From Bacteroidota bacterium (GTDB lineage: Bacteria > Bacteroidota > Ignavibacteria > Kapaibacteriales > UBA961), in the NCBI GenBank assembly GCA_049317525.1, contig JBMOIC010000002.1:67912-131911 (forward strand): a DNA stretch of 64,000 nt, in the 5' to 3' direction. Position 1 is the stretch's first letter. Each line of letters starts with the position of its first letter. Positions 1 to 64,000 of the stretch are shown piece by piece. The notes below the pieces were generated by a model. That model was not told the origin of the DNA and made no database searches. It saw only the letters and a program-made list of their open reading frames with translations. The translations under genes were made by a program, and so were the position numbers.

Positions 1-63
1 GAAGAGCGTGGATTAGTGGGTTTAGAAGTATTGCGTGTTGTCCGCATTATAAATACCGGATAA
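1..63 (+). CDS. 3' end of an unidentified upstream gene (C-terminal 20 codons, ...EERGLVGLEVLRVVRIINTG, stop taa at 61-63)
   Basis: Open frame runs from the window edge to a TAA stop. There is no ORF-track support because it is truncated, and its identity is unknown. Confidence 0.25.
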   Translation, partial: EERGLVGLEVLRVVRIINTG

Positions 64-268
64 AAGTGTTTAAAGTATGTTTATGTATGCAACATATTCA
101 TGAAATAGAAGGATATATAATGATTTTTGGGAATGTGCTATTGTTCTGTGTAACCTGATAAAGAACAAATGCTAAAATATGCGGTTGGTATAGTACCAAA
201 AACTACTGCTTGCGATGCAAATATGAATGATATATTTCACATAAAAAAATAAATTATTTTGTAATTGA

Positions 269-2065
269 TTAATCTTCTGGAATTAAATCAAAATTAACAG
301 ACTTTCTTAGTGTAGAAATCGCTTCATTCATCTGATTTTGCGTTGAATATCCCCAAAGAAGTATTTGATAATAAGAATTACCATTTTGAATTCTCCTGTC
401 AAAATATGACATAATTTTCTTCTTTTCCCATTTTTCTATCATTGATAATGCTTCTTGTTCTGTATAAACTTTTTCAGCTCTTATTTCATAAGGAAATAAT
501 GAAGGGTCTATCCATCTACATTCTACCCTGCGATTCATGATAGTTTGATAATATTCATTCTCATCTGGATAAATTGGTTTAATATTACTTAGCCCTCGTA
601 TTCTTATTTGATTTGGATCAACACCTGTCATTATTAAGTATTTTCTTACGGCACTTGCCCTTTGTAATGCTAGGGCTAATGCATCATCATTAGATTCTAG
701 TAATGATGAATAGCCAATAATTTCAATAATTTTTGTTGGATTTAGTTTTAAAACAGCACCTAGATTTTGTATATGCAAGTAGAAAGATGTGTCTATAGAT
801 GTATTTGAATCATAAAATAAGTTGACAATTTTATATCTAGATAATTTTGAATTTTCATCTACATTACTAAGTACTTTTTGCGATAATACAGTATCATTCG
901 TAGGTAATTTCACAGATATATAGAACGATTCTCCACTTTTAAGAATAGAATCAGCAATCAATACTTCGTAAAATGTACCTTTATTGATTCTCATTAAAGA
1001 AATGAGAGAAGAAACACATGTATTTGTATCAGATGAAGATAGATCTAAAAAAGTACCGCCAGACTTAGAAGCTAAATATTTCAATGAATAATTGTCTAAA
1101 ACCTCATTATTTATATTACATACATGAATCGATATATTTCTTTTCTGTGCATTTTTTACAATAGATTCAGCATCATGAATATAAGATCCATTATCTGGGC
1201 CACTTGTTAAAACTATGATATCAGCATCATCGGCTATATCTTTATTCTTTAGAATAGAATCAATTACATGATAAATACATCTAATTCCTGCTGGTTTATA
1301 TCCTTGATAGGCATTAATTGCATTTATTATGTCAGTTTTATTTTTTAGGATTTGTTGCGAAACAATTGATGTATTAAATCGAATAAAATGGAGTGAATCA
1401 ATATCATTTATCTTGTTAATTGCTTGATATAGATAGGTATTAATGATTGATTGATTATGTATCATTTCTAAAGATTGATCCAAGGCTATCACAATGGAAG
1501 ATTTTTTCGAAAGACGAATTTCAGGTTTTACTTTGAAGCTGGCATTTAACGTAGAATCTTCATGTTGAAAAGAAATGGATGTTTCAATTATTTTATCATT
1601 AAGTATGAAGCCTTGATTATTATGTATCGAGAATACATATTTATGATGAGAAGAATCAAATTGAACAAACCTTTTATGTACTAAGCGCAATGATTGTGAA
1701 AATGAATCATTTATAGATAAAACATTATTCTGAGTACTATCTTGAGAAAATGTATCTTTATTATTATCTACATATATAGTCCTTAACTGAACCACTGAGT
1801 CATTCTTTCCCTTATAAGCTACTATTCTATATGTTGTATTTTGCAAAGGTAGTAAAACAGTAGAATCTTTTGTTCGATAAGTAGTTAAATCCCCTTCAAT
1901 TTTAACTGAATCTGCATTTTCAAATTGCCATGATAATTTTGCTTTTGACCCCTTAGTGATATCTGTTTCACCAGATATTTGCCTTAAAGTGAGCTGTTTT
2001 GTAGATGTACACCCCCAAAGACATAATATTAAGATAAATAAGAAACAATAGCGCATTTGGAACAT
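269..2065 (-). CDS. OmpA-family outer-membrane lipoprotein with a central vWA-like region and a C-terminal OmpA peptidoglycan-binding domain
   Basis: Lipoprotein-type signal (LWGCTS). The C-terminus (...EIIGYSSLLESNDDALALALQRASAVRKYL...NRRVECRWI) matches the OmpA_C motif. The middle region (IVIALDQS...) is vWA-like. Confidence 0.65.
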   Translation of the reverse strand: MFQMRYCFLFILILCLWGCTSTKQLTLRQISGETDITKGSKAKLSWQFENADSVKIEGDLTTYRTKDSTVLLPLQNTTYRIVAYKGKNDSVVQLRTIYVDNNKDTFSQDSTQNNVLSINDSFSQSLRLVHKRFVQFDSSHHKYVFSIHNNQGFILNDKIIETSISFQHEDSTLNASFKVKPEIRLSKKSSIVIALDQSLEMIHNQSIINTYLYQAINKINDIDSLHFIRFNTSIVSQQILKNKTDIINAINAYQGYKPAGIRCIYHVIDSILKNKDIADDADIIVLTSGPDNGSYIHDAESIVKNAQKRNISIHVCNINNEVLDNYSLKYLASKSGGTFLDLSSSDTNTCVSSLISLMRINKGTFYEVLIADSILKSGESFYISVKLPTNDTVLSQKVLSNVDENSKLSRYKIVNLFYDSNTSIDTSFYLHIQNLGAVLKLNPTKIIEIIGYSSLLESNDDALALALQRASAVRKYLIMTGVDPNQIRIRGLSNIKPIYPDENEYYQTIMNRRVECRWIDPSLFPYEIRAEKVYTEQEALSMIEKWEKKKIMSYFDRRIQNGNSYYQILLWGYSTQNQMNEAISTLRKSVNFDLIPED

Positions 2066-2120
2066 GTGAATATGTATATTTTTTTTACAAATTTATAATA
2101 AATACTAAATGATTTACAGC

Positions 2121-3356
2121 TTATGCAAATAATTTTATTGCTTTTTTTACACTATGTATAAAAATATCAATTTCTTCTTTAGTATTATAAAAAGCAAATG
2201 ATGCTCTGGTGGTGGCGGGCACATTAAAGAATTTCATTAATGGTTGTGCACAGTGATGTCCTGCCCTAACTGCAATACCATCGCGATCTAGTAATGATGC
2301 TATATCATGTGGGTGTATTGAATCAACTATAAAAGATATAGCACCCATACGCTGTTTTGCATTACCAATTATTGTTATTTCTGGAATTGATTGCAATAAC
2401 TCTAAAGCATAAGCATATAGAAAGTTCTCATAAGCATGTATGCTTTCAAATGATAAAGAAGAAAAGAAAGATATTGCAGTACCTAGACCTATAATTCCCT
2501 CTATATTTGGTGTTCCTGCTTCGAATTTATATGGCAAACCAGCATATGTAGATTTTTCAAATGTAACTTTATGTATCATATCGCCTCCTGCTTGATATGG
2601 TGGCATGTGATTCAAAAGTTCTTCTTTTCCATAAAGAACACCAGTACCAGAAGGCCCATATATTTTATGTCCAGAAAAAACCATAAAGTCACAATCTAAT
2701 GCTTGAACATCGATAGGAATATGTTGTATGGCTTGGCATGCATCTAATACTACAGGAATATTATTTTGTCTTGCTAAGCTAATTATCTCTGAAATAGGAT
2801 TTACCGTACCAATTACATTCGACACATACACAATTGATATAATTTTTGTTTTATTACTTATTAATTCTTGTAATGAATCAATCAGCAATTCACCATTTTT
2901 ATCAATAGGTATAATTTTTAAGATACATCCTTTCTTTTCACAAAGTATTTGCCATGGTAGTATATTGGCATGATGCTCCATTTGAGAAATAATTATCTCA
3001 TCATCTTTTTGTATAAATGCATCTCCAAAAGAAGAGGCAATAAGATTAATTGCTTCTGTTGCTCCCTTTGTAAATATAATTTCTGATTGTTTTTTTGCAT
3101 TGATAAAAGATCGAACAATTTCTCTAGTTTGTTCAAACAAGTCTGAAGACTTTTGACTTAAATAATAAACTCCCCTATGGACATTGGCATTATAGTTTTG
3201 ATAAAAATGTGTAAGGGTATCTATAACAGCTTGTGGTTTTTGTGTAGTTGCTGCATTGTCCAAATATATCAATGGTTTATCATATACCGAAGTATGCAGA
3301 ATTGGAAAATGATCTCTCCATTGATTAATCAAATGTACAGATGTATCGTCTATCAT
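2121..3356 (-). CDS. sufS: cysteine desulfurase SufS (class V aminotransferase)
   Basis: The PLP-lysine region SGHKIYGPSGTGVLYG and the HHANILPWQ motif are present. It is the last gene of the suf cluster and overlaps sufD by 4 nt. Confidence 0.9.
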   Translation of the reverse strand: MIDDTSVHLINQWRDHFPILHTSVYDKPLIYLDNAATTQKPQAVIDTLTHFYQNYNANVHRGVYYLSQKSSDLFEQTREIVRSFINAKKQSEIIFTKGATEAINLIASSFGDAFIQKDDEIIISQMEHHANILPWQILCEKKGCILKIIPIDKNGELLIDSLQELISNKTKIISIVYVSNVIGTVNPISEIISLARQNNIPVVLDACQAIQHIPIDVQALDCDFMVFSGHKIYGPSGTGVLYGKEELLNHMPPYQAGGDMIHKVTFEKSTYAGLPYKFEAGTPNIEGIIGLGTAISFFSSLSFESIHAYENFLYAYALELLQSIPEITIIGNAKQRMGAISFIVDSIHPHDIASLLDRDGIAVRAGHHCAQPLMKFFNVPATTRASFAFYNTKEEIDIFIHSVKKAIKLFA

Positions 3357-4609
3357 AATCGTGTTAGATATTGTGAAATAAGCACATCAATACTCTCTTT
3401 TAGATCTTCATTGGGTATATCATCAATAATTTCATTCATAAAAGCTTTCATCAATAAAGATTTAGCTATGTTCTCTGGGATTCCGCGAGAAATTAAATAG
3501 AAAAGTTGATCGCTATCTAAAGCACCAGAAGTAGCACCATGACTGCATTTAACATCATCAGCAAATATTTCTAATTGAGGTTTTGTATTTAATGATGCAT
3601 TATCTGATAATAATAAAGATTTGTTGGATTGATAAGCATTCGTTTTTTGTGCATCTTTAAAAACAAATATTTTTCCATTAAAAACTATTGTTGATTCATC
3701 ATGTAAGATATGCTTAAACAATTCATTACTTTCACAATGCGGAGCTATATGATTAACAACTGTATGATTATCTACAAATTCATTTTTTTTAGTTAAGATA
3801 GCACCATAAATATTTGCTTCTGCATATTGTTCTACTAAAGATGCATTAATTTCATTTCTTGTAAATGCTGTTCCGGCATTGACAATATGAATTGTTGAGC
3901 TAGCCTTTGTTTTAATAGAAGAGTAATGACCATAGAAAAGATAATTTTCTTCTAATGAAGTTTGATTCACTGTGAAATCAATTGAACTATTTGGATGAAT
4001 ATCTACCTCTATGATTTCATTGATAATATGATGCTTACCATGTATGGTATATGATTCTAATAATTCTACTTTTGCGTTTTCTTGAACACTGATAAACAAT
4101 CTTGGATTACACAATAATGGCTGATTCTCATGTACATTTCCAATGATATGGTGTATCTGAATTGATATATCTTCACCTGGATGGCAATTCACATGAATTC
4201 CATGATTAAAGAGAGAGGTATTGATATCTACAAATGGATTATCTTTTGCATTCACTAATGTGTTGAAGCTCTCTGGTATTGATATGTCATCCAATACTTC
4301 TATGTCTACATTCTTACTTACATTTTTTGACAAAGTTGATGAATAATAACCATCTAAGAATACTATCGTTGAAATTTTGGAATCAACTTGCATGATATTA
4401 TGTAATGGCAATTCAGCAAGCTGAAATGAAGTATGTATGTGTTTATATAAATTTATATATTTCCAATCTTCATTTGAAGGGGTTGGTATTCCTTTCTTAA
4501 TAGCAGATTTCTGTGCACTTTGTTTTATCGTGCTTAATGGTTTATCAGAAATATTTTCTGCACTAAAAAGAGAAGAGTTTAATAAATCAGATAATAAATA
4601 TGTATTCAT
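3353..4609 (-). CDS. sufD: Fe-S cluster assembly protein SufD
   Basis: SufB/SufD-family C-terminal region (…KCSHGATSGALDSDQLFYLISRGI…). It sits between sufC and sufS. Confidence 0.85.
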   Translation of the reverse strand: MNTYLLSDLLNSSLFSAENISDKPLSTIKQSAQKSAIKKGIPTPSNEDWKYINLYKHIHTSFQLAELPLHNIMQVDSKISTIVFLDGYYSSTLSKNVSKNVDIEVLDDISIPESFNTLVNAKDNPFVDINTSLFNHGIHVNCHPGEDISIQIHHIIGNVHENQPLLCNPRLFISVQENAKVELLESYTIHGKHHIINEIIEVDIHPNSSIDFTVNQTSLEENYLFYGHYSSIKTKASSTIHIVNAGTAFTRNEINASLVEQYAEANIYGAILTKKNEFVDNHTVVNHIAPHCESNELFKHILHDESTIVFNGKIFVFKDAQKTNAYQSNKSLLLSDNASLNTKPQLEIFADDVKCSHGATSGALDSDQLFYLISRGIPENIAKSLLMKAFMNEIIDDIPNEDLKESIDVLISQYLTRL

Positions 4610-4644
4610 GATATGATAATATGTTCAGTAAATAAAAGGTGTTT

Positions 4645-5400
4645 TTAGGCTAATGATAAATCTTCTTTAATCCAATCATAACCTCTAGACTCAAGTTCAA
4701 GTGCTAAGTTTTTATCACCTGATTTTACAATTTTTCCTTTATATAATACATGTACATAGTCAGGAATAATATAATCTAATAATCTTTGATAATGTGTTAT
4801 AAGAATTGTTGCATTATCTTTTGTTTTTAAGGCATTCACTCCATGAGAAACTATCTTTAATGCATCTATATCTAATCCTGAATCCGTTTCATCTAATATT
4901 GACAATGTGGGTTCTAACATAGCCATTTGGAATATCTCATTTCTCTTTTTTTCTCCGCCAGAAAAACCTTCATTTAAAGATCTTTGAATAAAAGAAATAT
5001 CGATATCAACTAATTTTGCCTTTTCTTTCATAAAAGATAAAAAATCCATTGCATCAAGTGTTTCTTCGCCTCTGTATTTTTTAATCTCATTCAATGCGGT
5101 TTTTAGAAAATTTGCTGTTGATACACCAGGTATTTCAACTGGATATTGAAAAGCAAGGAATAAACCTTCAGCAGCTCTATGTTCGGGCTTCATATCTACA
5201 AGATTCTTACCTAAAAATTCAATAGAACCTTGAGTAATCTCATAATCTTCTTTTCCAGCTAAAACAGATGCTAATGTTGATTTACCAGATCCATTTGGAC
5301 CCATGATAGCATGTATTTCACCTGGATTCACCTGTAAATTAATTCCTTTAAGAATTTCAGTATCATTGATTGATGCGTGTAAGTTGTTTATTTTCAACAT
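4645..5400 (-). CDS. sufC: Fe-S cluster assembly ATPase SufC
   Basis: Walker [10 protein letters not shown] and ABC signature [11 protein letters not shown] are present. The length (251 aa) and the position after sufB fit SufC. Confidence 0.92.
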
Positions 5401-5433
5401 AATATTATATTTTATAAAAATTGATAATCGTAT

Positions 5434-6894
5434 TTATCCAACACTACCTTCTAAACTAACCGCAAGAAGTCTTTGAGCTTCTACAGCAAATTCCATTGGT
5501 AATTGATTCATAACTTCTTTGCAATATCCATTCACAATTAATCCTACAGCTTCTTCTGTAGAAATTCCTCTTTGATTACAATAAAACAATATATCCTCTC
5601 CAATTTTGGATGTTGTAGCTTCATGTTCTACAACCGAAGATGAATTGTGTATTTCTAAATATGGAAATGTATGTGCTCCACAAGTATCACCTATCAATAA
5701 TGAATCACATTGAGAATAATTTCTTGCATTCTGAGCTTTTTTATGAACTTGAACCAATCCTCTATAACTATTTTGTGATACTCCAGCAGAAATTCCTTTT
5801 GAAACGATTCTACTTCTAGTATTTTTACCTAAATGAATCATCTTAGTACCTGTATCGGCTTGTTGATGGTTATTTGTGACAGCTACCGAATAAAATTCAC
5901 CGATTGAATCATCGCCTTTCAATATTACAGAAGGATATTTCCATGTAATAGCTGAACCAGTCTCTACCTGAGTCCACGATATTTTTGATTTATATCCAGC
6001 ACATAATCCCCTTTTGGTAACAAAATTATAAATACCACCTTTGCCATCCTTATCGCCTGGATACCAATTTTGGACAGTAGCATATTTTACTTCAGCTTTT
6101 TCCATTGCTACTATTTCAACAACTGCTGCATGCAATTGATTTTCATCTCGCATAGGCGCAGTACAACCTTCTAAATAGCTTACATAACTTCCTTCATCTG
6201 CTACAATTAATGTTCTTTCAAATTGCCCAGTATTCTTAGCATTAATTCTAAAATAGGTTGATAACTCCATTGGACAACGTATTCCTTTGGGTATATAACA
6301 GAATGATCCATCACTAAAAACAGCTGAATTTAACGCTGTATAGTAGTTATCTCCCATTGGAACTACAGATCCAAGATATTTACGTACTAAATCAGGATAT
6401 TCTTGAATTGCATCACTCATAGAACAAAATATTACTCCAATAGATAATAACTTTTCTCTAAAAGTTGTGGCAACAGATACACTATCTAATACTGCATCTA
6501 CTGCTATGCCACTTAATCTTTCTTGTTCAACTAAAGATATTCCTAGTTTTTCAAATGTCTTTCTTAGTTCTGGGTCTATCTCATCTAAAGATTTTGGTGC
6601 ATCTTTTTTCTTTGGCTCTGCATAATAACTTATCTCATTAAAATCTATAGCTGGATATGTTACATTAGACCATTGAGGTTCTTTTAATGATAGCCAATAA
6701 TGATATGCTTTTAATCTCCATTCTAACATCCATAATGGTTCATTCTTTTTAGCAGAAATCATTCTAACAATTTCTTCATTTAATCCTATTGGGGCAATCT
6801 CTTGATCTATATCAGATATAAATCCATATTTATATTCTCCAGCTACTATATCATCAACTACCTGCATTCCATTATCCATATATTTTTTCTCCAT
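5434..6894 (-). CDS. sufB: Fe-S cluster assembly scaffold SufB
   Basis: 486 aa with the conserved SufB C-terminus (…[10 protein letters not shown]…[20 protein letters not shown]…). Confidence 0.92.
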
Positions 6895-6902
6895 GAAGAA
6901 TC

Positions 6903-7367
6903 TTAAAACAGTAACTCAACTTCATATGTATGAACTTGAGGTGTATTCAATAAAAAATCTTTAATTGTGATAGATATAAATAATTCATCCATTTTTTGCT
7001 GAATAATCAACATTGGATGTCTTATTGTACAGTGATCAAATGTTTGGCATGTACAAGTACTTTCAATATTTTCATTGTGATTATGAGAACATTCAACAAT
7101 ATTTGTAGAATTTCTTTCTATGGATCGAATCACTTTATCAAGAGTTATAGATTCTGGTTTTTCTTGTAAAATATATCCACCTTGTACTCCTTGAACAGAT
7201 CGAATAAGCTTAGATTTAGATAATAGGCCTAGTACTTTAGCAAGTAATTCAAATGATATTCCATGTGAATCAGAAATTTCTTTAGCAGACACTAAAGTTC
7301 CATTACTTAAAGCAATATGCTGCAATGCTAATAAAGCATATTCAGTCTTTTTTGTTAATCGTATCAT
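6903..7367 (-). CDS. Rrf2-family transcriptional regulator (IscR/SufR-like), first gene of the suf operon
   Basis: The N-terminal Rrf2 wHTH ([19 protein letters not shown]) is present. The C-terminal Cys cluster ([16 protein letters not shown]) is consistent with Fe-S ligation. It lies 9 nt upstream of sufB. Confidence 0.8.
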
Positions 7368-7543
7368 ATAACATCACCTTTTTCATAAAGGTTCATAGAA
7401 TGCTACAAATATAAGACTTATTTAGTCGGATATTCATAGAAAGTATTCTTACATCAATTATTATTGTTAATTAAAGTTTCTTGAGGATTTTAAAGGTGTT
7501 TAGCATATCTTAGGAATAGCCTAACTTTTGATCTTAGAGGAGG

Positions 7544-7577
7544 ATTAACAGTTAGTAAAGACTTCCTAATTGTTAAT
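7544..7577. promoter_or_regulatory. 12-bp inverted repeat with one mismatch (attaacagttag / ctaattgttaat, 10-nt spacer) just 3' of the birA stop and upstream of the suf operon
   Basis: The arms were read directly from the sequence. It could be a U-tract-less terminator for birA or an operator. No U-run follows it on the minus strand. Confidence 0.25.
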
Positions 7578-7592
7578 ATCTTTGATAGTGTA

Positions 7593-8327
7593 TCAATTCA
7601 AATCATAATAGATAGAATCACCATTGTCTATATATAACTTCTTATTATCTTTTGTCACATGTAAAGTTCCATTATTAGCTATAGATTCTACAATAGCTGA
7701 TTCACCTGAATGTACAATAGTGATCTCTTTTCCAATGATATTAAGTGCATCACACCACAATGTGTATATATATTGTTCATCACATTCTAGATATCCGAAC
7801 AGATTACTTAGTATAGAGCTTTGTAGTGATTGAATAACGACATTATCATCATCTAAAATCTGGGACAATGATATTGCTTTGTCTTTAATTGACTCATCAA
7901 ATTCTTGTTGAAAGACATTAAGTCCAATACCAATAATAACACTTTCAAGTTGAGAACCTATAAATTCTGTTTGAATTAGAATACCAGATATTTTTTTCCA
8001 AGACATATTTTGTCGAATATAAATATCATTCGGATATTTAATTCTTATCATATCTGGAGAAAGATATAAAAGCAAAGAAGCCTGAACAGCTAATACTGAG
8101 CAGGCTTGATAATAAAAGGGCGAAAGATGACTATTAAGCATTGTTGTAGAAAGAGCAATACTTAAGTATATATTTTTATATGAATCTCCAAACCAAGATT
8201 TACCATTTCTTCCAAATCCTGATTTTTGTGAATTTGAAGATATAATAACAGAATTAGAATATCTTTTTAACACTCTTGCTATCGTATTTGTACTTGAAAC
8301 AGCATCGTAATGGAGTATAAGACTCAT
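7593..8327 (-). CDS. birA: biotin--[acetyl-CoA-carboxylase] ligase (group I BirA, no DNA-binding domain)
   Basis: The BPL motif GFGRNGKSWFGDSYKNIYLSIAL resembles GRGRxGRxW. The start was moved to the internal Met (MSLILHYDAVSSTNT, ATG at 8327). This removes the 44-nt overlap with the upstream TPR gene and matches canonical BirA N-termini. Confidence 0.72.
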   Translation of the reverse strand: MSLILHYDAVSSTNTIARVLKRYSNSVIISSNSQKSGFGRNGKSWFGDSYKNIYLSIALSTTMLNSHLSPFYYQACSVLAVQASLLLYLSPDMIRIKYPNDIYIRQNMSWKKISGILIQTEFIGSQLESVIIGIGLNVFQQEFDESIKDKAISLSQILDDDNVVIQSLQSSILSNLFGYLECDEQYIYTLWCDALNIIGKEITIVHSGESAIVESIANNGTLHVTKDNKKLYIDNGDSIYYDLN

Positions 8328-8328
8328 A

Positions 8329-10041
8329 TTATTTACATAATAATGCTTTTTTGTTCTTACTAGCAGCAACATTAGATGGATCTAATCTTAATGCTTCATT
8401 ATAATTTTTGCACGCATTTTGGCTATCATTTTGGCTTTGATAAGCAAAACCTAAATAGACATATGGAGTAGCACTATTTTTATTTATATCAGACCACTCT
8501 TTGGCATACTTGATAACAGAAGCGAATTCTTTTGATTCTAAATTGATTCTGCACAAAGCATCCAACACTGATTCTCCTTCTTTTTTTGTAGCAGCATTAT
8601 TGGGATTTTCAAGTATTGATTGAGCATAAATTTGATATGCTTCAGTAAGATATTGTTTTCCTGCATCACTTTTTTTCATAGCATTAAAAGAATTATACAT
8701 AGATATTCTTGCTGGTATGCTATTAATTTCTTTTGTTAGATACTCTTTAAAAACGATAATTGCAGAATCATGTTTTGCAGAAAAATACAAACAATTTCCT
8801 ATGTAGTACATAGATTTCACGCTATTAGTATCATCACACATATTAATTCGTTTATAAAATACATTAATCGCTTCATCATACTTTTTCATACTCATTAAAA
8901 GATTAGCAAATCTAAACATAGTATTACATTTTTTATCGGGACCTTCTATTGCAGAATAAAATGCCTTAACTGCTGTATTAGTATCTTTTGCAAAAAAAGC
9001 AGCATATCCATAACGCTCATAGTTAGCTTGGTCTATCTTAGTTAGAGTTCCATATAAATCGCTAGATTCTTTATATTTTTTTGTTTCAAAATAGGAATGT
9101 GCTAACATTTCATTTGCTTGAACTGTAATTGTATCAATCTTATTTCTCACAGCTTCAAGATGTACAACAGCCGAATCAAATCTTTTAGACTTATACCATG
9201 CCTGCGCACAATACCAACGCCCAAGCCAACCCTCTGGCCTTAATAAAGCATATCTATTAAAAGATGAACCTGCTTCAAGAAATTTGGAGGCAAGAAAAAA
9301 TATTTTCCCTTGTTCATAAAAAGCAGTAGCATTTTTGGGATCTACTTTAGTGATATAATTCCATTCATTTAAAGAACGTCGAAAATATTCTTGAGATAAT
9401 GTTTGATCCATTTCCATATTACCTAAACGATAATATGAGCTTGCTAATTTAATTCTAGGTTCTAATAATTCTTTATTTAATAAGATTGCAGATTCATAAT
9501 TATCTTTGGCTAATTCATATACTTTTTTTGCATAATACAAATCACCTAATCCAGTAAATATTTCAGCTCTTTTATCATCACTTTCTCTTGCTTTTAACAA
9601 TGTATATTCGGCTTGTGCAAGTGAATCTGCTTTTAGATAAATATTTGCTAAAGCTATTAAATTATCTGGGTTTTTATCCATCCCCTTTTTCTTAAATAGC
9701 TTATTCATAATATTTACCGCATCAGTAAATTTTGAAGTGTTTGCTAAAGCTAAGGCATACTTTCTGGTAAATGTTACATTATTTGATTCTATTTCTAAAG
9801 CTGCTTGTAAAACTTTGACAGCTTCTGCATGATATTCCATTTCTACATAGACATCTGCAGCTAAACCTAATAATTCTAATGAATTCGGATTTTCACTAAT
9901 TACTTGAGAGGTCAATGAAAGTGCTTCAACATATTCCTTTTCGATAATTGCTTGCTTAAAGCGTTCGACAGTACTTTGTGCTTTTACATGTAAGAAAGCA
10001 AAAGAGAATACAATTAATGCAATGATCAATCTCATGAACAT
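8329..10041 (-). CDS. secreted TPR-repeat protein
   Basis: Signal peptide (…FLHVKAQS) followed by repeated TPR-like helical pairs along 570 aa. Confidence 0.7.
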   Translation of the reverse strand: MFMRLIIALIVFSFAFLHVKAQSTVERFKQAIIEKEYVEALSLTSQVISENPNSLELLGLAADVYVEMEYHAEAVKVLQAALEIESNNVTFTRKYALALANTSKFTDAVNIMNKLFKKKGMDKNPDNLIALANIYLKADSLAQAEYTLLKARESDDKRAEIFTGLGDLYYAKKVYELAKDNYESAILLNKELLEPRIKLASSYYRLGNMEMDQTLSQEYFRRSLNEWNYITKVDPKNATAFYEQGKIFFLASKFLEAGSSFNRYALLRPEGWLGRWYCAQAWYKSKRFDSAVVHLEAVRNKIDTITVQANEMLAHSYFETKKYKESSDLYGTLTKIDQANYERYGYAAFFAKDTNTAVKAFYSAIEGPDKKCNTMFRFANLLMSMKKYDEAINVFYKRINMCDDTNSVKSMYYIGNCLYFSAKHDSAIIVFKEYLTKEINSIPARISMYNSFNAMKKSDAGKQYLTEAYQIYAQSILENPNNAATKKEGESVLDALCRINLESKEFASVIKYAKEWSDINKNSATPYVYLGFAYQSQNDSQNACKNYNEALRLDPSNVAASKNKKALLCK

Positions 10042-10063
10042 ATACCTATAATAATAAAATAAT

Positions 10064-11005
10064 TTATTTTAATTTAAATGATATTGGAACTGATAACCAA
10101 CACGCAATTGGTTTTCCATTTTGTAATGCGGGAAGAAATTGAGATTTCATAACCGCATCCCCTGCAGATTTATTGAATAATTCTGAATCAGTTATTTCTA
10201 CGATAAACTTTTTGGCTTTTCCATTTTTTCTAATTAATACTCTTAATGAAACCTTACCTTCTATTCCTGCTTTTTTTGCTAATTCTGGATAAACAAGATT
10301 ACTTTGTATGAGGGCGCCATCTACAAAGGGTTGCTTATTTACTGCAATAGTTTCATCAATAGTTGGATCTGGTTCTTTATCATCTTTAACTAAGAGTACA
10401 TGTTTTTTTCTGATATCAATATTGGAAGGATCTATCTTTAATGCATCTTCATAATGCATTCTGGCTGCATCTCCATTATTCTTTTGCATGGCTATACTTG
10501 CTAAAGAAGCTGATGCTTGCCATAATCTACTATTTAACTTCTTGGCTTCAAGATAACTTTTTTCAGCTTCTACAGATTTTCCAGATGCCAATAATCCATC
10601 TGCATATGCTAAATGATTCCAAGGGTCTTTTTCATTTGCTTTTAAAGCTTTCAATAAAAATGTAATTGCAGATTTATAATCTTTCTTTCTAGTAAAAAGT
10701 TGGCCTATTTTTCTATCTATGCCATAATTTGCTTCTTGAATCTTGCTTGCATTTTTATACAATATTAATGCAGAATCAAGTTTATTAACTTCAATATATA
10801 TGTCACCTGCCAATAATAAAATATCAGCATCTTTTAATTGATCTTTGAGATTACTCTGAATTAATGAATAAGCTTTTGTATAATCTTTACTATTGAAAGC
10901 TTTCTTAACAGCATCAATTGAACCATACATTGGTAATGTTAGTACAATTGATACAATAAGTACTTGTAACTGCAGAGCAAATGAATGATAGTGTTTAGTA
11001 TGCAT
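10064..11005 (-). CDS. TPR-repeat protein with a C-terminal TonB-C (energy transducer) domain
   Basis: TPR repeats are followed by …YPELAKKAGIEGKVSLRVLIRKNGKAKKFIVE…SVPISFKLK, which is the typical TonB C-terminal fold signature. Confidence 0.7.
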   Translation of the reverse strand: MHTKHYHSFALQLQVLIVSIVLTLPMYGSIDAVKKAFNSKDYTKAYSLIQSNLKDQLKDADILLLAGDIYIEVNKLDSALILYKNASKIQEANYGIDRKIGQLFTRKKDYKSAITFLLKALKANEKDPWNHLAYADGLLASGKSVEAEKSYLEAKKLNSRLWQASASLASIAMQKNNGDAARMHYEDALKIDPSNIDIRKKHVLLVKDDKEPDPTIDETIAVNKQPFVDGALIQSNLVYPELAKKAGIEGKVSLRVLIRKNGKAKKFIVEITDSELFNKSAGDAVMKSQFLPALQNGKPIACWLSVPISFKLK

Positions 11006-11006
11006 A

Positions 11007-11936
11007 TTAGTTCTCTTGAATCAAATTATACTTTGCAAAAACAGGAATTAATCCGCAATCTAAAAGTACTTTTTGAATATTTGGGTCTTTTTCCATAAAT
11101 GTTGCAAAGCCCCAAGGCAAATTTTGTCTTTTTTCTTTAAGATATGCAATAATAGGTATTCCAAAAGGATATTTTTTTTGTATAATAAATCCTTGATGTA
11201 CAATTTGAGGTGGAATACGTTTTCCTGTAGAATCTATATATCCTATTCTTAATGATTTTAATAATGGATTCTTTTGCACATACGATAAGTATCCTAATCC
11301 AATAGACTTCCCTTTCAAGACTTCCAACACGATTGAATCTCTAGAATCAATAAATGTTGCGATATTTTTTGCTGAATGTGATAATTGCGAAAAAAAGGAT
11401 ATTGCATTTGAATATTCTGAAGATTGTGCGCCCGGTATAAGTAAGATTGGTTCAGAACTTATTTTCTGAAAATACATTGATAATCTAATTTTCCCAGAAA
11501 TATAATCAGTTAATTGATTCATATTTAGTGTATCGATTGGATAATCTTTAGATACAAAAAAAACTAGACCATCATTCGCAATATGTATTTTTTGGAAGGA
11601 AATTCCAGACTGTTTTAAAAGTGAATCCTCATCAGGTAAATAATTTCTAGCTACAATAATACTCTTTGTCTTTTCCGAAAATAACTCAGCCATTGATGAT
11701 CTGGCATTTTTGGAAAACAAGGTTATATGTGCATCAGGAAATGCCTTTTTATATATAGGCATTGCATTGTTAAAACAAGTATAGATTGACTCGTCGCAAT
11801 ACACTGTGTCAGAACCTCTTAATGGAGATTCTATTGTTGAATCTGATTGCTTATCATTTGTTTCACAACTGATGAGCATTATAGATAACACTAGTAGAAG
11901 TATACACCAATTATATGTTTTCTTCATGTTTTTCAC
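11007..11936 (-). CDS. PstS-like periplasmic substrate-binding domain lipoprotein (the accessory protein usually found in Bacteroidetes TonB/Exb loci)
   Basis: Lipoprotein signal (LISCETN) and a PBP-like fold pattern. Its position after exbB-exbD-exbD-tonB matches the conserved FCB-group locus architecture. Confidence 0.5.
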   Translation of the reverse strand: MKNMKKTYNWCILLLVLSIMLISCETNDKQSDSTIESPLRGSDTVYCDESIYTCFNNAMPIYKKAFPDAHITLFSKNARSSMAELFSEKTKSIIVARNYLPDEDSLLKQSGISFQKIHIANDGLVFFVSKDYPIDTLNMNQLTDYISGKIRLSMYFQKISSEPILLIPGAQSSEYSNAISFFSQLSHSAKNIATFIDSRDSIVLEVLKGKSIGLGYLSYVQKNPLLKSLRIGYIDSTGKRIPPQIVHQGFIIQKKYPFGIPIIAYLKEKRQNLPWGFATFMEKDPNIQKVLLDCGLIPVFAKYNLIQEN

Positions 11937-12153
11937 TAACTGAATCTTGATTTTTCTTTATAAAATCTTTCCATTTTAACAAATACATTATTAAACGGAC
12001 AGAACCTACAGCAATCATAACCCAACCAATCCATTGAACTGAATCATTAGATTCTGTTGGTAAATTAAGCCAATTTGAAACAATAAAGACTCCCATAAGA
12101 ATTGTAATAACTCTTATAGAAATATTTAAATAATAAAATAAAGTAGTATTCAT
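11911..12153 (-). CDS. small two-TM membrane protein, hypothetical
   Basis: 80 aa with two hydrophobic helices. It overlaps the downstream PstS-like gene start by ~26 nt and follows a terminator-like hairpin. Confidence 0.3.
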   Translation of the reverse strand: MNTTLFYYLNISIRVITILMGVFIVSNWLNLPTESNDSVQWIGWVMIAVGSVRLIMYLLKWKDFIKKNQDSVSEKHEENI

Positions 12154-12157
12154 AAGT

Positions 12158-12211
12158 ACAAAAAAGCGCTGTGAACTATACTCTCATACGAGAATTAAAG
12201 TAAACAGCGCC
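12158..12211 (-). terminator. putative intrinsic terminator or attenuator after tonB
   Basis: On the minus strand, the stem gcgctgt…acagcgc (7 bp, with an inner tctc/gaga pairing) is followed immediately by UUUUUU (the A-run 12160-12165 on the plus strand). Confidence 0.4.
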
Positions 12212-12229
12212 TAAAATATAGTTAAATAA

Positions 12230-13003
12230 TCAACGTAAGCGAAACACAATAGGAATAACAACCCACACTTCAACAGGTTGACCATTTTGGGTAGCAGGTG
12301 GAAAGACCTGTGCCATAATAGCTTTTACAGCTGCAGGGTTTAATAACTCAGATGCAGTTTCTTCAACAATTGTTCTACCTGGTTTAGGCCTTCCGTCTTT
12401 GCCTATAAGAACTTTAATACTAACACGTCCTTCCACACCAGCCCTACGTGCCATTTCTGGATATTCGACTCTTCTTTGTAAATCAGGTAATACCCTTGAA
12501 ACAACTTCATTGTAATCTTGATCTGTTACAATAAATTCATCTGGACTAGGTTCTTCTTCTTTTTGAACAGATAAACCAGCATCTGTTGGTAAATCATCGA
12601 TATTTATTTGTTGCTGATCACCAATTTGTGAAGATGAAGTTGATATTTCATCTACAGATGCAAATATTTGATCAGGAGCTACCATAGCATCTGGAACAGG
12701 AACTGGATTTCCAGCTTGCGCTAAAGTACCAGTTACAATAATCTCAGGTGGCGGTGGCGGTGGCGCAGCATCTTGATTAACAGGTGTATCAATCATATCT
12801 AAACGGGCCATACTTCTATACGGTGTTTTATATACCTTTTTTTCTCTTAAAGAGAATGCAAATACCGCTATTATGCAAATGATTAAAAAGGCCATTACAT
12901 AATAGAATCCACGTAATGTAAATACCCTGATAATCTTTTTTAATTCATAAGCACCGTAGTCTTTTGAAGATATTACAAGTGTATCTGGAGTTGATAACAT
13001 CAT
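12230..13003 (-). CDS. tonB: energy transducer TonB
   Basis: N-terminal TM anchor, a Pro-rich spacer (APPPPPPEI) and a C-terminal TonB domain (…YPEMARRAGVEGRVSIKVLIGKDGRPK…VVIPIVFRLR). Confidence 0.8.
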   Translation of the reverse strand: MMLSTPDTLVISSKDYGAYELKKIIRVFTLRGFYYVMAFLIICIIAVFAFSLREKKVYKTPYRSMARLDMIDTPVNQDAAPPPPPPEIIVTGTLAQAGNPVPVPDAMVAPDQIFASVDEISTSSSQIGDQQQINIDDLPTDAGLSVQKEEEPSPDEFIVTDQDYNEVVSRVLPDLQRRVEYPEMARRAGVEGRVSIKVLIGKDGRPKPGRTIVEETASELLNPAAVKAIMAQVFPPATQNGQPVEVWVVIPIVFRLR

Positions 13004-13542
13004 AAGCCTATAATCTCCTCTTTATCTTTATCAGTTAAAGGAGCAATAGTAAACTTTCGTTCACGATTTAATTTTTCTGCTTGTAATGCTTGGGTAATTT
13101 TAATTTCTGCAAGATTTAATTCATCAAGGATATTAACTACAGTTTCGAAATTGACATTATCATCAATCTTGAGTACGGTAATTAATTCATTTTTTAAATC
13201 AAGATTTGATTTAATTGATTGATTTCTTAAATCTTTTAGAACTATTGGCTGAGGTGCATCTTTTGCTTGATTGTAAAAGATTTTACCATCGCCACGAACT
13301 CGAATAGTAAACAATTTTGATTCTGCAACTTCTACATCTTCAGTTTCAGGAGGAACTGCCATGTCCATAATTTGTGGCGTTGTTAACGTCGTTACGAACA
13401 TAAAGAAAGTAAGCAAAAGAAAAGTAATGTCTACTAGAGGAGTCATATCAATACGGAAACCAACGCGTTTTTTTGCTTTGCGTTTACTGTGTTTTCCGCG
13501 CTTCGGCCTACCGCCGCCGCCTAGTTCTCCACCACCGGCCAT
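13000..13542 (-). CDS. exbD: biopolymer transport protein ExbD/TolR
   Basis: The MTPLVDITFLLLTFFM TM motif is present. It overlaps the tonB start by 4 nt. Confidence 0.85.
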   Translation of the reverse strand: MAGGGELGGGGRPKRGKHSKRKAKKRVGFRIDMTPLVDITFLLLTFFMFVTTLTTPQIMDMAVPPETEDVEVAESKLFTIRVRGDGKIFYNQAKDAPQPIVLKDLRNQSIKSNLDLKNELITVLKIDDNVNFETVVNILDELNLAEIKITQALQAEKLNRERKFTIAPLTDKDKEEIIGL

Positions 13543-13551
13543 AACGTTCTC

Positions 13552-14121
13552 CTATTGCTCTTTGTCTGTTACAAAATTAAACTGAGTTTGACGACTTCTT
13601 CTCATCACTTCCATAACATCAGCTATCCATTTAAATCGTACTCTACGATCAGCATCAACAGCAAACTTTAAACTAGCTTGTTCAGCTTTAGATTTTTTCA
13701 TAGCATTAAAAGCTTTAGACTGTGTTCTTGTAGCTTTTACTAATGCTTCTAATTCATCAACTTTAATAGTTTTAATCTGTGATTTTGAAAGTTCTTTCCT
13801 TCCCGGTGTTAACCATTCAGAAAGGCTAGGATCTTCTTTTACCATATTCCATAATTCAGGGTTAGACACAGAATAATAATATGCTGTATCAGCTACTTTT
13901 GTAGAATCTAAAGCTATTTTGATAACCGCAACATCCTTTTCAGGAAGTTTAGAAGTATCAGCTGCAGATTTGGGCCTTTTTATCTGAAATTTTTGTTCAT
14001 TGTCGGCATCAGACTTAAATTTTGCCGTGAACATGAAAAATGTTAAAAGAAGAAAAGTAATATCTACAAGAGGGGTCATGTCTATAACAAAACCCGTCCG
14101 TTTCATTTTCACCTTTGGCAT
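13552..14121 (-). CDS. exbD: biopolymer transport protein ExbD/TolR (second copy)
   Basis: Same MTPLVDITFLLLTFFMF motif, tandem with the other exbD. Confidence 0.8.
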   Translation of the reverse strand: MPKVKMKRTGFVIDMTPLVDITFLLLTFFMFTAKFKSDADNEQKFQIKRPKSAADTSKLPEKDVAVIKIALDSTKVADTAYYYSVSNPELWNMVKEDPSLSEWLTPGRKELSKSQIKTIKVDELEALVKATRTQSKAFNAMKKSKAEQASLKFAVDADRRVRFKWIADVMEVMRRSRQTQFNFVTDKEQ

Positions 14122-14172
14122 TATTCACTCTCCAATTGACTGAGAATTGCGGGATAATGATTCATGCCGCTA

Positions 14173-15024
14173 CTATTTCTTAACTTTAATTGTTAAAATT
14201 TCCATAACTGATAAAATTGCTTCATCAATCATATACACAAAATTGTCAACCTTAGTTGTAAAGAAATTAAAAGATAAAATCGATACAATGGCGGCTGCTA
14301 ATCCAAAAGCTGTATTATACAATGCTTCTGAAATACCAATAGATAAAGCTTGTGCTGATACCGCTCCACCACTTGCTCCAAGAGCAGCAAAAGAACGAAT
14401 CATTCCAAGAGTGGTACCTAATAATCCAACCATAGTTGAAACAGAAGCCACAGTAGAAAGAATAACTAGATTCTTCTCCAAAAGTGGAGTTTCCAAGTTT
14501 GTTGCTTCATCAATTGCTCTTTGAACTTCAGAAAGCTTCTTTTCTGAATCATATTTAGTATCATTTTCTAATTGTACATAACGCTCAAGAGCAGAACGTA
14601 CAATATTAGATAATGAGCCTTGCTGTTTGGCGCATGCTTCAATTGCATTGTTTACATTGCCAGATTCTAGATTTGTAGAAACTGTTTTTACAAATTCTCT
14701 TAGATCTCCATTACCTTGTGCTTTATTGATAAACAAATATCGTTCTACAATAAATGTGATTGCTATAAAAAGCATACCTAAAAGTGCTGCAACAAGTGGT
14801 CCACCAGTATGAATAGTACCCAAAGTGTTTAATGGTTCATGACGACCAAATGCATCCTTAAAATTTCCTGGGGCTCCCATGAATAATCCCCAAATTAAAT
14901 CTGCAATTGCTAGCCACAGAAAAACTACAAAGGAATTAAAAGAACGGAGCATTGCATAGCTGATTCCTGCTGCTGCAAACAAAAGAATACCGACGCCAAT
15001 AACGACGTATGAAAACTGATCCAT
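14173..15024 (-). CDS. exbB: MotA/TolQ/ExbB proton-channel protein
   Basis: Three TM segments with the conserved C-terminal region (…TTLGMIRSFAALGASGG…), immediately upstream of the exbD pair. Confidence 0.85.
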   Translation of the reverse strand: MDQFSYVVIGVGILLFAAAGISYAMLRSFNSFVVFLWLAIADLIWGLFMGAPGNFKDAFGRHEPLNTLGTIHTGGPLVAALLGMLFIAITFIVERYLFINKAQGNGDLREFVKTVSTNLESGNVNNAIEACAKQQGSLSNIVRSALERYVQLENDTKYDSEKKLSEVQRAIDEATNLETPLLEKNLVILSTVASVSTMVGLLGTTLGMIRSFAALGASGGAVSAQALSIGISEALYNTAFGLAAAIVSILSFNFFTTKVDNFVYMIDEAILSVMEILTIKVKK

Positions 15025-15257
15025 ACTACTTCCACATATGAATATTAATAATAGGTTGACTGCATCTTAACATTATAAAGAAAACATGTACATTATTCTT
15101 TATACTTATTTTGTACTCTTAAAAGTTTATCACTCTAAAAGCATGTTCAAATCTACAAAAATTTCTACTTTCTAAATCTTATTTTTTCTCCACATCATCA
15201 TGTATTATTTGAATTTAATGTATGATATTAATGGGATGTTCTTAAAATTCCCAATAA

Positions 15258-16124
15258 TCAATATATTCTTCCCCAAATAACACGGTTTAGTCCAGATAAA
15301 TCTTTTAACACATGTAATTCTGATGAGATCTCTATAAACATGTTCTTGATGATATCTGCATGGTCTGCATGAATTTCGAAAAAATAAGCTCCACCTGAAC
15401 AAATCATAGAATGAATATTTATGGCAAAAAAAGTATAAAACTTTAAACCATTTTCATTATCTGTTAATGCAATATGTGGTTCGAAAGATAATTCAGGCTG
15501 CTTATTGATCATCTCTTCGGAAGACATATATGGAGGATTAGATATCAGAACAGTACTTTTTTCAATTGAATCTTTAAATATATCTGCTTGAGAAAAATTG
15601 ATAGTAACATTATTAATTTCTGCATTGTGCTTAGCAATAGTTATTGCTTGGGCAGAAATATCTATTCCAGAAATCGACTCTATTTTTTCAGGACTTGCTT
15701 TTGATGCTATTGTTATTGGTATACAACCAGAGCCCGTACCTATATCTATGATTTTCTGTCTGTGATTTTGTTGCTGTAAATATTGTAATACTGTATCAAC
15801 AAGTATCTCAGTTTCTGGCCTAGGAATTAATACATGATTATTTACATCGAATTCTAATCCATAAAAATGAGATTTTCCTATTACATATTGCAAAGGTTCT
15901 CTTTTTGCTCTTCTACCACAATATTCTCTAAGTACTGATAATTCATGTTCTGCTAATGGGCGATCATACAATACATATAATTGCACCCTAGAAATATGTA
16001 ATGTATGGCATAACAGAAGTTCTATTGTTAATCGTGGACTATCAATACCTTTTTGTTCAAAATATTCTTTACCCCAATGAATAAGGTCTAATATTGTCCA
16101 TATTTTACCAATTTCCTTTGCCAT
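15258..16124 (-). CDS. prmC: release-factor glutamine N5-methyltransferase PrmC (HemK)
   Basis: The SAM-binding IDIGTGSGCI motif and the catalytic NPPY motif (LISNPPYM) are present. It is 1 nt downstream of carB. Confidence 0.8.
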   Translation of the reverse strand: MAKEIGKIWTILDLIHWGKEYFEQKGIDSPRLTIELLLCHTLHISRVQLYVLYDRPLAEHELSVLREYCGRRAKREPLQYVIGKSHFYGLEFDVNNHVLIPRPETEILVDTVLQYLQQQNHRQKIIDIGTGSGCIPITIASKASPEKIESISGIDISAQAITIAKHNAEINNVTINFSQADIFKDSIEKSTVLISNPPYMSSEEMINKQPELSFEPHIALTDNENGLKFYTFFAINIHSMICSGGAYFFEIHADHADIIKNMFIEISSELHVLKDLSGLNRVIWGRIY

Positions 16125-16125
16125 A

Positions 16126-19100
16126 TCAAGCGGCTGGAATTAATGATTTCTTAAAATATTCTTGCAATGATTTTACTTCTGGTTCATTGGTAATAGATTC
16201 CTGAATTCCACTCAAAGAAGCATAAGCAGCTGCTAAAGTAGTAAATAAAGGTATTTTATGTTTTAATGCTGTTTGGCCCATAATATGTTCATCATATCTT
16301 GCATTTTCTCCAATTGGTGTATTTATTACCAAATGTACTTTTCCTTCTGACATAGCATCTATTATGCTTGGCCTTCCCTCATAGTGCTTTAATACTTTTT
16401 CAGCGATTATACCATGCTGCAATAAGAAATCAGCTGTTCCTGAGGTAGCAATCAAGGAGAATCCTAATTCGGTATAACCTCTTGCAATTTCAGCTGCTCG
16501 AATTGTTTTTTCAAGATCACTCAAAGAAATAAAAACAGTTCCTTGTAATGGCAATGTATTTCCAGATGAAATTCTTGATTTAATAATTGCTTTTCCAAAT
16601 GTACTATCAATTCCCATAACTTCACCTGTAGAACGCATTTCAGGCCCTAAAAATACAGATGCTTTAGGAAATTTTATAAATGGAAATACAGATTCCTTAA
16701 TTGCAACTCTTTTAGCCGAAAGCGAAAAATCTCTAACACCTATATCTTTAATTTTCTCACCAAGCATAATTCTCATTGCGATTTGAGACAGATTTACATT
16801 TGTTGATTTTGCTACAAATGGAACTGTTCTGGAAGCTCTTGGATTGACTTCTAAAACATAAATTTTACCACTTTGTATTGCAAATTGAATATTCAACAGG
16901 CCTATAACATGTAATGCTTTTGCTAATTTTCTTGTATACAAAACCATGATGTCAAATTGTTCATTTGTAATCGAATAAGGAGGCAATACGCAGCTAGAAT
17001 CACCACTATGAACTCCTGCCTCTTCGATATGTTGCATCATACCGCCAATTACTACTTCATCACCATCAGATACTGCATCAACATCAAATTCATATGCATT
17101 CTCTAAAAATCTATCAATCAGAATTTGATTATTAGGAAATGCTTCAATAGCCTTAAGAACATAATGCCTTAAGGATTCTTCTCTATAGCAAATGTGCATC
17201 GCACGTCCACCTAATACATAGCTTGGCCTTACAAGTACTGGATATCCAATATGTTGAGCTACCAAAGCTGCTTCATCAGCGTTTAGGACTGTTCCCCATT
17301 CTGGACAAGGTATTGCTAAATCTTGTAGCAAAGCTCCAAAACGTTTTCTATCTTCTGCTAAATCAATTCCTTCGTGTGATGTTCCTATGATTGGAGCACC
17401 ATATTCATGTAGTTTTTTAGATAATTTTAGTGGTGTTTGTCCTCCAAAAGTAACTACTACACCATCAGGCTGTTCAAAATCCAAAACATTCAACACATCT
17501 TCGAAAGTTAATGGTTCAAAATATAATTTAGTAGTCGTATCATAATCTGTAGAAACTGTTTCGGGATTACAATTAATCATTATTGTTTCATAATTAGCAT
17601 TTCTGGCAGCAAAAACTCCTTGAACACAACAATAGTCGAACTCAATTCCTTGTCCAATTCTATTAGGACCACTGCCCAGGATAACTACTTTTTTATTATC
17701 AGTTCTTATTGCTTCATTTTCAGTTTCATATGTTGAATAATGATACGGAGTATCTGATTCAAATTCTGCTGCACAAGTATCAACTGTTTTGAATACAGGT
17801 ATGATGCCCAAATTTTTTCTATAATGTCTTACAGCATATTCATCAGATTTCGTTAATACTGCAATTTGAATATCAGAAAAACCAATTTCTTTTAAATATC
17901 GTAAATGAGTAGCATCAATGTCTTCGAGTGTATTATTATGTTCAATTAGAGACAGTGCTGCATCAACAATCTCTTTGCATTGGTGTAAAAACCATGAATC
18001 ATAGCCAGCTAATGTATGAATCTCTGAAATTGATATTCCAAATCTTAATGCATCACAAACATCATAAATAGAAACTGAGGTATGAATTTTCAATCTATTC
18101 TTTAGGTCTATTAATTGATGTTCAGATATACTGTTTGAAAGGTATATATCGGAATCAAAGCCAAAACCAAAGCGTCCTTTTTCTGTAGATCTTAATGCTT
18201 TTTGAAAAGATTCTTTAAATGTTCTTCCAAATGACATTGCTTCTCCAACAGATTTCATCTGAATTCCAAGTATGTCTTCTACATCTCTGAACTTTTCAAA
18301 ATCCCATCTAGGAACTTTCGTAACTACATAATCAATAGATGGTTCAAAGCATGCGGGTGTTTTTTCTGTGATATCATTAATAATTTCATCTAAAGTATAA
18401 CCAACTGCTAATTTTGCAGCTATCTTAGCTATTGGAAATCCGGTAGCTTTAGAAGCCAAAGCAGAACTTCTAGAAACCCTAGGATTCATTTCTATAACGA
18501 TAATTCTACCATTTTTAGGATTAACAGCAAATTGTACATTAGATCCACCGGTTTCTACACCAATTTCTCTCATTATCTTTATTGCTGCATCACGCATTTG
18601 CTGATATTCTCTATCAGTTAATGTTTGTGCTGGTGCTACTGTAATAGAATCACCAGTATGAACTCCCATTGGGTCAACATTTTCGATTGAACATACTATA
18701 ACACAATTATCTTTGGTATCCCTCATCACTTCTAATTCATATTCTTTCCACCCTAAAATAGATTCTTCTACAAGTACTCTTTGAATAGGGCTTGCCATAA
18801 TCCCAATTTCTAGTAATTGTTTAAATTCATCCAAATTATATGCAATACCGCCTCCAGAGCCACCCAATGTATAAGATGGCCTTATAACAGCCGGAAATCC
18901 TATTTTTTGGATAATATCTAAACCTTCCTGTAAGGAATTTACAAATCCACCTTCGGGCATTTCCAAATCACAGTTTTTCATTGCCTGTAAAAATAATTCT
19001 CTGTCCTCTGCTTTTTTAATAGCAGATACACTAGACCCAATTAAGGTAACATTATATTTTTCAAGTATACCTTTTTCATATAAATCCATAGCTGCATTTA

Positions 19101-19386
19101 ATGCAGTTTGGCCACCCATAGTAGGAAGAATAGCGTCTGGACGTTCTTTTTGAATAATTTTTTCAATGTATTCTGATGTGATGGGCTCTATATAAGTAGC
19201 ATCAGCAATGATAGGATCTGTCATTATTGTAGCAGGATTAGAATTTACTAAAGAAACTCTAAAACCTTCTTCTTTTAATACTTTACAAGCCTGAGTGCCA
19301 CTATAATCAAATTCGCATGCTTGTCCAATTACAATCGGACCACTACCTATTACTAGTATTGAATGTATATCTTGTCTACGTGGCAT
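16126..19386 (-). CDS. carB: carbamoyl-phosphate synthase large subunit
   Basis: 1086 aa with two ATP-grasp halves, an oligomerisation domain and an MGS-like domain. The N-terminus [33 protein letters not shown] is diagnostic. No carA gene is adjacent. Confidence 0.95.
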
Positions 19387-19544
19387 CAGATTTATCTTGA
19401 AAATGATATGAGGTATGTTTCCAGCGGAAACAAATATTCACATTTGATGGAATTTTAGCAAATCATATGTATAAAACTTACATATATTCTTAAAAGCTTT
19501 CTTGAAAATATTGTTTGCTTTACATTCTAATTTTCTGAACATTT

Positions 19545-20549
19545 TTACTTGTCAGTTGTCACATGTTCTTCATTAGTAAACAGGGCATCTGTATATTCTT
19601 CGGCATCAAAAAACTGTAAATCATTAATTTTTTCACCAATACCTATAAATCTGACTGGTAAATTTAATTCATGAGATATTGGAATAATAATTCCACCTTT
19701 TGCGGTGCCATCTAATTTTGTAAGCACGATGCCAGTTATGGTAGAAACCTTAGCAAATTCTTTTGCTTGTAATAGGCCATTTTGTCCGGTAGTAGCATCT
19801 AAAGCGAGTAAAACTTCATGTGGAGCATCTGGAATTAGTTTTTGAATAACTCTAGATATTTTCTCAAGTTCTTGCATAAGACCCGTTTTATTGTGTAATC
19901 TACCAGCTGTATCGATAATAATAACATCTACATTTCTTGATAATCCGGCTTTAACTGTATCGAAAGCTACAGCAGCTGGATCGGACCCTTGTTTTTGCTG
20001 TATAATTTCTACATCTGCTCGCTGAGCCCAAACTTCTAATTGCTCATTTGCAGCGGCCCTGAAAGTGTCTGCAGCACCTATTAATACTCTTTTTTGTTTT
20101 TGCTTAAAATTATAAGCTAATTTCCCTATTGTAGTGGTTTTTCCTACGCCATTCACTCCAACCATCATGATAATATGAGGTTTAGAATTATGTATCAAGC
20201 TGTAATAATCATCATGTTTAATATTAGATGATAAACTTAATATTGCAAGAATTTCTTGCTTGATCAGATTATATATTTCAGAAGAATCTTCATAACCTTC
20301 CTTTTTAATGATATCTTTTACATTATTCATAATATGAAGTGTTGTATGAACACCGATATCAGATGTAATCAATATTTCTTCAATTTCTGATAATAATTGC
20401 GCATCAATTTTTCTACCTGAACCAAGAACAAATCTTAATCTATTAACAAAAGCATTTCGAGTTTTTTTTAATCCTTCGGTTAACTTGTTAAGGCCAGTTT
20501 GTTCTACGATTGATGATACTTTTTGTTTAAATCTATCAAATAAACCCAT
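19545..20549 (-). CDS. ftsY: signal recognition particle receptor FtsY
   Basis: SRP GTPase NG domain with GVNGVGKTTTIGKLA, DTAGR and TKLDGTAKGG motifs. It lacks a long acidic N-domain. Confidence 0.9.
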   Translation of the reverse strand: MGLFDRFKQKVSSIVEQTGLNKLTEGLKKTRNAFVNRLRFVLGSGRKIDAQLLSEIEEILITSDIGVHTTLHIMNNVKDIIKKEGYEDSSEIYNLIKQEILAILSLSSNIKHDDYYSLIHNSKPHIIMMVGVNGVGKTTTIGKLAYNFKQKQKRVLIGAADTFRAAANEQLEVWAQRADVEIIQQKQGSDPAAVAFDTVKAGLSRNVDVIIIDTAGRLHNKTGLMQELEKISRVIQKLIPDAPHEVLLALDATTGQNGLLQAKEFAKVSTITGIVLTKLDGTAKGGIIIPISHELNLPVRFIGIGEKINDLQFFDAEEYTDALFTNEEHVTTDK

Positions 20550-20551
20550 TT

Positions 20552-21100
20552 TTATGCATTTTTTATTGGTGAAAGAAATGATTTCATTCTCATTCCATAA
20601 TGAATAAAAGAAATTATTAGCATGATGGAAGATAGTATATAACTAGCTTGAATATATATGTACAAAGAATCAACGAATGAACAGATTAAAGTAATTGCAA
20701 CTGTAATTACAGCAACTTTGCCTATATACGTAGATGGTAATACATAACCTAGTTTTCTGCTAGAAAGTAAGCCAGCAATCAAAATAGCTATGTCTCTTCC
20801 TAGTACTAATGCAATGTACCATATCGAAAGCTTACCAACTATCATTAGCGATATTGCAGCCGAACCAACAAGTATCTTATCTGCTAAGGGATCTAATATT
20901 TTCCCCCATTCAGAAATATCATTATTCATTCTAGCCAAAAATCCATCTAAAATATCGCTTATATATGCTAATAATGCCAATATCAGTAAAAGTGAATCCG
21001 ACCAATCATAAAGGATTCCAAAGCATACAGGAATTGCTAAAAGCAAACGTAATAAACTTATGATATTTGATAATGTAAAAAATCGGCTACTGTGCTTCAT
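20552..21100 (-). CDS. pgsA: CDP-alcohol phosphatidyltransferase, probably CDP-diacylglycerol--glycerol-3-phosphate 3-phosphatidyltransferase
   Basis: The DGFLAR…G…DPLADK CDP-OH transferase motif is present in a 182-aa multi-TM protein. The start codon overlaps the stop of the upstream gene (TAATG). Confidence 0.72.
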   Translation of the reverse strand: MKHSSRFFTLSNIISLLRLLLAIPVCFGILYDWSDSLLLILALLAYISDILDGFLARMNNDISEWGKILDPLADKILVGSAAISLMIVGKLSIWYIALVLGRDIAILIAGLLSSRKLGYVLPSTYIGKVAVITVAITLICSFVDSLYIYIQASYILSSIMLIISFIHYGMRMKSFLSPIKNA

Positions 21101-23388
21101 TAGCGTTGTATGATAATGAATGATGGATAATACATTTCATTATTAACTTTTAGCATATAATACCCATTTGGAACAAAGCTAGGTAATTGTGAATATATAT
21201 GCAGATTACTTTTTATAAGATCTAATGAATATATTTCACCTATTGGGCTTACTAGTGAAAGGCTATGTATATCCAATGATTGTTGTAGATAAAGATGTAA
21301 TGATTCTGTTACTGGATGAGGTGCAATCGTAAGGACTTTACCATATTCTGGAGGCATTTGTATCGAACCAATTGTGATTGGTAGAGTACAATTAGATATT
21401 ACTGAATCATTACTTTGATTAACATCACCAATCAATGGTAAAATTAAGGGTGAACATGTATCAGATATGATAAGAGTATCTGTCCATAATCCTGTTTTAT
21501 ATGGTGTAAAACAAATAGTAAATGTATATGCTTCACCTGGTTTTATCTGAATAGGAAATTGTGCTGGAGGTATAGAAAAAACAATATTATGTAATAGATA
21601 TGGTGATGGTATAAAAATATCCTGATTTGTGTTTTTATTTCTAATCGTTAATGGTATGCAAGAATCCTTGCCAAGAACCAATGTATCAAATGAAAATGAT
21701 GAAGAAAAAAATGATTCAATATTATTTTCTATTGAAAGAACTGCAATCGAAACAGTATCTGTGTAAAATTCACAACCATTTTGGTCTATCACCTTTAACC
21801 AGTATTCTCCTTGCTTATCAATAAACTTTTGCAAACTAGAATCTCCATCATTCCACTGATAATAAGAAAACCCACTAGGAGCAAGTAATTGTGTTTTTTC
21901 ATTTTTACATAACGATGTTTTTCCATTAACTGTAATTTTTGGATATACATTATCACTACGAATAATTGTAGGTGTATTAAATATATATTCACAACCATTT
22001 GTATCTATTACTTTAACAGAATAATTGCCAGACTTAGAAATTATTATTGAGGATTGTGTTTCTTTAGTAGACCACAAATAGGATTGAATAGGCCCTTTTA
22101 TTGTAGCTGATATTACTTCTTCTTTACATAAAATAGAATCTCCACTTAATTCTAAATATATGTTTTGAGATGGTAAATATTCAAAAAACAATGAATCTTG
22201 ATGCCATGTACATGAAGCATAATTATAGGATTGTAAATAATACCAATCTGAACTTTGAACAAGAATCTTATCCTCATTAGATATTTGATTGTTTTTATTA
22301 CCTTTATGCCATGAAAATTGAGAATATGTTCCTTTTGGAGCAGATAATGTAATTGAAGAACCAAAACAATAAGGTGGATTGGGTTTTTGAATCATAAATG
22401 AAGATTGTGTAGGTAGAATATATCGGTATACGCCTTCCCCCACTGCCCAGCCTGTAGTATCATTAATAAACCAGATATCATCAATATTTGCCGAACCAAT
22501 GCCACAATTCTTTTTTTCCCAGTTTTTACCACTATTACTTGTATAAAGCACTTCACCTTTATCTCCAGAAGCCCAGCCACGATTTTGATCTAAAAGATAA
22601 GCTCCAAACATTGCTTTATTCACTAATGTTGTATTCCAAGAACCACCACGATCAGTAGAAAATCTTAAAGATCCTGTTGTTTTATTGCCGCCCGAACAAT
22701 CTTCTCCTGCTGTTGGCAATAAAAAACTATTTCCTTTATTGGTTAATTCTTCTGTCCAATATTTAGGCCCAGAATAAGAAAGAACTGTCCAAATATCTCC
22801 TCCATTGATGGTTTTCCAAAGGACACCACTTGAAACAGCATATCCCAAACCATTTTTTTCATAGAGAATAATATCACTCATACCAGATTGATTTTCAAAA
22901 CCATAATTAATTTGCCAAGTTAATCCCCCATTTGTAGTTTTCATAAAGGTTTGATTGTCCATGCTACAACCACCCCCAACAACAAAACCATTATCATCAT
23001 CAACAAAATAACATCCCCATATTTGTGATACCGTAAATGGTGGAGTAATATCTTTCCAAGTAATTCCACCATCGATACTTTTATACACACCGCCTGGCCC
23101 AGAAACATAACCAACCATCTGCGAAGGAAAATGTACACTCTCTAGAAAAGGATTACCGAAAATTATCGCACCATTCCACGATTTCCCAGCATCAGTAGTT
23201 CTAAGAACTTTTCCATCAAAACCAGTAATCCAGCCATAATTAGGATTAGATGGTAAGAAAAACACATCTAAATAGTATGAATTACCAAAAGGAGATGGCA
23301 ATTGAACTTGTTCCCACTGAGCGTGAATAGCAATAACACTTGTAATTACAAGAAGTATATTGATAATTGCTTTAAAGAAAATATTCAT
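21100..23388 (-). CDS. large secreted protein with BNR (Ycf48/sialidase-like) repeats, SprB-type repeats and a T9SS C-terminal sorting domain
   Basis: Multiple S-x-D-x-G-x-(S/T)-W BNR repeats (TTDAGKSWN, TTNGGLTWQ, TINGGDIWT, STDRGGSWN, TSNSGKNWE). Two G-x-Y-x-VKVID-x-NGCE(Y/F) SprB-like repeats. The C-terminal ~70 aa (…GYYMLKVNNEMYYPSFIIIQR) is T9SS-CTD-like. The start was moved to the internal Met (MNIFFKAIINILLVITSVIAIHAQ) to give a proper signal peptide. The ORF track begins at 23439. Confidence 0.7.
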   Translation of the reverse strand: MNIFFKAIINILLVITSVIAIHAQWEQVQLPSPFGNSYYLDVFFLPSNPNYGWITGFDGKVLRTTDAGKSWNGAIIFGNPFLESVHFPSQMVGYVSGPGGVYKSIDGGITWKDITPPFTVSQIWGCYFVDDDNGFVVGGGCSMDNQTFMKTTNGGLTWQINYGFENQSGMSDIILYEKNGLGYAVSSGVLWKTINGGDIWTVLSYSGPKYWTEELTNKGNSFLLPTAGEDCSGGNKTTGSLRFSTDRGGSWNTTLVNKAMFGAYLLDQNRGWASGDKGEVLYTSNSGKNWEKKNCGIGSANIDDIWFINDTTGWAVGEGVYRYILPTQSSFMIQKPNPPYCFGSSITLSAPKGTYSQFSWHKGNKNNQISNEDKILVQSSDWYYLQSYNYASCTWHQDSLFFEYLPSQNIYLELSGDSILCKEEVISATIKGPIQSYLWSTKETQSSIIISKSGNYSVKVIDTNGCEYIFNTPTIIRSDNVYPKITVNGKTSLCKNEKTQLLAPSGFSYYQWNDGDSSLQKFIDKQGEYWLKVIDQNGCEFYTDTVSIAVLSIENNIESFFSSSFSFDTLVLGKDSCIPLTIRNKNTNQDIFIPSPYLLHNIVFSIPPAQFPIQIKPGEAYTFTICFTPYKTGLWTDTLIISDTCSPLILPLIGDVNQSNDSVISNCTLPITIGSIQMPPEYGKVLTIAPHPVTESLHLYLQQSLDIHSLSLVSPIGEIYSLDLIKSNLHIYSQLPSFVPNGYYMLKVNNEMYYPSFIIIQR

Positions 23389-23720
23389 ATAATATGTTTG
23401 GTATGTTATATATGCAAAACTATAATATAGACATGACATTAGCTTCAGTTTTTATTACTACTGAGGAATCATATGTATTTTTAACTATGTTATGTGTAGT
23501 TTGTAAAAAATACACCAGATATAATTTATCTTATGTTATTGTAAATACTAAAGGTAATTCTTATTTTACAAATGTTACTAAAGACACAAATGTACATATA
23601 TATAATTCAAAATATATACATGTATCATATCACATTAGTTAATGAGAATTATTGCTCTTTTTTTTGATTGTATGAGTATAATTCTCCATCGATTTTTCTT
23701 ATTTATATGGTAGAAAAATT

Positions 23721-25271
23721 ATGAAAAGAAGATCTTTCCTATCCTTTTTCATCCCTGATAATCAAAGTGATAAAGTAGAGAAACCCTTAAATGCAAGTAT
23801 TAATCCCTATACAAAGCCTTTAGATACTCTAACTGCTACTCATTTACTTAGACGCCTAAGTTTTGCCCCAAGCCCAGCTTTAGTAAAACAATTGATTGGT
23901 AAAACTGCATCTGAAGCAGTTTCACTGATATTGGGTAATGAAGAAATGCAGCCAACTGCTCCTAGCTGGATTAATACATCTACAGAGAATCCAAGAGGTG
24001 CAGATATCTATACTAGAAATGCAATCGAAGGAGGCTGGAGAAATCTTCAAGGGCAATTACAAACGTGGTGGCTTACAGCCATGCATAAAGAAACTTTACC
24101 TGCATCAGAGAAACTTACCCTGTTTTGGAGTAGTTTTTTTACAACAGAGTTTGTAAGTGATGATACATATATTCCACCTCAAATGCTGTATAGACAAAAT
24201 GCATTTATTCGAAAAAATAGATTAGGAAATTTTAAAGATTTTGTAAAAGATATCACTTTAGATCCATCAATGCTTGTGTATTTGGGGAATGTTCTAAACA
24301 TTAAAGGAAGACCAAATGAAAATTATGCAAGAGAATTAATGGAATTATATACGTGCGGTATTGGACATTATACCGAAGGTGATGTAAAAGAAGCAGCAAG
24401 AGTGTTAACTGGATGGAAAGTTGGAATGTTTAATGATGAGCCAGCCAAAAATGATATTTACAATACCTATTTTCACCCTCCAGATCATGATACTGGCTCT
24501 AAGCAATTTATGGGAATGCCAATCCCCTCAAGAGATGATATTGCAAATACAGAATATCTGGTAAAAGTAGAAGAGGTAAACGGTCTTATAGATATCCTTT
24601 TTGATGTACGAGCCGATGCTATTTCTAGATTTATAGCTAGAAAAGTGTATTTATTCTTTTTTTATAGCAATCGTGCTGTTGTAGATGAAGAATTTATCCA
24701 AAAAGCTGCCAAAGTGTTTAAAGATAACAAATTCGAAATCAGGCCTTTAATTGAAGTAATGCTTGGAAGTGAATTCTTCTTTAGTGAGTATATAAAAGGT
24801 GCTCAGATAAAATCCCCAGCTGAATTTGCATTAAGTATTTCTCGTCCACTCAATAAATATCAAGCCGATATGGCAAATGCATTAAAAGGTATGGATCAAG
24901 ATTTAATCGATCCTCCAAATGTTGCTGGGTGGGAAGCGCATCAAAAGTGGATTACAACGAAAACATATCCTAATAGAAAAGTATATATCGAGAACATCAT
25001 AAAAGCATTGACAGATGATGAATGCGTCAATTTTGTAAAAAGTTTTGATCAATATGATGATGCTGTAGAATTGGTAAAAAATATTCTTTCTATTTTACTT
25101 CCATTAGGAGTCTCTGATGGCTATAGAATGTATTTAACCGACGCAGTTCTGTTAAAAAATCAGCCTGCTTATGAATGGACAACCATGCTTAATTCAAAAG
25201 CTACGGTAGCGTTAAGAATTAAAGACTTATTAAATGATATAGTAAAAGCTCCTGATTTCCATCTCTGCTAA
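23721..25271 (+). CDS. DUF1800-family protein
   Basis: The N-terminal HLLRRLSFAPSP region matches the DUF1800 HLLRRAGFG motif. It is ~516 aa and sits immediately upstream of a DUF1501 protein, which is the canonical pairing. Confidence 0.68.
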   Translation: MKRRSFLSFFIPDNQSDKVEKPLNASINPYTKPLDTLTATHLLRRLSFAPSPALVKQLIGKTASEAVSLILGNEEMQPTAPSWINTSTENPRGADIYTRNAIEGGWRNLQGQLQTWWLTAMHKETLPASEKLTLFWSSFFTTEFVSDDTYIPPQMLYRQNAFIRKNRLGNFKDFVKDITLDPSMLVYLGNVLNIKGRPNENYARELMELYTCGIGHYTEGDVKEAARVLTGWKVGMFNDEPAKNDIYNTYFHPPDHDTGSKQFMGMPIPSRDDIANTEYLVKVEEVNGLIDILFDVRADAISRFIARKVYLFFFYSNRAVVDEEFIQKAAKVFKDNKFEIRPLIEVMLGSEFFFSEYIKGAQIKSPAEFALSISRPLNKYQADMANALKGMDQDLIDPPNVAGWEAHQKWITTKTYPNRKVYIENIIKALTDDECVNFVKSFDQYDDAVELVKNILSILLPLGVSDGYRMYLTDAVLLKNQPAYEWTTMLNSKATVALRIKDLLNDIVKAPDFHLC

Positions 25272-25308
25272 ATTAAACGAGTATACAAAGAACATTAAGA
25301 GAAATAAT

Positions 25309-26901
25309 ATGACAATACATCGACGCACTCTCCTTAAAGCTGGCGCTGCAGCTGGTGCATTAGCTACATTTGGTAATATTCCAGTTTTTGCATTAAATCC
25401 AGCAAAAATGTTGGGTACAAATGTTATGAATGATGATTCTATTCTTATTATTATTCAATTGTTTGGTGGTAATGATGGGTTGAATACGATTATTCCTGCA
25501 GATGATCCTAATTATTATGCTATAAGACCTAATATTGCGGTTAAAAAAGACCAAGCAAAACGCATTTTTAATTCTAAAGTGTATTTCCATCCAGCTTTAG
25601 TAAATAATGTATATAAAAATGGTTTCTTAGGTTTAATTGAAGAAGGAAGATTAGCTGTTATACAAGGATCAGGATATGAAAATCCAAATCTCTCCCATTT
25701 TAGATCTACGGATATTTGGTTAAGCGGCATTAATTCTTCAGAACCTGATGCTAAACTGAGTGACGGATGGTTAGGACGATACTTTTCATCACAATTACCG
25801 AATTTTCCTATTGAAGTGCCGGATCATCCTTTGTGTATTCAATTAGGCGGTTCTTTATCCATGCTATTTAAAAGCCCAAAAGGTGATATGGGGATTGCTT
25901 TATCCTCACCTGATGAATTCTTTAAGAATGGACAAGGTTCTTCAACTGGTCGCGATATCATACAAGGCAATACTCCTTATGTAGAAGAATATAATTTTAT
26001 TCAAGCAATTGCAAAACAAAGTGATACATATTCTACGGTTGTAAAATCAGCATATGACAAAGGTAAAAATTCACTCAATTATGCTGCAGGATTTCCAGCT
26101 CAAATGGCTACAATTGCTAGGCTAATTTCAGGTGGTTTAAAAACCAAAGTATATATGGCTTATTTAGGTGGTTTTGATACACATGTTCAGCAACAGAATA
26201 CAGATAATTCAGGATTACATCCCAATTTAATGGCTTCTTTAGCCACAGGTATTAGCCAGTTTATGGCAGATGCTTTATCTCAAGGATTTGCTAATAAAGT
26301 AGTTGGGCTAACAGTTTCTGAATTTGGTAGAAGGCCTTATGAGAATGGATCAAATGGTACAGATCATGGAACTACATCTGTACAATTTGCATTTGGCAAT
26401 AGAGTTCAAGCTAATGTATTTGGAAATGACCCGGACTTACAGAACTTTGATAGAAATGGCGATCTAGACTTTGATTTACAAAGAAATATAGATTATAGAA
26501 GAGTATATGCAGAAATATTACAGACATGGTTTGGGGCTACCAAAGAAGAAGTAACAGAGATTTTTGGTGAAAGAGTAGTTCCCCTGCCCTATTTACAGCC
26601 TCCTATAAGTTATGTTGCAGATTCATTTGCTGGTGAAAATAATAATAAGCTTCGTTATTCATGTAATCAATCTAATGGACAAAATGGACATGTTCATTTT
26701 GAATTAAAAAATCCTGCAACACTAGAAGTCAATATCTATGATATTATAGGTAAGTACTCTTCAACAGTGTATAACTCAGAAGCCATACCTGGACACTATG
26801 CAATACCTCTACACACTGAGTCTCTTCAAAATGGAACTTATATATGTGAAGTCCTTGCAGATCAAAACCGAGAAATACTCACTTTTAGCATAGTTCATTA
26901 A
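25309..26901 (+). CDS. DUF1501-family (sulfatase/alkaline-phosphatase-like) protein with a twin-arginine signal and a T9SS C-terminal sorting domain
   Basis: Tat signal MTIHRRTLLKAGAAAGALATFG and the DUF1501 core (IIQLFGGNDGLNTIIPADD…YAIRPNIA). The C-terminal ~75 aa (LEVNIYDIIGKY…GHYAIPLHTESLQNGTYICEVL…) matches the T9SS type-A CTD pattern. Confidence 0.75.
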   Translation: MTIHRRTLLKAGAAAGALATFGNIPVFALNPAKMLGTNVMNDDSILIIIQLFGGNDGLNTIIPADDPNYYAIRPNIAVKKDQAKRIFNSKVYFHPALVNNVYKNGFLGLIEEGRLAVIQGSGYENPNLSHFRSTDIWLSGINSSEPDAKLSDGWLGRYFSSQLPNFPIEVPDHPLCIQLGGSLSMLFKSPKGDMGIALSSPDEFFKNGQGSSTGRDIIQGNTPYVEEYNFIQAIAKQSDTYSTVVKSAYDKGKNSLNYAAGFPAQMATIARLISGGLKTKVYMAYLGGFDTHVQQQNTDNSGLHPNLMASLATGISQFMADALSQGFANKVVGLTVSEFGRRPYENGSNGTDHGTTSVQFAFGNRVQANVFGNDPDLQNFDRNGDLDFDLQRNIDYRRVYAEILQTWFGATKEEVTEIFGERVVPLPYLQPPISYVADSFAGENNNKLRYSCNQSNGQNGHVHFELKNPATLEVNIYDIIGKYSSTVYNSEAIPGHYAIPLHTESLQNGTYICEVLADQNREILTFSIVH

Positions 26902-26910
26902 GGTTTACTT

Positions 26911-27951
26911 GTGTGTAAGAAATTTGTAAGTATGCTTTCTATCTTTCTAATACTTTTATTAGGATGTGGGATTTCACATACTTATGCACAAAATACGCCT
27001 AAAACTATTCCAGCTGAATTTAGCCATATCGATTCTAAAAATGCTCCACTATATCTAAAACCATTAATTACAACTATTCATCAAAGTTTAACTTCAAGTT
27101 TATTCACTGAAGCTCATTATCAAGATGATTTTTCTTTAGGTTTTGATATTTCAATAGCTGCGATGCAAATTCCAGAAAATGCTAAAAATTATACATCAAG
27201 CATTCCTGATATTTATGTAAATAATACAAAAGAATATCAAACACTAACCGGAACTGGAATACTTAATCCAATTACAATTCAACAACCAACAATTTATGGT
27301 GGCACTTCAACGCCATTATTTGTAGTTGGACAAAACCAAACAGCAAAATCTTTAGCTTCACTGGACGGAAAAAATATTGATGCTATAATGGGATTACCTA
27401 TCATTCAGTTATCTCTCAATCTTCCTATTTATTCTCAAGGTAAATTTTGCGCAGCTTATTATAATCAAGGAGATGTATCTTTATCATTTCTAAGAGTTGG
27501 TTATAATCAAAGAATAGATAAGCTAATCAAAGGTTTGCTTCATGATCAAACAATGGCAATTGCATTGCATGGATCATTTAATGAGATCACTATGGCATTT
27601 GGTGATTCTATTAAATCGAATTTTTCGTCACTTGCTATTGGAGTACATGCAAGTAAGAAAATCAACAAATCATTTATGATTTATGCTGGATTTCAATGGG
27701 AGGATATTCAGGGAGGATTTGATGGTGCAAGAAAAAAAGTAAATGGCCAAATAGATAGTCCATATCCAGAAGTAAAAAACAATGAACATTTGCAATTTAA
27801 TTTTATGTCTGATAATTCATATAAAATGATTCTAGGATTAAAAGCCAAGTATGGAATTATTGATTTTTTCACAGATATTTCTTTAGCATCCCAAACAATG
27901 ATAAATTCGGGTTTTTCTGTATACTTTTTTCGTGATACTGATTTCTACTAA
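26911..27951 (+). CDS. hypothetical secreted/outer-membrane protein
   Basis: Signal peptide (…GCGISHTYAQN). The amphipathic β-rich composition ends in aromatic residues (…FFRDTDFY). It is 9 nt after the DUF1501 gene. Confidence 0.5.
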   Translation: MCKKFVSMLSIFLILLLGCGISHTYAQNTPKTIPAEFSHIDSKNAPLYLKPLITTIHQSLTSSLFTEAHYQDDFSLGFDISIAAMQIPENAKNYTSSIPDIYVNNTKEYQTLTGTGILNPITIQQPTIYGGTSTPLFVVGQNQTAKSLASLDGKNIDAIMGLPIIQLSLNLPIYSQGKFCAAYYNQGDVSLSFLRVGYNQRIDKLIKGLLHDQTMAIALHGSFNEITMAFGDSIKSNFSSLAIGVHASKKINKSFMIYAGFQWEDIQGGFDGARKKVNGQIDSPYPEVKNNEHLQFNFMSDNSYKMILGLKAKYGIIDFFTDISLASQTMINSGFSVYFFRDTDFY

Positions 27952-28574
27952 TGAGAATACATTTTACATATAGTTTTTTTTGTGTCACTATGATATGTTG
28001 TCTTATATCTTGTGATACATTACCTACAGTATTTCAAGAACCAAGAGCTCAATATGTTATTGATACTATTGAAGTTATCAATAGTTTTCAGACACCTTTT
28101 TCTGCTGTAACTTCATATAATTTTATTGATGATAATGGAACTATAGGTAATTTTTACAAATCGAATAGAGACAAAATTAAAGAAGCATATATTTATAGTA
28201 TCGCTTATTCTATTGATTCACTTGCCTTTGACCCACTTAGGGATTCGCCATTTACAACAAATCAACAACTGTTTAAACAATTAGAATTCGATTCTATTAA
28301 TATCTTTATACAAGTAAAAGATGATTTAACAAAAGAGTGGAAAGTACCAGTACGATTTGCTACTTTTGATCAGATAAGAGTTTCTAATTATTATAAAACT
28401 CCGCAACTAGTTGTTTTACCAGATTCATTAAGTAAAAGCTTAGGTACAGATCTACGCCTGAACCCAGAAATCAGAATTATGAAAAAGATATCTAAGCCAG
28501 TTCAATCTTCGGGGTATTTTAAGCATTTTGGATCAAGGATTCAGATAGCGATTGGCTTCACATTAAATTATTAA
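27951..28574 (+). CDS. hypothetical lipoprotein
   Basis: Lipobox LISCDT. The start overlaps the upstream stop (TAATG). Confidence 0.5.
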   Translation: MRIHFTYSFFCVTMICCLISCDTLPTVFQEPRAQYVIDTIEVINSFQTPFSAVTSYNFIDDNGTIGNFYKSNRDKIKEAYIYSIAYSIDSLAFDPLRDSPFTTNQQLFKQLEFDSINIFIQVKDDLTKEWKVPVRFATFDQIRVSNYYKTPQLVVLPDSLSKSLGTDLRLNPEIRIMKKISKPVQSSGYFKHFGSRIQIAIGFTLNY

Positions 28575-28582
28575 TCTCAAAT

Positions 28583-30403
28583 ATGATACAGTGTATTTTA
28601 GCATTTCTCTTGTGTTTTACATGTCAACTTCAAGCGCAAAAAGTTAATAATGATGAAGTATACACATTAGCAATTAGTTATGAGAAATCTGGAGATACCA
28701 AAAATGCCGCGCGTGTATATCAGGAATTATATGCTAAGGATAATACTAATAGTAATTATCTATACGGCGTTTCTAGAACTCTACAAAGTTTACAAAGATT
28801 TCCAGAATTACTACCAATTATAGAAGAGTTTACAATTCGATTTCCAACAATAGAACACTTTTCTTTATGTTCATTTATTGCTAAAAAATCAGGTTTTACT
28901 GAAAAAAGCAATACATATTGGGAGCAATCTTTACAATTAGTGTCCAAACTTCCCAATGATATAGTAAAAGATAATGCAATTCGATTAATTGGAAAGTATC
29001 AAACAGATGCGCAATCAGGTAATAATGCAATTCTAACCTATAAAAAAGGAAAAGAGCTACTTAAGAATCAACTAGGATTATATTCAGATGAATTATCGCA
29101 ATTATATGCTTTAATCAAAGATTATGAATCTGGCACAAAAGAGGTATTAGAACTATTCTCACTTAATCAAAATTATGCTTTAGTTCAGGGTAGGCTTTCT
29201 GCATATTTAACCACAATTGAATCAATCGAACATATAGACAAACAACTTTCTAAACAGGCTGAATTACAACATTCATATGCATTATATAAATTATATCAGT
29301 GGTTTTTAAGGGAAACAAAACAATATGATAAAGCTTTGTCTTTGGTGAAGATAACTGAGAAATTATTTGGTTCAAAAGGAAGAGACATAGCAGATTTTGC
29401 TGATTTATGTAATAAAGATGGCATATTAGATATTGCAAATGAAGCATATTCTTTGTTGATAGATCTAGGTAAATCTTCACCATTTTATTCAAAAGCAATT
29501 TTTGGTTATGCTACTGTTTTAGAGCAAAAATTAAATATTCTTAAAAAAACATTTCCAGATTCTATCCCAAAAGATGATATACATTATATTATAAGTAAAT
29601 ATGATGATATTGCACAATCATCACCCAATACAGCCATTGCAAGTGAATGTCTTTTTAGAAAATCTCAATTACAAAGTAATTTTTTGGATGACAATGTTTC
29701 TGCAAAAAAAACATTAGAACTGATTATCCAACGATATACTCATCATTCGATTTCAGTGTTGGCTGCTAATGAACTTGCATTATTACTGATTAAAGACAAT
29801 GATAGTACTGAAGCAAAAAAGATACTTCTACATAATATCACAAAAGCATCTCTTAATCCAAAAGAAACCGATAGATCTCAGTTTATTTTAGCTGAGATGA
29901 TGTATTTTGAAGGCAATATAGATTCTGCTATTGTGTTTTTATTACCAATTTCAGGAAAACCAGAATCTGATATTGCTAATGATGCTCTTGAACGATTATT
30001 GTTTATTGAAGAGAACAAACAATATGTATCAGACTTAATCATCTTTGCAAAAGCAGAGCATTATGAAAGAATGAGGAAATATTCTGAAGCTTTACCAGAA
30101 TTTAAGAAGATTACTGCCGAAGGAGATTTATCAGAATTAAGTCAAATTAAAATTGCTGAAGTTTATTCAAAATTGAAAAATATCAATAAAGCAATTGAGG
30201 AATATTCCAGGTTTTTGACACTGTATCCAGAAAGTATTCGAACTGATAAAGTATTGTATACAATTGGAGAGATGAATATTCTTCAAGGGGAAAAAGAAAA
30301 GGCTATCATATCATTTACTGATATTTTGATTAGATATCCTAATTCTATGTATGTAAAAAAATCGAGAGAAATCATCCGTAAACTAAGAGGTGATGTACAT
30401 TAA
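28583..30403 (+). CDS. secreted TPR-like helical-repeat protein
   Basis: Signal peptide (…CQLQAQK) followed by 606 aa of TPR-like repeats. It is the last gene of the DUF1800/DUF1501 operon. Confidence 0.6.
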   Translation: MIQCILAFLLCFTCQLQAQKVNNDEVYTLAISYEKSGDTKNAARVYQELYAKDNTNSNYLYGVSRTLQSLQRFPELLPIIEEFTIRFPTIEHFSLCSFIAKKSGFTEKSNTYWEQSLQLVSKLPNDIVKDNAIRLIGKYQTDAQSGNNAILTYKKGKELLKNQLGLYSDELSQLYALIKDYESGTKEVLELFSLNQNYALVQGRLSAYLTTIESIEHIDKQLSKQAELQHSYALYKLYQWFLRETKQYDKALSLVKITEKLFGSKGRDIADFADLCNKDGILDIANEAYSLLIDLGKSSPFYSKAIFGYATVLEQKLNILKKTFPDSIPKDDIHYIISKYDDIAQSSPNTAIASECLFRKSQLQSNFLDDNVSAKKTLELIIQRYTHHSISVLAANELALLLIKDNDSTEAKKILLHNITKASLNPKETDRSQFILAEMMYFEGNIDSAIVFLLPISGKPESDIANDALERLLFIEENKQYVSDLIIFAKAEHYERMRKYSEALPEFKKITAEGDLSELSQIKIAEVYSKLKNINKAIEEYSRFLTLYPESIRTDKVLYTIGEMNILQGEKEKAIISFTDILIRYPNSMYVKKSREIIRKLRGDVH

Positions 30404-31164
30404 TCGAAAGGATTTTCATCTGGATCTTCTAGTGTATCTCTTTCATGATAAGTAGATCTTTCTGAAAATATAGAATGGATATATCTGATTCCCCCAACAA
30501 CAAGATACAATAACATACTGGGGAAAATCAAAGCCCCTTTACTGAGGAAAGAGCCAATAAAACCAGAGAATACAAGCAATGAAAATATTGGACGAGATTT
30601 TAGTAAGGAAATGCTTGGTCTTGGGAGATTATCATACTTTATTGTACTTATCATTGCTAAAGAAACTATTGCAATAATAACTGTAGTGCTAATTACAGTA
30701 TAATCATCGGGAATAATATGTAATGGCAAAAAGAAAACAATATATGAAACTAAAGTAACAGCACTTGCCGGAATTGGCATTCCACTAAAAAACAACTTAT
30801 CCTCAAAACCTTTAAGCTGAACATTAAATCTTGCTAGCCGATAAACACCTGCTAAAACAGGTAATGAAGCAATAAGAACACCTGTAGAATTCCATTCATA
30901 CATCATACTTTTATATAACATAAATGAAGGGGCTAATCCAAAGGAAACAGCATCACATAATGAGTCTAATTCAACTCCTAATTCACTTGTTGATTTGGTT
31001 AACCTAGCCATCATTCCATCTAAAGCATCAAATATTCCAGCGATAAAGATACATATTGCAGCCCTATCATAATTACCATCGGAAATATGAATAATTGCAG
31101 TAAAACCTGAGAACAAATTAGCTAAGGTAAATAAATTTGGAATGATTGAACGTGTAATTCTCAT
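30400..31164 (-). CDS. pssA: CDP-diacylglycerol--serine O-phosphatidyltransferase
   Basis: The CDP-OH transferase motif DALDGMMAR…G…DSLCD is present in a 254-aa multi-TM protein of PssA-like size. Confidence 0.78.
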   Translation of the reverse strand: MRITRSIIPNLFTLANLFSGFTAIIHISDGNYDRAAICIFIAGIFDALDGMMARLTKSTSELGVELDSLCDAVSFGLAPSFMLYKSMMYEWNSTGVLIASLPVLAGVYRLARFNVQLKGFEDKLFFSGMPIPASAVTLVSYIVFFLPLHIIPDDYTVISTTVIIAIVSLAMISTIKYDNLPRPSISLLKSRPIFSLLVFSGFIGSFLSKGALIFPSMLLYLVVGGIRYIHSIFSERSTYHERDTLEDPDENPFD

Positions 31165-31176
31165 AGAAAAATGTGC

Positions 31177-31851
31177 TTATTCTTCATGTTTATTATTTGG
31201 AAGAAAGGGTATAAATGAAAGAAGAAAATTAACAGATTGTTCAAGATCATGAAAAGAACCATTATTATCAATAATAAAGTCTGCTTTATTGATAAGCTCT
31301 TGATCATCAATTTGATGCTTCATTCTTCTTAGAATATCTTGTTCTGATAAATGACTTCTTTCTTGAACTCTGGCAACTTTATTTTTTTGATCTGCTACAA
31401 TGCCAACAATATAATCAAAACCATATTCTAAACCAGCCTCATACAAAAGTGCCATATCAATACAAATCATCTCAGCTCCTTGCTCGGCTGCTTTTAAAGC
31501 ATCATTGAATAGTCTTTCTAACAAGGGTGGATGAACAATTTCATTTAGTTCTTTTAAAAGATGGGTATTTCCTTCTGCAAATACAATAGAAGCAATAAAA
31601 GAAAAATCAATTTCACCATTTTCTACAATTGATTCTTTACCAAAAGTTGAAAGTAATTTAGATTGAATGTCTGTATTCTGCTGCATAATCTCTTTTGCAA
31701 GATTATCAGCATGTAATACAATATGTCCAGCTTTTGCAAACAAAGTACCTACAGTGCTTTTACCAGATCCAATCCCACCAGTAATCCCTATCAATAAAGG
31801 TTCGGAATTCTCTTCGGTTAAGTCATTTTCATCTATTATTGTGTCTATCAT
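31177..31851 (-). CDS. coaE: dephospho-CoA kinase
   Basis: The N-terminal P-loop IGITGGIGSGKSTV is present and the ~200-aa length fits. Confidence 0.85.
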   Translation of the reverse strand: MIDTIIDENDLTEENSEPLLIGITGGIGSGKSTVGTLFAKAGHIVLHADNLAKEIMQQNTDIQSKLLSTFGKESIVENGEIDFSFIASIVFAEGNTHLLKELNEIVHPPLLERLFNDALKAAEQGAEMICIDMALLYEAGLEYGFDYIVGIVADQKNKVARVQERSHLSEQDILRRMKHQIDDQELINKADFIIDNNGSFHDLEQSVNFLLSFIPFLPNNKHEE

Positions 31852-31917
31852 ATACGATGGAATTGATTTCTAGTAAGAAATATTTCTTTACTATTTATCT
31901 GATTATCATTTCTCACA

Positions 31918-31955
31918 TTGGTAAATCTACGAAATTTCGCTAATTTTGTTTACAT
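31918..31955 (+). promoter_or_regulatory. putative Bacteroidetes-type promoter for the E2 gene (TTG at 31918-31920, TAnnTTTG -7 element taattttg at 31941-31948)
   Basis: There is an exact TAnnTTTG match with a TTG ~20 nt upstream. An SD-like aaggag lies 8 nt before the ATG at 32005. Confidence 0.25.
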
Positions 31956-32004
31956 GTTATTAATGTGATTCTATTTGATAAATACCGTGTAAGGAGTACA
32001 TTAG

Positions 32005-33750
32005 ATGAAAGTTGACGTCGTGATGCCAAAAATGGGCGAATCCATTCAGGAAGGCAAAATTTTGCGTTGGTTAAAAAAACCAGGCGATAATGTTGAGCGC
32101 GACGAAATAATTTTGGAAATATCCACCGATAAAGTAGATACGGAAGTTCCATCTCCAACGGCTGGTATTCTAATTGCACTTTTAGCTCAGGAAAACGATA
32201 CAGTAGAAGTTGGTTCTGTGATTGCTCAATTAGAAACTGAATCTTCAGCTGCTATTGTCCATTCAACTCCTGCTTCAGTTATAGAGAAGCCTATAGTTCC
32301 AGAACCTTCAAAAGTAGATGAAAAACCTATTATTGAAATTTCTGTACCTACTCCAAGCATGATTCCTTTAAATAACTCAGGAAATGTTACTGAAGTTGTG
32401 ATGCCAAAAATGGGTGAATCTATTCAGGAAGGAAAAGTATTACGTTGGTTAAAAAAGCCAGGTGATACTATTGAAAGAGATGAGATTTTATTAGAAATAT
32501 CAACTGATAAAGTTGATACTGAGGTACCATCTCCAGTTGCCGGCACTTTATCAGAGTTAAAAGCTCAAGAAGGTGATACTGTAGAAGTTGGAACAGTGAT
32601 TGCGCTCATTTCTTCTGGCAAAGTTACTGTGAGCAATCAATCCAATCCTATAGTTGCAGTTGCAGTACCTGTTCAAGCACCAATCATAGCACATCAATCA
32701 CCAATCGTTCATGCTGTAGAAGTGCCTACACCTATAGTTGATATACCTAGACAAAGTGGCTCTCGATTTTATTCTCCATTAGTTCGTTCAATTGCAGAAG
32801 TAGAAAAAGTAAGTCTGCAGGAATTAGAATTAATTAAAGGAAGTGGACTTGAAGGCAGAGTTACTAAAGCTGATATTTTACTGCATATTGCCAATAGATC
32901 TTCTGGAACTTCAGTTATTCAAAACACTGTAGTTGTTCCACCTGCTCCAATGCCTATTGCAACTACTATACAGCAAAGTGCTCCCGTTCCTGCTAAGATA
33001 TCAGCACCAGTTCAAGTATCTGGTAAGAATTGGGGTAATGATGTTGAAATCATTCCTATGGATAGAGTCAGACAGATCATCGCTGATCATATGATAAAAT
33101 CGAAACAAACATCTCCACATGTTACAAGTGTAGGAGAAGCTGATATCACTCAATTAGTTCATTTTAGAGAAAAAAATAAATCTGCCTTTGAAAAGAGTGA
33201 AGGATTCAAATTAACATTAACTCCATTTTTTGTAAAAGCAATTGTGGATGCGGTTAAAAAGTATCCTCTTATTAATGTAAGCGTTGATGGCACCAATATT
33301 ATTCGTCATAAAAAAGTAAATCTTAGCTTTGCTACAATATTACCTGATGGGAATTTAATTGTTCCTGTAATAAAAGGTTCTGATACCATGAATCTTTCTG
33401 GTATTTCTCGTTCGATTAATGATTTAGCACAAAGAGCTCGTACTAAAAAATTATCACCTGATGAGATTACTGGTGGAACGATTTCTATGACAAATATGGG
33501 TGCATGGGGCTCCTTATTCGGTACTCCAGTAATTAATCAACCACAAACCGCTATCATCGGTATATATGCGGTTCAAAAGCGTCCTGTTGTGGTAGAAGTT
33601 AATGGAGAAGACATGATAGCTATACGTCATATGTTATATATATCAATTACATATGATCATAGAGTGATAGATGGCGTATTGGCATCCTCTTGTTTAAAAG
33701 AGATTTGCCAAGGTTTAAATAAAATGAATGCGTCTACAATAGATTTATAA
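32005..33750 (+). CDS. 2-oxo-acid dehydrogenase E2 component (dihydrolipoamide acyltransferase) with two N-terminal lipoyl domains
   Basis: Two near-identical lipoyl domains are present (…EISTDKVDTEVPSP…), lipoyl-lysine in the TDKV motif. There is a peripheral subunit-binding domain, and the catalytic C-terminus carries DHRVIDG. No E1 or E3 gene is adjacent. Confidence 0.85.
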   Translation: MKVDVVMPKMGESIQEGKILRWLKKPGDNVERDEIILEISTDKVDTEVPSPTAGILIALLAQENDTVEVGSVIAQLETESSAAIVHSTPASVIEKPIVPEPSKVDEKPIIEISVPTPSMIPLNNSGNVTEVVMPKMGESIQEGKVLRWLKKPGDTIERDEILLEISTDKVDTEVPSPVAGTLSELKAQEGDTVEVGTVIALISSGKVTVSNQSNPIVAVAVPVQAPIIAHQSPIVHAVEVPTPIVDIPRQSGSRFYSPLVRSIAEVEKVSLQELELIKGSGLEGRVTKADILLHIANRSSGTSVIQNTVVVPPAPMPIATTIQQSAPVPAKISAPVQVSGKNWGNDVEIIPMDRVRQIIADHMIKSKQTSPHVTSVGEADITQLVHFREKNKSAFEKSEGFKLTLTPFFVKAIVDAVKKYPLINVSVDGTNIIRHKKVNLSFATILPDGNLIVPVIKGSDTMNLSGISRSINDLAQRARTKKLSPDEITGGTISMTNMGAWGSLFGTPVINQPQTAIIGIYAVQKRPVVVEVNGEDMIAIRHMLYISITYDHRVIDGVLASSCLKEICQGLNKMNASTIDL

Positions 33751-33757
33751 ATAATAT

Positions 33758-33789
33758 AAAGGCTCTCTTTTTTGATAAAGAGAGCCTTT
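33758..33789 (+). terminator. intrinsic terminator-like hairpin after the E2 gene
   Basis: Perfect 13-bp stem aaaggctctcttt / aaagagagccttt with a 6-nt loop, then a T-rich tail. It may work in both directions. Confidence 0.55.
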
Positions 33790-33798
33790 CTTATGTAT

Positions 33799-34140
33799 AT
33801 GAAAACAATAAAACACATACATATTATAATCCTTTCTGTGATTATGGTATTATCTCAAGTGTCTGCAATAATGCATACACATGAATTTGTTTTATGTAAT
33901 ACAAAAATCGAAAAGATACACATATATGGTATCGAATATGCTCATGATTCAGCTAGTGTATCAAATCATGTACATTGTGCTTTATGTGATATTTCATATA
34001 GTCCTGGTTTTTTGACAATTCATAAAAATCAAACGATTTTAGAATTTTCCTTTGTACAATATCCACATATTTCCCCTTCTCAATTCTACTCTTTTTGTAA
34101 CTTACAAAAACAATCTAGGGCACCCCCTTATACTGCTTAA
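33799..34140 (+). CDS. small secreted His/Cys-rich protein, hypothetical (possible metal-binding partner of the downstream TonB-dependent receptor)
   Basis: The ORF track starts at 33772, inside the terminator hairpin. An internal Met at 33799 gives a signal peptide (MKTIKHIHIIILSVIMVLSQVSA). The mature part is rich in His plus a CALCD pair (HTHE, NHVHCALCD). Confidence 0.4.
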   Translation: MKTIKHIHIIILSVIMVLSQVSAIMHTHEFVLCNTKIEKIHIYGIEYAHDSASVSNHVHCALCDISYSPGFLTIHKNQTILEFSFVQYPHISPSQFYSFCNLQKQSRAPPYTA

Positions 34141-34188
34141 TTAATAGTTTAATTATTCATTAAGTAGTATACATTATTAGAGTTAAAG

Positions 34189-36564
34189 ATGTTATCACGT
34201 GCATATATATGCTTGTGGGTAATCTTATTTCTATGTTTTGCTAGTGATATTTGTGCTCAGAATATGAGAACAATATCAATTGTAACTCAAGTAGAAAAAG
34301 GATCAGCTAACAAAGCATTATCTCAGGTATCTGTGTTTATTGGTACTAAAGGTATAAGAACTGATATAAACGGATTAGGTTGGATGACTGTATCTAAAAC
34401 ATCCACATATTCACTTAAGGCAAGTTATCCAGGTTATGTTTTCGTTCAAGATACTTTATTACCAGGTGATGATACAACCATAACAATTGTTTTAAAAGAA
34501 ATTAAACTTTATCAGACCAATAAGATCACTGTAAATGCAGATAGAAATACTGTATATGGAACAGCAACACAACAGATTAAAGTAATTTCCTCTAAAGAAT
34601 TAGATGAACATAGAGGGCAAACCCTAGGTGAAAGTTTAAATGGACAACTTGGTATAACAACTATTCAAACTGGGTCTTCTATATCGAAGCCGGTATTAAG
34701 AGGTTTACATAGCCAAAGACTTTTAATATCCAATGCTGGAATTGCTCAAGAAGGTCAACAGTGGGGTGCTGAACATGCTCCTGAGATTGATATACTATCA
34801 ATAGGTTCTATACAGATTCTTAAAGGAGCAGCAGGAGTAGAATATGGCCCTGGAGCAATGGGCGGAATGATAAAAGTAGATCCTCCTGCTATGATGGATA
34901 CTGCTGGGTTAAGGGGTATTATTAGTTCTAATTTGATGTCCAATAATCGACAAGGCTCTTTGTCGGGCTCAATAGATGGAGCAACTACTTTATTTAATGG
35001 AGTATTATCATTAAAAGTTCAAGGAAGTGTTCGAAAAGCAGGTGATATGGAAGCTGCTTCTTATGTATTAGGTAATACTGCATTTACAGAAAAGAATGCT
35101 TTTATTTCTACATCATATACTCATGATAATGGAATAATTATTAAGAGTAGATTTTCGACTTTTACTTCTGAATTAGGAATTTTCAAGGGAAGCCATATTT
35201 CTAATGTAAGTGATTTATTGCTTGCTATAGAAAGAGGAAAACCATTAAAAGAATATGATTTTTCATATGCTATTGCTAATCCCAAACAAAATATTGCCCA
35301 TGATTTATGGGCAAATTCTATGTCAATTCCTTTGTCTGAAAATATAAATGCAGAAATAATTCATGGCTGGCAATTTAATGACAGAAAAGAATTTGATGCT
35401 CATAATTTGCGTATTCCTAAAGATTCAGTTAATGCATTAAACTCAGCATTAGCTATACCGGCTATGAAGCTTCAATTAGTAACGCAATCACTAGATATCA
35501 AATTCAAGATACAACAACCAATTGATCATATTACTTCTACATTTGGATGTTCTATTCAGGATCAACATAATGTACGGTCAGGAAAAGTATTATTAATCCC
35601 TGATTATACATCAGTAAATATTGGCTCTTATCTATTAGCAAATTATATAGATAAATCTATGATTTACAATGTAGGAATTCGATATGATAAGAAGAATATT
35701 GACGTTCCAGCATTAAGTACCCCAACAAGAAAAATTCAGGATACATCACTTTTATTTGATGGTTTTTCTGGTGCTGCTGGTGCTTTATGGCAATATGACA
35801 CAAATATACAATGCACGATAAATATTGGAACTGCTTGGAGAGCACCACAAATAAATGAATTGTTCAGCAATGATATACATCATGGAACTGCGCAATTTGA
35901 GATTGGAGATATTAGTCTTAAAAAAGAGCAATCCTTCAGCATCGATATCAATACTATCTATAATGAACCAGATTTTCATGCTGAATGTAGTATATATTCA
36001 ATGTGGTTTGATAATTATATTGTAATGTTACCAGACAAAGAATTTCCAACAGTAACTGTTAGAGGTACCTTTCCAACTTTTAGATATACTCAAACAAAAG
36101 CTATTATCTATGGTTTAGAATTAATGGCAGAGTATCATATGAATGATTGGTCCAAAGTTACAGTTCAGACTACAATTACAAAGGGTGATGATAAAACAAA
36201 TAATTCACCATTGTTCCAAATACCAGCTAATAGATATCAGGCCAATATTCATGTACATAAGCAAGATTTTCTTTCTGTTTTTCATGATGCTTTTGCTGAA
36301 TTTGCTTGTTTATTCGTAAGCACACAAGATAGATTTGCACCTAATTTAGATTATGCAAATCCACCATTGGGATATCAACTATATCATATCTCTTTTGGTG
36401 CTACAATACATACAGGATATGATAAGTATATTTCATGCACAATGAGTGCAAATAATATATTCAATTCTGATTATAGGGATTATCTCTCCAGATATCGATA
36501 TTTCTCTGCTGATCAAGGTTTTAATCTAACATTTCGATGTTCTTATTCATTTTCACTATTATAA
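34189..36564 (+). CDS. TonB-dependent outer-membrane receptor with an N-terminal carboxypeptidase-regulatory-like domain
   Basis: Signal peptide, a CarbopepD_reg-like β-sandwich, a plug domain (…GESLNGQLGITTIQTG…RGLHSQR…) and a 22-strand-barrel-length C-terminus that ends in an aromatic-rich β-strand. Confidence 0.85.
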   Translation: MLSRAYICLWVILFLCFASDICAQNMRTISIVTQVEKGSANKALSQVSVFIGTKGIRTDINGLGWMTVSKTSTYSLKASYPGYVFVQDTLLPGDDTTITIVLKEIKLYQTNKITVNADRNTVYGTATQQIKVISSKELDEHRGQTLGESLNGQLGITTIQTGSSISKPVLRGLHSQRLLISNAGIAQEGQQWGAEHAPEIDILSIGSIQILKGAAGVEYGPGAMGGMIKVDPPAMMDTAGLRGIISSNLMSNNRQGSLSGSIDGATTLFNGVLSLKVQGSVRKAGDMEAASYVLGNTAFTEKNAFISTSYTHDNGIIIKSRFSTFTSELGIFKGSHISNVSDLLLAIERGKPLKEYDFSYAIANPKQNIAHDLWANSMSIPLSENINAEIIHGWQFNDRKEFDAHNLRIPKDSVNALNSALAIPAMKLQLVTQSLDIKFKIQQPIDHITSTFGCSIQDQHNVRSGKVLLIPDYTSVNIGSYLLANYIDKSMIYNVGIRYDKKNIDVPALSTPTRKIQDTSLLFDGFSGAAGALWQYDTNIQCTINIGTAWRAPQINELFSNDIHHGTAQFEIGDISLKKEQSFSIDINTIYNEPDFHAECSIYSMWFDNYIVMLPDKEFPTVTVRGTFPTFRYTQTKAIIYGLELMAEYHMNDWSKVTVQTTITKGDDKTNNSPLFQIPANRYQANIHVHKQDFLSVFHDAFAEFACLFVSTQDRFAPNLDYANPPLGYQLYHISFGATIHTGYDKYISCTMSANNIFNSDYRDYLSRYRYFSADQGFNLTFRCSYSFSLL

Positions 36565-36579
36565 AAAAAGGATACAATT

Positions 36580-37143
36580 ATGAAATATCTTAGAATGAGC
36601 ATATATATATTCTCACTATGTTTAGTACAGTTTTTATTTTCATCTTGCAAAGAGACAGATCCTGTTAAACCACCAGTTAATGAGCATGATTATGCTACTG
36701 ATGTAATTATTACATTAGTGAATGAAAGTGACACTATAATTTCGACTTGGAGTGATTTAGATGGTCCTGGAGGTAATAATCCTACTATATCTGATACTTT
36801 ACGATTAGCAAAAGGAAAAAAATATAATGGATCTATCACATTGTATAATAAATCCAAAAATCCGATAGAAAATATTACCGATGAAATTATTGAATTAGCA
36901 GATGAGCATCAGTTCTTTTATACACCATCGTCAACAATAAATTCACTTATTGTTTCAATTTTAGATAAAGATTCTAAAAATTTACCAATAGGTTTATTAT
37001 TTACAATAGATTCACCTATATCAAATCAAGGTATTGGTTTGTTAAATGTTGTATTATCACATTATGATGATTCGCCCAAAGATGGAATTAACAGAAGCGC
37101 AGAAACTGATATAGAAATAGACTTTCCAATATCTTTACGATAA
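36580..37143 (+). CDS. hypothetical lipoprotein downstream of the TonB-dependent receptor
   Basis: Lipobox FSSCKE and 187 aa. It is 15 nt after the receptor gene. Confidence 0.5.
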   Translation: MKYLRMSIYIFSLCLVQFLFSSCKETDPVKPPVNEHDYATDVIITLVNESDTIISTWSDLDGPGGNNPTISDTLRLAKGKKYNGSITLYNKSKNPIENITDEIIELADEHQFFYTPSSTINSLIVSILDKDSKNLPIGLLFTIDSPISNQGIGLLNVVLSHYDDSPKDGINRSAETDIEIDFPISLR

Positions 37144-37236
37144 GAATTTATAGTTATACGCATATACATTTATGAGAAAGTCGATATCTGGAGAGATAAT
37201 CTACATTGTAAGTTTCATATAATGTCAAATAAAGAA

Positions 37237-37274
37237 GTTAACTGTAGATATGCTAAGTGATATGTACAGTTAAC
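37237..37274. promoter_or_regulatory. perfect 10-bp inverted repeat gttaactgta…tacagttaac with an 18-nt spacer
   Basis: Read directly from the sequence. It lies ~95 nt after the lipoprotein stop and ~70 nt before the TPR gene start. A T-rich stretch follows it, so it could be a terminator or an operator. Confidence 0.3.
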
Positions 37275-37345
37275 TACTTTTCTTTGGTAAATTCACATCG
37301 TACTCGTAACATTGCAACAATAATAACCCTTTATTATCCTTAAAA

Positions 37346-38767
37346 ATGAGCGATCCAAATTTTGAACAAGAAGGCTTCATGCACGATCCTGATGCATCTA
37401 TATTAAAAGATGCATTAGAGAAGAGCAGAAAAGTATTAGAATCTGGAATTGGTTCATTGCCTCCCGCTGATATTTTAGAAGCTTTAGTACATTATTGTAT
37501 AGAAACTGGCCATAATAAAGATGCATTATTGATTGCAGATGCTTTATTGTCATATGAGCCATTTTCTGCAGATGCATGGCATGCTAAAAGTGTTGCAGAA
37601 GCAAATAATGAAAATTATGTTGCAGCTAAACAATCTATTATTAAAGCGCTTTCATTAAATCCTTCAGATGCATCTATTCAAATCACTCATGCTATGTTAG
37701 CAAATCAGCTTGGTGATTCTGAACAAGCATTACATATATATACTTCACTTTTAAAGGTATATCCTGGCAACGATGAAGTATTTTATGGTATGGCGCAATT
37801 ACATGAAAAAGCAGGAAGATATCATGAAGCAATTAAGATTTTAAAGTTTCTTTTAAATAGTGAAGATTTTAAGAAAAATGCATTAAGCGATTTAGGATAT
37901 TGTTATGATTGTTTGCTTGATTATACTCATTCACTGTTTTATTATGAAGAATATCTTAAAATAGAACCCTTTGATAATACAGCATGGTTTAACAAAGCAG
38001 TAGTTCTATGTCATTTGGAACGCTTTAATGAAGCTGTTGAAAGTTATGATTATGCATTGGCAATAAAAGAGGATTTTGCAGGAGCATGGTATAATCGGGG
38101 TAATGCATTAGGTTCTATAGGTAAGATATCCGAAGCAATTGAATCTTATCAACAATCTTTATTATATGAACCAGAAGATAGCTCTACTTGGCATAATTTA
38201 GCAAGTTCTTTAGAAGAAACTGGTGAGTTTAACGATGCTATCCATGCTTTTACAATGGCATTATATCATGATGAGAACCATTGTGAATCGTATTATGGTA
38301 GAGGTTCTTGTTATGATGCATTAGAACAATATACAGAAGCCCTTAAAGATTATGATAAAGCACTAGAGTTGTTTAGTGAATATACTGATGTATGGTATGC
38401 AAAAGCTGATGTTTTATTTAATATTCAAGATTTAGATGGAAGCTTGAATTGCTATCAAATTGCATTAAAGTTGAATCCAGAAGATAATGAATGTAGACTA
38501 GATTATGGATTAACATTAGCTGAATCAAAGCAATTTGAAAAAGCAGAAGAACAGTTTTTATATCTTATTCATCATAATGCAGAATGGTATGCAGCATATT
38601 ATGAATTGGCTAAGATTAAACATATTCAGCATAATGAAATTGAAGCTAAAGAATTACTTAAAAAGGCAATTTCATTAGAAAAAACAAAAGTTGAAGAAAT
38701 GCAATCAGATTTCTTTCTTTATTGTAAAAACAATCAATTAATTGATTTATTCTCACAAATTATATAG
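37346..38767 (+). CDS. cytoplasmic TPR-repeat protein
   Basis: No signal peptide. It is acidic, with ~10 TPR motifs (W-x2-LG-x2-Y patterns such as AWYNRGNALGSIGKISEAIESY). Confidence 0.7.
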   Translation: MSDPNFEQEGFMHDPDASILKDALEKSRKVLESGIGSLPPADILEALVHYCIETGHNKDALLIADALLSYEPFSADAWHAKSVAEANNENYVAAKQSIIKALSLNPSDASIQITHAMLANQLGDSEQALHIYTSLLKVYPGNDEVFYGMAQLHEKAGRYHEAIKILKFLLNSEDFKKNALSDLGYCYDCLLDYTHSLFYYEEYLKIEPFDNTAWFNKAVVLCHLERFNEAVESYDYALAIKEDFAGAWYNRGNALGSIGKISEAIESYQQSLLYEPEDSSTWHNLASSLEETGEFNDAIHAFTMALYHDENHCESYYGRGSCYDALEQYTEALKDYDKALELFSEYTDVWYAKADVLFNIQDLDGSLNCYQIALKLNPEDNECRLDYGLTLAESKQFEKAEEQFLYLIHHNAEWYAAYYELAKIKHIQHNEIEAKELLKKAISLEKTKVEEMQSDFFLYCKNNQLIDLFSQII

Positions 38768-38781
38768 CACCATTGGAGTAG

Positions 38782-39720
<939 letters not shown>

Positions 39721-39740
39721 TGATAAATAAACATAAGAAT

Positions 39741-39780
39741 ACCGGGCTTACTTTACGATAAAGTACCCGGTTTTCTTTAT
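39741..39780 (+). terminator. Rho-independent terminator after mdh
   Basis: Hairpin accgggcttacttta-cga-taaagtacccggt followed by ttttcttt. Confidence 0.6.
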
Positions 39781-39809
39781 ATATATAGACTTTTAATTAT
39801 ATACTAGAT

Positions 39810-42317
39810 ATGGCAAATCAACAAACAAAATCATTTGGTAAAAAAGCCCAAACTCACAGTTCCAATCCATTGATTCCAGAGAAATATCAAGATATAGCAT
39901 ATATAACTGCTCTATTTTTATCTGTTATTCTTTTTCTTTCTCCTGCTTTATTTACCGGGGGAAGCTTTAATGCATCAGACAATATTGCCTCTTTTAGTTT
40001 TGATACATATCTTAAAAATGCTTCTAAATCTGGTGAATTCCCTCAATGGATACCATATATATTTAGTGGGATGCCCAGTTATTCTGCGCTATTAACAACT
40101 GGGGATAGATCTTGGGACTTCTTATCCTCATTGTATTTTGGAATTTCTAAGTTGATGGGGATTGTTTTTAATAATGATATTGCAAGAATTGCCTTCCATT
40201 ATATCATGTATGCAATTGGTATGTATGCACTTATGAGATCTAAAGGAAAAGATAGATTTATTGCATTCTGCACTGGGTTTGCAGCAGTATTTTCTACTTT
40301 TATTATCACTTGGATCATGATCGGACATAATACTAAACCGATAGCATTAGCTACTTTTCCATTTATTTTATTATTCCTTGAAAAGTTAAGACATAAGTTT
40401 TCGCTAGGATATGCATCCGCACTTGTTCTTGCTGTACATGTTTTAGTTGAATCAACCCATGTTCAAATGGCCTATTATGGCATTATTACATTCGGTTTAT
40501 ATCTTATTGCTATAGGTATATCTTCAATCATAAAAAAAGAATCTTTACTAGGTATCATTCGCTCTTCGGTTGCTTTATTAATAGCTGGTATCCTAGCTTT
40601 TGGAATGTCTGCCGATAGATATTTAAGTGTACTTGAATACAAATCATCTTCTACAAGAGGATCTGGTCCGATTCAACAAAGTAAAGCTAAAGCCCAAGAC
40701 AATACTGGTGGATTTGATTATGATTATTGTACTAATTGGTCATTTAGTCCTGAAGAAACAATCACTTTTCTTGTTCCTAACTATTTCGGTTTTGGTAAAT
40801 TAGAATATAAGCCTAATAAAAATACAAAAGGACAAATTGTACAGTCATATTGGGGGCAAATGCCTTTTACTGATGCAGCTAACTATATGGGAATAGGTGT
40901 ATTAGCATTAGCATTAATTGGTATCATTGCTTTTAGAAAAGATATATTTATTCATTATTTGATTGCATTAAGTTTAATTTCTTTGTTTTTATCCTTTGGC
41001 AAAAACTTTCCCCTACTCTTTGATTTCTTCTATTATTATATGCCCGGATTTAACAATTTCCGTGCACCTATGATGGCTTTATGCGTTATGCAATTTGCTA
41101 TACCAATATTATTTGGTTATGGAATATCTGCTTTAACTATTTGGAGAGAAAACAGACATCCTGATCAAGATAAGATATTATATGCCATTGCAGGAGCCTT
41201 AGGTTTATTATTAGTTTCAAGCATATTTATCGAAGAAGGATCATATTCTGAAGCAATAGCACAGACACAAAAAATACCTCAAGAACTATTCCCTTTCATC
41301 TATTCTAGCATGAAATCTGACTGGTTCTTAACATCTTTTATTGGAATCATAACAGTAGCTATTTCATTGCTTTACGTGAAAGGAATTCTAAAAAAAGGAA
41401 TATTCTACACAGTATTCGCAATTATTCTTATCGTAGATTTATGGCGCGTTGCTGGACGCCCAATGGAAGTTAATAAGGGCGATGTGTTTAAGAATGAATT
41501 TACAATACCAGATTTTGTGAATTTTATTAAACAGGATAAGTCACTATACAGAATAGCAGATTATGTATACTTAACTCAAGGTAAAACTAATGTCCCAGCA
41601 TATTTCGAGCTTCAAAATGTTCATGGTTATCATTCTGCTAAAATGAGATTATATCAAGATGTATTAGATATAGCTGGTGGAGCAGGTGGAAATGCAATCA
41701 CAAATCCATTTTTGCTCAATTTATTAAATGTAAAATATATGGCAGCACCGCAGCCATTATTCGAAGGAATTAAACCTATTTATGAAAGTACGATGCAAAC
41801 TTCCCAAGGTTTGATGCCTACTTTAGTATATGATAATCCTGGTGTATTGCCCAGAGCCTTCTTTGTAGATTCAGTTATAGTAGCAAGTGATATATCTGTA
41901 TTAAATCATCTTAAAAATGGTGATTTCAACCCAAGGAAAATCGCTTATGTACATAATTCATTATCTAGCAAGATTGATAATGCATTAAATGCAAAAGCAA
42001 GAATACTATCATTTCAAAATGAAAGAATTGATATTCAAACAGAAAATTCAGGCAATAATTTTCTATTTGTTAGTGAATTATATTACCCTGTCAGTTGGAA
42101 ATGTTATATAGATGATAAAGAAACAGAAACGATTCAAACCAATTATGCGTTTCGAGGAATCATCGTTCCAGCTGGAAAGCACAAAGTATCATTTATCTAT
42201 CGTGGCCAAAGATTTGAGCAAGGTAAAATGATAAGTTTGATTGTTAATATTCTGACGACACTTTCTTTTGTTATTGCCTTTTTTCTTGAAAGAAGAAAAT
42301 CCAATAGCTTAACATGA
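39810..42317 (+). CDS. large polytopic membrane protein, YfhO-like / GT-C-type glycosyltransferase family (putative)
   Basis: 835 aa with ≥12 TM helices in the N-terminal two-thirds and a large C-terminal extracytoplasmic domain followed by a final TM. The architecture resembles the YfhO family. Confidence 0.5.
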   Translation: MANQQTKSFGKKAQTHSSNPLIPEKYQDIAYITALFLSVILFLSPALFTGGSFNASDNIASFSFDTYLKNASKSGEFPQWIPYIFSGMPSYSALLTTGDRSWDFLSSLYFGISKLMGIVFNNDIARIAFHYIMYAIGMYALMRSKGKDRFIAFCTGFAAVFSTFIITWIMIGHNTKPIALATFPFILLFLEKLRHKFSLGYASALVLAVHVLVESTHVQMAYYGIITFGLYLIAIGISSIIKKESLLGIIRSSVALLIAGILAFGMSADRYLSVLEYKSSSTRGSGPIQQSKAKAQDNTGGFDYDYCTNWSFSPEETITFLVPNYFGFGKLEYKPNKNTKGQIVQSYWGQMPFTDAANYMGIGVLALALIGIIAFRKDIFIHYLIALSLISLFLSFGKNFPLLFDFFYYYMPGFNNFRAPMMALCVMQFAIPILFGYGISALTIWRENRHPDQDKILYAIAGALGLLLVSSIFIEEGSYSEAIAQTQKIPQELFPFIYSSMKSDWFLTSFIGIITVAISLLYVKGILKKGIFYTVFAIILIVDLWRVAGRPMEVNKGDVFKNEFTIPDFVNFIKQDKSLYRIADYVYLTQGKTNVPAYFELQNVHGYHSAKMRLYQDVLDIAGGAGGNAITNPFLLNLLNVKYMAAPQPLFEGIKPIYESTMQTSQGLMPTLVYDNPGVLPRAFFVDSVIVASDISVLNHLKNGDFNPRKIAYVHNSLSSKIDNALNAKARILSFQNERIDIQTENSGNNFLFVSELYYPVSWKCYIDDKETETIQTNYAFRGIIVPAGKHKVSFIYRGQRFEQGKMISLIVNILTTLSFVIAFFLERRKSNSLT

Positions 42318-42351
42318 TTGCTTTTGCTCAATAATTTGCCGGATGATATAG

Positions 42352-43782
42352 ATGTCTAGAAAACAAAAAAGACAAGAAATAATAATTGAACAATTGACAA
42401 TTGAATCTCTTGGAAATGAGGGAGTAGCAATAGCTAGAAATGAAGAAGGAATTGTTCATTTTATTAAGCATGCTGCACCTGGCGATATTATAAAAGCAGA
42501 AATTAGACATAAGAAGAAACGCTATGCAGAAGGAATTATTAGAGAGATCATAGTACCCTCTTCTATAAGAATAGAACCAGTGTGTTCGCATGCGGGCACA
42601 TGTGGTGGATGTTCTTGGCAACATATTGGTTATGAGCATCAATTATATTGGAAAAAACAGCATACAATTGATGTTTTTGATAGAATTGGGAAAATTCCTT
42701 ATAATCATATAGCAGACACTTTACCTTCGCCTCAGCAATTGTATTATCGCAATAAAATGGAATTCTCATTTGGTTCTAGCAAATGGTTAACAGAAGATCA
42801 AATTGCTAGTGGAGAAGATTTCAAAAAAGATTTTGCCTTTGGACTTCATATTCCAGGTAGATTTGACAGGATATTAGATATTGAAGCTTGTTATATTCAG
42901 CCCAAAGCTGGAAATGCTATCCTTAATTTAATACGAGATAAAGCTTTAGAATGTTCAATAAGTGCATATAATCCTAGAACTCATGGTGGATTTTTAAGAA
43001 CTTTATTAATAAGGTCAACTGTTGCAAATAATGAACTAATGTGTTTATTAATTACTCAAACCCCAAAAGAAGAAAGTGAATTTTCATTTCTTGATTGGTG
43101 GCAAAAAGAAGCTAAGCTGTTAATGCCTGATATCACTTCACTAGCAACAGTAGAAAACAATTCTTTATCTCCAATTGCTCAGGGTGAGATTACTTTTATG
43201 GATGGCTCGCCTTATATTACTGAACAGGTTCTAGGCATTAATTATCAAATTTCTCCATTCTCATTTTTTCAAACAAATTCTTATCAATTGCCATATTTGC
43301 TTCAGTCTATAATTAATCAAGCAGATATAACTCATGATGATATTGTATGGGACTTATATTGTGGGGCCGGAACAATATCTTTTCCAATTGCCCAAAAAGC
43401 AAAACATTGTATAGCTATAGAATTATCCCAAAGTTCAATTAATGATGCTAAGAAAAATCAAACAATTAATGAAGTTGAAAACATAGAATTTTATTGCTTT
43501 GATTTACACAAAAAACTAGCTATTGACTTTCTGCAAACATTATCAAAACCCGACATTATTATTATTGATCCTCCAAGGGCTGGAATAAACCAAATTTTAT
43601 TAGATCATCTATTAGAGATTGAATCTCCTAAACTTATCTATGTTTCTTGTAATCCGGCAACTCAAGCAAGAGATTGTGCAATTCTATCTGAAAAATATAT
43701 TATAACACATATTCAACCAGTGGATATGTTTCCTCATACTGCTCATATTGAATCTATAGCAACATTAATACTAAAGCCATAA
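42352..43782 (+). CDS. rlmD: 23S rRNA (uracil-5-)-methyltransferase RlmD/RumA
   Basis: N-terminal TRAM domain, a [4Fe-4S] Cys cluster (CSHAGTCGGCSWQH), a SAM-MTase core and a DPPRAG motif. Confidence 0.85.
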   Translation: MSRKQKRQEIIIEQLTIESLGNEGVAIARNEEGIVHFIKHAAPGDIIKAEIRHKKKRYAEGIIREIIVPSSIRIEPVCSHAGTCGGCSWQHIGYEHQLYWKKQHTIDVFDRIGKIPYNHIADTLPSPQQLYYRNKMEFSFGSSKWLTEDQIASGEDFKKDFAFGLHIPGRFDRILDIEACYIQPKAGNAILNLIRDKALECSISAYNPRTHGGFLRTLLIRSTVANNELMCLLITQTPKEESEFSFLDWWQKEAKLLMPDITSLATVENNSLSPIAQGEITFMDGSPYITEQVLGINYQISPFSFFQTNSYQLPYLLQSIINQADITHDDIVWDLYCGAGTISFPIAQKAKHCIAIELSQSSINDAKKNQTINEVENIEFYCFDLHKKLAIDFLQTLSKPDIIIIDPPRAGINQILLDHLLEIESPKLIYVSCNPATQARDCAILSEKYIITHIQPVDMFPHTAHIESIATLILKP

Positions 43783-43878
43783 TACTATTGCAATATTTCT
43801 GATATCTATATCCAGATAATTTTCCTAATTTATTAGAAAATTAAGCGTAGTATTCTACCCCAAGTTCAAAGCAGACAC

Positions 43879-45897
43879 ATGAAATGTTTTATCATCATAT
43901 TCTTGCATCTTATTTCTTGTAATTTGTTTGCCCAAGATGAATTGAATCTTCGTAAAGATTCTATGATTATCACTAAAAGGACAATTCAAGACAAAAGTTC
44001 TTTTAGATATGGAATTTTGGGAGGTATTTCTTCAATTCAGAATACATCTTCTTTGTCTATAGTGCCTGGAGCAACAGATTGTGGCTATTTAACAGGCGGG
44101 AATGCACAAGGCACTTTTGGAGGTATTCACGTAGATTACTTTGTTTTAGATGATTATTTAAGTTTATCCGGTAGAATACTCTATGCAAGCAGACCTGCTA
44201 CATTAACAGCGGAAACATCCAATTATCTTGTATTAAATCAAGATTTGCAATATTCTCCCTTAACCATAGAGCATAATTTTACTACAGAGTTGGAATATAT
44301 TATTGCTGATTTAGGAATAAACTTTCAACCATTTCAAAACTTTCCTGTGTATTGCAGAACAAGCTTTGATATTGGCGACTCACAGATCAAAAACTCTTAT
44401 CTTCAGTATGAAAAAATACTTTCTCCAATCAATGTATTATTCCCTAATAATACAAAGATTCGAGTTACAGGTACAGGCTCTTTAGAAACTGCTTTGTCTT
44501 ATGGTGTTAATATTGCAGTTGGCGCATATATTGAATTTCAACCATCTCTATATATTAATCCAGAAATACATGTTCGCAAAGGTTTAAATTCTATTCTTCA
44601 AAATGATCAATCATGGACAATTTCATCAGTAGACGCTTCTATTGGAATAATGTATAGATATCATTCATCAGTTGAAATTATTGATACTCAATACATTAAT
44701 AATGTCCCTTTAATTCCGCCCCCCACTCCAATTGTAAATCTTATTCCGCCGGTAGCTATTGGAACAATTTCATCAAATCCATTATCAATCCAAGAAACAA
44801 TTGTCACACAAACATTTCCATTATTGCCATATATATTTTTTGACAGTATATCAACGGAAGTTACATCGCGCTATCTAATTGATAATAGATCTTTTACAGA
44901 ATCCAACTTGTCGAAAGAGACATTAAAAACGTATTATAATATGATAAATATTATTGCCAATAGGATGAAATTATATCCCCAAAGTTCTATACTTTTAACA
45001 GGAACTACCGATGGAAAAGAACTCTCATCAATTGCCAAAAGAAATCAATTGGCTCTGCAAAGAGCAGAATCTATAAAGAACATACTAGTTTCTCAATTTT
45101 TAATAGATTCAAAGAGAATTGCAGTCAAATACAGAGATGTGCCTGTATCTTCTTCTTCAGATAAATATCCAGAAGGAATAGAAGAAAATAGAAGAGTGGA
45201 AATATCATCTGAAAATATTGAATTATTGCAGCCTGTTATTCATACAAAGTTTCAAGAGTTTGCTCCTATTTATAAAACTCAAATGTTTAAGACAAGTGTC
45301 GATACCCCTTCTATTGTGCAATCATGGCGTCTTGATATTTCATATAAAGGACAAGCTATTTCCAGTATTAATAATAATGGAATACCTCCAGAGCAGCTTG
45401 AGATTGAATTAGATTCTAAAGATTTAATTGCATTAGGAAATTCAATAGATATATCAGATTCTTTGGATGCTTCTTTAACCATTAAACAAGATAATGACAT
45501 AGAACATGTATCTACTTGTAAATTGGCCATTAATAAAACAATGAATCAATTTGAAATAAGTAGGCTTAGCTTGATTGTTTTTGATTTTGACCAAAGTGAT
45601 ATATCAGATATAAATAAATCTATGATGAAGTCTTTTGTAAGAGATGCCTTAAAGCCTAATTCTATTGCTACGATTAGAGGTTCTACTGATAGATTGGGTG
45701 AGATTGAATATAATGAAGAGTTATCTGCAAATAGAGCAAATACAGTAAGAGATTATTTAAAAAGTATACAACCAACAATAAATATTGGGTCTACAAAAGG
45801 TATAGGTGCATCTCTTTTACCTTTTGATAACAATTTAGCAGAAGGTCGTTATTACTGTAGAACAGTATCGGTAGAAGTAAAAACTCCACGACAATAA
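43879..45897 (+). CDS. outer-membrane protein with two tandem C-terminal OmpA-like peptidoglycan-binding domains
   Basis: Signal peptide, β-rich N-terminal half, then two OmpA_C-like segments (…NQLALQRAESIKNIL…NRRVEISS and …EELSANRANTVRDYL…GRYYCRTVSVEV). Confidence 0.7.
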   Translation: MKCFIIIFLHLISCNLFAQDELNLRKDSMIITKRTIQDKSSFRYGILGGISSIQNTSSLSIVPGATDCGYLTGGNAQGTFGGIHVDYFVLDDYLSLSGRILYASRPATLTAETSNYLVLNQDLQYSPLTIEHNFTTELEYIIADLGINFQPFQNFPVYCRTSFDIGDSQIKNSYLQYEKILSPINVLFPNNTKIRVTGTGSLETALSYGVNIAVGAYIEFQPSLYINPEIHVRKGLNSILQNDQSWTISSVDASIGIMYRYHSSVEIIDTQYINNVPLIPPPTPIVNLIPPVAIGTISSNPLSIQETIVTQTFPLLPYIFFDSISTEVTSRYLIDNRSFTESNLSKETLKTYYNMINIIANRMKLYPQSSILLTGTTDGKELSSIAKRNQLALQRAESIKNILVSQFLIDSKRIAVKYRDVPVSSSSDKYPEGIEENRRVEISSENIELLQPVIHTKFQEFAPIYKTQMFKTSVDTPSIVQSWRLDISYKGQAISSINNNGIPPEQLEIELDSKDLIALGNSIDISDSLDASLTIKQDNDIEHVSTCKLAINKTMNQFEISRLSLIVFDFDQSDISDINKSMMKSFVRDALKPNSIATIRGSTDRLGEIEYNEELSANRANTVRDYLKSIQPTINIGSTKGIGASLLPFDNNLAEGRYYCRTVSVEVKTPRQ

Positions 45898-45901
45898 TAC
45901 T

Positions 45902-46414
45902 TTAAAATGTTATTGTAATAGCATTTATTACACTATTATACTTAACTGGAAATGAAGTTAATGAAGTTGCACTTCCAGAAGTAGGTTGTTTCACTACAAT
46001 GCCTGATTCCGGATTAAATTCAGCTCCATGGCATGCACAATATATATTTGAGTATTCTGTGTCTGGTGGTTGAACGGAACAACCTTGATGTGAGCATATA
46101 CTTGTAACAGCTAAAAAAGAGGATTCAGTTAATCGAATAATTAAGATGTCTTTATTATTATTTTGATTAGGTACATTTATATAGGCAGCCCCACCTACTT
46201 TACTTAATTCTTCTAATCCAGATGTATTCAAAGGAATATCTATTTGAGTACCATTTGATGAGTTTCCAGAAGGTGTTTCATTTGATTCACAAGATTGTAT
46301 GAAACCAGCCAAGCTTCCAGCACAGAATATGATTCCAGTATTTTGTAAAGCATTGGAAATGAATTGTCTTCTTGTTGGAATTACTGATAATTGGGGTACA
46401 ATGTTATCTTTCAT
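45902..46414 (-). CDS. Tat-signal Rieske [2Fe-2S] protein (high-potential type with the disulfide cysteines)
   Basis: Twin-arginine motif TRRQFISNAL followed by a hydrophobic segment. Rieske box I CSHQGC and box II CACHGAEF are present. 170 aa. Confidence 0.8.
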   Translation of the reverse strand: MKDNIVPQLSVIPTRRQFISNALQNTGIIFCAGSLAGFIQSCESNETPSGNSSNGTQIDIPLNTSGLEELSKVGGAAYINVPNQNNNKDILIIRLTESSFLAVTSICSHQGCSVQPPDTEYSNIYCACHGAEFNPESGIVVKQPTSGSATSLTSFPVKYNSVINAITITF

Positions 46415-46429
46415 ATATCAACTTTCATA

Positions 46430-47641
46430 TTAATAGTACAAATGTAATTGTGCGCCCCATCGAGATATATAACCTGGAGCTGAAGTATCGAAAATTCTAT
46501 ATTCTGGTCTAATTTCAATATTTGGCATAGGAAATATTTGTGCTCCAAATACCATTTGTTTTATGACAGACTGATATGAATTATTTACGATTAACTCTGA
46601 ATATTCAAATCGAGTAAAAGGCAGAAACCAAGTAGTTGCTTGCCAAGTAAGTTCTGCTAAATAACTTGAATTTTTTCCCTTTTCTCTGAAATCATTTATT
46701 AATGGCATCTTTCTGCTAGTTATATCTTGTAAGTTAGATAGAGACATATCAACCATGAAAGAAAGCTTATCAGTTAATCCAATCCCCATGAATGCATTTA
46801 TCAATGAAAATTCGTGATTGTGTAATATTGAAGTTCCAATATATGAATTGATACTATTATCAAAAAATCTAGGCCAATAGACAGCTCTAGCCGAATACAT
46901 CAAAGATCCTTTATCAATATTACTCACGCTATTTTGTTGAGCCGTAGCATTAGAAAACACACCTGCATTCACGGTTAATTCATGAATACTCTCATAAGTG
47001 AACTCAACTCCTGCAGCAGAAAAATAGGGAGCTAATATTGTCATAGAATTATACGGTGTAATAACATTTTCATTTATCCAACCAGCAGATAATTGACGAA
47101 TCATCATTGTATGATCATCATATCTAATGCCAATTGTTGGCTGAAAAAAACCAAGTCTTAATTGTGGTAAAGAATTATCTGATTGTACAATCACAGAAGC
47201 AGACCAAGATTGCTGTCCAGGATATCTAACTGGCCCTATATTATAATTCCCCTCAGCTTGTAACCATGGTAATAATTGATAATTGCCATATATAGACATC
47301 TGCATTGGTAGAATTCTTTGCTCTTTTGATTCATTTCTTGAGCGTATTAGTTGTAATCTCATATCAAAACCAATATTGCCTTTATTACCAATCATTGATC
47401 TAATAGAATCTTGTAATCCCCACAAGCCTTCAGCATTAATGTTTTCAGGATTAAATGCACCGACATCTCTATAAGAATACCAACCTAGATCATTTCTTAA
47501 ACCAGATCCTTGGCTATTTACATGGCAACTAGAACATCTATTTCCAGATATAAGTGAAAATTGAGGTAGCGCAAATAATTGTACACTATATATCAAAATG
47601 TAAGCACAACAAATAATCAAAAGGCGCATGATTTTAAACAA
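46430..47641 (-). CDS. outer-membrane fused monoheme cytochrome c-porin, Cyc2-like (candidate)
   Basis: Signal peptide (…VQLFA|LPQ). The mature protein has only two Cys, both in a CSSCH heme c motif ~12 residues after the cleavage site. The remaining ~360 aa is β-rich with alternating hydrophobicity and a C-terminal aromatic strand (…WGAQLHLYY), which is typical of OM β-barrels. Confidence 0.55.
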   Translation of the reverse strand: MFKIMRLLIICCAYILIYSVQLFALPQFSLISGNRCSSCHVNSQGSGLRNDLGWYSYRDVGAFNPENINAEGLWGLQDSIRSMIGNKGNIGFDMRLQLIRSRNESKEQRILPMQMSIYGNYQLLPWLQAEGNYNIGPVRYPGQQSWSASVIVQSDNSLPQLRLGFFQPTIGIRYDDHTMMIRQLSAGWINENVITPYNSMTILAPYFSAAGVEFTYESIHELTVNAGVFSNATAQQNSVSNIDKGSLMYSARAVYWPRFFDNSINSYIGTSILHNHEFSLINAFMGIGLTDKLSFMVDMSLSNLQDITSRKMPLINDFREKGKNSSYLAELTWQATTWFLPFTRFEYSELIVNNSYQSVIKQMVFGAQIFPMPNIEIRPEYRIFDTSAPGYISRWGAQLHLYY

Positions 47642-47833
47642 TTAGAATAAATTTATATTTACTTGTACTTGGCAAATCTATCAAATATTATCATCTATTT
47701 TCTATATTGTTTTTAACTTTTTTTAAAATTTAATCTATTCATAATATTCAGATTTTATGCCTTTAGTAATGGAAAATTAGCTATATTTATGATACTATTT
47801 TTTGTTGCAATATTTTTATCTTTTTGTATTTAG

Positions 47834-49570
47834 ATGTACCAATCGAAACTTTTTACTCCTACACTTAAAGAAGCACCTTCTGAGGCTCAAATTCCTTCTC
47901 ATATATTAATGTTAAGGGCAGGTTTAGTTCGTCAATTAGGGGCAGGAATTTTCTCATTCTTACCATTGGGATATCGCATTGTAAAAAAGGTAATGCACAT
48001 TATCCGTACAGAAATGGATAGAATTGGCGGACAAGAGTTTCATTTACCTGCTTTAAACCCAATAGAAATATGGGAGCAAACTGGTCGAGTTGAGGCCATG
48101 GGTGATGTTATGTTTCACATTAAAAATAGGGATGGCTTAGTATTAGCCCCTACTCATGAAGAAATAATGACATATCATGCAAGGCAACATATAAAATCAT
48201 ATAGAGATATGCCTCAAATTTGGTATCAAATACAAACAAAATTTAGAAATGAGCCAAGGCCTAAATCTGGTGTTTTACGTGGAAGACAATTCACAATGAA
48301 AGATTCATATTCATTGGATAATTCATGGGAAGCATTAGATTCTAGCTATGATAAACATGCCGAAGCATATAGAGAAATATATAAAAAGTCTGGATTAAAG
48401 TTTTTTGTTGTAGGAGCTTCTTCAGGTTCAATGGGTGGCAGTGATTCACAGGAATTTATGGTAGAATCTTCATTTGGTGAAGATACATGTGCTATATGTG
48501 ATATTTCTGGATATGCAGCAAATATAGAGGTAGCAACTAGTGCTTTACAGCCAATAGGTAGAATCCAAAGTGATGATTTACCAACAAAATTTGCTACTCC
48601 ACATGCTAAAACAATTAATGATTTAGTAGAACAGTTTAACTTTGATAAAAACAGATGCGCTAAATCAGTAGTATATATTGCAGATTCTAAGCCTTATTTA
48701 ATTCTTATGCGTGGAAATGACGAGTTAAATGAAGCTAAGTTTCAACATTTTATTGGGGCTATTCAATGTCGAGCAGCTGATGCAGATGAATTATTGCATA
48801 TTACAGGTGCTCATGCTGGATCAATAGGGCCAATAGGTATTAATTCAACATGTACTATTTATGCAGATAATCTTCTTAAAGATGCTAATGGCCTTATTTG
48901 TGGAGCAAATGAGGATGGTTATCATTATTCATCATTAGATTTATTAAGAGATACAAATGTTCATGCATATGCAGATTTCAGAGTAGTTCATGAAGGTGAG
49001 CCTTGTATTAATGGAAATAATCCTTTAAGAATTGTGAATGCTATTGAGGTTGGACATATCTTTAAATTAGGTACGAAATATTCACAAGCCCTTGGTGCAA
49101 CATTTGTAGATGAACAAGGAAAAGATCATCCTATTATCATGGGCAGTTATGGCATAGGTGTAGAAAGAATAATAGCTTGTGCAATTGAACAAAACCATGA
49201 TGATAAAGGAATTATGTGGCCTTTATCAATTGCACCATATCATGTTCATTTATTAGGATTAGGTTTACATAAATCGGCAGAAGCAGTTAAAGCATGTTCT
49301 GATATCCATACTATGTTAGAAAATTCTGGTATTGAATGTTTATTCGACGATAGAGATATTTCACCAGGAATAAAGTTTAATGATGCTGATTTAATTGGTA
49401 TTACATTTCAACTTATTGTTGGAGACAAAGGCCTAAATCAACATCAATTAGAATTGAAAATTCGTGCAACTGGTGAACGTATTCTTATACCGATTAGCGA
49501 AGAGCATGGTGGTTTAACGAATATATTAACGACGATACAAAAGCAAATAATACATAATACAATACAATGA
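47834..49570 (+). CDS. proS: prolyl-tRNA synthetase (bacterial type with INS editing domain)
   Basis: Class II aaRS motifs and a YbaK-like insertion are present. 578 aa, with the typical ProRS N-terminus MYQSKLFTPTLKEAPSEAQIPSHILMLRAG. Confidence 0.92.
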   Translation: MYQSKLFTPTLKEAPSEAQIPSHILMLRAGLVRQLGAGIFSFLPLGYRIVKKVMHIIRTEMDRIGGQEFHLPALNPIEIWEQTGRVEAMGDVMFHIKNRDGLVLAPTHEEIMTYHARQHIKSYRDMPQIWYQIQTKFRNEPRPKSGVLRGRQFTMKDSYSLDNSWEALDSSYDKHAEAYREIYKKSGLKFFVVGASSGSMGGSDSQEFMVESSFGEDTCAICDISGYAANIEVATSALQPIGRIQSDDLPTKFATPHAKTINDLVEQFNFDKNRCAKSVVYIADSKPYLILMRGNDELNEAKFQHFIGAIQCRAADADELLHITGAHAGSIGPIGINSTCTIYADNLLKDANGLICGANEDGYHYSSLDLLRDTNVHAYADFRVVHEGEPCINGNNPLRIVNAIEVGHIFKLGTKYSQALGATFVDEQGKDHPIIMGSYGIGVERIIACAIEQNHDDKGIMWPLSIAPYHVHLLGLGLHKSAEAVKACSDIHTMLENSGIECLFDDRDISPGIKFNDADLIGITFQLIVGDKGLNQHQLELKIRATGERILIPISEEHGGLTNILTTIQKQIIHNTIQ

Positions 49571-50391
49571 ATCAATTAGCAGATTTACATACTCATACCA
49601 CATTTTCTGATGGTATACTATCTCCTACAGAGCTTTTTACCAAAGCTAAGGAAGTTGGTTTGAGTGCTATTGCTATTACTGATCATGATACCATGGATGG
49701 ATATTTAGCTTCAATCCACATTGCCGAAGAACTTGGCATTCAGCTTGTACCAGGAATCGAATTAAGCTGTTATGAAAATGCTAGAGATTATCATTTATTA
49801 GGATTTTTTCAAGATCCTGATAATCCTAATCTAAAGAAGAATCTTGAATTATTTAGACATGAAAGAGAAAAAAGAGCCGAAAGAATCGTTAGTAAATTAA
49901 ATAGACAAAATGTTGATGTTAGTTTTAATGATGTTTTAGATAAAGCTGGAGTTGCCCCAGTTGCTAGACCTCATATTGCAGCTGTTATGATAGAACAAGG
50001 TCATTCCCCTGATATCAAAAAAGCTTTTGATCAATATTTAAGTTATGGTAAACCTGCTTATGAACCCAAGTGGAATTTTCCTGTAGAACTTGGCGTTAAA
50101 TTACTTAATGAAGCAGGTGGTGTAGCTGTTTTAGCACATCCTGGTAGATATTTACCACAACAAATCTTAGCTAAGTTTATACAAAAAGGTTTAGATGGAA
50201 TCGAAGTTATCCATCCTTCTCATTCTGAAGAAACTCAAATATATTATAAATCTTTAGTCGATCATTATTGTTTGCTTTCAACTGGTGGATCTGATTTTCA
50301 TGGTTCGCGTGAATATGATGCAACAAATTTTGGAAAATTTACTGTACCTGTTTCAACAATAGAAGCAATGCAGTCTTTTTTGAAACATTAA
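49567..50391 (+). CDS. PHP-domain metal-dependent phosphoesterase (TrpH/YciV-like)
   Basis: N-terminal [11 protein letters not shown] and downstream His/Asp metal ligands (ITDHDT, AHPGRY). It overlaps the proS stop by 4 nt. Confidence 0.8.
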
Positions 50392-50399
50392 TAATTATT

Positions 50400-50873
50400 A
50401 TGAACTCTATCAAAACTATCGAAGGTAATTATACTCATGCATCCGGTAATTATGTTATTGTTGCAGCAAGGTGGAATTCTTTTATAGTACATCACTTAAT
50501 TGAAGGTGCAATCGATACATTAAAACGTCATGGTATTGATGAGTCTTCAATTCATCTTGTTTATTGCCCAGGTTGCTATGAAATCCCTCTTATCACAAAA
50601 AAATTAGCTTCATCTGGGAAATATGATTCAATCATCACATTAGGCGCTGTTATCAGAGGCTCTACACCTCATTTTGATTTAGTTGCTTCTGAAGTCTCAA
50701 AAGGTGTTGCACAAGCTTCATCAGATACAGGTATACCATGTTTATTTGGTGTATTAACTACCGATACCATAGAACAAGCAATAGAAAGAGCTGGTACAAA
50801 GGCAGGAAACAAAGGCTCTGAAGTTGCCCTAGCTGCAATTGAAATGGTTTCTTTAATGAGTAAATTATCATAG
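50400..50873 (+). CDS. ribH: 6,7-dimethyl-8-ribityllumazine synthase
   Basis: 157 aa with VIVAARWN…HHL…[18 protein letters not shown], the characteristic lumazine synthase core. Confidence 0.9.
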
Positions 50874-50902
50874 TCATCTTTAGATACATACTTTTTTGCA
50901 TA

Positions 50903-50932
50903 AAAGCAGATTGTTAAAGATCTGCTTTTTTT
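50903..50932 (+). terminator. Rho-independent terminator after ribH
   Basis: 9-bp stem aaagcagat / atctgcttt with an 8-nt loop, followed by tttttttt. Confidence 0.65.
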
Positions 50933-50968
50933 ATACAATATATATACGAATTCATATTTTCTATTTTT

Positions 50969-52939
50969 ATGATGAATAATCAAAATATTACTTCTTTGCT
51001 TCAAGAAGAAAGACTTTTTGAACCCTCAGAACAATTCAAACAGAATGCTAATTTTTCATCTAAACAAGAATATGATGATTTAAGAAAATATGCTCATGAA
51101 CATCCACTCGATTTTTGGGAACAACAAGCACAAAATCTCCATTGGTTTGAATCATGGAAGACAATTCTTGAATGGGATTATCCCAATGCATCATGGTTTA
51201 AAGAAGGGAAAATCAATGCATCTTACAATTGTTTAGATAGACATATTAACTCTTCACATAAAGATAAAATCGCTATTTATTGGGAGGGAGAACCTGGTGA
51301 TACAAAATCGTTAACCTATTCAGAATTACATAAACAAGTATGTAAAATGGCAAATGGTTTATTATCACTTGGGATAAAGAAAGGTGATATTATTGCAATT
51401 TATATGGGTATGATTCCAGAGGCAATAATCGCAATGCTAGCATGTGCACGAATAGGTGCTACACATAATGTGATTTTTGGAGGATTTTCAGCAGATTCAT
51501 TAAGAGATAGAATACAAGATTCTCAAGCAAAATGCTTAATTACCCAAGATATTGTTTTTAGAAAAGGTATAAAGTTATCTTTAAAACAAACTGCTCAAGA
51601 GGCTGTTCTTCAATGCAATAGTATACAATCTGTCATCATATTTCAAAGGACAGAACATCAATGTTCTGTGGATTCTGAAAAAGAAATTTTGTGGCATGAC
51701 TTGATTGAACATCAATCAGATATTCATATACCACAAGGATTTGACAGCGAACATCCCCTATTTATTCTGTATACTTCTGGTTCTACTGGAAAACCAAAGG
51801 GATTACTTCATACTACAGGTGGCTATCTTACTCAAGCACATTATACTTTTTCTCACGTGTTCGATATAAAGAATGAAGATATCTTTTTCTGTACAGCAGA
51901 TATAGGCTGGATAACTGGTCATAGTTATGTAGCATATGGTCCATTATCTGCTGGAGCAACAATTTTGATATATGAAGGTGTTTTAGTTTATCCAGATGCT
52001 CATAGAATTTGGAATATCATTGAAAAGTATAAAGCTACTATACTCTATACCGCTCCAACAGCTATTAGAACTTTTTTGAAATTAGGAGATCAATTTCCAT
52101 TAGCACATAATTTATCATCATTAAGACTTCTTGGAACTGTTGGGGAACCGATAAATCCCGAGGCATGGATATGGTATAAATCTATCATCGGCAAAAACGT
52201 ATGTCCTATTGTAGATACTTGGTGGCAAACTGAAACTGGTGGAATTATGATTGCTCCTATACCAGGCATTATAGCAACTAAACCCGGCAGTGCTACTTTG
52301 CCATTACCTGGAATTATAGCAAATGTAGTTCATAAAGATGGTTCACAATGTGAAATCAATGAAGGTGGCTATTTGGTGATAATGTCTCCATGGCCTGGAA
52401 TGGCAAGAACCATTTTTGGTGATAATGAACGCTATAAACAGGTATACTGGAGCGAATATCCACCAAATACTGAACATAAAGGATATTATTTCACAGGAGA
52501 TGGTGCAAGAATTGACAAAGATGGATATTTCTGGATTATGGGCCGAGTGGATGATGTAGTTAATGTAAGTGGACACCGTTTGGGAACTGCCGAAGTAGAA
52601 AGTGCACTAGTTTCTCATCCAGCTATTGCAGAAGCAGCAGTTATTGCTAAACCAGATGAGATTAAAGGAAATGTTTTAATTGCTTTTGTTACAATTAAAC
52701 AAGAAGTGAATTATGATATAAGCACACTAAAACAAGAATTAAAAGATCATGTTTCTGCTCAAATTGGATCGATCGCAAGGCCCGAAGATATACGTTTCGT
52801 AGAATCTCTACCCAAAACGAGAAGTGGTAAAATTATGAGACGCCTTTTAAGAGAATTATCCTCTACGGGAGTGGTAAATGGAGATACAACTACACTTGAA
52901 GATTTCAATGTATTAGACCAACTTAGAGAAGAAGAATAG
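50969..52939 (+). CDS. acs: acetyl-CoA synthetase (AMP-forming)
   Basis: 656 aa with the AMP-binding motif YTSGSTGKPKG and the typical Acs N- and C-terminal regions (…WYKSIIG…, …PKTRSGKIMRR). Confidence 0.92.
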   Translation: MMNNQNITSLLQEERLFEPSEQFKQNANFSSKQEYDDLRKYAHEHPLDFWEQQAQNLHWFESWKTILEWDYPNASWFKEGKINASYNCLDRHINSSHKDKIAIYWEGEPGDTKSLTYSELHKQVCKMANGLLSLGIKKGDIIAIYMGMIPEAIIAMLACARIGATHNVIFGGFSADSLRDRIQDSQAKCLITQDIVFRKGIKLSLKQTAQEAVLQCNSIQSVIIFQRTEHQCSVDSEKEILWHDLIEHQSDIHIPQGFDSEHPLFILYTSGSTGKPKGLLHTTGGYLTQAHYTFSHVFDIKNEDIFFCTADIGWITGHSYVAYGPLSAGATILIYEGVLVYPDAHRIWNIIEKYKATILYTAPTAIRTFLKLGDQFPLAHNLSSLRLLGTVGEPINPEAWIWYKSIIGKNVCPIVDTWWQTETGGIMIAPIPGIIATKPGSATLPLPGIIANVVHKDGSQCEINEGGYLVIMSPWPGMARTIFGDNERYKQVYWSEYPPNTEHKGYYFTGDGARIDKDGYFWIMGRVDDVVNVSGHRLGTAEVESALVSHPAIAEAAVIAKPDEIKGNVLIAFVTIKQEVNYDISTLKQELKDHVSAQIGSIARPEDIRFVESLPKTRSGKIMRRLLRELSSTGVVNGDTTTLEDFNVLDQLREEE

Positions 52940-52958
52940 TATCATGCGTCTTTGTATG

Positions 52959-53552
52959 CTATAAAGATAATTTGTCTATTGAGTCAAAAACAAATGTATG
53001 AATTGGCTTTCTTGTTCTTGGAGTAATTTCTCGACTTTGAAAAGGTTCAGGCAATACCTCATGACTATCCGGATAACCTAAAGCAATGATACTAACAATA
53101 GAACAATGATTGGGAATATTTAAAAGAGATTCAGCTATATCCCTTTTGAATCCTCCCATTTGATGACCTAATATTCCTAATTCGGCTGCTTGCAATAGTA
53201 AATATGTTGAAGCTGCTCCTACATCATGCCATGCATGAAGATTCATAGATCCATCTGAAAAATGTGTATTAGCAATTACTGCTATTAATACTTGTGCATC
53301 CTTTGCCCAAACCTGATTCCCGCCTGCTAAAGTACTATACATTAATGAAAATAATTCTGAATCTTTACTACCAAAAACAAAACGCCAAGGCTGCTCATTC
53401 ATACTGCTTGCCGCCCAAGAAGCTGCTTCAAAAAGATGATTAAGCGTTTCTATCTGGATTGTTTTCTTAGCAAATGATCGCGCGCTCCATCTTTGTAGTA
53501 ATAATGGATGAATTTCATATTGAGTTGGTACTATTTTAGGATGTTTTTTCAT
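52959..53552 (-). CDS. nitroreductase-family flavoprotein
   Basis: The 197-aa fold pattern RWSARSF…SSMNEQPW is typical of NAD(P)H nitroreductases. Confidence 0.78.
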   Translation of the reverse strand: MKKHPKIVPTQYEIHPLLLQRWSARSFAKKTIQIETLNHLFEAASWAASSMNEQPWRFVFGSKDSELFSLMYSTLAGGNQVWAKDAQVLIAVIANTHFSDGSMNLHAWHDVGAASTYLLLQAAELGILGHQMGGFKRDIAESLLNIPNHCSIVSIIALGYPDSHEVLPEPFQSREITPRTRKPIHTFVFDSIDKLSL

Positions 53553-53582
53553 TGAAATCTCTCATTTGTAAAATGTTTTAAC

Positions 53583-53596
53583 ATTGTTAACAATGC
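53583..53596. promoter_or_regulatory. perfect 14-bp palindrome cattgttaacaatg in the divergent nitroreductase/ftsK intergenic region
   Basis: Read directly from the sequence. It is centred on gttaac, ~30 nt upstream of the nitroreductase start codon. Confidence 0.2.
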
Positions 53597-53766
53597 AATA
53601 AGTTCATAAAGTTTATTTTCGATACAAATACTTAATACCATGCAGTAAGGCATAATTATTGATAGTTTTACCTGTAATATACAAGCATAGTAAATTATTA
53701 TTTTTATAATAATTATTAAGATACAGTTCACTTCTTTGTAGCATAGAAGTAATTCATGGAGAAACT

Positions 53767-56466
53767 ATGGCATTACCACCAGAAAATATAATAATCAAGC
53801 GATCAAAAGTTATATCCAGCACTTCAGATTCTAATGTTGAAGATAATGATGTGCAAGATATAAAGCAAAAGACTTCACATAAAAAGACAAAAATCAAAGA
53901 AGATATTTTACCACAATTATCTAATAGACAGATACAAATAATAGGAGTATTTCTCGCTTTATTTTCTTTATTGATTCTAATTGCTTTATTAAGTTATACT
54001 TCAAAGGATGAAGCTAATGCAGATATTCATCTACAAGATATCTTTAGTATCATAAAGGGAGATCAAGATATTCAAGCAAAAGCAGATACAACATATAATT
54101 TGCTAGGATTATTCGGGGCAGTATTAGCAGATATGTTATTTAACAAGTCATTTGGATTTATTTCTATTGTATTCCCTTTTATTGGATTTATTTGGTCAAA
54201 AGAACTATTATTCAATGATAAAATCTCTTTAAAATCCATTAGGTCTACAAGTTATATTCTACTCTTTAGTCTAATTATATCTGCATTTTTTGGAACATTA
54301 TCATTATTATTTCCACAAATTAGAATAGAATGGTATGGCACAATTGGACTTTTTCAAGCAAATATATATAGTTCTTTGATTGGCAAATTTGGATCTTTAT
54401 TATTATGCATCGTAGCTGGTTTTATAACAGTTACTTTAGGATTAAATATCACCTTACATACTGCTATTTCTACTCTATCACAATATATATCTTCTTTATT
54501 TATATGGTTAAGAACATTTTTTGAAAAAACACAGTCACAATCTTTATCTAGTAAAGAGATTAAGAACAAGACAATTTCATTTAATGATACATATCCTCAA
54601 CAAGAAATTGACAACAATGAAGAACCTGTGAAAATTGTCAAAAGGATGTCAACAAGCTCTCAATATTCAGATGATATTCAACGCCATATGCCTGTAATTA
54701 TTAGAGGTAATGAATTTAATGATAGCGATGATCCAGGAATTATATTAGCAGAACGCCCTAAAAAGAAAACTAGCAATTTAACATTCGAAGAAGCGCTTGC
54801 TGAACGTTCTGTATTCAAACCACCTATTGAACAAACAGAAGAAAAAAAACCAGCAGATAGTATTCAATTAGATTTTACCAAAGAAGCATCACAACCATCA
54901 TTAGTTCTTAATGTTCAAGAAGTTGTATTGCAATCGTATGATTTACCTCCTAAGGATTTACATCATTATCGTATGATGATACAGGATGAAAAAATAAAAT
55001 ATAGTCCACCTAATCTTGAATTATTACAAAAACAACATGAACATGTAATAAAGGTTGATGATGCAGAGTTAAAAGAAAATGCACGTTTATTACAAGAGAA
55101 ATTACTAACATTTAAAATTACGATTCAAGATTTAACTGTAACGCCAGGCCCAGTGGTTACACAATATGAATTTGTACCTGCAGCAGGTATAAAGATATCC
55201 CAAATCGAAAATCTATCAGATGATATAGCATTAGCTCTTAAAGCACGTGGAATTAGAATAATTGCACCAGTGCCAGGCAGAGGTACAGTTGCTATCGAGA
55301 TTCCAAATCATAAACCATCACTTGTTTTATTTAGTAGCATTATTAAATCATCTAAATTTCATGATTCAGAACATCGTTTATCGCTAGCCCTTGGCAAAAC
55401 AATTTCAGGCGAAGTATACTGTGCAGATTTATCCAGAATGCCTCATTTATTAATTGCTGGTTCAACTGGAGCAGGAAAAAGCGTTGGAATAAATACAGTT
55501 ATATGTTCTTTATTATATAAGATGCATCCTAAAGATTTAAAATTTGTGATTATCGATCCTAAAAAAGTAGAAATGACTTATTATGGATTATTAAAAAATC
55601 ATTTTCTTGCATTATCTCCAGATACAGATGAACATATCATAACAACCCCACAAAATGCAGTAGCCGTGCTTAAGTCATTATGTGTTGAGATGATGAATCG
55701 TTATGAAATATTGGCAAAGGTTGGGCAAAGAAATATTGTTGATTATAATCAAAAAGTAAAAGAAGGTAAATATAAAGATAGTGGAACAGAACATTCTCCT
55801 ATGCCTTATATTGTATGTGTTATCGATGAATTAGCAGATTTAATGCTAACAGCTGGAAGAGAAGTAGAAGAGCCAATTATTAGATTAGCACAATTAGCCA
55901 GAGCTGTCGGTATCCATATGATTGTAGCAACTCAAAGACCTTCTGTAGATGTTATAACCGGCCTTATAAAAGCTAATTTCCCTGCTAGGATATCGTATCA
56001 AGTAGCATCCAAAATAGATTCTAGAACTATTATCGATGGCGGAGGAGCTGATCAACTATTAGGTAATGGTGATATGTTGTTTTTACCAGGTGGCTCTCCA
56101 AAACCAATTCGAATTCAAAATTCATTTTTATCTACCGATGAAGTTGAAAATATATGTATGCATATAGGAAATCAACAAGGCTATTCTAAACCGTATATGT
56201 TACCAACTTCTATCGAAAAAACAAATGGTGGTAGTAGTTTGATTGATGATTCCAGAGATGAATTGTTTGAAGAAGCAGCCAAAACAATTATTAGACATCA
56301 ACAAGGTTCTGTATCATTATTACAAAGACGATTAAAAGTTGGATATGCCAGAGCAGCCAGAATAATGGATGAATTAGAAGCAGCTGGCATTGTTGGCTCT
56401 TTTGATGGTTCTAAAGGAAGAGAAGTATTATTAAATAATGAAACAGATTTAGAAGCATTATTATAA
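53767..56466 (+). CDS. ftsK: DNA translocase FtsK
   Basis: N-terminal multi-TM domain, a linker, an FtsK α/β motor with Walker A GSTGAGKSVGIN and Walker B VIDELADLM, and a C-terminal γ wHTH domain (…LLQRRLKVGYARAARIMDELE…). Confidence 0.9.
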   Translation: MALPPENIIIKRSKVISSTSDSNVEDNDVQDIKQKTSHKKTKIKEDILPQLSNRQIQIIGVFLALFSLLILIALLSYTSKDEANADIHLQDIFSIIKGDQDIQAKADTTYNLLGLFGAVLADMLFNKSFGFISIVFPFIGFIWSKELLFNDKISLKSIRSTSYILLFSLIISAFFGTLSLLFPQIRIEWYGTIGLFQANIYSSLIGKFGSLLLCIVAGFITVTLGLNITLHTAISTLSQYISSLFIWLRTFFEKTQSQSLSSKEIKNKTISFNDTYPQQEIDNNEEPVKIVKRMSTSSQYSDDIQRHMPVIIRGNEFNDSDDPGIILAERPKKKTSNLTFEEALAERSVFKPPIEQTEEKKPADSIQLDFTKEASQPSLVLNVQEVVLQSYDLPPKDLHHYRMMIQDEKIKYSPPNLELLQKQHEHVIKVDDAELKENARLLQEKLLTFKITIQDLTVTPGPVVTQYEFVPAAGIKISQIENLSDDIALALKARGIRIIAPVPGRGTVAIEIPNHKPSLVLFSSIIKSSKFHDSEHRLSLALGKTISGEVYCADLSRMPHLLIAGSTGAGKSVGINTVICSLLYKMHPKDLKFVIIDPKKVEMTYYGLLKNHFLALSPDTDEHIITTPQNAVAVLKSLCVEMMNRYEILAKVGQRNIVDYNQKVKEGKYKDSGTEHSPMPYIVCVIDELADLMLTAGREVEEPIIRLAQLARAVGIHMIVATQRPSVDVITGLIKANFPARISYQVASKIDSRTIIDGGGADQLLGNGDMLFLPGGSPKPIRIQNSFLSTDEVENICMHIGNQQGYSKPYMLPTSIEKTNGGSSLIDDSRDELFEEAAKTIIRHQQGSVSLLQRRLKVGYARAARIMDELEAAGIVGSFDGSKGREVLLNNETDLEALL

Positions 56467-56477
56467 GTGGATTAAAC

Positions 56478-57260
56478 GTGAAAAATAGATTTAAATTAAT
56501 TGCAGGACCTTGCCTAGCTGAATCAAAAGAATTATTGCAAGAAATTGCTGAAACTCTTAATCCTATTGCAATAGAACTTGATTTTGATTTTATTTTTAAA
56601 GCATCATATAGAAAAGCTAATCGTACAAGTGGTAATAGTTTTACTGGTATTGGAGATGTACAAGCTTTACAATATATATCAGAAATCGCACATTCCATTA
56701 ATAGACAATCCATTACAGATATTCATGAAACAACAGAAGCTGAAGTAGCAGCTAGATATGTTGATATTTTACAGATCCCTGCTTTTTTATGCAGGCAAAC
56801 CGCATTATTAGAATCAGCTGGCAAAACAGGTAAAATTGTAAATATAAAAAAAGGACAATTTCTAGCTCCTGACGATATGAAAAAACAAGCAGATAAAGTG
56901 TTTCATATTGGTGGTAAAGAAGTATGGCTAACAGAAAGAGGTACTACTTTTGGTTATCATGATTTAGTAGTTGATTTTAGATCTTTAATAATCATGAAAG
57001 AAACTGGATTACCTGTTATTTATGATGCTACCCATTCATTACAACAACCTGGCGGAGGTGAGCAATCAGGTGGCCTTAGACAATATATTGCACCTTTAGC
57101 AAAAGCTGCTGTTGCCTGCGGCATCGATGGTATTTTTATCGAAACTCATCCATATCCACATTTAGCAAAATCAGATGCAGCAACTCAATTCCCACTTGAT
57201 AAAATGCGTGATTTTCTTCATGAATTAGCCGATATTCACTCACTTGTTTCAAAATCATGA
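56478..57260 (+). CDS. kdsA: 3-deoxy-8-phosphooctulonate synthase
   Basis: 260 aa of the DAHP/KDO8P synthase family with FKASYRKANRTSGNSFTGIG and a C-terminal …ETHPYP… region matching KdsA. Confidence 0.88.
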   Translation: MKNRFKLIAGPCLAESKELLQEIAETLNPIAIELDFDFIFKASYRKANRTSGNSFTGIGDVQALQYISEIAHSINRQSITDIHETTEAEVAARYVDILQIPAFLCRQTALLESAGKTGKIVNIKKGQFLAPDDMKKQADKVFHIGGKEVWLTERGTTFGYHDLVVDFRSLIIMKETGLPVIYDATHSLQQPGGGEQSGGLRQYIAPLAKAAVACGIDGIFIETHPYPHLAKSDAATQFPLDKMRDFLHELADIHSLVSKS

Positions 57261-57793
57261 ACTATCTGTTAATGATATTATTGTGTTGTTGTCTTTTGTC
57301 TTGTCAAGAAGAAAACAAACAAACAATCCAGATAAAAGATACAGTAATAACTAAAGATATTCCTACACATGAAATATGGAATTTCTCTATGGTATTTACT
57401 GATTCTAATAAAACTAGAGCTATTCTTAAAGCAGGTAAAGCAAGAGTATTCGAGCAAAGATATGAAACATTATTAGACTCTTCGGTTCATGTAGACTTTA
57501 TGAATAAATCATCTAATGCAGTTGGCTTTATGATTTCAGATTCAGCTAGAATTGATGAAAATACAAGAGACATGTTTGCTGCTGGACATGTTCTTGTTCG
57601 CTCAGATAGTACAAATACAACACTTAAAACATCTACTTTAATGTGGAAAGAAAAGCAGCAACTATTTTATACTAAAGATAAAGTTCATATTACTACATCA
57701 ACTGAGATAATCGATGGTTATGGAATGGAAAGCGATATATGGCTTAAAAACTATAAAATCTTCAAAGTTAGTGGTACTAAGCAAATAGAATGA
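57257..57793 (+). CDS. lipoprotein with an OstA/LptC-like fold (putative LPS-export periplasmic component)
   Basis: Lipobox LLSCQEE and 178 aa, translationally coupled to kdsA (4-nt overlap). The assignment is tentative and rests only on size, context and β-jellyroll-like sequence. Confidence 0.35.
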   Translation: MNYLLMILLCCCLLSCQEENKQTIQIKDTVITKDIPTHEIWNFSMVFTDSNKTRAILKAGKARVFEQRYETLLDSSVHVDFMNKSSNAVGFMISDSARIDENTRDMFAAGHVLVRSDSTNTTLKTSTLMWKEKQQLFYTKDKVHITTSTEIIDGYGMESDIWLKNYKIFKVSGTKQIE

Positions 57794-59427
57794 ATAATAT
57801 GATTATATCTGGCCAATACATTGATATTTCTAAAAGAGAAATATATCCTGCTGATATTATAATCGAAAATGGAATCATTGTTTCTATTACACCCTGTATT
57901 GAAGCACCGGTTCACTATATAATGCCTGGTTTTGTAGATGCCCATATCCATATTGAAAGTTCTATGCTTATCCCTACAGAATTTTCAAAACTTGCATTAG
58001 TACATGGTACAATAGGCACTGTTTCAGACCCACATGAAATTGCCAATGTTTTGGGAATAAAAGGCATTGATTTCATGATAGAAAATGCTAAACTCTCCCC
58101 TCTTAAATGTTTGTTCGGAGCCCCCAGTTGTGTACCAGCTACATCATTTGAACATTCGGGTGCACTTATTTCAGCTGATGATATTCACCAACTTTTATCA
58201 AGAGATGATATTGGTTATTTAAGTGAAATGATGAATTTTCCTGGTGTGCTTAATAATGATGAAGAAATATTAAAAAAGATTGCTTCAGCACAGTTTTATC
58301 ATAAGCCAATAGATGGGCATGCTCCTGGATTATTAGGTAATGATGCTAAAGCATATATATCTCATGGTATTAGTACCGATCATGAATGTATTTCCCTACA
58401 AGAAGCATTAGATAAAATCTCATATGGTATGAAGATATTAATCAGAGAAGGATCTGCTGCGAAAAATTTTGATGCATTACATCCATTGATTTCATTATTT
58501 CCAGATATGTGCATGTTTTGTAGTGATGATAAACATCCTGATAGTTTATTAGAAGGTCATATTAATATGTTAGTTAAAAAAGCTATACACTTAGGATATG
58601 ATCTTTTTGATGTGCTATCAATTGCATGTATTCATCCTGTTACACATTATTCGATGCCTATTGGTTTATTGAATATAGGTGATCCTGCCGATTTTATCAT
58701 TGTAGATTCACTTATTGATTTTACAGTACAATCGGTGTTTATCAATGGTGAGCAAGTAGTTCAATATGGAAGATTACAGTGTTCTATACCTTCTCATTCA
58801 TATAATGATTTGTCAATATGTAATGCCAATTTACTTACAGAAAAAGACATCATTCTTTATGGAAATACTTCACTTGTACATGTAATAGAGGCTATAGCTG
58901 GGCAAATCGTAACTGGCAGATCTCTTTATACAATGGAATCTATAAATGGTATATTATACTCTTCTACTACAGATGATATCTTAAAAATTGTCGTCATAAA
59001 TAGATATCAGAATTCAAAACCTGCAATTGGTTTTATCAAAGGTTTTGGGTTGAAGTCTGGGGCAATTGCATCAACGATAGCGCATGATTCTCATAATATT
59101 ATAGCAATTGGAGTGGATGATATTTCTATAATAGAAGCTGTAAATGCACTTATAGAAGTAAAAGGGGGAATTTCTTTATATCACAATACTTTATCAGTAT
59201 TACCATTAGATATAGCAGGTTTAATGAGTAGTCAAGATGCACATACTATTGCGAACAGATATATAGAAATAGATTCTTTAGTTAAACAAACTGGCTGTAT
59301 GATGCCTGCTCCATATATGGCTTTATCATTTATGGCATTACTTGTTATTCCAACCCTTAAATTGAGTGATATAGGATTATTTGATGGTGAGATTTTCCAG
59401 TGTATAGACCTCATTCAATCAGCGTAA
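57790..59427 (+). CDS. ade: adenine deaminase
   Basis: Amidohydrolase metal motif MPGFVDAHIHIESSML, then …VSDPHEIANVLG… and …SCVPAT…. Length 545 aa, closely matching the Ade family. Confidence 0.8.
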   Translation: MNNMIISGQYIDISKREIYPADIIIENGIIVSITPCIEAPVHYIMPGFVDAHIHIESSMLIPTEFSKLALVHGTIGTVSDPHEIANVLGIKGIDFMIENAKLSPLKCLFGAPSCVPATSFEHSGALISADDIHQLLSRDDIGYLSEMMNFPGVLNNDEEILKKIASAQFYHKPIDGHAPGLLGNDAKAYISHGISTDHECISLQEALDKISYGMKILIREGSAAKNFDALHPLISLFPDMCMFCSDDKHPDSLLEGHINMLVKKAIHLGYDLFDVLSIACIHPVTHYSMPIGLLNIGDPADFIIVDSLIDFTVQSVFINGEQVVQYGRLQCSIPSHSYNDLSICNANLLTEKDIILYGNTSLVHVIEAIAGQIVTGRSLYTMESINGILYSSTTDDILKIVVINRYQNSKPAIGFIKGFGLKSGAIASTIAHDSHNIIAIGVDDISIIEAVNALIEVKGGISLYHNTLSVLPLDIAGLMSSQDAHTIANRYIEIDSLVKQTGCMMPAPYMALSFMALLVIPTLKLSDIGLFDGEIFQCIDLIQSA

Positions 59428-60930
59428 ATCCCAGATATATGTTCTACACTGATCATTATTTTTATATATAATCGTATCTGGTTTCCCTAAATACCCTGTC
59501 ATTTTTTTTGAATATGTTCCAGCCTGTTTAGGATGAGGTTGATAAACAATATATCTCCCACTCTTATCTGTTAATAATTTCTCATATACAGATACAATTA
59601 GCGCTTCACTTCTAAATTCCTTTAATGTTGCTTGCAATTCAGCTTGAGCTTGTATCGAATCAATTAGTTTTCTATTTGAAACCAATCCTTCTAAGTTAAT
59701 TATCGTACCATTATGAATGTATCCAGTTAAACCTGATCGATCTCCCATCGCTGCAATTTTTATATTCTTATGCAGAAGCCATGTATGAATCGAATGTGCA
59801 TGAGTATAATTACTAGTTTCATATGTAAGAGCATTGTGAACTCTATACATATATTTAATACTCCACAAGCCTATAATTATCATTAATGAATACAAGATAG
59901 ATTGCTTCAGATATAATGTTTGAATATCATTACTAAACAACAGTATAATACTTGGTACAACTAATATTAGTGGATAAAAATACCAATCAAATAAAGCCCA
60001 ATCACTTCTTGTACTTACTACTATAAAGTATAAAATGATAGAAAACAGCATTGATTGAACAATTATATCATGTTTTTTACATAAAGATATGATAAAAATA
60101 ACGATAGAAATGACATACAATGCTAGTTCAAAAGGATGATAAAAGAAATCCTGCCAAAAATGGAAACTTAGTATAAAAGGATAGATTGTTAATCCCTTTG
60201 CTAAGCCACTAATAGGAATGATACTTTGAAATGACAGTGAATTGATATAAAGATAAGAAGCTATTACGATACATGCAGGAAGAAAATGTATGAAAAAGAG
60301 ATATTTATTTTTTCTTTCTAATGCAGAAAAATAAAAGAACAAAGGCAAAGTAAGAAGAATTACAGTATCAATTCTTGATAAAAAGATAAACAAACAAAGA
60401 CTTGATAATATAGTATAACTTGCTTGTAATTGTGGCTTTACAATATTATAAAAGAACATATACAATAAGGGAATTGTTATAACAATTTCCATATGTAATA
60501 AAATCAGCTTATAAGAAATGAACCATGATATAAATAGTAGTATATCTTTTTTAATTCCAGATAATGAACACAAAGAATATAATTTATTACAAGATCGATA
60601 AATCTGAATACTTGAGCTTATAATTAATACTTGTAATAAAACATAGAATAGAATGGATTTTGTACTTCCTGAAATAAAAGCTAATACTACAATTATTGCA
60701 AGATATAATGGATGATAACCATTTGTTAAAGTAATGCTGTCAAAGCTAGACATTCCCTTTTGGAGAATAGTATCAGCTATAGTTGTATAGTAGAAATAAT
60801 CATCTGGAACAAAGGCAGAAATAGCATACTGGTTATAATAAAAAGTATAGACAGAGAATAATGAAATGAAAGCCGTTATAGTATAAATAGAATATGCAAC
60901 TATCTTTTCAGGAATATGATCACTTTGCAT
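59419..60930 (-). CDS. polytopic membrane protein, GT-C-fold glycosyltransferase-like (ArnT/PMT-type, putative)
   Basis: ≥11 TM helices. The first extracytoplasmic loop has an acidic motif (VPDDYFYY) characteristic of GT-C transferases. Function is not established. Confidence 0.45.
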   Translation of the reverse strand: MQSDHIPEKIVAYSIYTITAFISLFSVYTFYYNQYAISAFVPDDYFYYTTIADTILQKGMSSFDSITLTNGYHPLYLAIIVVLAFISGSTKSILFYVLLQVLIISSSIQIYRSCNKLYSLCSLSGIKKDILLFISWFISYKLILLHMEIVITIPLLYMFFYNIVKPQLQASYTILSSLCLFIFLSRIDTVILLTLPLFFYFSALERKNKYLFFIHFLPACIVIASYLYINSLSFQSIIPISGLAKGLTIYPFILSFHFWQDFFYHPFELALYVISIVIFIISLCKKHDIIVQSMLFSIILYFIVVSTRSDWALFDWYFYPLILVVPSIILLFSNDIQTLYLKQSILYSLMIIIGLWSIKYMYRVHNALTYETSNYTHAHSIHTWLLHKNIKIAAMGDRSGLTGYIHNGTIINLEGLVSNRKLIDSIQAQAELQATLKEFRSEALIVSVYEKLLTDKSGRYIVYQPHPKQAGTYSKKMTGYLGKPDTIIYKNNDQCRTYIWDLR

Positions 60931-60938
60931 AAAGGATA

Positions 60939-61679
60939 TTAAATAGACAATTTCTTAAAAATAAATTCAGGCAAGTCTTTGATAATTCTCATGATAAATC
61001 GCCAATAGAAAGGAACATAGATACTATCCTTACGATTAATCATCCCTTTATATATGATATTTGCAGCTGATGTTGAACTAATAAATAAGGGGCTTTTGGG
61101 TAAATGTGATGTCATAGGTGTTTCTATTAAACCAGGCTTTACTGTCATAACATGAATATTATGCGGAGCTAATCTACCTCTCAAGCCAGACATTAGCGAA
61201 GTAAATGCTGATTTTGCGCTACCATACATATATATTGTTTTGCGACCTCTTTCCCCTGCTACCGATGAAATCCCTATAATTTGTCCTTTTTGTCTTTTTT
61301 CAAAATACTCTGCACATAATAATGCTGGAATGGCCATACTTTCAAAATTCAAGAAGAATTCATCTAATGCATAATCTATATCTGTATTTGCTTTCAATTG
61401 ATCAGTTAATGATCCTTGTGCAAGGATAAGTGTATCTATTTCTTTAAGCATTAACAATGCTTCCTTGAATGTATGCTTTAAAGACTCTTTATTCAAAAAG
61501 TCGCATAGAAAACATTCAGCAGATTGCGCTCCTCTACTTTTTAAATCTTTACATACAGTATCGAGTCTATCTTTATTTCTTCCTATCAATACAAAAGAAC
61601 ATTCTTCATTTTGTGCAAGAAGTCTAGTCAATTGATGAGCTATTTCAGATGTTGCTCCATATACAACGATTCTTTTCAT
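60939..61679 (-). CDS. short-chain dehydrogenase/reductase (SDR) family oxidoreductase
   Basis: N-terminal glycine-rich loop VYGATSEIAH and a YGSAK catalytic Y-x3-K. 246 aa. Confidence 0.8.
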   Translation of the reverse strand: MKRIVVYGATSEIAHQLTRLLAQNEECSFVLIGRNKDRLDTVCKDLKSRGAQSAECFLCDFLNKESLKHTFKEALLMLKEIDTLILAQGSLTDQLKANTDIDYALDEFFLNFESMAIPALLCAEYFEKRQKGQIIGISSVAGERGRKTIYMYGSAKSAFTSLMSGLRGRLAPHNIHVMTVKPGLIETPMTSHLPKSPLFISSTSAANIIYKGMINRKDSIYVPFYWRFIMRIIKDLPEFIFKKLSI

Positions 61680-61686
61680 ACATTCT

Positions 61687-63732
61687 TTAATAAGTTGGAG
61701 TAATAATATGCGTTGTTAATAAAGCATTGTTTTTAAAAATTGCAAGTGCTGTCCATGAACTTAAGTGAACGATATGTGGAAGTTCATTTATCAAATAATT
61801 TCCCTCTGGTAGAGCTAAAGTATTATTACTAATTAAGCCTCCCTGAATATCATATTGATATATAGTAAGTATCTCTCCAGCTTTTACTTCTAAGTGATCA
61901 TTAATATTTGTCGAGTGCTGTTCTTCAACAAGCATTGGATATGCATGTTTAGGTAATAGATTCGTATCGATCCCACATGGATAAATTTCTTGATTGATAG
62001 AAATAGCTACTGTAGAATCATATCCAGGTAAAAGAACAGGATATCGTCTTTTTCTGAATTCCGAATCCTTTACGTCTACATAACATGAAATTGTATTATT
62101 CTTTATTTGATTATGGGGTATATCTGCAGCAAATAAATGTGGAGTATCAGTTGGATATAAAGTATACAATTGCAATCTATTTGAATTATAGACGCTAAGT
62201 TTTGGATTCACAATTGCTGTTTTGGACATGATATAACATGCAACTCTCTGGATATTATTAATGGGATACGTAATAAAAGGTGATACGATTATACCAGCTT
62301 CTAGCATTGCTTGTTTAACATTAGCTAAGCCATAACCAATAGCATTGTTTTTTTCATTTGCATTCTTTGCTGTTGCATAAAAAACACGTCTTACTTCACT
62401 TGAAGTTAATTCTGGAAATGCAGACAATAAAAGACCACTTATACCAGCCATCAAAGGAGTAGCTAAAGAAGTGCCATTTGCAGCTGTTAACTTTGTTGTA
62501 TCATTATATTGGATACAAATTACTCCAACACCTTGGGTAGCTATATCAGGTTTAATTTTACCGTCGCCTCTGGGGCCTCTAGAAGTAAATCCAGCAATAG
62601 TAGTATCTGGAGCTAATGCAGCAACAGCAATAACACTATCAGCATCAGATGGAGTTATCAGCGTACTATCTTTTGGACCATCATTTCCTGCAGCTGTTAA
62701 ACAAACAACTCCTCTTTTTACAGCTTTATTTACCCATTTGGAGGTAATTGTTGTTTTGCCATCAAAGTCTGCAAACAGATAATTTTCTTCATCTGGTTGA
62801 TTAAATACACTGTATCCCAATGATGATGTAACAATATCAGTTCCTTGAGATTCTGTCCATTCAATAGCTGCTGCATAATTATCTTCTTCAAGATGCTGCT
62901 CTGTGGGTATATCTTCAGTTTTTGCCAACAAAAAAGAAGAGTGAGGCGATATTCCAATCAATGAATCTTGAAGAAATCCAGAAACAGTTGAAAAACAAAT
63001 TGTTCCGTGATTATCTTGTCCCTCAACATCCCCAGGTTGATTTTCAGTGATGGAATCTAATTGAATATAGTCTCTTTCATCTAGTACTTGTGCATTTTTA
63101 GTAGCAAAATGTTGTTTCCATCTAAAGCCTGAATCCAAAAAGGATATTAAAGCATCTTTCCCTGTAATACCCATAGAGTGAACAAAAGGTACTTGTAGTA
63201 AAGCCGCTTGATTATATGAAGGGCCATATCGGAAAATTCCGCAATTATCAATGTTTGGTGTAATAACTTTTAGATTATTAATTGGATCTTTGATAAAAGT
63301 AGAATTTTTACTAAGCGTTTTTTGTTGTGGAAACAGTTTATTAGCTGTTCTTTGTATATTCTTTACAAATGATAATTTCTTTACTGCGTTCATCTGATTT
63401 GAATCTGCGCTAACAACTACATAATTACCCCATCGTAAATGTAATCGAACACGGTTCACATATGTTTGCAGAGTATCTAGATAAGGTTGATAAATAGGCG
63501 CATCTTCAATTGTAAAAACCAATGAATCTGGATTATTTTTTAATCTTCGATTTTTGGACTTTTCTGTATGTAAAGCCTCGGTGCTTATATATAAAGGAGA
63601 TCCACTCTTAAACTCGGAAGTACCTTTATCTTTTAAAAAAATACGCCAATACAAGCTGTTTTGAGCATGCATTTGTATTGAGTATAATGACTGAACAATC
63701 ACACATAAAATGAGAATATTTTTAATAGACAT
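61687..63732 (-). CDS. secreted S8-family (subtilisin-like) serine peptidase
   Basis: Signal peptide. Catalytic residues in S8 order: Asp (…FLDSGF…), His (HGTICFSTVSG) and Ser (GTSLATPLMAGISGLL). Confidence 0.85.
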   Translation of the reverse strand: MSIKNILILCVIVQSLYSIQMHAQNSLYWRIFLKDKGTSEFKSGSPLYISTEALHTEKSKNRRLKNNPDSLVFTIEDAPIYQPYLDTLQTYVNRVRLHLRWGNYVVVSADSNQMNAVKKLSFVKNIQRTANKLFPQQKTLSKNSTFIKDPINNLKVITPNIDNCGIFRYGPSYNQAALLQVPFVHSMGITGKDALISFLDSGFRWKQHFATKNAQVLDERDYIQLDSITENQPGDVEGQDNHGTICFSTVSGFLQDSLIGISPHSSFLLAKTEDIPTEQHLEEDNYAAAIEWTESQGTDIVTSSLGYSVFNQPDEENYLFADFDGKTTITSKWVNKAVKRGVVCLTAAGNDGPKDSTLITPSDADSVIAVAALAPDTTIAGFTSRGPRGDGKIKPDIATQGVGVICIQYNDTTKLTAANGTSLATPLMAGISGLLLSAFPELTSSEVRRVFYATAKNANEKNNAIGYGLANVKQAMLEAGIIVSPFITYPINNIQRVACYIMSKTAIVNPKLSVYNSNRLQLYTLYPTDTPHLFAADIPHNQIKNNTISCYVDVKDSEFRKRRYPVLLPGYDSTVAISINQEIYPCGIDTNLLPKHAYPMLVEEQHSTNINDHLEVKAGEILTIYQYDIQGGLISNNTLALPEGNYLINELPHIVHLSSWTALAIFKNNALLTTHIITPTY

Positions 63733-63858
63733 CGAGATACTAATAAAATGTAGAAAGAATATATTTACGGCACATAAAGTGATAAATACTTTAATATATC
63801 ATAATAATAACCTAACAAATTAGGCATTTTAAGAATTAACATAATACTTACATAGAAT

Positions 63859-64000
63859 ATGACAGAAAGATTTTCATTCCAATATCAAGCAGTTTGGTCT
63901 AAAGCTAATGTATATGGAATCATCATTGCCAAAGGAAAAGATACATTAGACTTACTCCATAGAATATCAACTAATAATTGTAATACTTTACAATCATTAG
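63859..64000 (+). CDS. 5' end of a folate-binding YgfZ/GcvT-family protein (partial, continues beyond the window)
   Basis: The ATG at 63859 opens MTERFSFQYQAVWSKANVYGIIIAKGKDTLDLLHRISTNN…, which resembles the G-x-D-x3-(F/L)L-x-x-x-T-N-D start of YgfZ/aminomethyltransferase-like proteins. Confidence 0.4.
   Translation, partial: MTERFSFQYQAVWSKANVYGIIIAKGKDTLDLLHRISTNNCNTLQSL

Follow-up and report, generated by a model that had tools for sequence, protein, structure and literature searches.

The locus considered here lies in a window of 64,000 nucleotides, by which we mean the whole stretch of DNA that was analyzed, from a Kapaibacterium (Bacteroidota). Five ORFs follow one another on one strand with spacers of 37, 9, -1 and 8 nt, and both the ORFs and the spacers match exactly the coordinates given in an initial annotation of the sequence. 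The second ORF (25309-26901, + strand) codes for a DUF1501 protein with an N-terminal leader, a catalytic domain and a C-terminal β-sandwich. The features of the region are as follows:

23721..25271, + strand: DUF1800 gene (516 aa), conserved as the partner of DUF1501
25309..25392, + strand: twin-arginine (Tat) leader of DUF1501, MTIHRRTLLKAGAAAGALATFGNIPVFA
25393..26652, + strand: catalytic domain of DUF1501, with the α/β fold of the alkaline-phosphatase/sulfatase superfamily
26653..26901, + strand: C-terminal β-sandwich of DUF1501 (~80 aa), a predicted divergent T9SS type-A C-terminal domain (CTD)
26911..27951, + strand: DUF6588 gene (gene 3; 346 aa; PF20230, 68.1 bits)
27951..28574, + strand: lipoprotein gene (gene 4; 207 aa; lipobox LISC)
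28583..30403, + strand: TPR gene (gene 5; 606 aa; signal peptide and TPR families)
21100..23439, - strand: divergently transcribed BNR/Ycf48-like Ig-domain gene (779 aa; PF14870, 51 bits)

The initial annotation had read the five genes as an operon of secreted proteins. The common strand and the tight spacing agree with an operon, and genes 3-5 are probably co-transcribed with the DUF pair in this genome, but scans of positions 23300-30700 for promoters, terminators and the Bacteroidota -7 motif gave counts no higher than those of shuffled sequences, with no instance of TAnnTTTG on the + strand upstream of gene 1. Scans of the window for tRNAs and Rfam families came back empty. As for secretion, export signals are present on the products of genes 3, 4 and 5 and a Tat leader on DUF1501, but the DUF1800 protein has no signal peptide, either by hydrophobicity or by HMM.

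The conserved part of the cluster is the widespread DUF1800-DUF1501 pair only. The DUF1800 protein matches its Pfam family (PF08811) with 292.9 bits against a cut-off of 26.1 over HMM positions 1-417 of 419, while DUF1501 matches PF07394 with 62.3 bits against 27, only HMM positions 220-387 being aligned; the latter family is also matched by 50 of 50 DUF1501 orthologs. Of 80 GTDB species loci, 73 have the two genes next to each other, separated by a median of 36 nt. These scores and the adjacency bear out the pair as it was originally named, and the functional unit is a two-gene cassette of DUF1800 followed by DUF1501. The same gene order and tight linkage characterize the DUF1800-DUF1501 pairs known from Proteobacteria and others (PMC5122149), and Planctomycetes and Verrucomicrobia have a close known relative of the cassette in their PSCyt/PSD-DUF1501 modules (PMC3542564); about one-third of the DUF1800 orthologs also match the planctomycete PSD2 domain. 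Twin-arginine motifs on DUF1501 were noted in both of these studies (PMC5122149, PMC3542564), such a leader being common to the known DUF1501 proteins and to that of the cassette. Our literature search found no study on the function of DUF1501 or DUF1800, and sequence searches of the PDB with DUF1501, DUF1800 and gene 3 returned no significant match.

The DUF1501 protein displays the α/β core fold of the alkaline-phosphatase superfamily, which along with its Pfam score supports its earlier placement among the sulfatases and alkaline phosphatases, and it is structurally nearest to the NPP/PafA phosphodiesterase branch. Its invariant residues comprise D56, S129, H130, S133, T134, D135, D290, H292, D352 and H353, including the invariant stretch S129-H130-F-R-S-T134-D135. 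Going by this conservation, the Asp/His and Ser/Thr residues are plausible candidates for metal ligands and the nucleophile. Within the alkaline-phosphatase/sulfatase superfamily, the protein is a predicted hydrolase or transferase that depends on a metal bound at a putative site. PhoD and PhoX are Tat-dependent, metal-dependent phosphoesterases that are exported folded and serve in environmental nutrient scavenging; DUF1501 would resemble them as a metal-dependent phosphoesterase exported folded by Tat. PhoX is a β-propeller and PhoD has a metallophosphatase fold; therefore, neither is homologous to DUF1501, and we know of no T9SS tail on either of them.

The DUF1501 leader carries the Tat motif HRRTLLK followed by AGAAAGALATFGNIPVFA, has an uncharged run of 22 aa and ends in a likely signal-peptidase site after a conserved P-x-x-A. 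All 78 complete N-termini of the orthologs have the RR, in keeping with the twin-arginine leader originally proposed, and the orthologs have a consensus of the form RRxF[LI]K (RRxFLK-like). The Kyte-Doolittle hydrophobicity of the h-region is 1.61, as against 2.5 to 2.9 for neighboring Sec leaders. When the whole protein is scanned, the Tat HMMs are borderline (TIGR01409, 16.8 vs. a cut-off of 16.7; PF10518, 21.5 vs. 22.7), but the isolated 42-aa leader lies above both cut-offs (22.1 and 26.5, respectively). Residues 1-38 are disordered in the structure model. Tat-type RR leaders are also found on the DUF1501 proteins of Ralstonia, Agarilytica and Rhodobacter.

At the other end of the protein, the initial annotation had recognized a well-formed T9SS type-A CTD. 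The window sequence itself scores below both cut-offs (TIGR04183, 15.4 vs. 23; PF18962, 19.5 vs. 27), so that "well-formed" does not apply to it; the assignment is recovered at the level of the family, where 40 of 50 DUF1501 orthologs match TIGR04183 and PF18962 (E ≤ 0.01; best about 5e-8), and the consensus tail reaches 36.6 and 37.2 bits for the family and 31.6 and 32.8 bits for the window clade, passing both cut-offs in each case. A homologous tail stands at the extreme end of all 79 of the 79 complete C-termini, and it is modeled as a seven-strand β-sandwich (residues 449-528 of 530; pLDDT ~90). Given this support from the family and from the modeled β-sandwich, the C-terminal domain of DUF1501 is a predicted divergent T9SS type-A CTD. 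It resembles the CTDs of canonical type-A cargo of the FCB group (gingipains, ChiA and SprB) in being a terminal β-sandwich of ~70-80 aa, and its pattern (PNP, ..I.LYD..G+.., ..SG.Y.C.V...) matches TIGR04183/PF18962 near full length. In contrast, canonical T9SS cargo has a Sec signal peptide (PMC8047123, PMC9251779), whereas DUF1501 has a Tat leader. The tail is absent from the DUF1501 of Ralstonia, Vibrio, Agarilytica, Rhodobacter and Miltoncostaea; it is an add-on, because the proteobacterial DUF1501 proteins inspected (395-458 aa) lack any such additional β-sandwich at the C-terminus. When all window ORFs were scanned with a CTD HMM built for the family, DUF1501 itself was the only match, because such a model is too specific. 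As a separate observation, the divergently transcribed BNR/Ycf48-like protein possibly has a divergent CTD of its own: the C-terminal consensus of 7 orthologs scores 21.7 against the TIGR04183 cut-off of 23 and aligns to the DUF1501 CTD by hhalign with P 2e-4.

Neither export machinery is represented in the window, the 64 kb containing no Tat component and a scan of 45 ORFs of 150 aa or more yielding no T9SS gene; therefore, their presence in the organism is deduced from relatives and taxonomy. Use of Tat by the organism is likely because an RR leader is present on a Rieske protein encoded in the window. In 22 of the 80 related species, the cassette is adjoined by full-length PorZ (268.9 bits vs. 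260), which is found in these relatives only and not in the window.

We propose, as a moderately probable reading, that the locus centers on a DUF1800-DUF1501 cassette whose DUF1501 protein is exported by Tat and then by the T9SS, and that the three downstream genes are non-conserved neighbors. DUF1501 would fold in the cytoplasm, where it may also take up metal, and would cross the inner membrane via Tat by means of its canonical twin-arginine leader, which we posit to be ancestral to the whole DUF1501 family. After cleavage of the leader at the conserved P-x-x-A site, the folded periplasmic protein would be recognized through its C-terminal type-A sorting domain, an addition that may have occurred in the Kapabacteria/Ignavibacteria lineage, and the T9SS would carry it over the outer membrane for release or surface attachment. 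Dependence of DUF1501 export on both Tat and the T9SS is what we infer. The closest mechanistic precedent is offered by the phospholipases C PlcH and PlcN of Pseudomonas aeruginosa, which Voulhoux et al. are said to have shown in 2001 to undergo Tat export and then type II secretion, i.e., export in folded form by Tat followed by handover to a system leading from the periplasm to the outside. Their outer-membrane step, however, uses the T2SS and a conformational signal, whereas that proposed for DUF1501 uses the T9SS and a discrete C-terminal domain, and they have no DUF1800-like partner. We know of no experiment in which a Tat substrate left the cell through the T9SS. The combination of a Tat leader and a T9SS type-A CTD on one DUF1501 protein occurs in at least 78 species. 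That it is unusual, as had been remarked at the outset, accords with reviews that give T9SS cargo as Sec-only (PMC8047123, PMC9251779); T9GPred requires "no Tat signal" of the T9SS cargo that it predicts, and our literature search found no report of a Tat-dependent T9SS cargo.

Two other readings of the DUF1501 protein bear on one or the other of its signals. It could be an ordinary periplasmic Tat substrate in which the β-sandwich is an Ig-like binding or stabilizing domain, at least in the diverged lineage of the window. The sub-threshold scores of the window CTD fit this view, as do the loss of the PNP motif in it (CNQSNGQNG), the weak alternative matches of the tail to the FlgD_ig and DUF3244 β-sandwiches and the lack of a T9SS gene within the window. 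We nevertheless consider it unlikely: the domain keeps its extreme C-terminal position throughout the complete orthologs, the consensus of the window clade itself passes both CTD cut-offs, the tail has its best secondary matches in the CTDs of T9SS-dependent M36 and M6-like proteases, and PorZ is present in relatives. Alternatively, the RR leader might serve Sec, or both pathways, making DUF1501 a conventional Sec-then-T9SS cargo, in line with the sub-threshold whole-protein score for Pfam TAT_signal, the L instead of F at RR+2 in the window leader and the Sec-type export of 102 of 102 experimentally known T9SS cargos (T9GPred preprint). This appears very improbable in the face of an invariant RR with its RRxF[LI]K consensus, an h-region of weak hydrophobicity with many Ala, Gly and Thr residues, a basic c-region residue in many orthologs (PLYAK, PLRAF, PVKAF), the scores of the isolated leader above both Tat HMM cut-offs and the status of the Tat leader as a family-wide trait across phyla (PMC3542564).

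A further reading concerns the cluster as a whole. Gene 3 codes for a DUF6588 protein (cut-off of 27 for PF20230; HMM positions 5-317 of 319) with an N-terminal signal peptide, for which a word-indexed homolog search retrieved its own-species cluster only. The gene 4 lipoprotein, whose lipobox is LISC, has no family match and is a near-orphan with 4 clusters among 1.84 billion representatives. Gene 5 combines a signal peptide with TPR repeats, and its C-terminal TPR region is CpoB/YbgF- or BamD-like at sub-threshold scores (TIGR02795, 65 bits, <90; TIGR03302, 55 bits, <81). While the export signal, lipoprotein and TPR assignments of the initial annotation hold for these genes, it had also seen in the five genes one dedicated surface machine for degradation or acquisition, in which a putative OMP, a lipoprotein and a TPR scaffold join the enzyme pair. 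The tight spacers on one strand, the lack of terminator-like sites between the genes, the export signals on all three downstream proteins and the presence of genes 3 and 4 3′ of the DUF pair in the nearest relative (L001) too would suit such a machine. However, the downstream genes show no co-conservation with the pair. The DUF6588 ortholog and the lipoprotein gene that travels with it adjoin the pair in just three of 88 loci (L001, L009 and L010), both genes being limited to the window species and the relative nearest to it. An ortholog of the TPR gene is adjacent in only nine loci, all of the closest clade (L001, L003, L010-L015 and L028), in which housekeeping genes keep their synteny as well; in L001, two other genes stand between it and the pair. 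Downstream of the pair, other lineages carry PorZ, Laminin_G/Ig giants, an amine oxidase or DUF4382. The dedicated five-gene system is hence not upheld, and we give it little credence; genes 3-5 are recent or syntenic neighbors instead of conserved components. The TPR gene was also considered as a specific partner and rejected, as its distribution is common to the neighboring coaE and pssA-like genes, which cluster in exactly those seven loci of the TPR-gene set that are GTDB loci (L010-L015 and L028).

Within the cassette, DUF1800 may serve DUF1501 as an accessory or specificity partner. DUF1800 is an all-α protein without a solved structural relative, and its N-terminus (MKRRSFLSFF) contains an invariant RRxF[FL] motif that is not accompanied by a hydrophobic core. 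We rejected a normal Tat signal for this protein, the h-region having ~8-10 residues and no HMM match. DUF1800 has a Sec leader in Ralstonia and a lipoprotein leader in Agarilytica, whereas here the RR occurs without a hydrophobic core. One extension of the Tat-then-T9SS route, which we regard as quite unlikely, is that DUF1800 and DUF1501 assemble in the cytoplasm, cross the inner membrane via Tat as a hitchhiker complex and then rely on one CTD, that of DUF1501, for passage through the T9SS. The RRxF[FL] peptide of DUF1800 would then be a second TatC-docking or chaperone-docking motif. If true, this would amount to piggyback secretion of a folded hetero-oligomer by the T9SS, of which we know no description.

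The pairing of a twin-arginine leader with a type IX tail, as seen in DUF1501, is not described in the literature searched, both descriptions and computational predictions of T9SS cargo having so far been limited to Sec-dependent proteins. In the present case, a large and conserved family, spread over at least 78 Kapabacteria/Ignavibacteria species, would represent an ancestrally Tat-dependent enzyme fused to a T9SS sorting domain, and it allows a direct test of whether the T9SS, like the T2SS, accepts proteins that are already folded when they cross the inner membrane. Predictors that exclude Tat leaders would miss real T9SS candidates of this kind. A surface or extracellular location, if true, would be a first localization clue for one clade of the very abundant DUF1501 and DUF1800 families, and would in the case of DUF1501 point to a predicted extracellular phospho- or sulfo-ester substrate.

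The five genes previously described at 23721-30403 are located exactly as claimed, all on the forward strand and separated by spacers of 37, 9, -1 and 8 nt. With their divergently transcribed neighbor they are:

21100-23439, reverse strand: BNR/Ycf48-like protein with Ig-like domains, 779 aa
23721-25271, forward strand: gene 1, DUF1800 protein, 516 aa (PF08811, 292.9 bits)
25309-26901, forward strand: gene 2, DUF1501 protein, 530 aa (PF07394, 62.3 bits)
26911-27951, forward strand: gene 3, DUF6588 protein, 346 aa, GTG start, signal peptide (PF20230, 68.1 bits)
27951-28574, forward strand: gene 4, lipoprotein, 207 aa, lipobox LISC
28583-30403, forward strand: gene 5, TPR protein, 606 aa, signal peptide

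The stop of gene 5 lies in a 4-nt overlap with the end of a convergent gene. The window has a G+C content of ~31%, and promoter- and terminator-like sites around genes 1-5 do not exceed their frequency after shuffling, leaving the spacing as the sole basis of the operon label. Gene 4 is a near-orphan: profile scans assign it to no family, and among 1.84 billion representative proteins just four clusters resemble it. Its position is always behind the DUF6588 gene; in the window the two genes share 1 nt. The C-terminal part of gene 5 is CpoB/YbgF- and BamD-like, with scores below the cut-offs of those models.

The comparison covered 88 loci, of which 80 come from GTDB species and the other 8 from exact-protein look-ups. 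In 73 of the 80 species loci the gene immediately upstream of DUF1501 is DUF1800, and the spacer between them has a median of 36 nt. Behind the pair, genes 3 and 4 occur solely in the window's own species (loci L009, L010) and in the relative nearest to it (L001, 68% identity). The clade after that, at 57 to 59% identity (L003, L011-L015, L028), has the TPR gene directly behind DUF1501; the BNR gene, FtsY and carbamoyl-phosphate synthase upstream and a pssA-like gene and coaE downstream are also syntenic, so that the TPR gene is distributed just as its housekeeping neighbors are. Further out the downstream genes differ, being PorZ (22 loci), an FAD amine oxidase (14), Laminin_G_3/Ig-like giant proteins (12) or DUF4382 (10). 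The dedicated five-gene surface degradative or acquisition system of the initial annotation is thus not borne out, and the conserved unit is the two-gene DUF1800-DUF1501 cassette. The cassette also occurs at 49 to 56% identity on MAG contigs labelled Patescibacteria, Chloroflexota, Hyphomicrobiales or Bradyrhizobiaceae (L020, L026, L034, L035, L039, L045, L050, L056, L078), labels that probably reflect mis-binning or mislabelling.

The closest structural relatives of DUF1501 are Xanthomonas NPP (16.7), ENPP6 (16.1), PafA (16.0), PhoK (15.3), choline sulfatase (15.1) and MCR-1 (14.9), with which Foldseek is consistent (E ~1e-4). Its invariant residues, namely D56, S129-H-F-R-S-T-D135, D290/H292 and D352/H353, would fit a candidate metallo-hydrolase active site; the literature searched nowhere assigns the enzyme a function.

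The Tat leader proposed for DUF1501 holds up. Scanned in the whole protein, the Tat models are borderline (TIGR01409 16.8 vs 16.7; PF10518 21.5 vs 22.7), and the first 42 residues alone exceed both cut-offs (22.1 and 26.5 bits, respectively). R5 and R6 are conserved without exception across 50 orthologues, and all 78 complete N-termini from the 80 GTDB species loci begin with an M-K-R-R-x-F-L-type motif. Hydrophobicity in the h-region is low (maximum Kyte-Doolittle value over 12 aa 1.61, as against 2.5 to 2.9 in the Sec leaders of genes 3-5 and the upstream gene), and many orthologues have a basic residue within the c-region. Tat-type RR leaders on DUF1501 from Ralstonia, Agarilytica and Rhodobacter, and likewise in published analyses (PMC5122149, PMC3542564), argue that Tat targeting is an ancestral trait of the family. 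Predicted signal-peptidase cuts expose an N-terminal Gln in gene 3 (TYA↓QN, 26980-26995), gene 5 (LQA↓QK, 28630-28645) and the BNR protein (IHA↓QW, 23370-23385), as they mostly do in close-clade DUF1501 orthologues (FA↓QNP), a predicted pattern matching the Bacteroidetes 'Q-rule' (PMC5837995).

DUF1800, for which the model is confident and all-α (pLDDT 89, pTM 0.88), bears the core of the Tat consensus, M-x-R-R-x-F-[FL], in 50/50 orthologues and 69/73 GTDB loci (23721-23790 in the window). However, its uncharged run after the RR has a median of 10 aa versus 23 aa in DUF1501 and lacks a hydrophobic core, and the TAT_signal models do not match it even at E<=1. Whereas the DUF1800 proteins of Ralstonia and Agarilytica have a Sec and a lipoprotein leader, respectively, those of the window clade have the RR motif without an h-region. 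We consider it unlikely that DUF1800 is co-exported with DUF1501 and then secreted piggyback.

The T9SS type-A C-terminal sorting domain (CTD) of DUF1501, earlier called well-formed, is recognized at the family level but is weaker in this copy, which has lost the PNP motif and falls below both cut-offs (TIGR04183 15.4 vs 23; PF18962 19.5 vs 27). A homologous tail is present in 79/79 complete orthologue C-termini; 40 of 50 orthologues match both models at E<=0.01 (best about 5e-8), and the consensus scores 36.6 and 37.2 bits for the family and 31.6 and 32.8 bits for the window's own subclade (TIGR04183 and PF18962, respectively). Next after these models, the tail best matches CTDs from M36 and M6-like proteases that depend on the T9SS, and in the AlphaFold model (pLDDT 80, pTM 0.84) residues 449-528 form a seven-strand β-sandwich (pLDDT ~90). 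The proteobacterial DUF1501 proteins inspected (395 to 458 aa) end without this tail, which points to its accretion within the Kapabacteria/Ignavibacteria lineage. Full-length PorZ convergently adjoins the cassette in 22 of the 80 related species (NF052228, 268.9 vs 260), e.g., at 9753-12029 (reverse strand) of L034 and 9781-12024 (reverse strand) of L004, with 20 further loci; this could be plain synteny or hint at a functional link with the T9SS attachment complex. Its presence in these relatives indicates that a T9SS exists in the clade. The C-terminus of the BNR protein, whose true start is probably M18 (MNIFFK...), looks like a divergent T9SS CTD, with a seven-orthologue consensus of 21.7 bits against the TIGR04183 cut-off of 23 and an hhalign P of 2e-4 against the DUF1501 CTD.

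The closest loci, with 98% identical DUF1501, are in a Candidatus Kapaibacterium MAG (Bacteroidota, FCB group) and the complete 2.49-Mb chromosome OZ123195.1 ('Bacteroidota bacterium'). The remaining window has housekeeping content, including Suf, ExbBD/TonB, FtsY, a 2-oxoacid dehydrogenase E2 subunit, a TonB-dependent receptor, Mdh, ProS, FtsK, KdsA, LptC and adenine deaminase; none of the 45 scanned window ORFs (150 aa or longer) encodes a Tat or T9SS component. Behind an ExbB-ExbD-ExbD-TonB cluster come a TonB_C/TPR fusion (a second TonB_C protein) and a 570-aa TPR protein (10064-11005 and 12230-15024, reverse strand). With TPR proteins this common in the genome, any inference from the TPR gene beside DUF1501 is weakened. 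Three further features are:

45902-46414, reverse strand: small Rieske [2Fe-2S] protein with a typical twin-arginine leader, PTRRQFISNALQNTGIIFCAGSLAGF
46430-47641, reverse strand: ORF of 403 aa, TTG start, without a Pfam or NCBIfam match
59419-60930, reverse strand: ORF of 503 aa, without a Pfam or NCBIfam match

The RR leader of the Rieske protein suggests a functioning Tat pathway in the organism.

The T9SS moves folded proteins, and a Tat-then-T9SS route is mechanistically plausible. The DUF1800/DUF1501 pair and the Tat leader are already known and the CTD belongs to a recognized class of signal; the two signals on one protein are not described in the literature searched. In one review the T2SS is tabulated as 'Sec/Tat' and the T9SS as 'Sec' (PMC8047123), in another T9SS substrates are said to bear a Sec signal peptide (PMC9251779), and T9GPred, from 102 experimental substrates, demands 'no Tat signal' (10.1101/2023.03.31.535141); the initial annotation rightly called such a route unusual, and its overall observation was largely correct in the ORFs, spacers and Tat leader, overstating the CTD of this copy. 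Judged from these conserved sequence signals, the Tat-plus-T9SS architecture of DUF1501 is an undocumented but conserved one, real at the level of the family.

Follow-up and report, generated by a model that had tools for sequence, protein, structure and literature searches.

Cyc2 is the main marker gene for inferring microbial iron oxidation from genomes and metagenomes, and two adjacent genes of a freshwater Kapaibacteria-type bacterium raise the question of whether a protein of this kind is wired to a Rieske protein. The genes lie in a 64,000-nucleotide stretch of DNA (hereafter, the window). A preliminary description had read them as a Cyc2-like fused cytochrome-porin co-transcribed with a high-potential Rieske protein. 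We put at about two in three the probability that they form a small two-gene operon encoding a trans-outer-membrane electron-transfer module, taking the mechanism set out below as a whole, with a porin from an outlying and hitherto unannotated clade of the Cyc2 superfamily that occurs in Kapaibacteria and Ignavibacteria. The pair would probably constitute a previously undescribed route for electrons across the outer membrane.

Both open reading frames were confirmed in the window DNA, on the same strand and 16 nt apart (Table 1). Two starts are available to the porin gene, a TTG at 47641 (403 aa) and an ATG at 47629 (399 aa, beginning MRLLIICC). The ATG is more likely the true start because 399 aa is also the length of a homologue (P0001) with 96% identity. 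No terminator-like site was found in the spacer between the genes, which is consistent with their co-transcription. The gap is likewise 16 nt in two related loci (L001 and L002) and ranges from 2 to 13 nt in loci L004–L011. The operon promoter is presumably located in the AT-rich region shared with the divergent prolyl-tRNA synthetase gene. A promoter scan of this region, which excludes Bacteroidota promoters, returned only weak sigma-70-like matches, no more numerous than in shuffled sequence, and tRNA and Rfam scans gave no match.

Table 1. Features of the porin–Rieske locus, in window coordinates.
Feature	Position	Strand	Basis or remark
PetC3-like Rieske [2Fe-2S] lipoprotein gene (predicted), 170 aa	45902..46414	-	Pfam PF00355, E 3.7e-10
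Rieske cluster boxes C107-S-H-Q-G-C112 and C126-A-C-H-G-A-E-F133	46016..46096	-	both disulfide Cys; Ala131/Phe133
Lipobox I-Q-S-C42, followed by acidic sorting-type motif C-E-S-N-E-T	46274..46300	-	conservation in homologues
Tat motif T-R-R-Q-F-I-S, residues 14-20	46355..46375	-	RR-x-[FL]-[LI] conserved in Rieske homologues
Porin–Rieske intergenic spacer, 16-nt	46415..46429	-	terminator-free
Cyc2-like fused monohaem cytochrome-porin gene (putative)	46430..47641	-	stop codon 46430-46432
16-stranded beta-barrel, residues 88-403, aromatic C-terminus …QLHLYY	46433..47380	-	OprP-like model
D175-D176-H177-T178, in long loop between strands 5 and 6 (residues 167-208)	47108..47119	-	invariant
Haem c attachment motif CSSCH (predicted)	47522-47536	-	in register with Cyc2 haem motif
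Cytochrome segment A-L-P-Q-F-S-L-I-S-G-N-R-C-S-S-C-H	47522..47572	-	C36, C39, H40 invariant; P26 nearly invariant
Sec-type signal peptide MRLLIICCAYILIYSVQLFA, cleavage predicted before LPQF	47570..47629	-	by inspection
AT-rich intergenic region, 192-nt	47642..47833	.	common to divergent prolyl-tRNA synthetase gene

The porin sequence bears out the Sec signal, the lone cysteine pair of the mature chain and the HLYY terminus that were first described. Cysteines occur only at positions 11, 12, 36 and 39 of the 403-aa form. The signal/mature junction reads VQLFA/LPQF, and the only two cysteines of the mature chain form CSSCH (residues 36–40), the first of them being mature residue 12. C36, C39 and H40 are invariant in 34 relatives with 30–59% identity to the window protein. 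The loss of CXXCH in orthologues, considered at the outset as evidence against a cytochrome, was not encountered in either family, A1 (that of the window) or its sister A2. The structure model and fold comparison gave a 16-strand OprP-like barrel, where a β-barrel had been expected. The loop that carries DDHT is L3-like by its position in the model; this motif is invariant in A1 and in A2, whereas canonical Cyc2 have no conserved residue at the matching position, and it may provide a distal haem ligand or a site for metal binding. Other motifs conserved in the A1 barrel interior are GxDxRxQ, PMQ, E.RPEYR and Q.H.

Searches of Pfam, NCBIfam and PDB sequences with the 403-aa porin gave no meaningful match and recognized no cytochrome domain, and all members of its branch seen here are named ‘hypothetical protein’. 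This silence of the family libraries, like the low confidence with which the haem segment is modelled (pLDDT 39–49), would be expected of an ordinary solute porin in which CXXCH has a structural or metal-binding role and takes no part in electron transfer. We consider such a porin extremely unlikely, given the invariance of CXXCH in both of these FCB families, its registration with the Cyc2 haem site within the same A-x-P-x-F…G flank and at equal spacing, and the redox proteins encoded by neighbouring genes.

Cyc2 has been defined by a signal peptide, a single CXXCH, two sequence motifs, a porin and a minimum length of 365 aa (Keffer et al., 2021; PMC8406198). The motifs are AXPXFAR[Q/K][T/Y] upstream of CXXCH (screened for as PXFAR[Q/K][T/Y]) and PXL four residues downstream, and the required similarity is a BLAST E ≤ 1e-5 or an FeGenie HMM score above cut-off (PMC8406198). 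The window protein has the signal peptide, the lone CXXCH at the N-terminus and the C-terminal 16-stranded OprO/OprP-like porin, and its length of 399–403 aa is sufficient. Both motifs are missing. In place of AXPXFAR[Q/K][T/Y] it has A-L-P-Q-F-S-L-I-S, in which A-x-P-x-F and the three-residue spacing to Cys are kept; the corresponding motif of A2, L-P-R-F-A-L, is intermediate between the window and canonical forms. PXL is replaced by a stretch lacking Pro (CH-V-N-S-Q-G-S-G-L; family consensus CHVNxQGGGLRN).

Profile–profile comparison with hhalign aligned A1 with 71 canonical Cyc2, a set gathered from metagenomes through a DNA pattern that encodes the defining motif (97.3%, E 2.5e-11, 349 columns). 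The haem motifs are in register, with the porin segment matching A-x-P-x-F-A-R-[QK]-[TY]-G-x-x-C-x-x-C-H at equal three-residue spacing, and the signal regions also align, including the junction A-x-A/x-P-x-F (the slash marking cleavage). Most of the signal comes from about 35 N-terminal columns; the N-terminal segment alone gave E 5e-10 and the barrel alone E 1e-4, and control comparisons with reversed or shuffled profiles gave E 0.2–0.6. The link is also transitive, as A1 matches A2 at E 4e-63 and A2 matches Cyc2 at 99.0% and E 8e-18. Matches of A1 to each canonical sub-cluster range from E 3e-6 to 4e-8, and those of the sub-clusters among themselves from E 1e-17 to 5e-50, which places A1 at a greater distance from every sub-cluster than any of these have from one another. 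The similarity to Cyc2 that had been anticipated was thus found between profiles, but the canonical HMM gave the window sequence only 3.9 bits (10–22 bits for its relatives). Judged from its sequence, the porin is a detectable distant homologue of Cyc2 and not a canonical Cyc2: the architecture and the distant homology support the original assignment, and the two failed motifs and the low HMM score set its limit. At E ≤ 1e-3, 1187 representatives (50% identity) match the family profile, and all 150 matches listed belong to A1 or A2.

The twin-arginine signal and both disulfide-forming Cys reported for the Rieske protein are present in the 170-aa product. Its PDB sequence matches are the Chlorobaculum tepidum Rieske protein (8HN2, E 1.4e-5) and the cyanobacterial protein PetC3 (5CXM, E 2.2e-4), the latter match covering nearly the whole mature chain. 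The preliminary description had left open a soluble protein or one anchored by an uncleaved Tat signal. A twin arginine and a lipobox Cys are instead conserved in 62 of 66 homologues, so that the protein is predicted to be a Tat-exported lipoprotein, neither soluble nor helix-anchored. One relative has a weak match to Pfam UCR_Fe-S_N, under the cut-off. Our homologue search for the Rieske protein reached only relatives with at least 77% identity, and the AF2 model built from those was of insufficient quality (pLDDT 51). Following the lipid Cys, 62 of 65 homologues have Glu at +2, 47 have D/N at +4 and 45 have Glu at +5. The acidic net charge score over positions +2 to +6 is 2.2 for the Rieske family, compared with −1.4 and 0.4 for two other lipoprotein families from the same clusters. 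The resulting C-E-x-[D/N]-E motif resembles the surface-lipoprotein export signal of Bacteroidota.

Assignment to the high-potential type was too strong. The disulfide Cys are there (both present in 59 homologues and both absent in eight), but the H-bond positions of the cluster are occupied by Ala and Phe, as in PetC3, whose CPCHGAEF aligns with CACHGAEF of the window protein; most homologues have x-A-x-F at these potential-tuning positions. Residues at the H-bond positions have been tied to the Em of Rieske proteins, and that of PetC3 is +135 mV (PMC10172866). As its CHGAEF is identical to that of PetC3, the Em of the window protein is probably about +135 mV, in a range of ~+130 to +160 mV and not near ~+300 mV. 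With its cluster ligands and disulfide pair, Tat signal and lipobox, Ala/Phe tuning and lack of a cytochrome b partner gene, it has the features of a PetC3-type Rieske protein.

Other assignments of the Rieske protein were rejected. A bc1/b6f subunit does not fit, as a lipobox replaces the plain anchor and there is no cytochrome b neighbour; bc-type models score below cut-off (NCBIfam TIGR01416, 37.3 bits against 97.4; PetC, 26.1 against 250). The same is true of the arsenite oxidase subunit AioB (TIGR02694, 20.7 bits against 95.65), and the ~920-aa genes found 3′ of the Rieske gene in some relatives encode T9SS Ig-domain proteins, not molybdoenzymes. Rieske-type ferredoxins of ring-hydroxylating oxygenases or nitrite reductases were set aside in view of the Tat signal, lipobox and disulfide Cys; the relevant NCBIfam models fall far below their cut-offs and no oxygenase gene is nearby. 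In JGI, one close homologue is called a ferredoxin of the ring-hydroxylating oxygenase/nitrite reductase type.

As had been suggested, the pair is conserved in related genomes. A Rieske gene is located downstream of the porin gene on the same strand in 69 of 81 porin loci, and four of the twelve loci without one end at a contig edge. The pairing holds down to 33% porin identity and in at least three distinct flanking contexts. Ten MAGs have two porin loci each, and in half of these a Rieske gene occurs at both. Together with the invariance of C36, C39 and H40, this linkage indicates that the features of the two proteins are not due to chance. Further genes near the pair in relatives encode redox or periplasmic proteins, namely YceI, a di-haem peroxidase and a c cytochrome lipoprotein of the PSCyt1 type. 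Genes for cytochrome b, AioA or another molybdopterin subunit, or an oxygenase were found in none of the loci, extending to every locus examined what had been noted for the window. No cytochrome b-like gene adjoins the Rieske gene in the window or in 80 loci. We did not find the Rieske protein to belong to a different conserved complex.

The contrast with known cyc2 contexts also holds: none of 93 canonical Cyc2 loci has an adjoining gene for a Tat-exported Rieske lipoprotein, so this periplasmic wiring is seen in none of them. Five canonical loci with a Rieske gene within 3 kb were examined as pre-existing pairings and dismissed, as these are helix-anchored bc-type subunits; their neighbours are cytochrome-b-sized or multihaem proteins.

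The pairing could be a lineage-specific accident of gene order, with no interaction between a porin that acts alone or with carriers encoded elsewhere and a Rieske protein that has a separate, PetC3-like role in the periplasm. One or two further genes intervene between the porin and Rieske genes in most relatives, PetC3 itself (of still-unexplained role in cell-envelope homeostasis) is linked to no porin, and in the Ignavibacteria sister family A2 the porin gene is solitary. The lack of a Rieske neighbour in A2 suggests that the porin can work without one. An accident is nevertheless very unlikely to have survived three or more rearranged contexts, duplication within genomes and the divergence of the porins in most of the loci. 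Moreover, at two Rieske-less loci (L022 and L034) a gene for a class-I cytochrome c lies downstream in place of the Rieske gene, as in classical cyc2 contexts.

In the mechanism that we favour, the porin would be exported by Sec, acquire one haem c at CSSCH and fold as a 16-strand OprP-like outer-membrane barrel whose N-terminal end, on the periplasmic or plug side, carries the short cytochrome segment. The Rieske protein would fold and receive its cluster in the cytoplasm before export through Tat and attachment of a lipid to Cys42. In direct contact with the porin, it may then serve as the dedicated periplasm-side redox partner of the haem, replacing the c-type cytochromes or cupredoxins of known Cyc2 systems. 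The pore haem would oxidize a soluble extracellular reductant, such as Fe2+, and hand the electron to the Rieske cluster, from which it would enter the respiratory chain. An inward direction of flow is most likely by analogy with the three biochemically characterized Cyc2 proteins, all of which are Fe(II) oxidases (PMC8406198), and the same analogy suggests Fe(II) oxidation by the porin of the window. No oxidase, ACIII or bc complex that could be the downstream acceptor is encoded within the 64 kb; matches for the 30 further window ORFs that were annotated are all non-respiratory and mostly to housekeeping genes.

Flow in the opposite direction, which we judge unlikely, would take electrons from the menaquinol pool to a low-potential Rieske protein, possibly via YceI or another quinone carrier of the periplasm or via a partner in the inner membrane, and from there to the porin haem and an extracellular acceptor. 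Fe(III) chelates, humic quinones or O2-derived oxidants could serve as acceptors, for respiration, redox balancing or reductive iron acquisition. Several observations are in keeping with this. Ala/Phe tuning of the PetC3 kind is seen in menaquinol-linked Rieske proteins (+135 to +160 mV). In ~20 loci, YceI-like genes separate the porin gene from the Rieske gene, and YceI proteins bind polyisoprenoids. T9SS-secreted proteins with a C-x4-CH motif or a Reeler domain are encoded 3′ of the Rieske gene in ~9 loci. The porin–Rieske pair belongs to the syntenic core of heterotrophic freshwater lineages found in ordinary oxic lakes and is not an island in iron-oxidisers; this setting fits poorly with lithotrophic Fe(II) oxidation. 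Fe(III)-reducing taxa, Ignavibacteriaceae among them, are also reported to have Cyc2 homologues (PMC6344600). Against outward flow are the Fe(II)-oxidizing activity of all three characterized Cyc2 proteins and the fact that quinol oxidation by a Rieske protein lacking a cytochrome b Qo site is not known. In addition, the clade of the window has no nearby genes for YceI or the secreted proteins; a six-frame search of the window for YceI, a PSCyt1-like cytochrome, a 2-TM protein of 100 aa and a 350-aa lipoprotein, whose genes flank the pair in relatives, found none of them.

If the Rieske lipoprotein stayed at the inner membrane, where PetC3 is retained, the short linker would not extend to the outer membrane and a further carrier would be required. 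In a cytochrome-b-independent relay at the outer membrane, which seems to us rather doubtful, the acidic C-E-x-[D/N]-E motif would direct the Rieske protein to the outer membrane, or as far as the cell surface, for docking on the haem porin. With such a relay, Kapaibacteria that are common in fresh water and groundwater could exchange electrons with the outside through a minimal set of two proteins, and it would be the first function proposed for orphan Rieske lipoproteins of the PetC3 type. Cyc2 surveys based on motifs or HMMs would then have missed a large branch of the superfamily, with the 1187 representatives noted above.

Within the Cyc2 superfamily, the window locus falls in a large, unannotated and highly divergent branch from Kapaibacteria and Ignavibacteria. 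Because the published motif filter would exclude this branch and a canonical HMM hardly detects it, it may be undercounted when lakes, aquifers and bioreactors are surveyed for extracellular electron transfer. The porin also offers a testable partner for PetC3-type Rieske lipoproteins, the function of which has been unexplained since 2016. If the two proteins do exchange electrons with the outside, they would be among the smallest trans-outer-membrane electron conduits known, and the conduit would be a core feature of abundant heterotrophs that are not regarded as iron bacteria.

Among known systems, the phosphate-selective porins OprP and OprO (PDB 2O4V, 4RJW) differ from the window porin in that OprP has no cytochrome segment or redox function. 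MtrCAB, MtoAB and PioAB share with it an outer-membrane barrel and, as we infer for the window, electron transfer through haem. These systems have a separate decahaem cytochrome in a ~26-strand barrel, and the single CXXCH fused to 16 strands here rules out a complex of the MtrAB/PioAB type.

The C. tepidum Rieske protein, the best PDB sequence match and from a sister lineage within the Bacteroidota, is the subunit of a menaquinol-oxidizing bc-type complex, with a disulfide, a Ser to Ala replacement (CPCHGAKY) and an Em of +160 mV (PMC10172866). It works in a complex with cytochrome b and keeps Tyr at the second H-bond position, where the window protein has Phe. The latter is a predicted lipoprotein with no cytochrome b gene nearby, whereas typical bc-type subunits are helix-anchored. 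The Synechocystis Rieske lipoprotein PetC3 (PDB 5CXM; Veit et al., 2016) was compared as well. Like the window protein, it is small and stands alone, has a Tat signal, lipobox and disulfide, and lacks a cytochrome b partner. A Gly/Asn/Ser linker follows the lipid Cys in each and includes ‘GNSSNG’, and in both the H-bond positions within CHGAEF are taken by Ala and Phe. Overall sequence similarity is low (E 2.2e-4), and the acidic C-E-x-[DN]-E motif and the genetic tie to a haem porin distinguish the window protein from PetC3, which has no known porin partner.

The porin was compared with the Cyc2 of Mariprofundus ferrooxydans PV-1, the Cyc2 of Acidithiobacillus ferrooxidans and the Leptospirillum Cyt572 (clusters 1–3; McAllister, 2020; Keffer, 2021). 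It shares with them a signal peptide, a lone CXXCH that follows ~12 residues after cleavage, the A-x-P-x-F…G-x-x-C-x-x-C-H motif at equal spacing, and an OprP-like barrel of 16 strands in a protein of ~400 aa with an aromatic C-terminus. It differs in having S-L-I-S for A-R-[Q/K]-[T/Y] and VNSQGSG for PXL, and in a barrel interior that is strongly conserved across A1, whereas canonical Cyc2 barrels are hardly conserved. The window family occurs in the FCB group and canonical Cyc2 in Proteobacteria, Nitrospirota and Chlorobium, and where a cytochrome c or cupredoxin is the partner of Cyc2, the partner here would be a Rieske lipoprotein.

Both genes of interest, encoding a Cyc2-like haem porin and a Rieske protein, lie on the minus strand of the window at exactly the coordinates of the preliminary description, separated by a 16-nt spacer in which no terminator-like element was found. 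The mechanical ORF call starts the porin at a TTG (MFKIMRLL…), but the in-frame ATG at 47629 is more plausible, because it gives a better signal peptide and a 399-aa product (beginning MRLLIICCAYILIYSVQLFA and continuing, past the predicted signal cleavage site, with LPQF…) that equals in length the 96%-identical homologue P0001. Convergent with the Rieske gene, with stop codons 4 nt apart, is a gene for one of the two large OmpA-family proteins of the window, and this gene order is kept across the window clade (L001–L011). Nucleotide identity to L002, from a complete-chromosome Bacteroidota MAG (Lake Mendota), is 94.4% over 17 kb. None of the accessory genes known from porin–Rieske loci of relatives occurs within the 64-kb window, and the 30 further annotated ORFs, mostly housekeeping, include no respiratory-chain genes. 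Neither tRNA genes nor Rfam families at the gathering threshold were found in the whole window (1-64000), which has a GC content of 29–35% throughout. Genes for DUF-domain proteins, all of unknown function, were also identified.

Positions of genes in the window, in loci of relatives and in sister-family loci
Locus	Feature	Coordinates	Strand	Remarks
Window	Cyc2-like porin gene	46430..47641	-	403 aa from TTG at 47641
Window	Rieske gene	45902..46414	-	170 aa
Window	OmpA-family protein	43879-45897	+	two OmpA-like domains
Window	OmpA-family protein	269-2065	-	
Window	DUF1800/DUF1501 genes	23721-26901		side by side
Window	DUF6588 protein	26911-27951		follows DUF1800/DUF1501 genes
L014	Rieske homologue	10394-10882		
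L027	~100-aa two-TM protein	9184-9492		
L032	~100-aa two-TM protein	9182-9499		
L028	T9SS-tailed proteins	10924-13686 and 13730-14596		
L036	di-haem cytochrome c peroxidase	6474-7820		
L041	PSCyt1-type lipoprotein	1618-2022		
L201, L202, L203, L204	A2 porin gene	6001-~7100		

The 403-aa porin product has cysteines only at residues 11, 12, 36 and 39. Thus, the mature protein holds just two, both in the CSSCH motif and the first at mature residue 12, as originally claimed. The C-terminus reads …QLHLYY. Searches of Pfam, NCBIfam and PDB sequences did not recognise the family, and 118/118 homologue clusters, nearly all derived from MAGs of Kapaibacteria and Ignavibacteria, carry the name 'hypothetical protein'. 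Across 34 aligned relatives (30–59% identity to the window porin), C36, C39 and H40 never vary, which rules out an incidental CXXCH.

Cyc2 has been defined by a signal peptide, a single CXXCH, a 16-strand porin and a length of at least 365 aa, with the motifs AXPXFAR[Q/K][T/Y] just upstream of CXXCH and PXL four residues downstream (Keffer et al., 2021, PMC8406198). A DNA pattern for PxFAR[Q/K][T/Y]…CxxCH, run against metagenome contigs, retrieved 72 complete ORFs with all canonical features. Three residues separate the motif from the first Cys in nearly all 72, and the spacing is identical in the window family (A-L-P-Q-F-S-L-I-S, G-N-R, then C-S-S-C-H). Profile–profile comparison of the window porin family (A1) with 71 canonical Cyc2 gave 97.3% probability (E 2.5e-11) over 349 collinear columns, with haem motifs in register. 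In hhalign controls, the N-terminal cytochrome segment alone gave E 5e-10 and the barrel alone E 1e-4 (258 collinear columns), compared with E 1e-4 to 1e-3 for block-shuffled profiles and E 0.2–0.6 for reversed or column-shuffled ones. Most of the signal thus stems from the cytochrome segment, and the barrel adds weak collinear support. A plain canonical Cyc2 HMM gives the window porin only 3.9 bits, and both A-R-[Q/K]-[T/Y] and PXL are missing. The earlier Cyc2 assignment holds for architecture and distant homology but not under the published definition, and we conclude that the window porin is probably a member of an outlying Cyc2-superfamily clade that shares this architecture. Motif-filtered or HMM-based Cyc2 screens would very probably miss this clade.

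An exhaustive profile search with the porin family returned 1187 representatives at E <= 1e-3. The most distant full-length matches listed carry L-P-R-F-A-L…C-x-x-C-H-x-N-P-T-G-G, a form lying between the window motif and that of canonical Cyc2. A sister family, A2 (at least 527 clusters, all 'hypothetical', the named matches all from Ignavibacteria), has the motifs LPRFAL…CxxCH.NPTGG and DDHT and links A1 to canonical Cyc2. A1 matches A2 with 100% probability (E 4e-63), and A2 matches canonical Cyc2 with 99.0% (E 8e-18). Canonical sub-clusters match each other at 98.9–100% (E 1e-17 to 5e-50); A2 matches them at 95.8–97.7% (E 1e-9 to 2.5e-12) and A1 at 88.0–95.0% (E 3e-6 to 4e-8). In canonical Cyc2, conservation is almost confined to the cytochrome segment, whereas A1 and A2 also strongly conserve the barrel interior (GxDxRxQ, an invariant Met, E.RPEYR, Q.H..Y), and share G..P..G.R.DDHT in a long L3-like loop. 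We speculate that these conserved residues could provide a distal haem ligand or metal site.

The window Rieske protein matches the Pfam Rieske family (E 3.7e-10) and has the features first ascribed to it, a twin-arginine motif (TRRQFIS) and both cluster boxes with the extra disulfide Cys (CSHQGC…CACHG). All Rieske homologues have a Tat motif, and 62 of 66 have a lipobox Cys at the end of the hydrophobic region. Thus, we infer a Tat-exported lipoprotein, contradicting the soluble or uncleaved-Tat-helix forms initially proposed. An acidic motif after the lipid Cys, C-E-x-[D/N]-E-[T/S], is remarkably well conserved (Glu at +2 in 62/65 homologues); over positions +2 to +6 it has a net charge score of 2.2 acidic, compared with scores of −1.4 and 0.4 in two further lipoprotein families of the same clusters. 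It is similar to the signal for surface-lipoprotein export in Bacteroidota, in which at least two acidic residues come after a polar one (Lauber 2016), and may equally well serve for retention in the inner membrane. The disulfide Cys are both present in 59 homologues and both absent in eight. In one relative's locus (L014), the second cluster box reads C-D-Q-P-G-C-G-H in place of C-x-C-H.

Among PDB sequences, the best matches are the soluble domain of the Chlorobaculum tepidum Rieske (8HN2) and PetC3 (5CXM), a plasma-membrane-anchored cyanobacterial Rieske lipoprotein of unknown function (PMC10172866). The PetC3 alignment spans nearly the whole mature window protein, with CHGAEF identical in both. 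Em values are +160 mV for the C. tepidum protein, +135 mV for PetC3 and about +300 mV for bc1/b6f; the low values are attributed to Ser→Ala and Tyr→Phe (PMC10172866), at exactly the CHGAEF positions compared here. The window Rieske potential is probably at the low end. Designation as a 'high-potential type' is thus only half right, appropriate to the disulfide-bearing bc-like fold but not to the likely potential. The linker after the lipid Cys, GNSSNG, is also identical in PetC3, probably by coincidence, as overall similarity to 5CXM is otherwise low (E 2.2e-4).

A same-strand Rieske homologue occurs within 2.2 kb downstream of the porin at 69 of 81 loci, so the pair is conserved in relatives, in differing contexts. 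Four of the 12 loci without Rieske end at a contig edge, and two Rieske-less loci have a class-I cytochrome c downstream instead. Twelve loci (the window clade) have only porin and Rieske, between proS and the OmpA-family gene. In 35 loci the order is panB, PSCyt1-type c-cytochrome lipoprotein, ~350-aa lipoprotein, porin, two-TM ~100-aa protein, Rieske and rsmB; in about 18 it is porin, two-TM protein, YceI-like and Rieske, followed in nine by T9SS-secreted Ig or Reeler proteins. Ten MAGs have two porin loci, five of them with a Rieske gene at both. The lack of a cytochrome b, arsenite-oxidase or oxygenase partner, first remarked on in the window, extends to all loci examined, where no cytochrome b, molybdopterin subunit or oxygenase genes were found.

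The two-TM protein (two predicted helices) directly follows the porin in most relatives (44–57 loci, e.g., L032 and L027); it has no family match, and its gene is absent from the window. Also absent there is the PSCyt1-type lipoprotein, ~134 aa and upstream of the porin in 47 loci (Pfam PSCyt1 26.6 bits, cut-off 22; e.g., L041), with a haem-type motif of CX4CH in 36 loci and CXXCH in 13. At L036, a di-haem cytochrome c peroxidase (PF03150, E 3.8e-50) is encoded between porin and Rieske. Two T9SS-tailed proteins follow Rieske in about nine loci (e.g., L015, L016, L028, L030, L031, L040), one of ~920 aa with Ig domains and an N-terminal 'GCGGVDCHA' (C-x4-CH), the other of ~290 aa with a Reeler domain. 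These may be secreted or surface redox proteins tied to the porin–Rieske module.

The best-supported reading is a two-protein module for electron transfer across the outer membrane. In it, a 16-strand porin with a fused monohaem cytochrome would be served, on the periplasmic side, by a dedicated lipid-anchored Rieske cluster in the role held by cytochromes c or cupredoxins of known Cyc2 systems. Inward flow, in which a soluble reductant such as Fe2+ would be oxidised in the pore, is the default by analogy with three characterised Cyc2 proteins. Several observations fit outward flow equally well, namely the occurrence of the pair as syntenic core genes in heterotrophs of ordinary lakes and groundwater, the PetC3-like potential of the Rieske protein, and the YceI and secreted C-x4-CH proteins encoded at relatives' loci.

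FeGenie-based surveys have described Ignavibacteriales with fused cytochrome-porin genes and Ignavibacteriaceae with Cyc2 homologues (PMC6344600). In the literature searched, we found no publication that describes Cyc2 from Kapabacteria or pairs Cyc2 with a Rieske protein; the pair, a wholly computational finding, is of interest to specialists. The A2 porin gene is solitary, with unrelated neighbours and no Rieske gene (L201–L204), and an adjacent lipoprotein Rieske gene occurs at 0/93 canonical Cyc2 loci. At five of the 93 (L089, L091, L116, L154, L164) the same strand carries a helix-anchored bc-type Rieske gene at a distance of 1.3–2.7 kb, among cytochrome-b-sized or multihaem neighbours (ORFs with 6–8 CXXCH at L089, L154 and L164); these Cyc2–Rieske neighbourhoods are of another kind. 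A small CXXCH ORF is found within 1.5 kb at 26 of 76 canonical loci. Thus, the lipoprotein-Rieske partnership is specific to the A1 clade and has been kept through rearrangement and duplication, unlike known cyc2 contexts.
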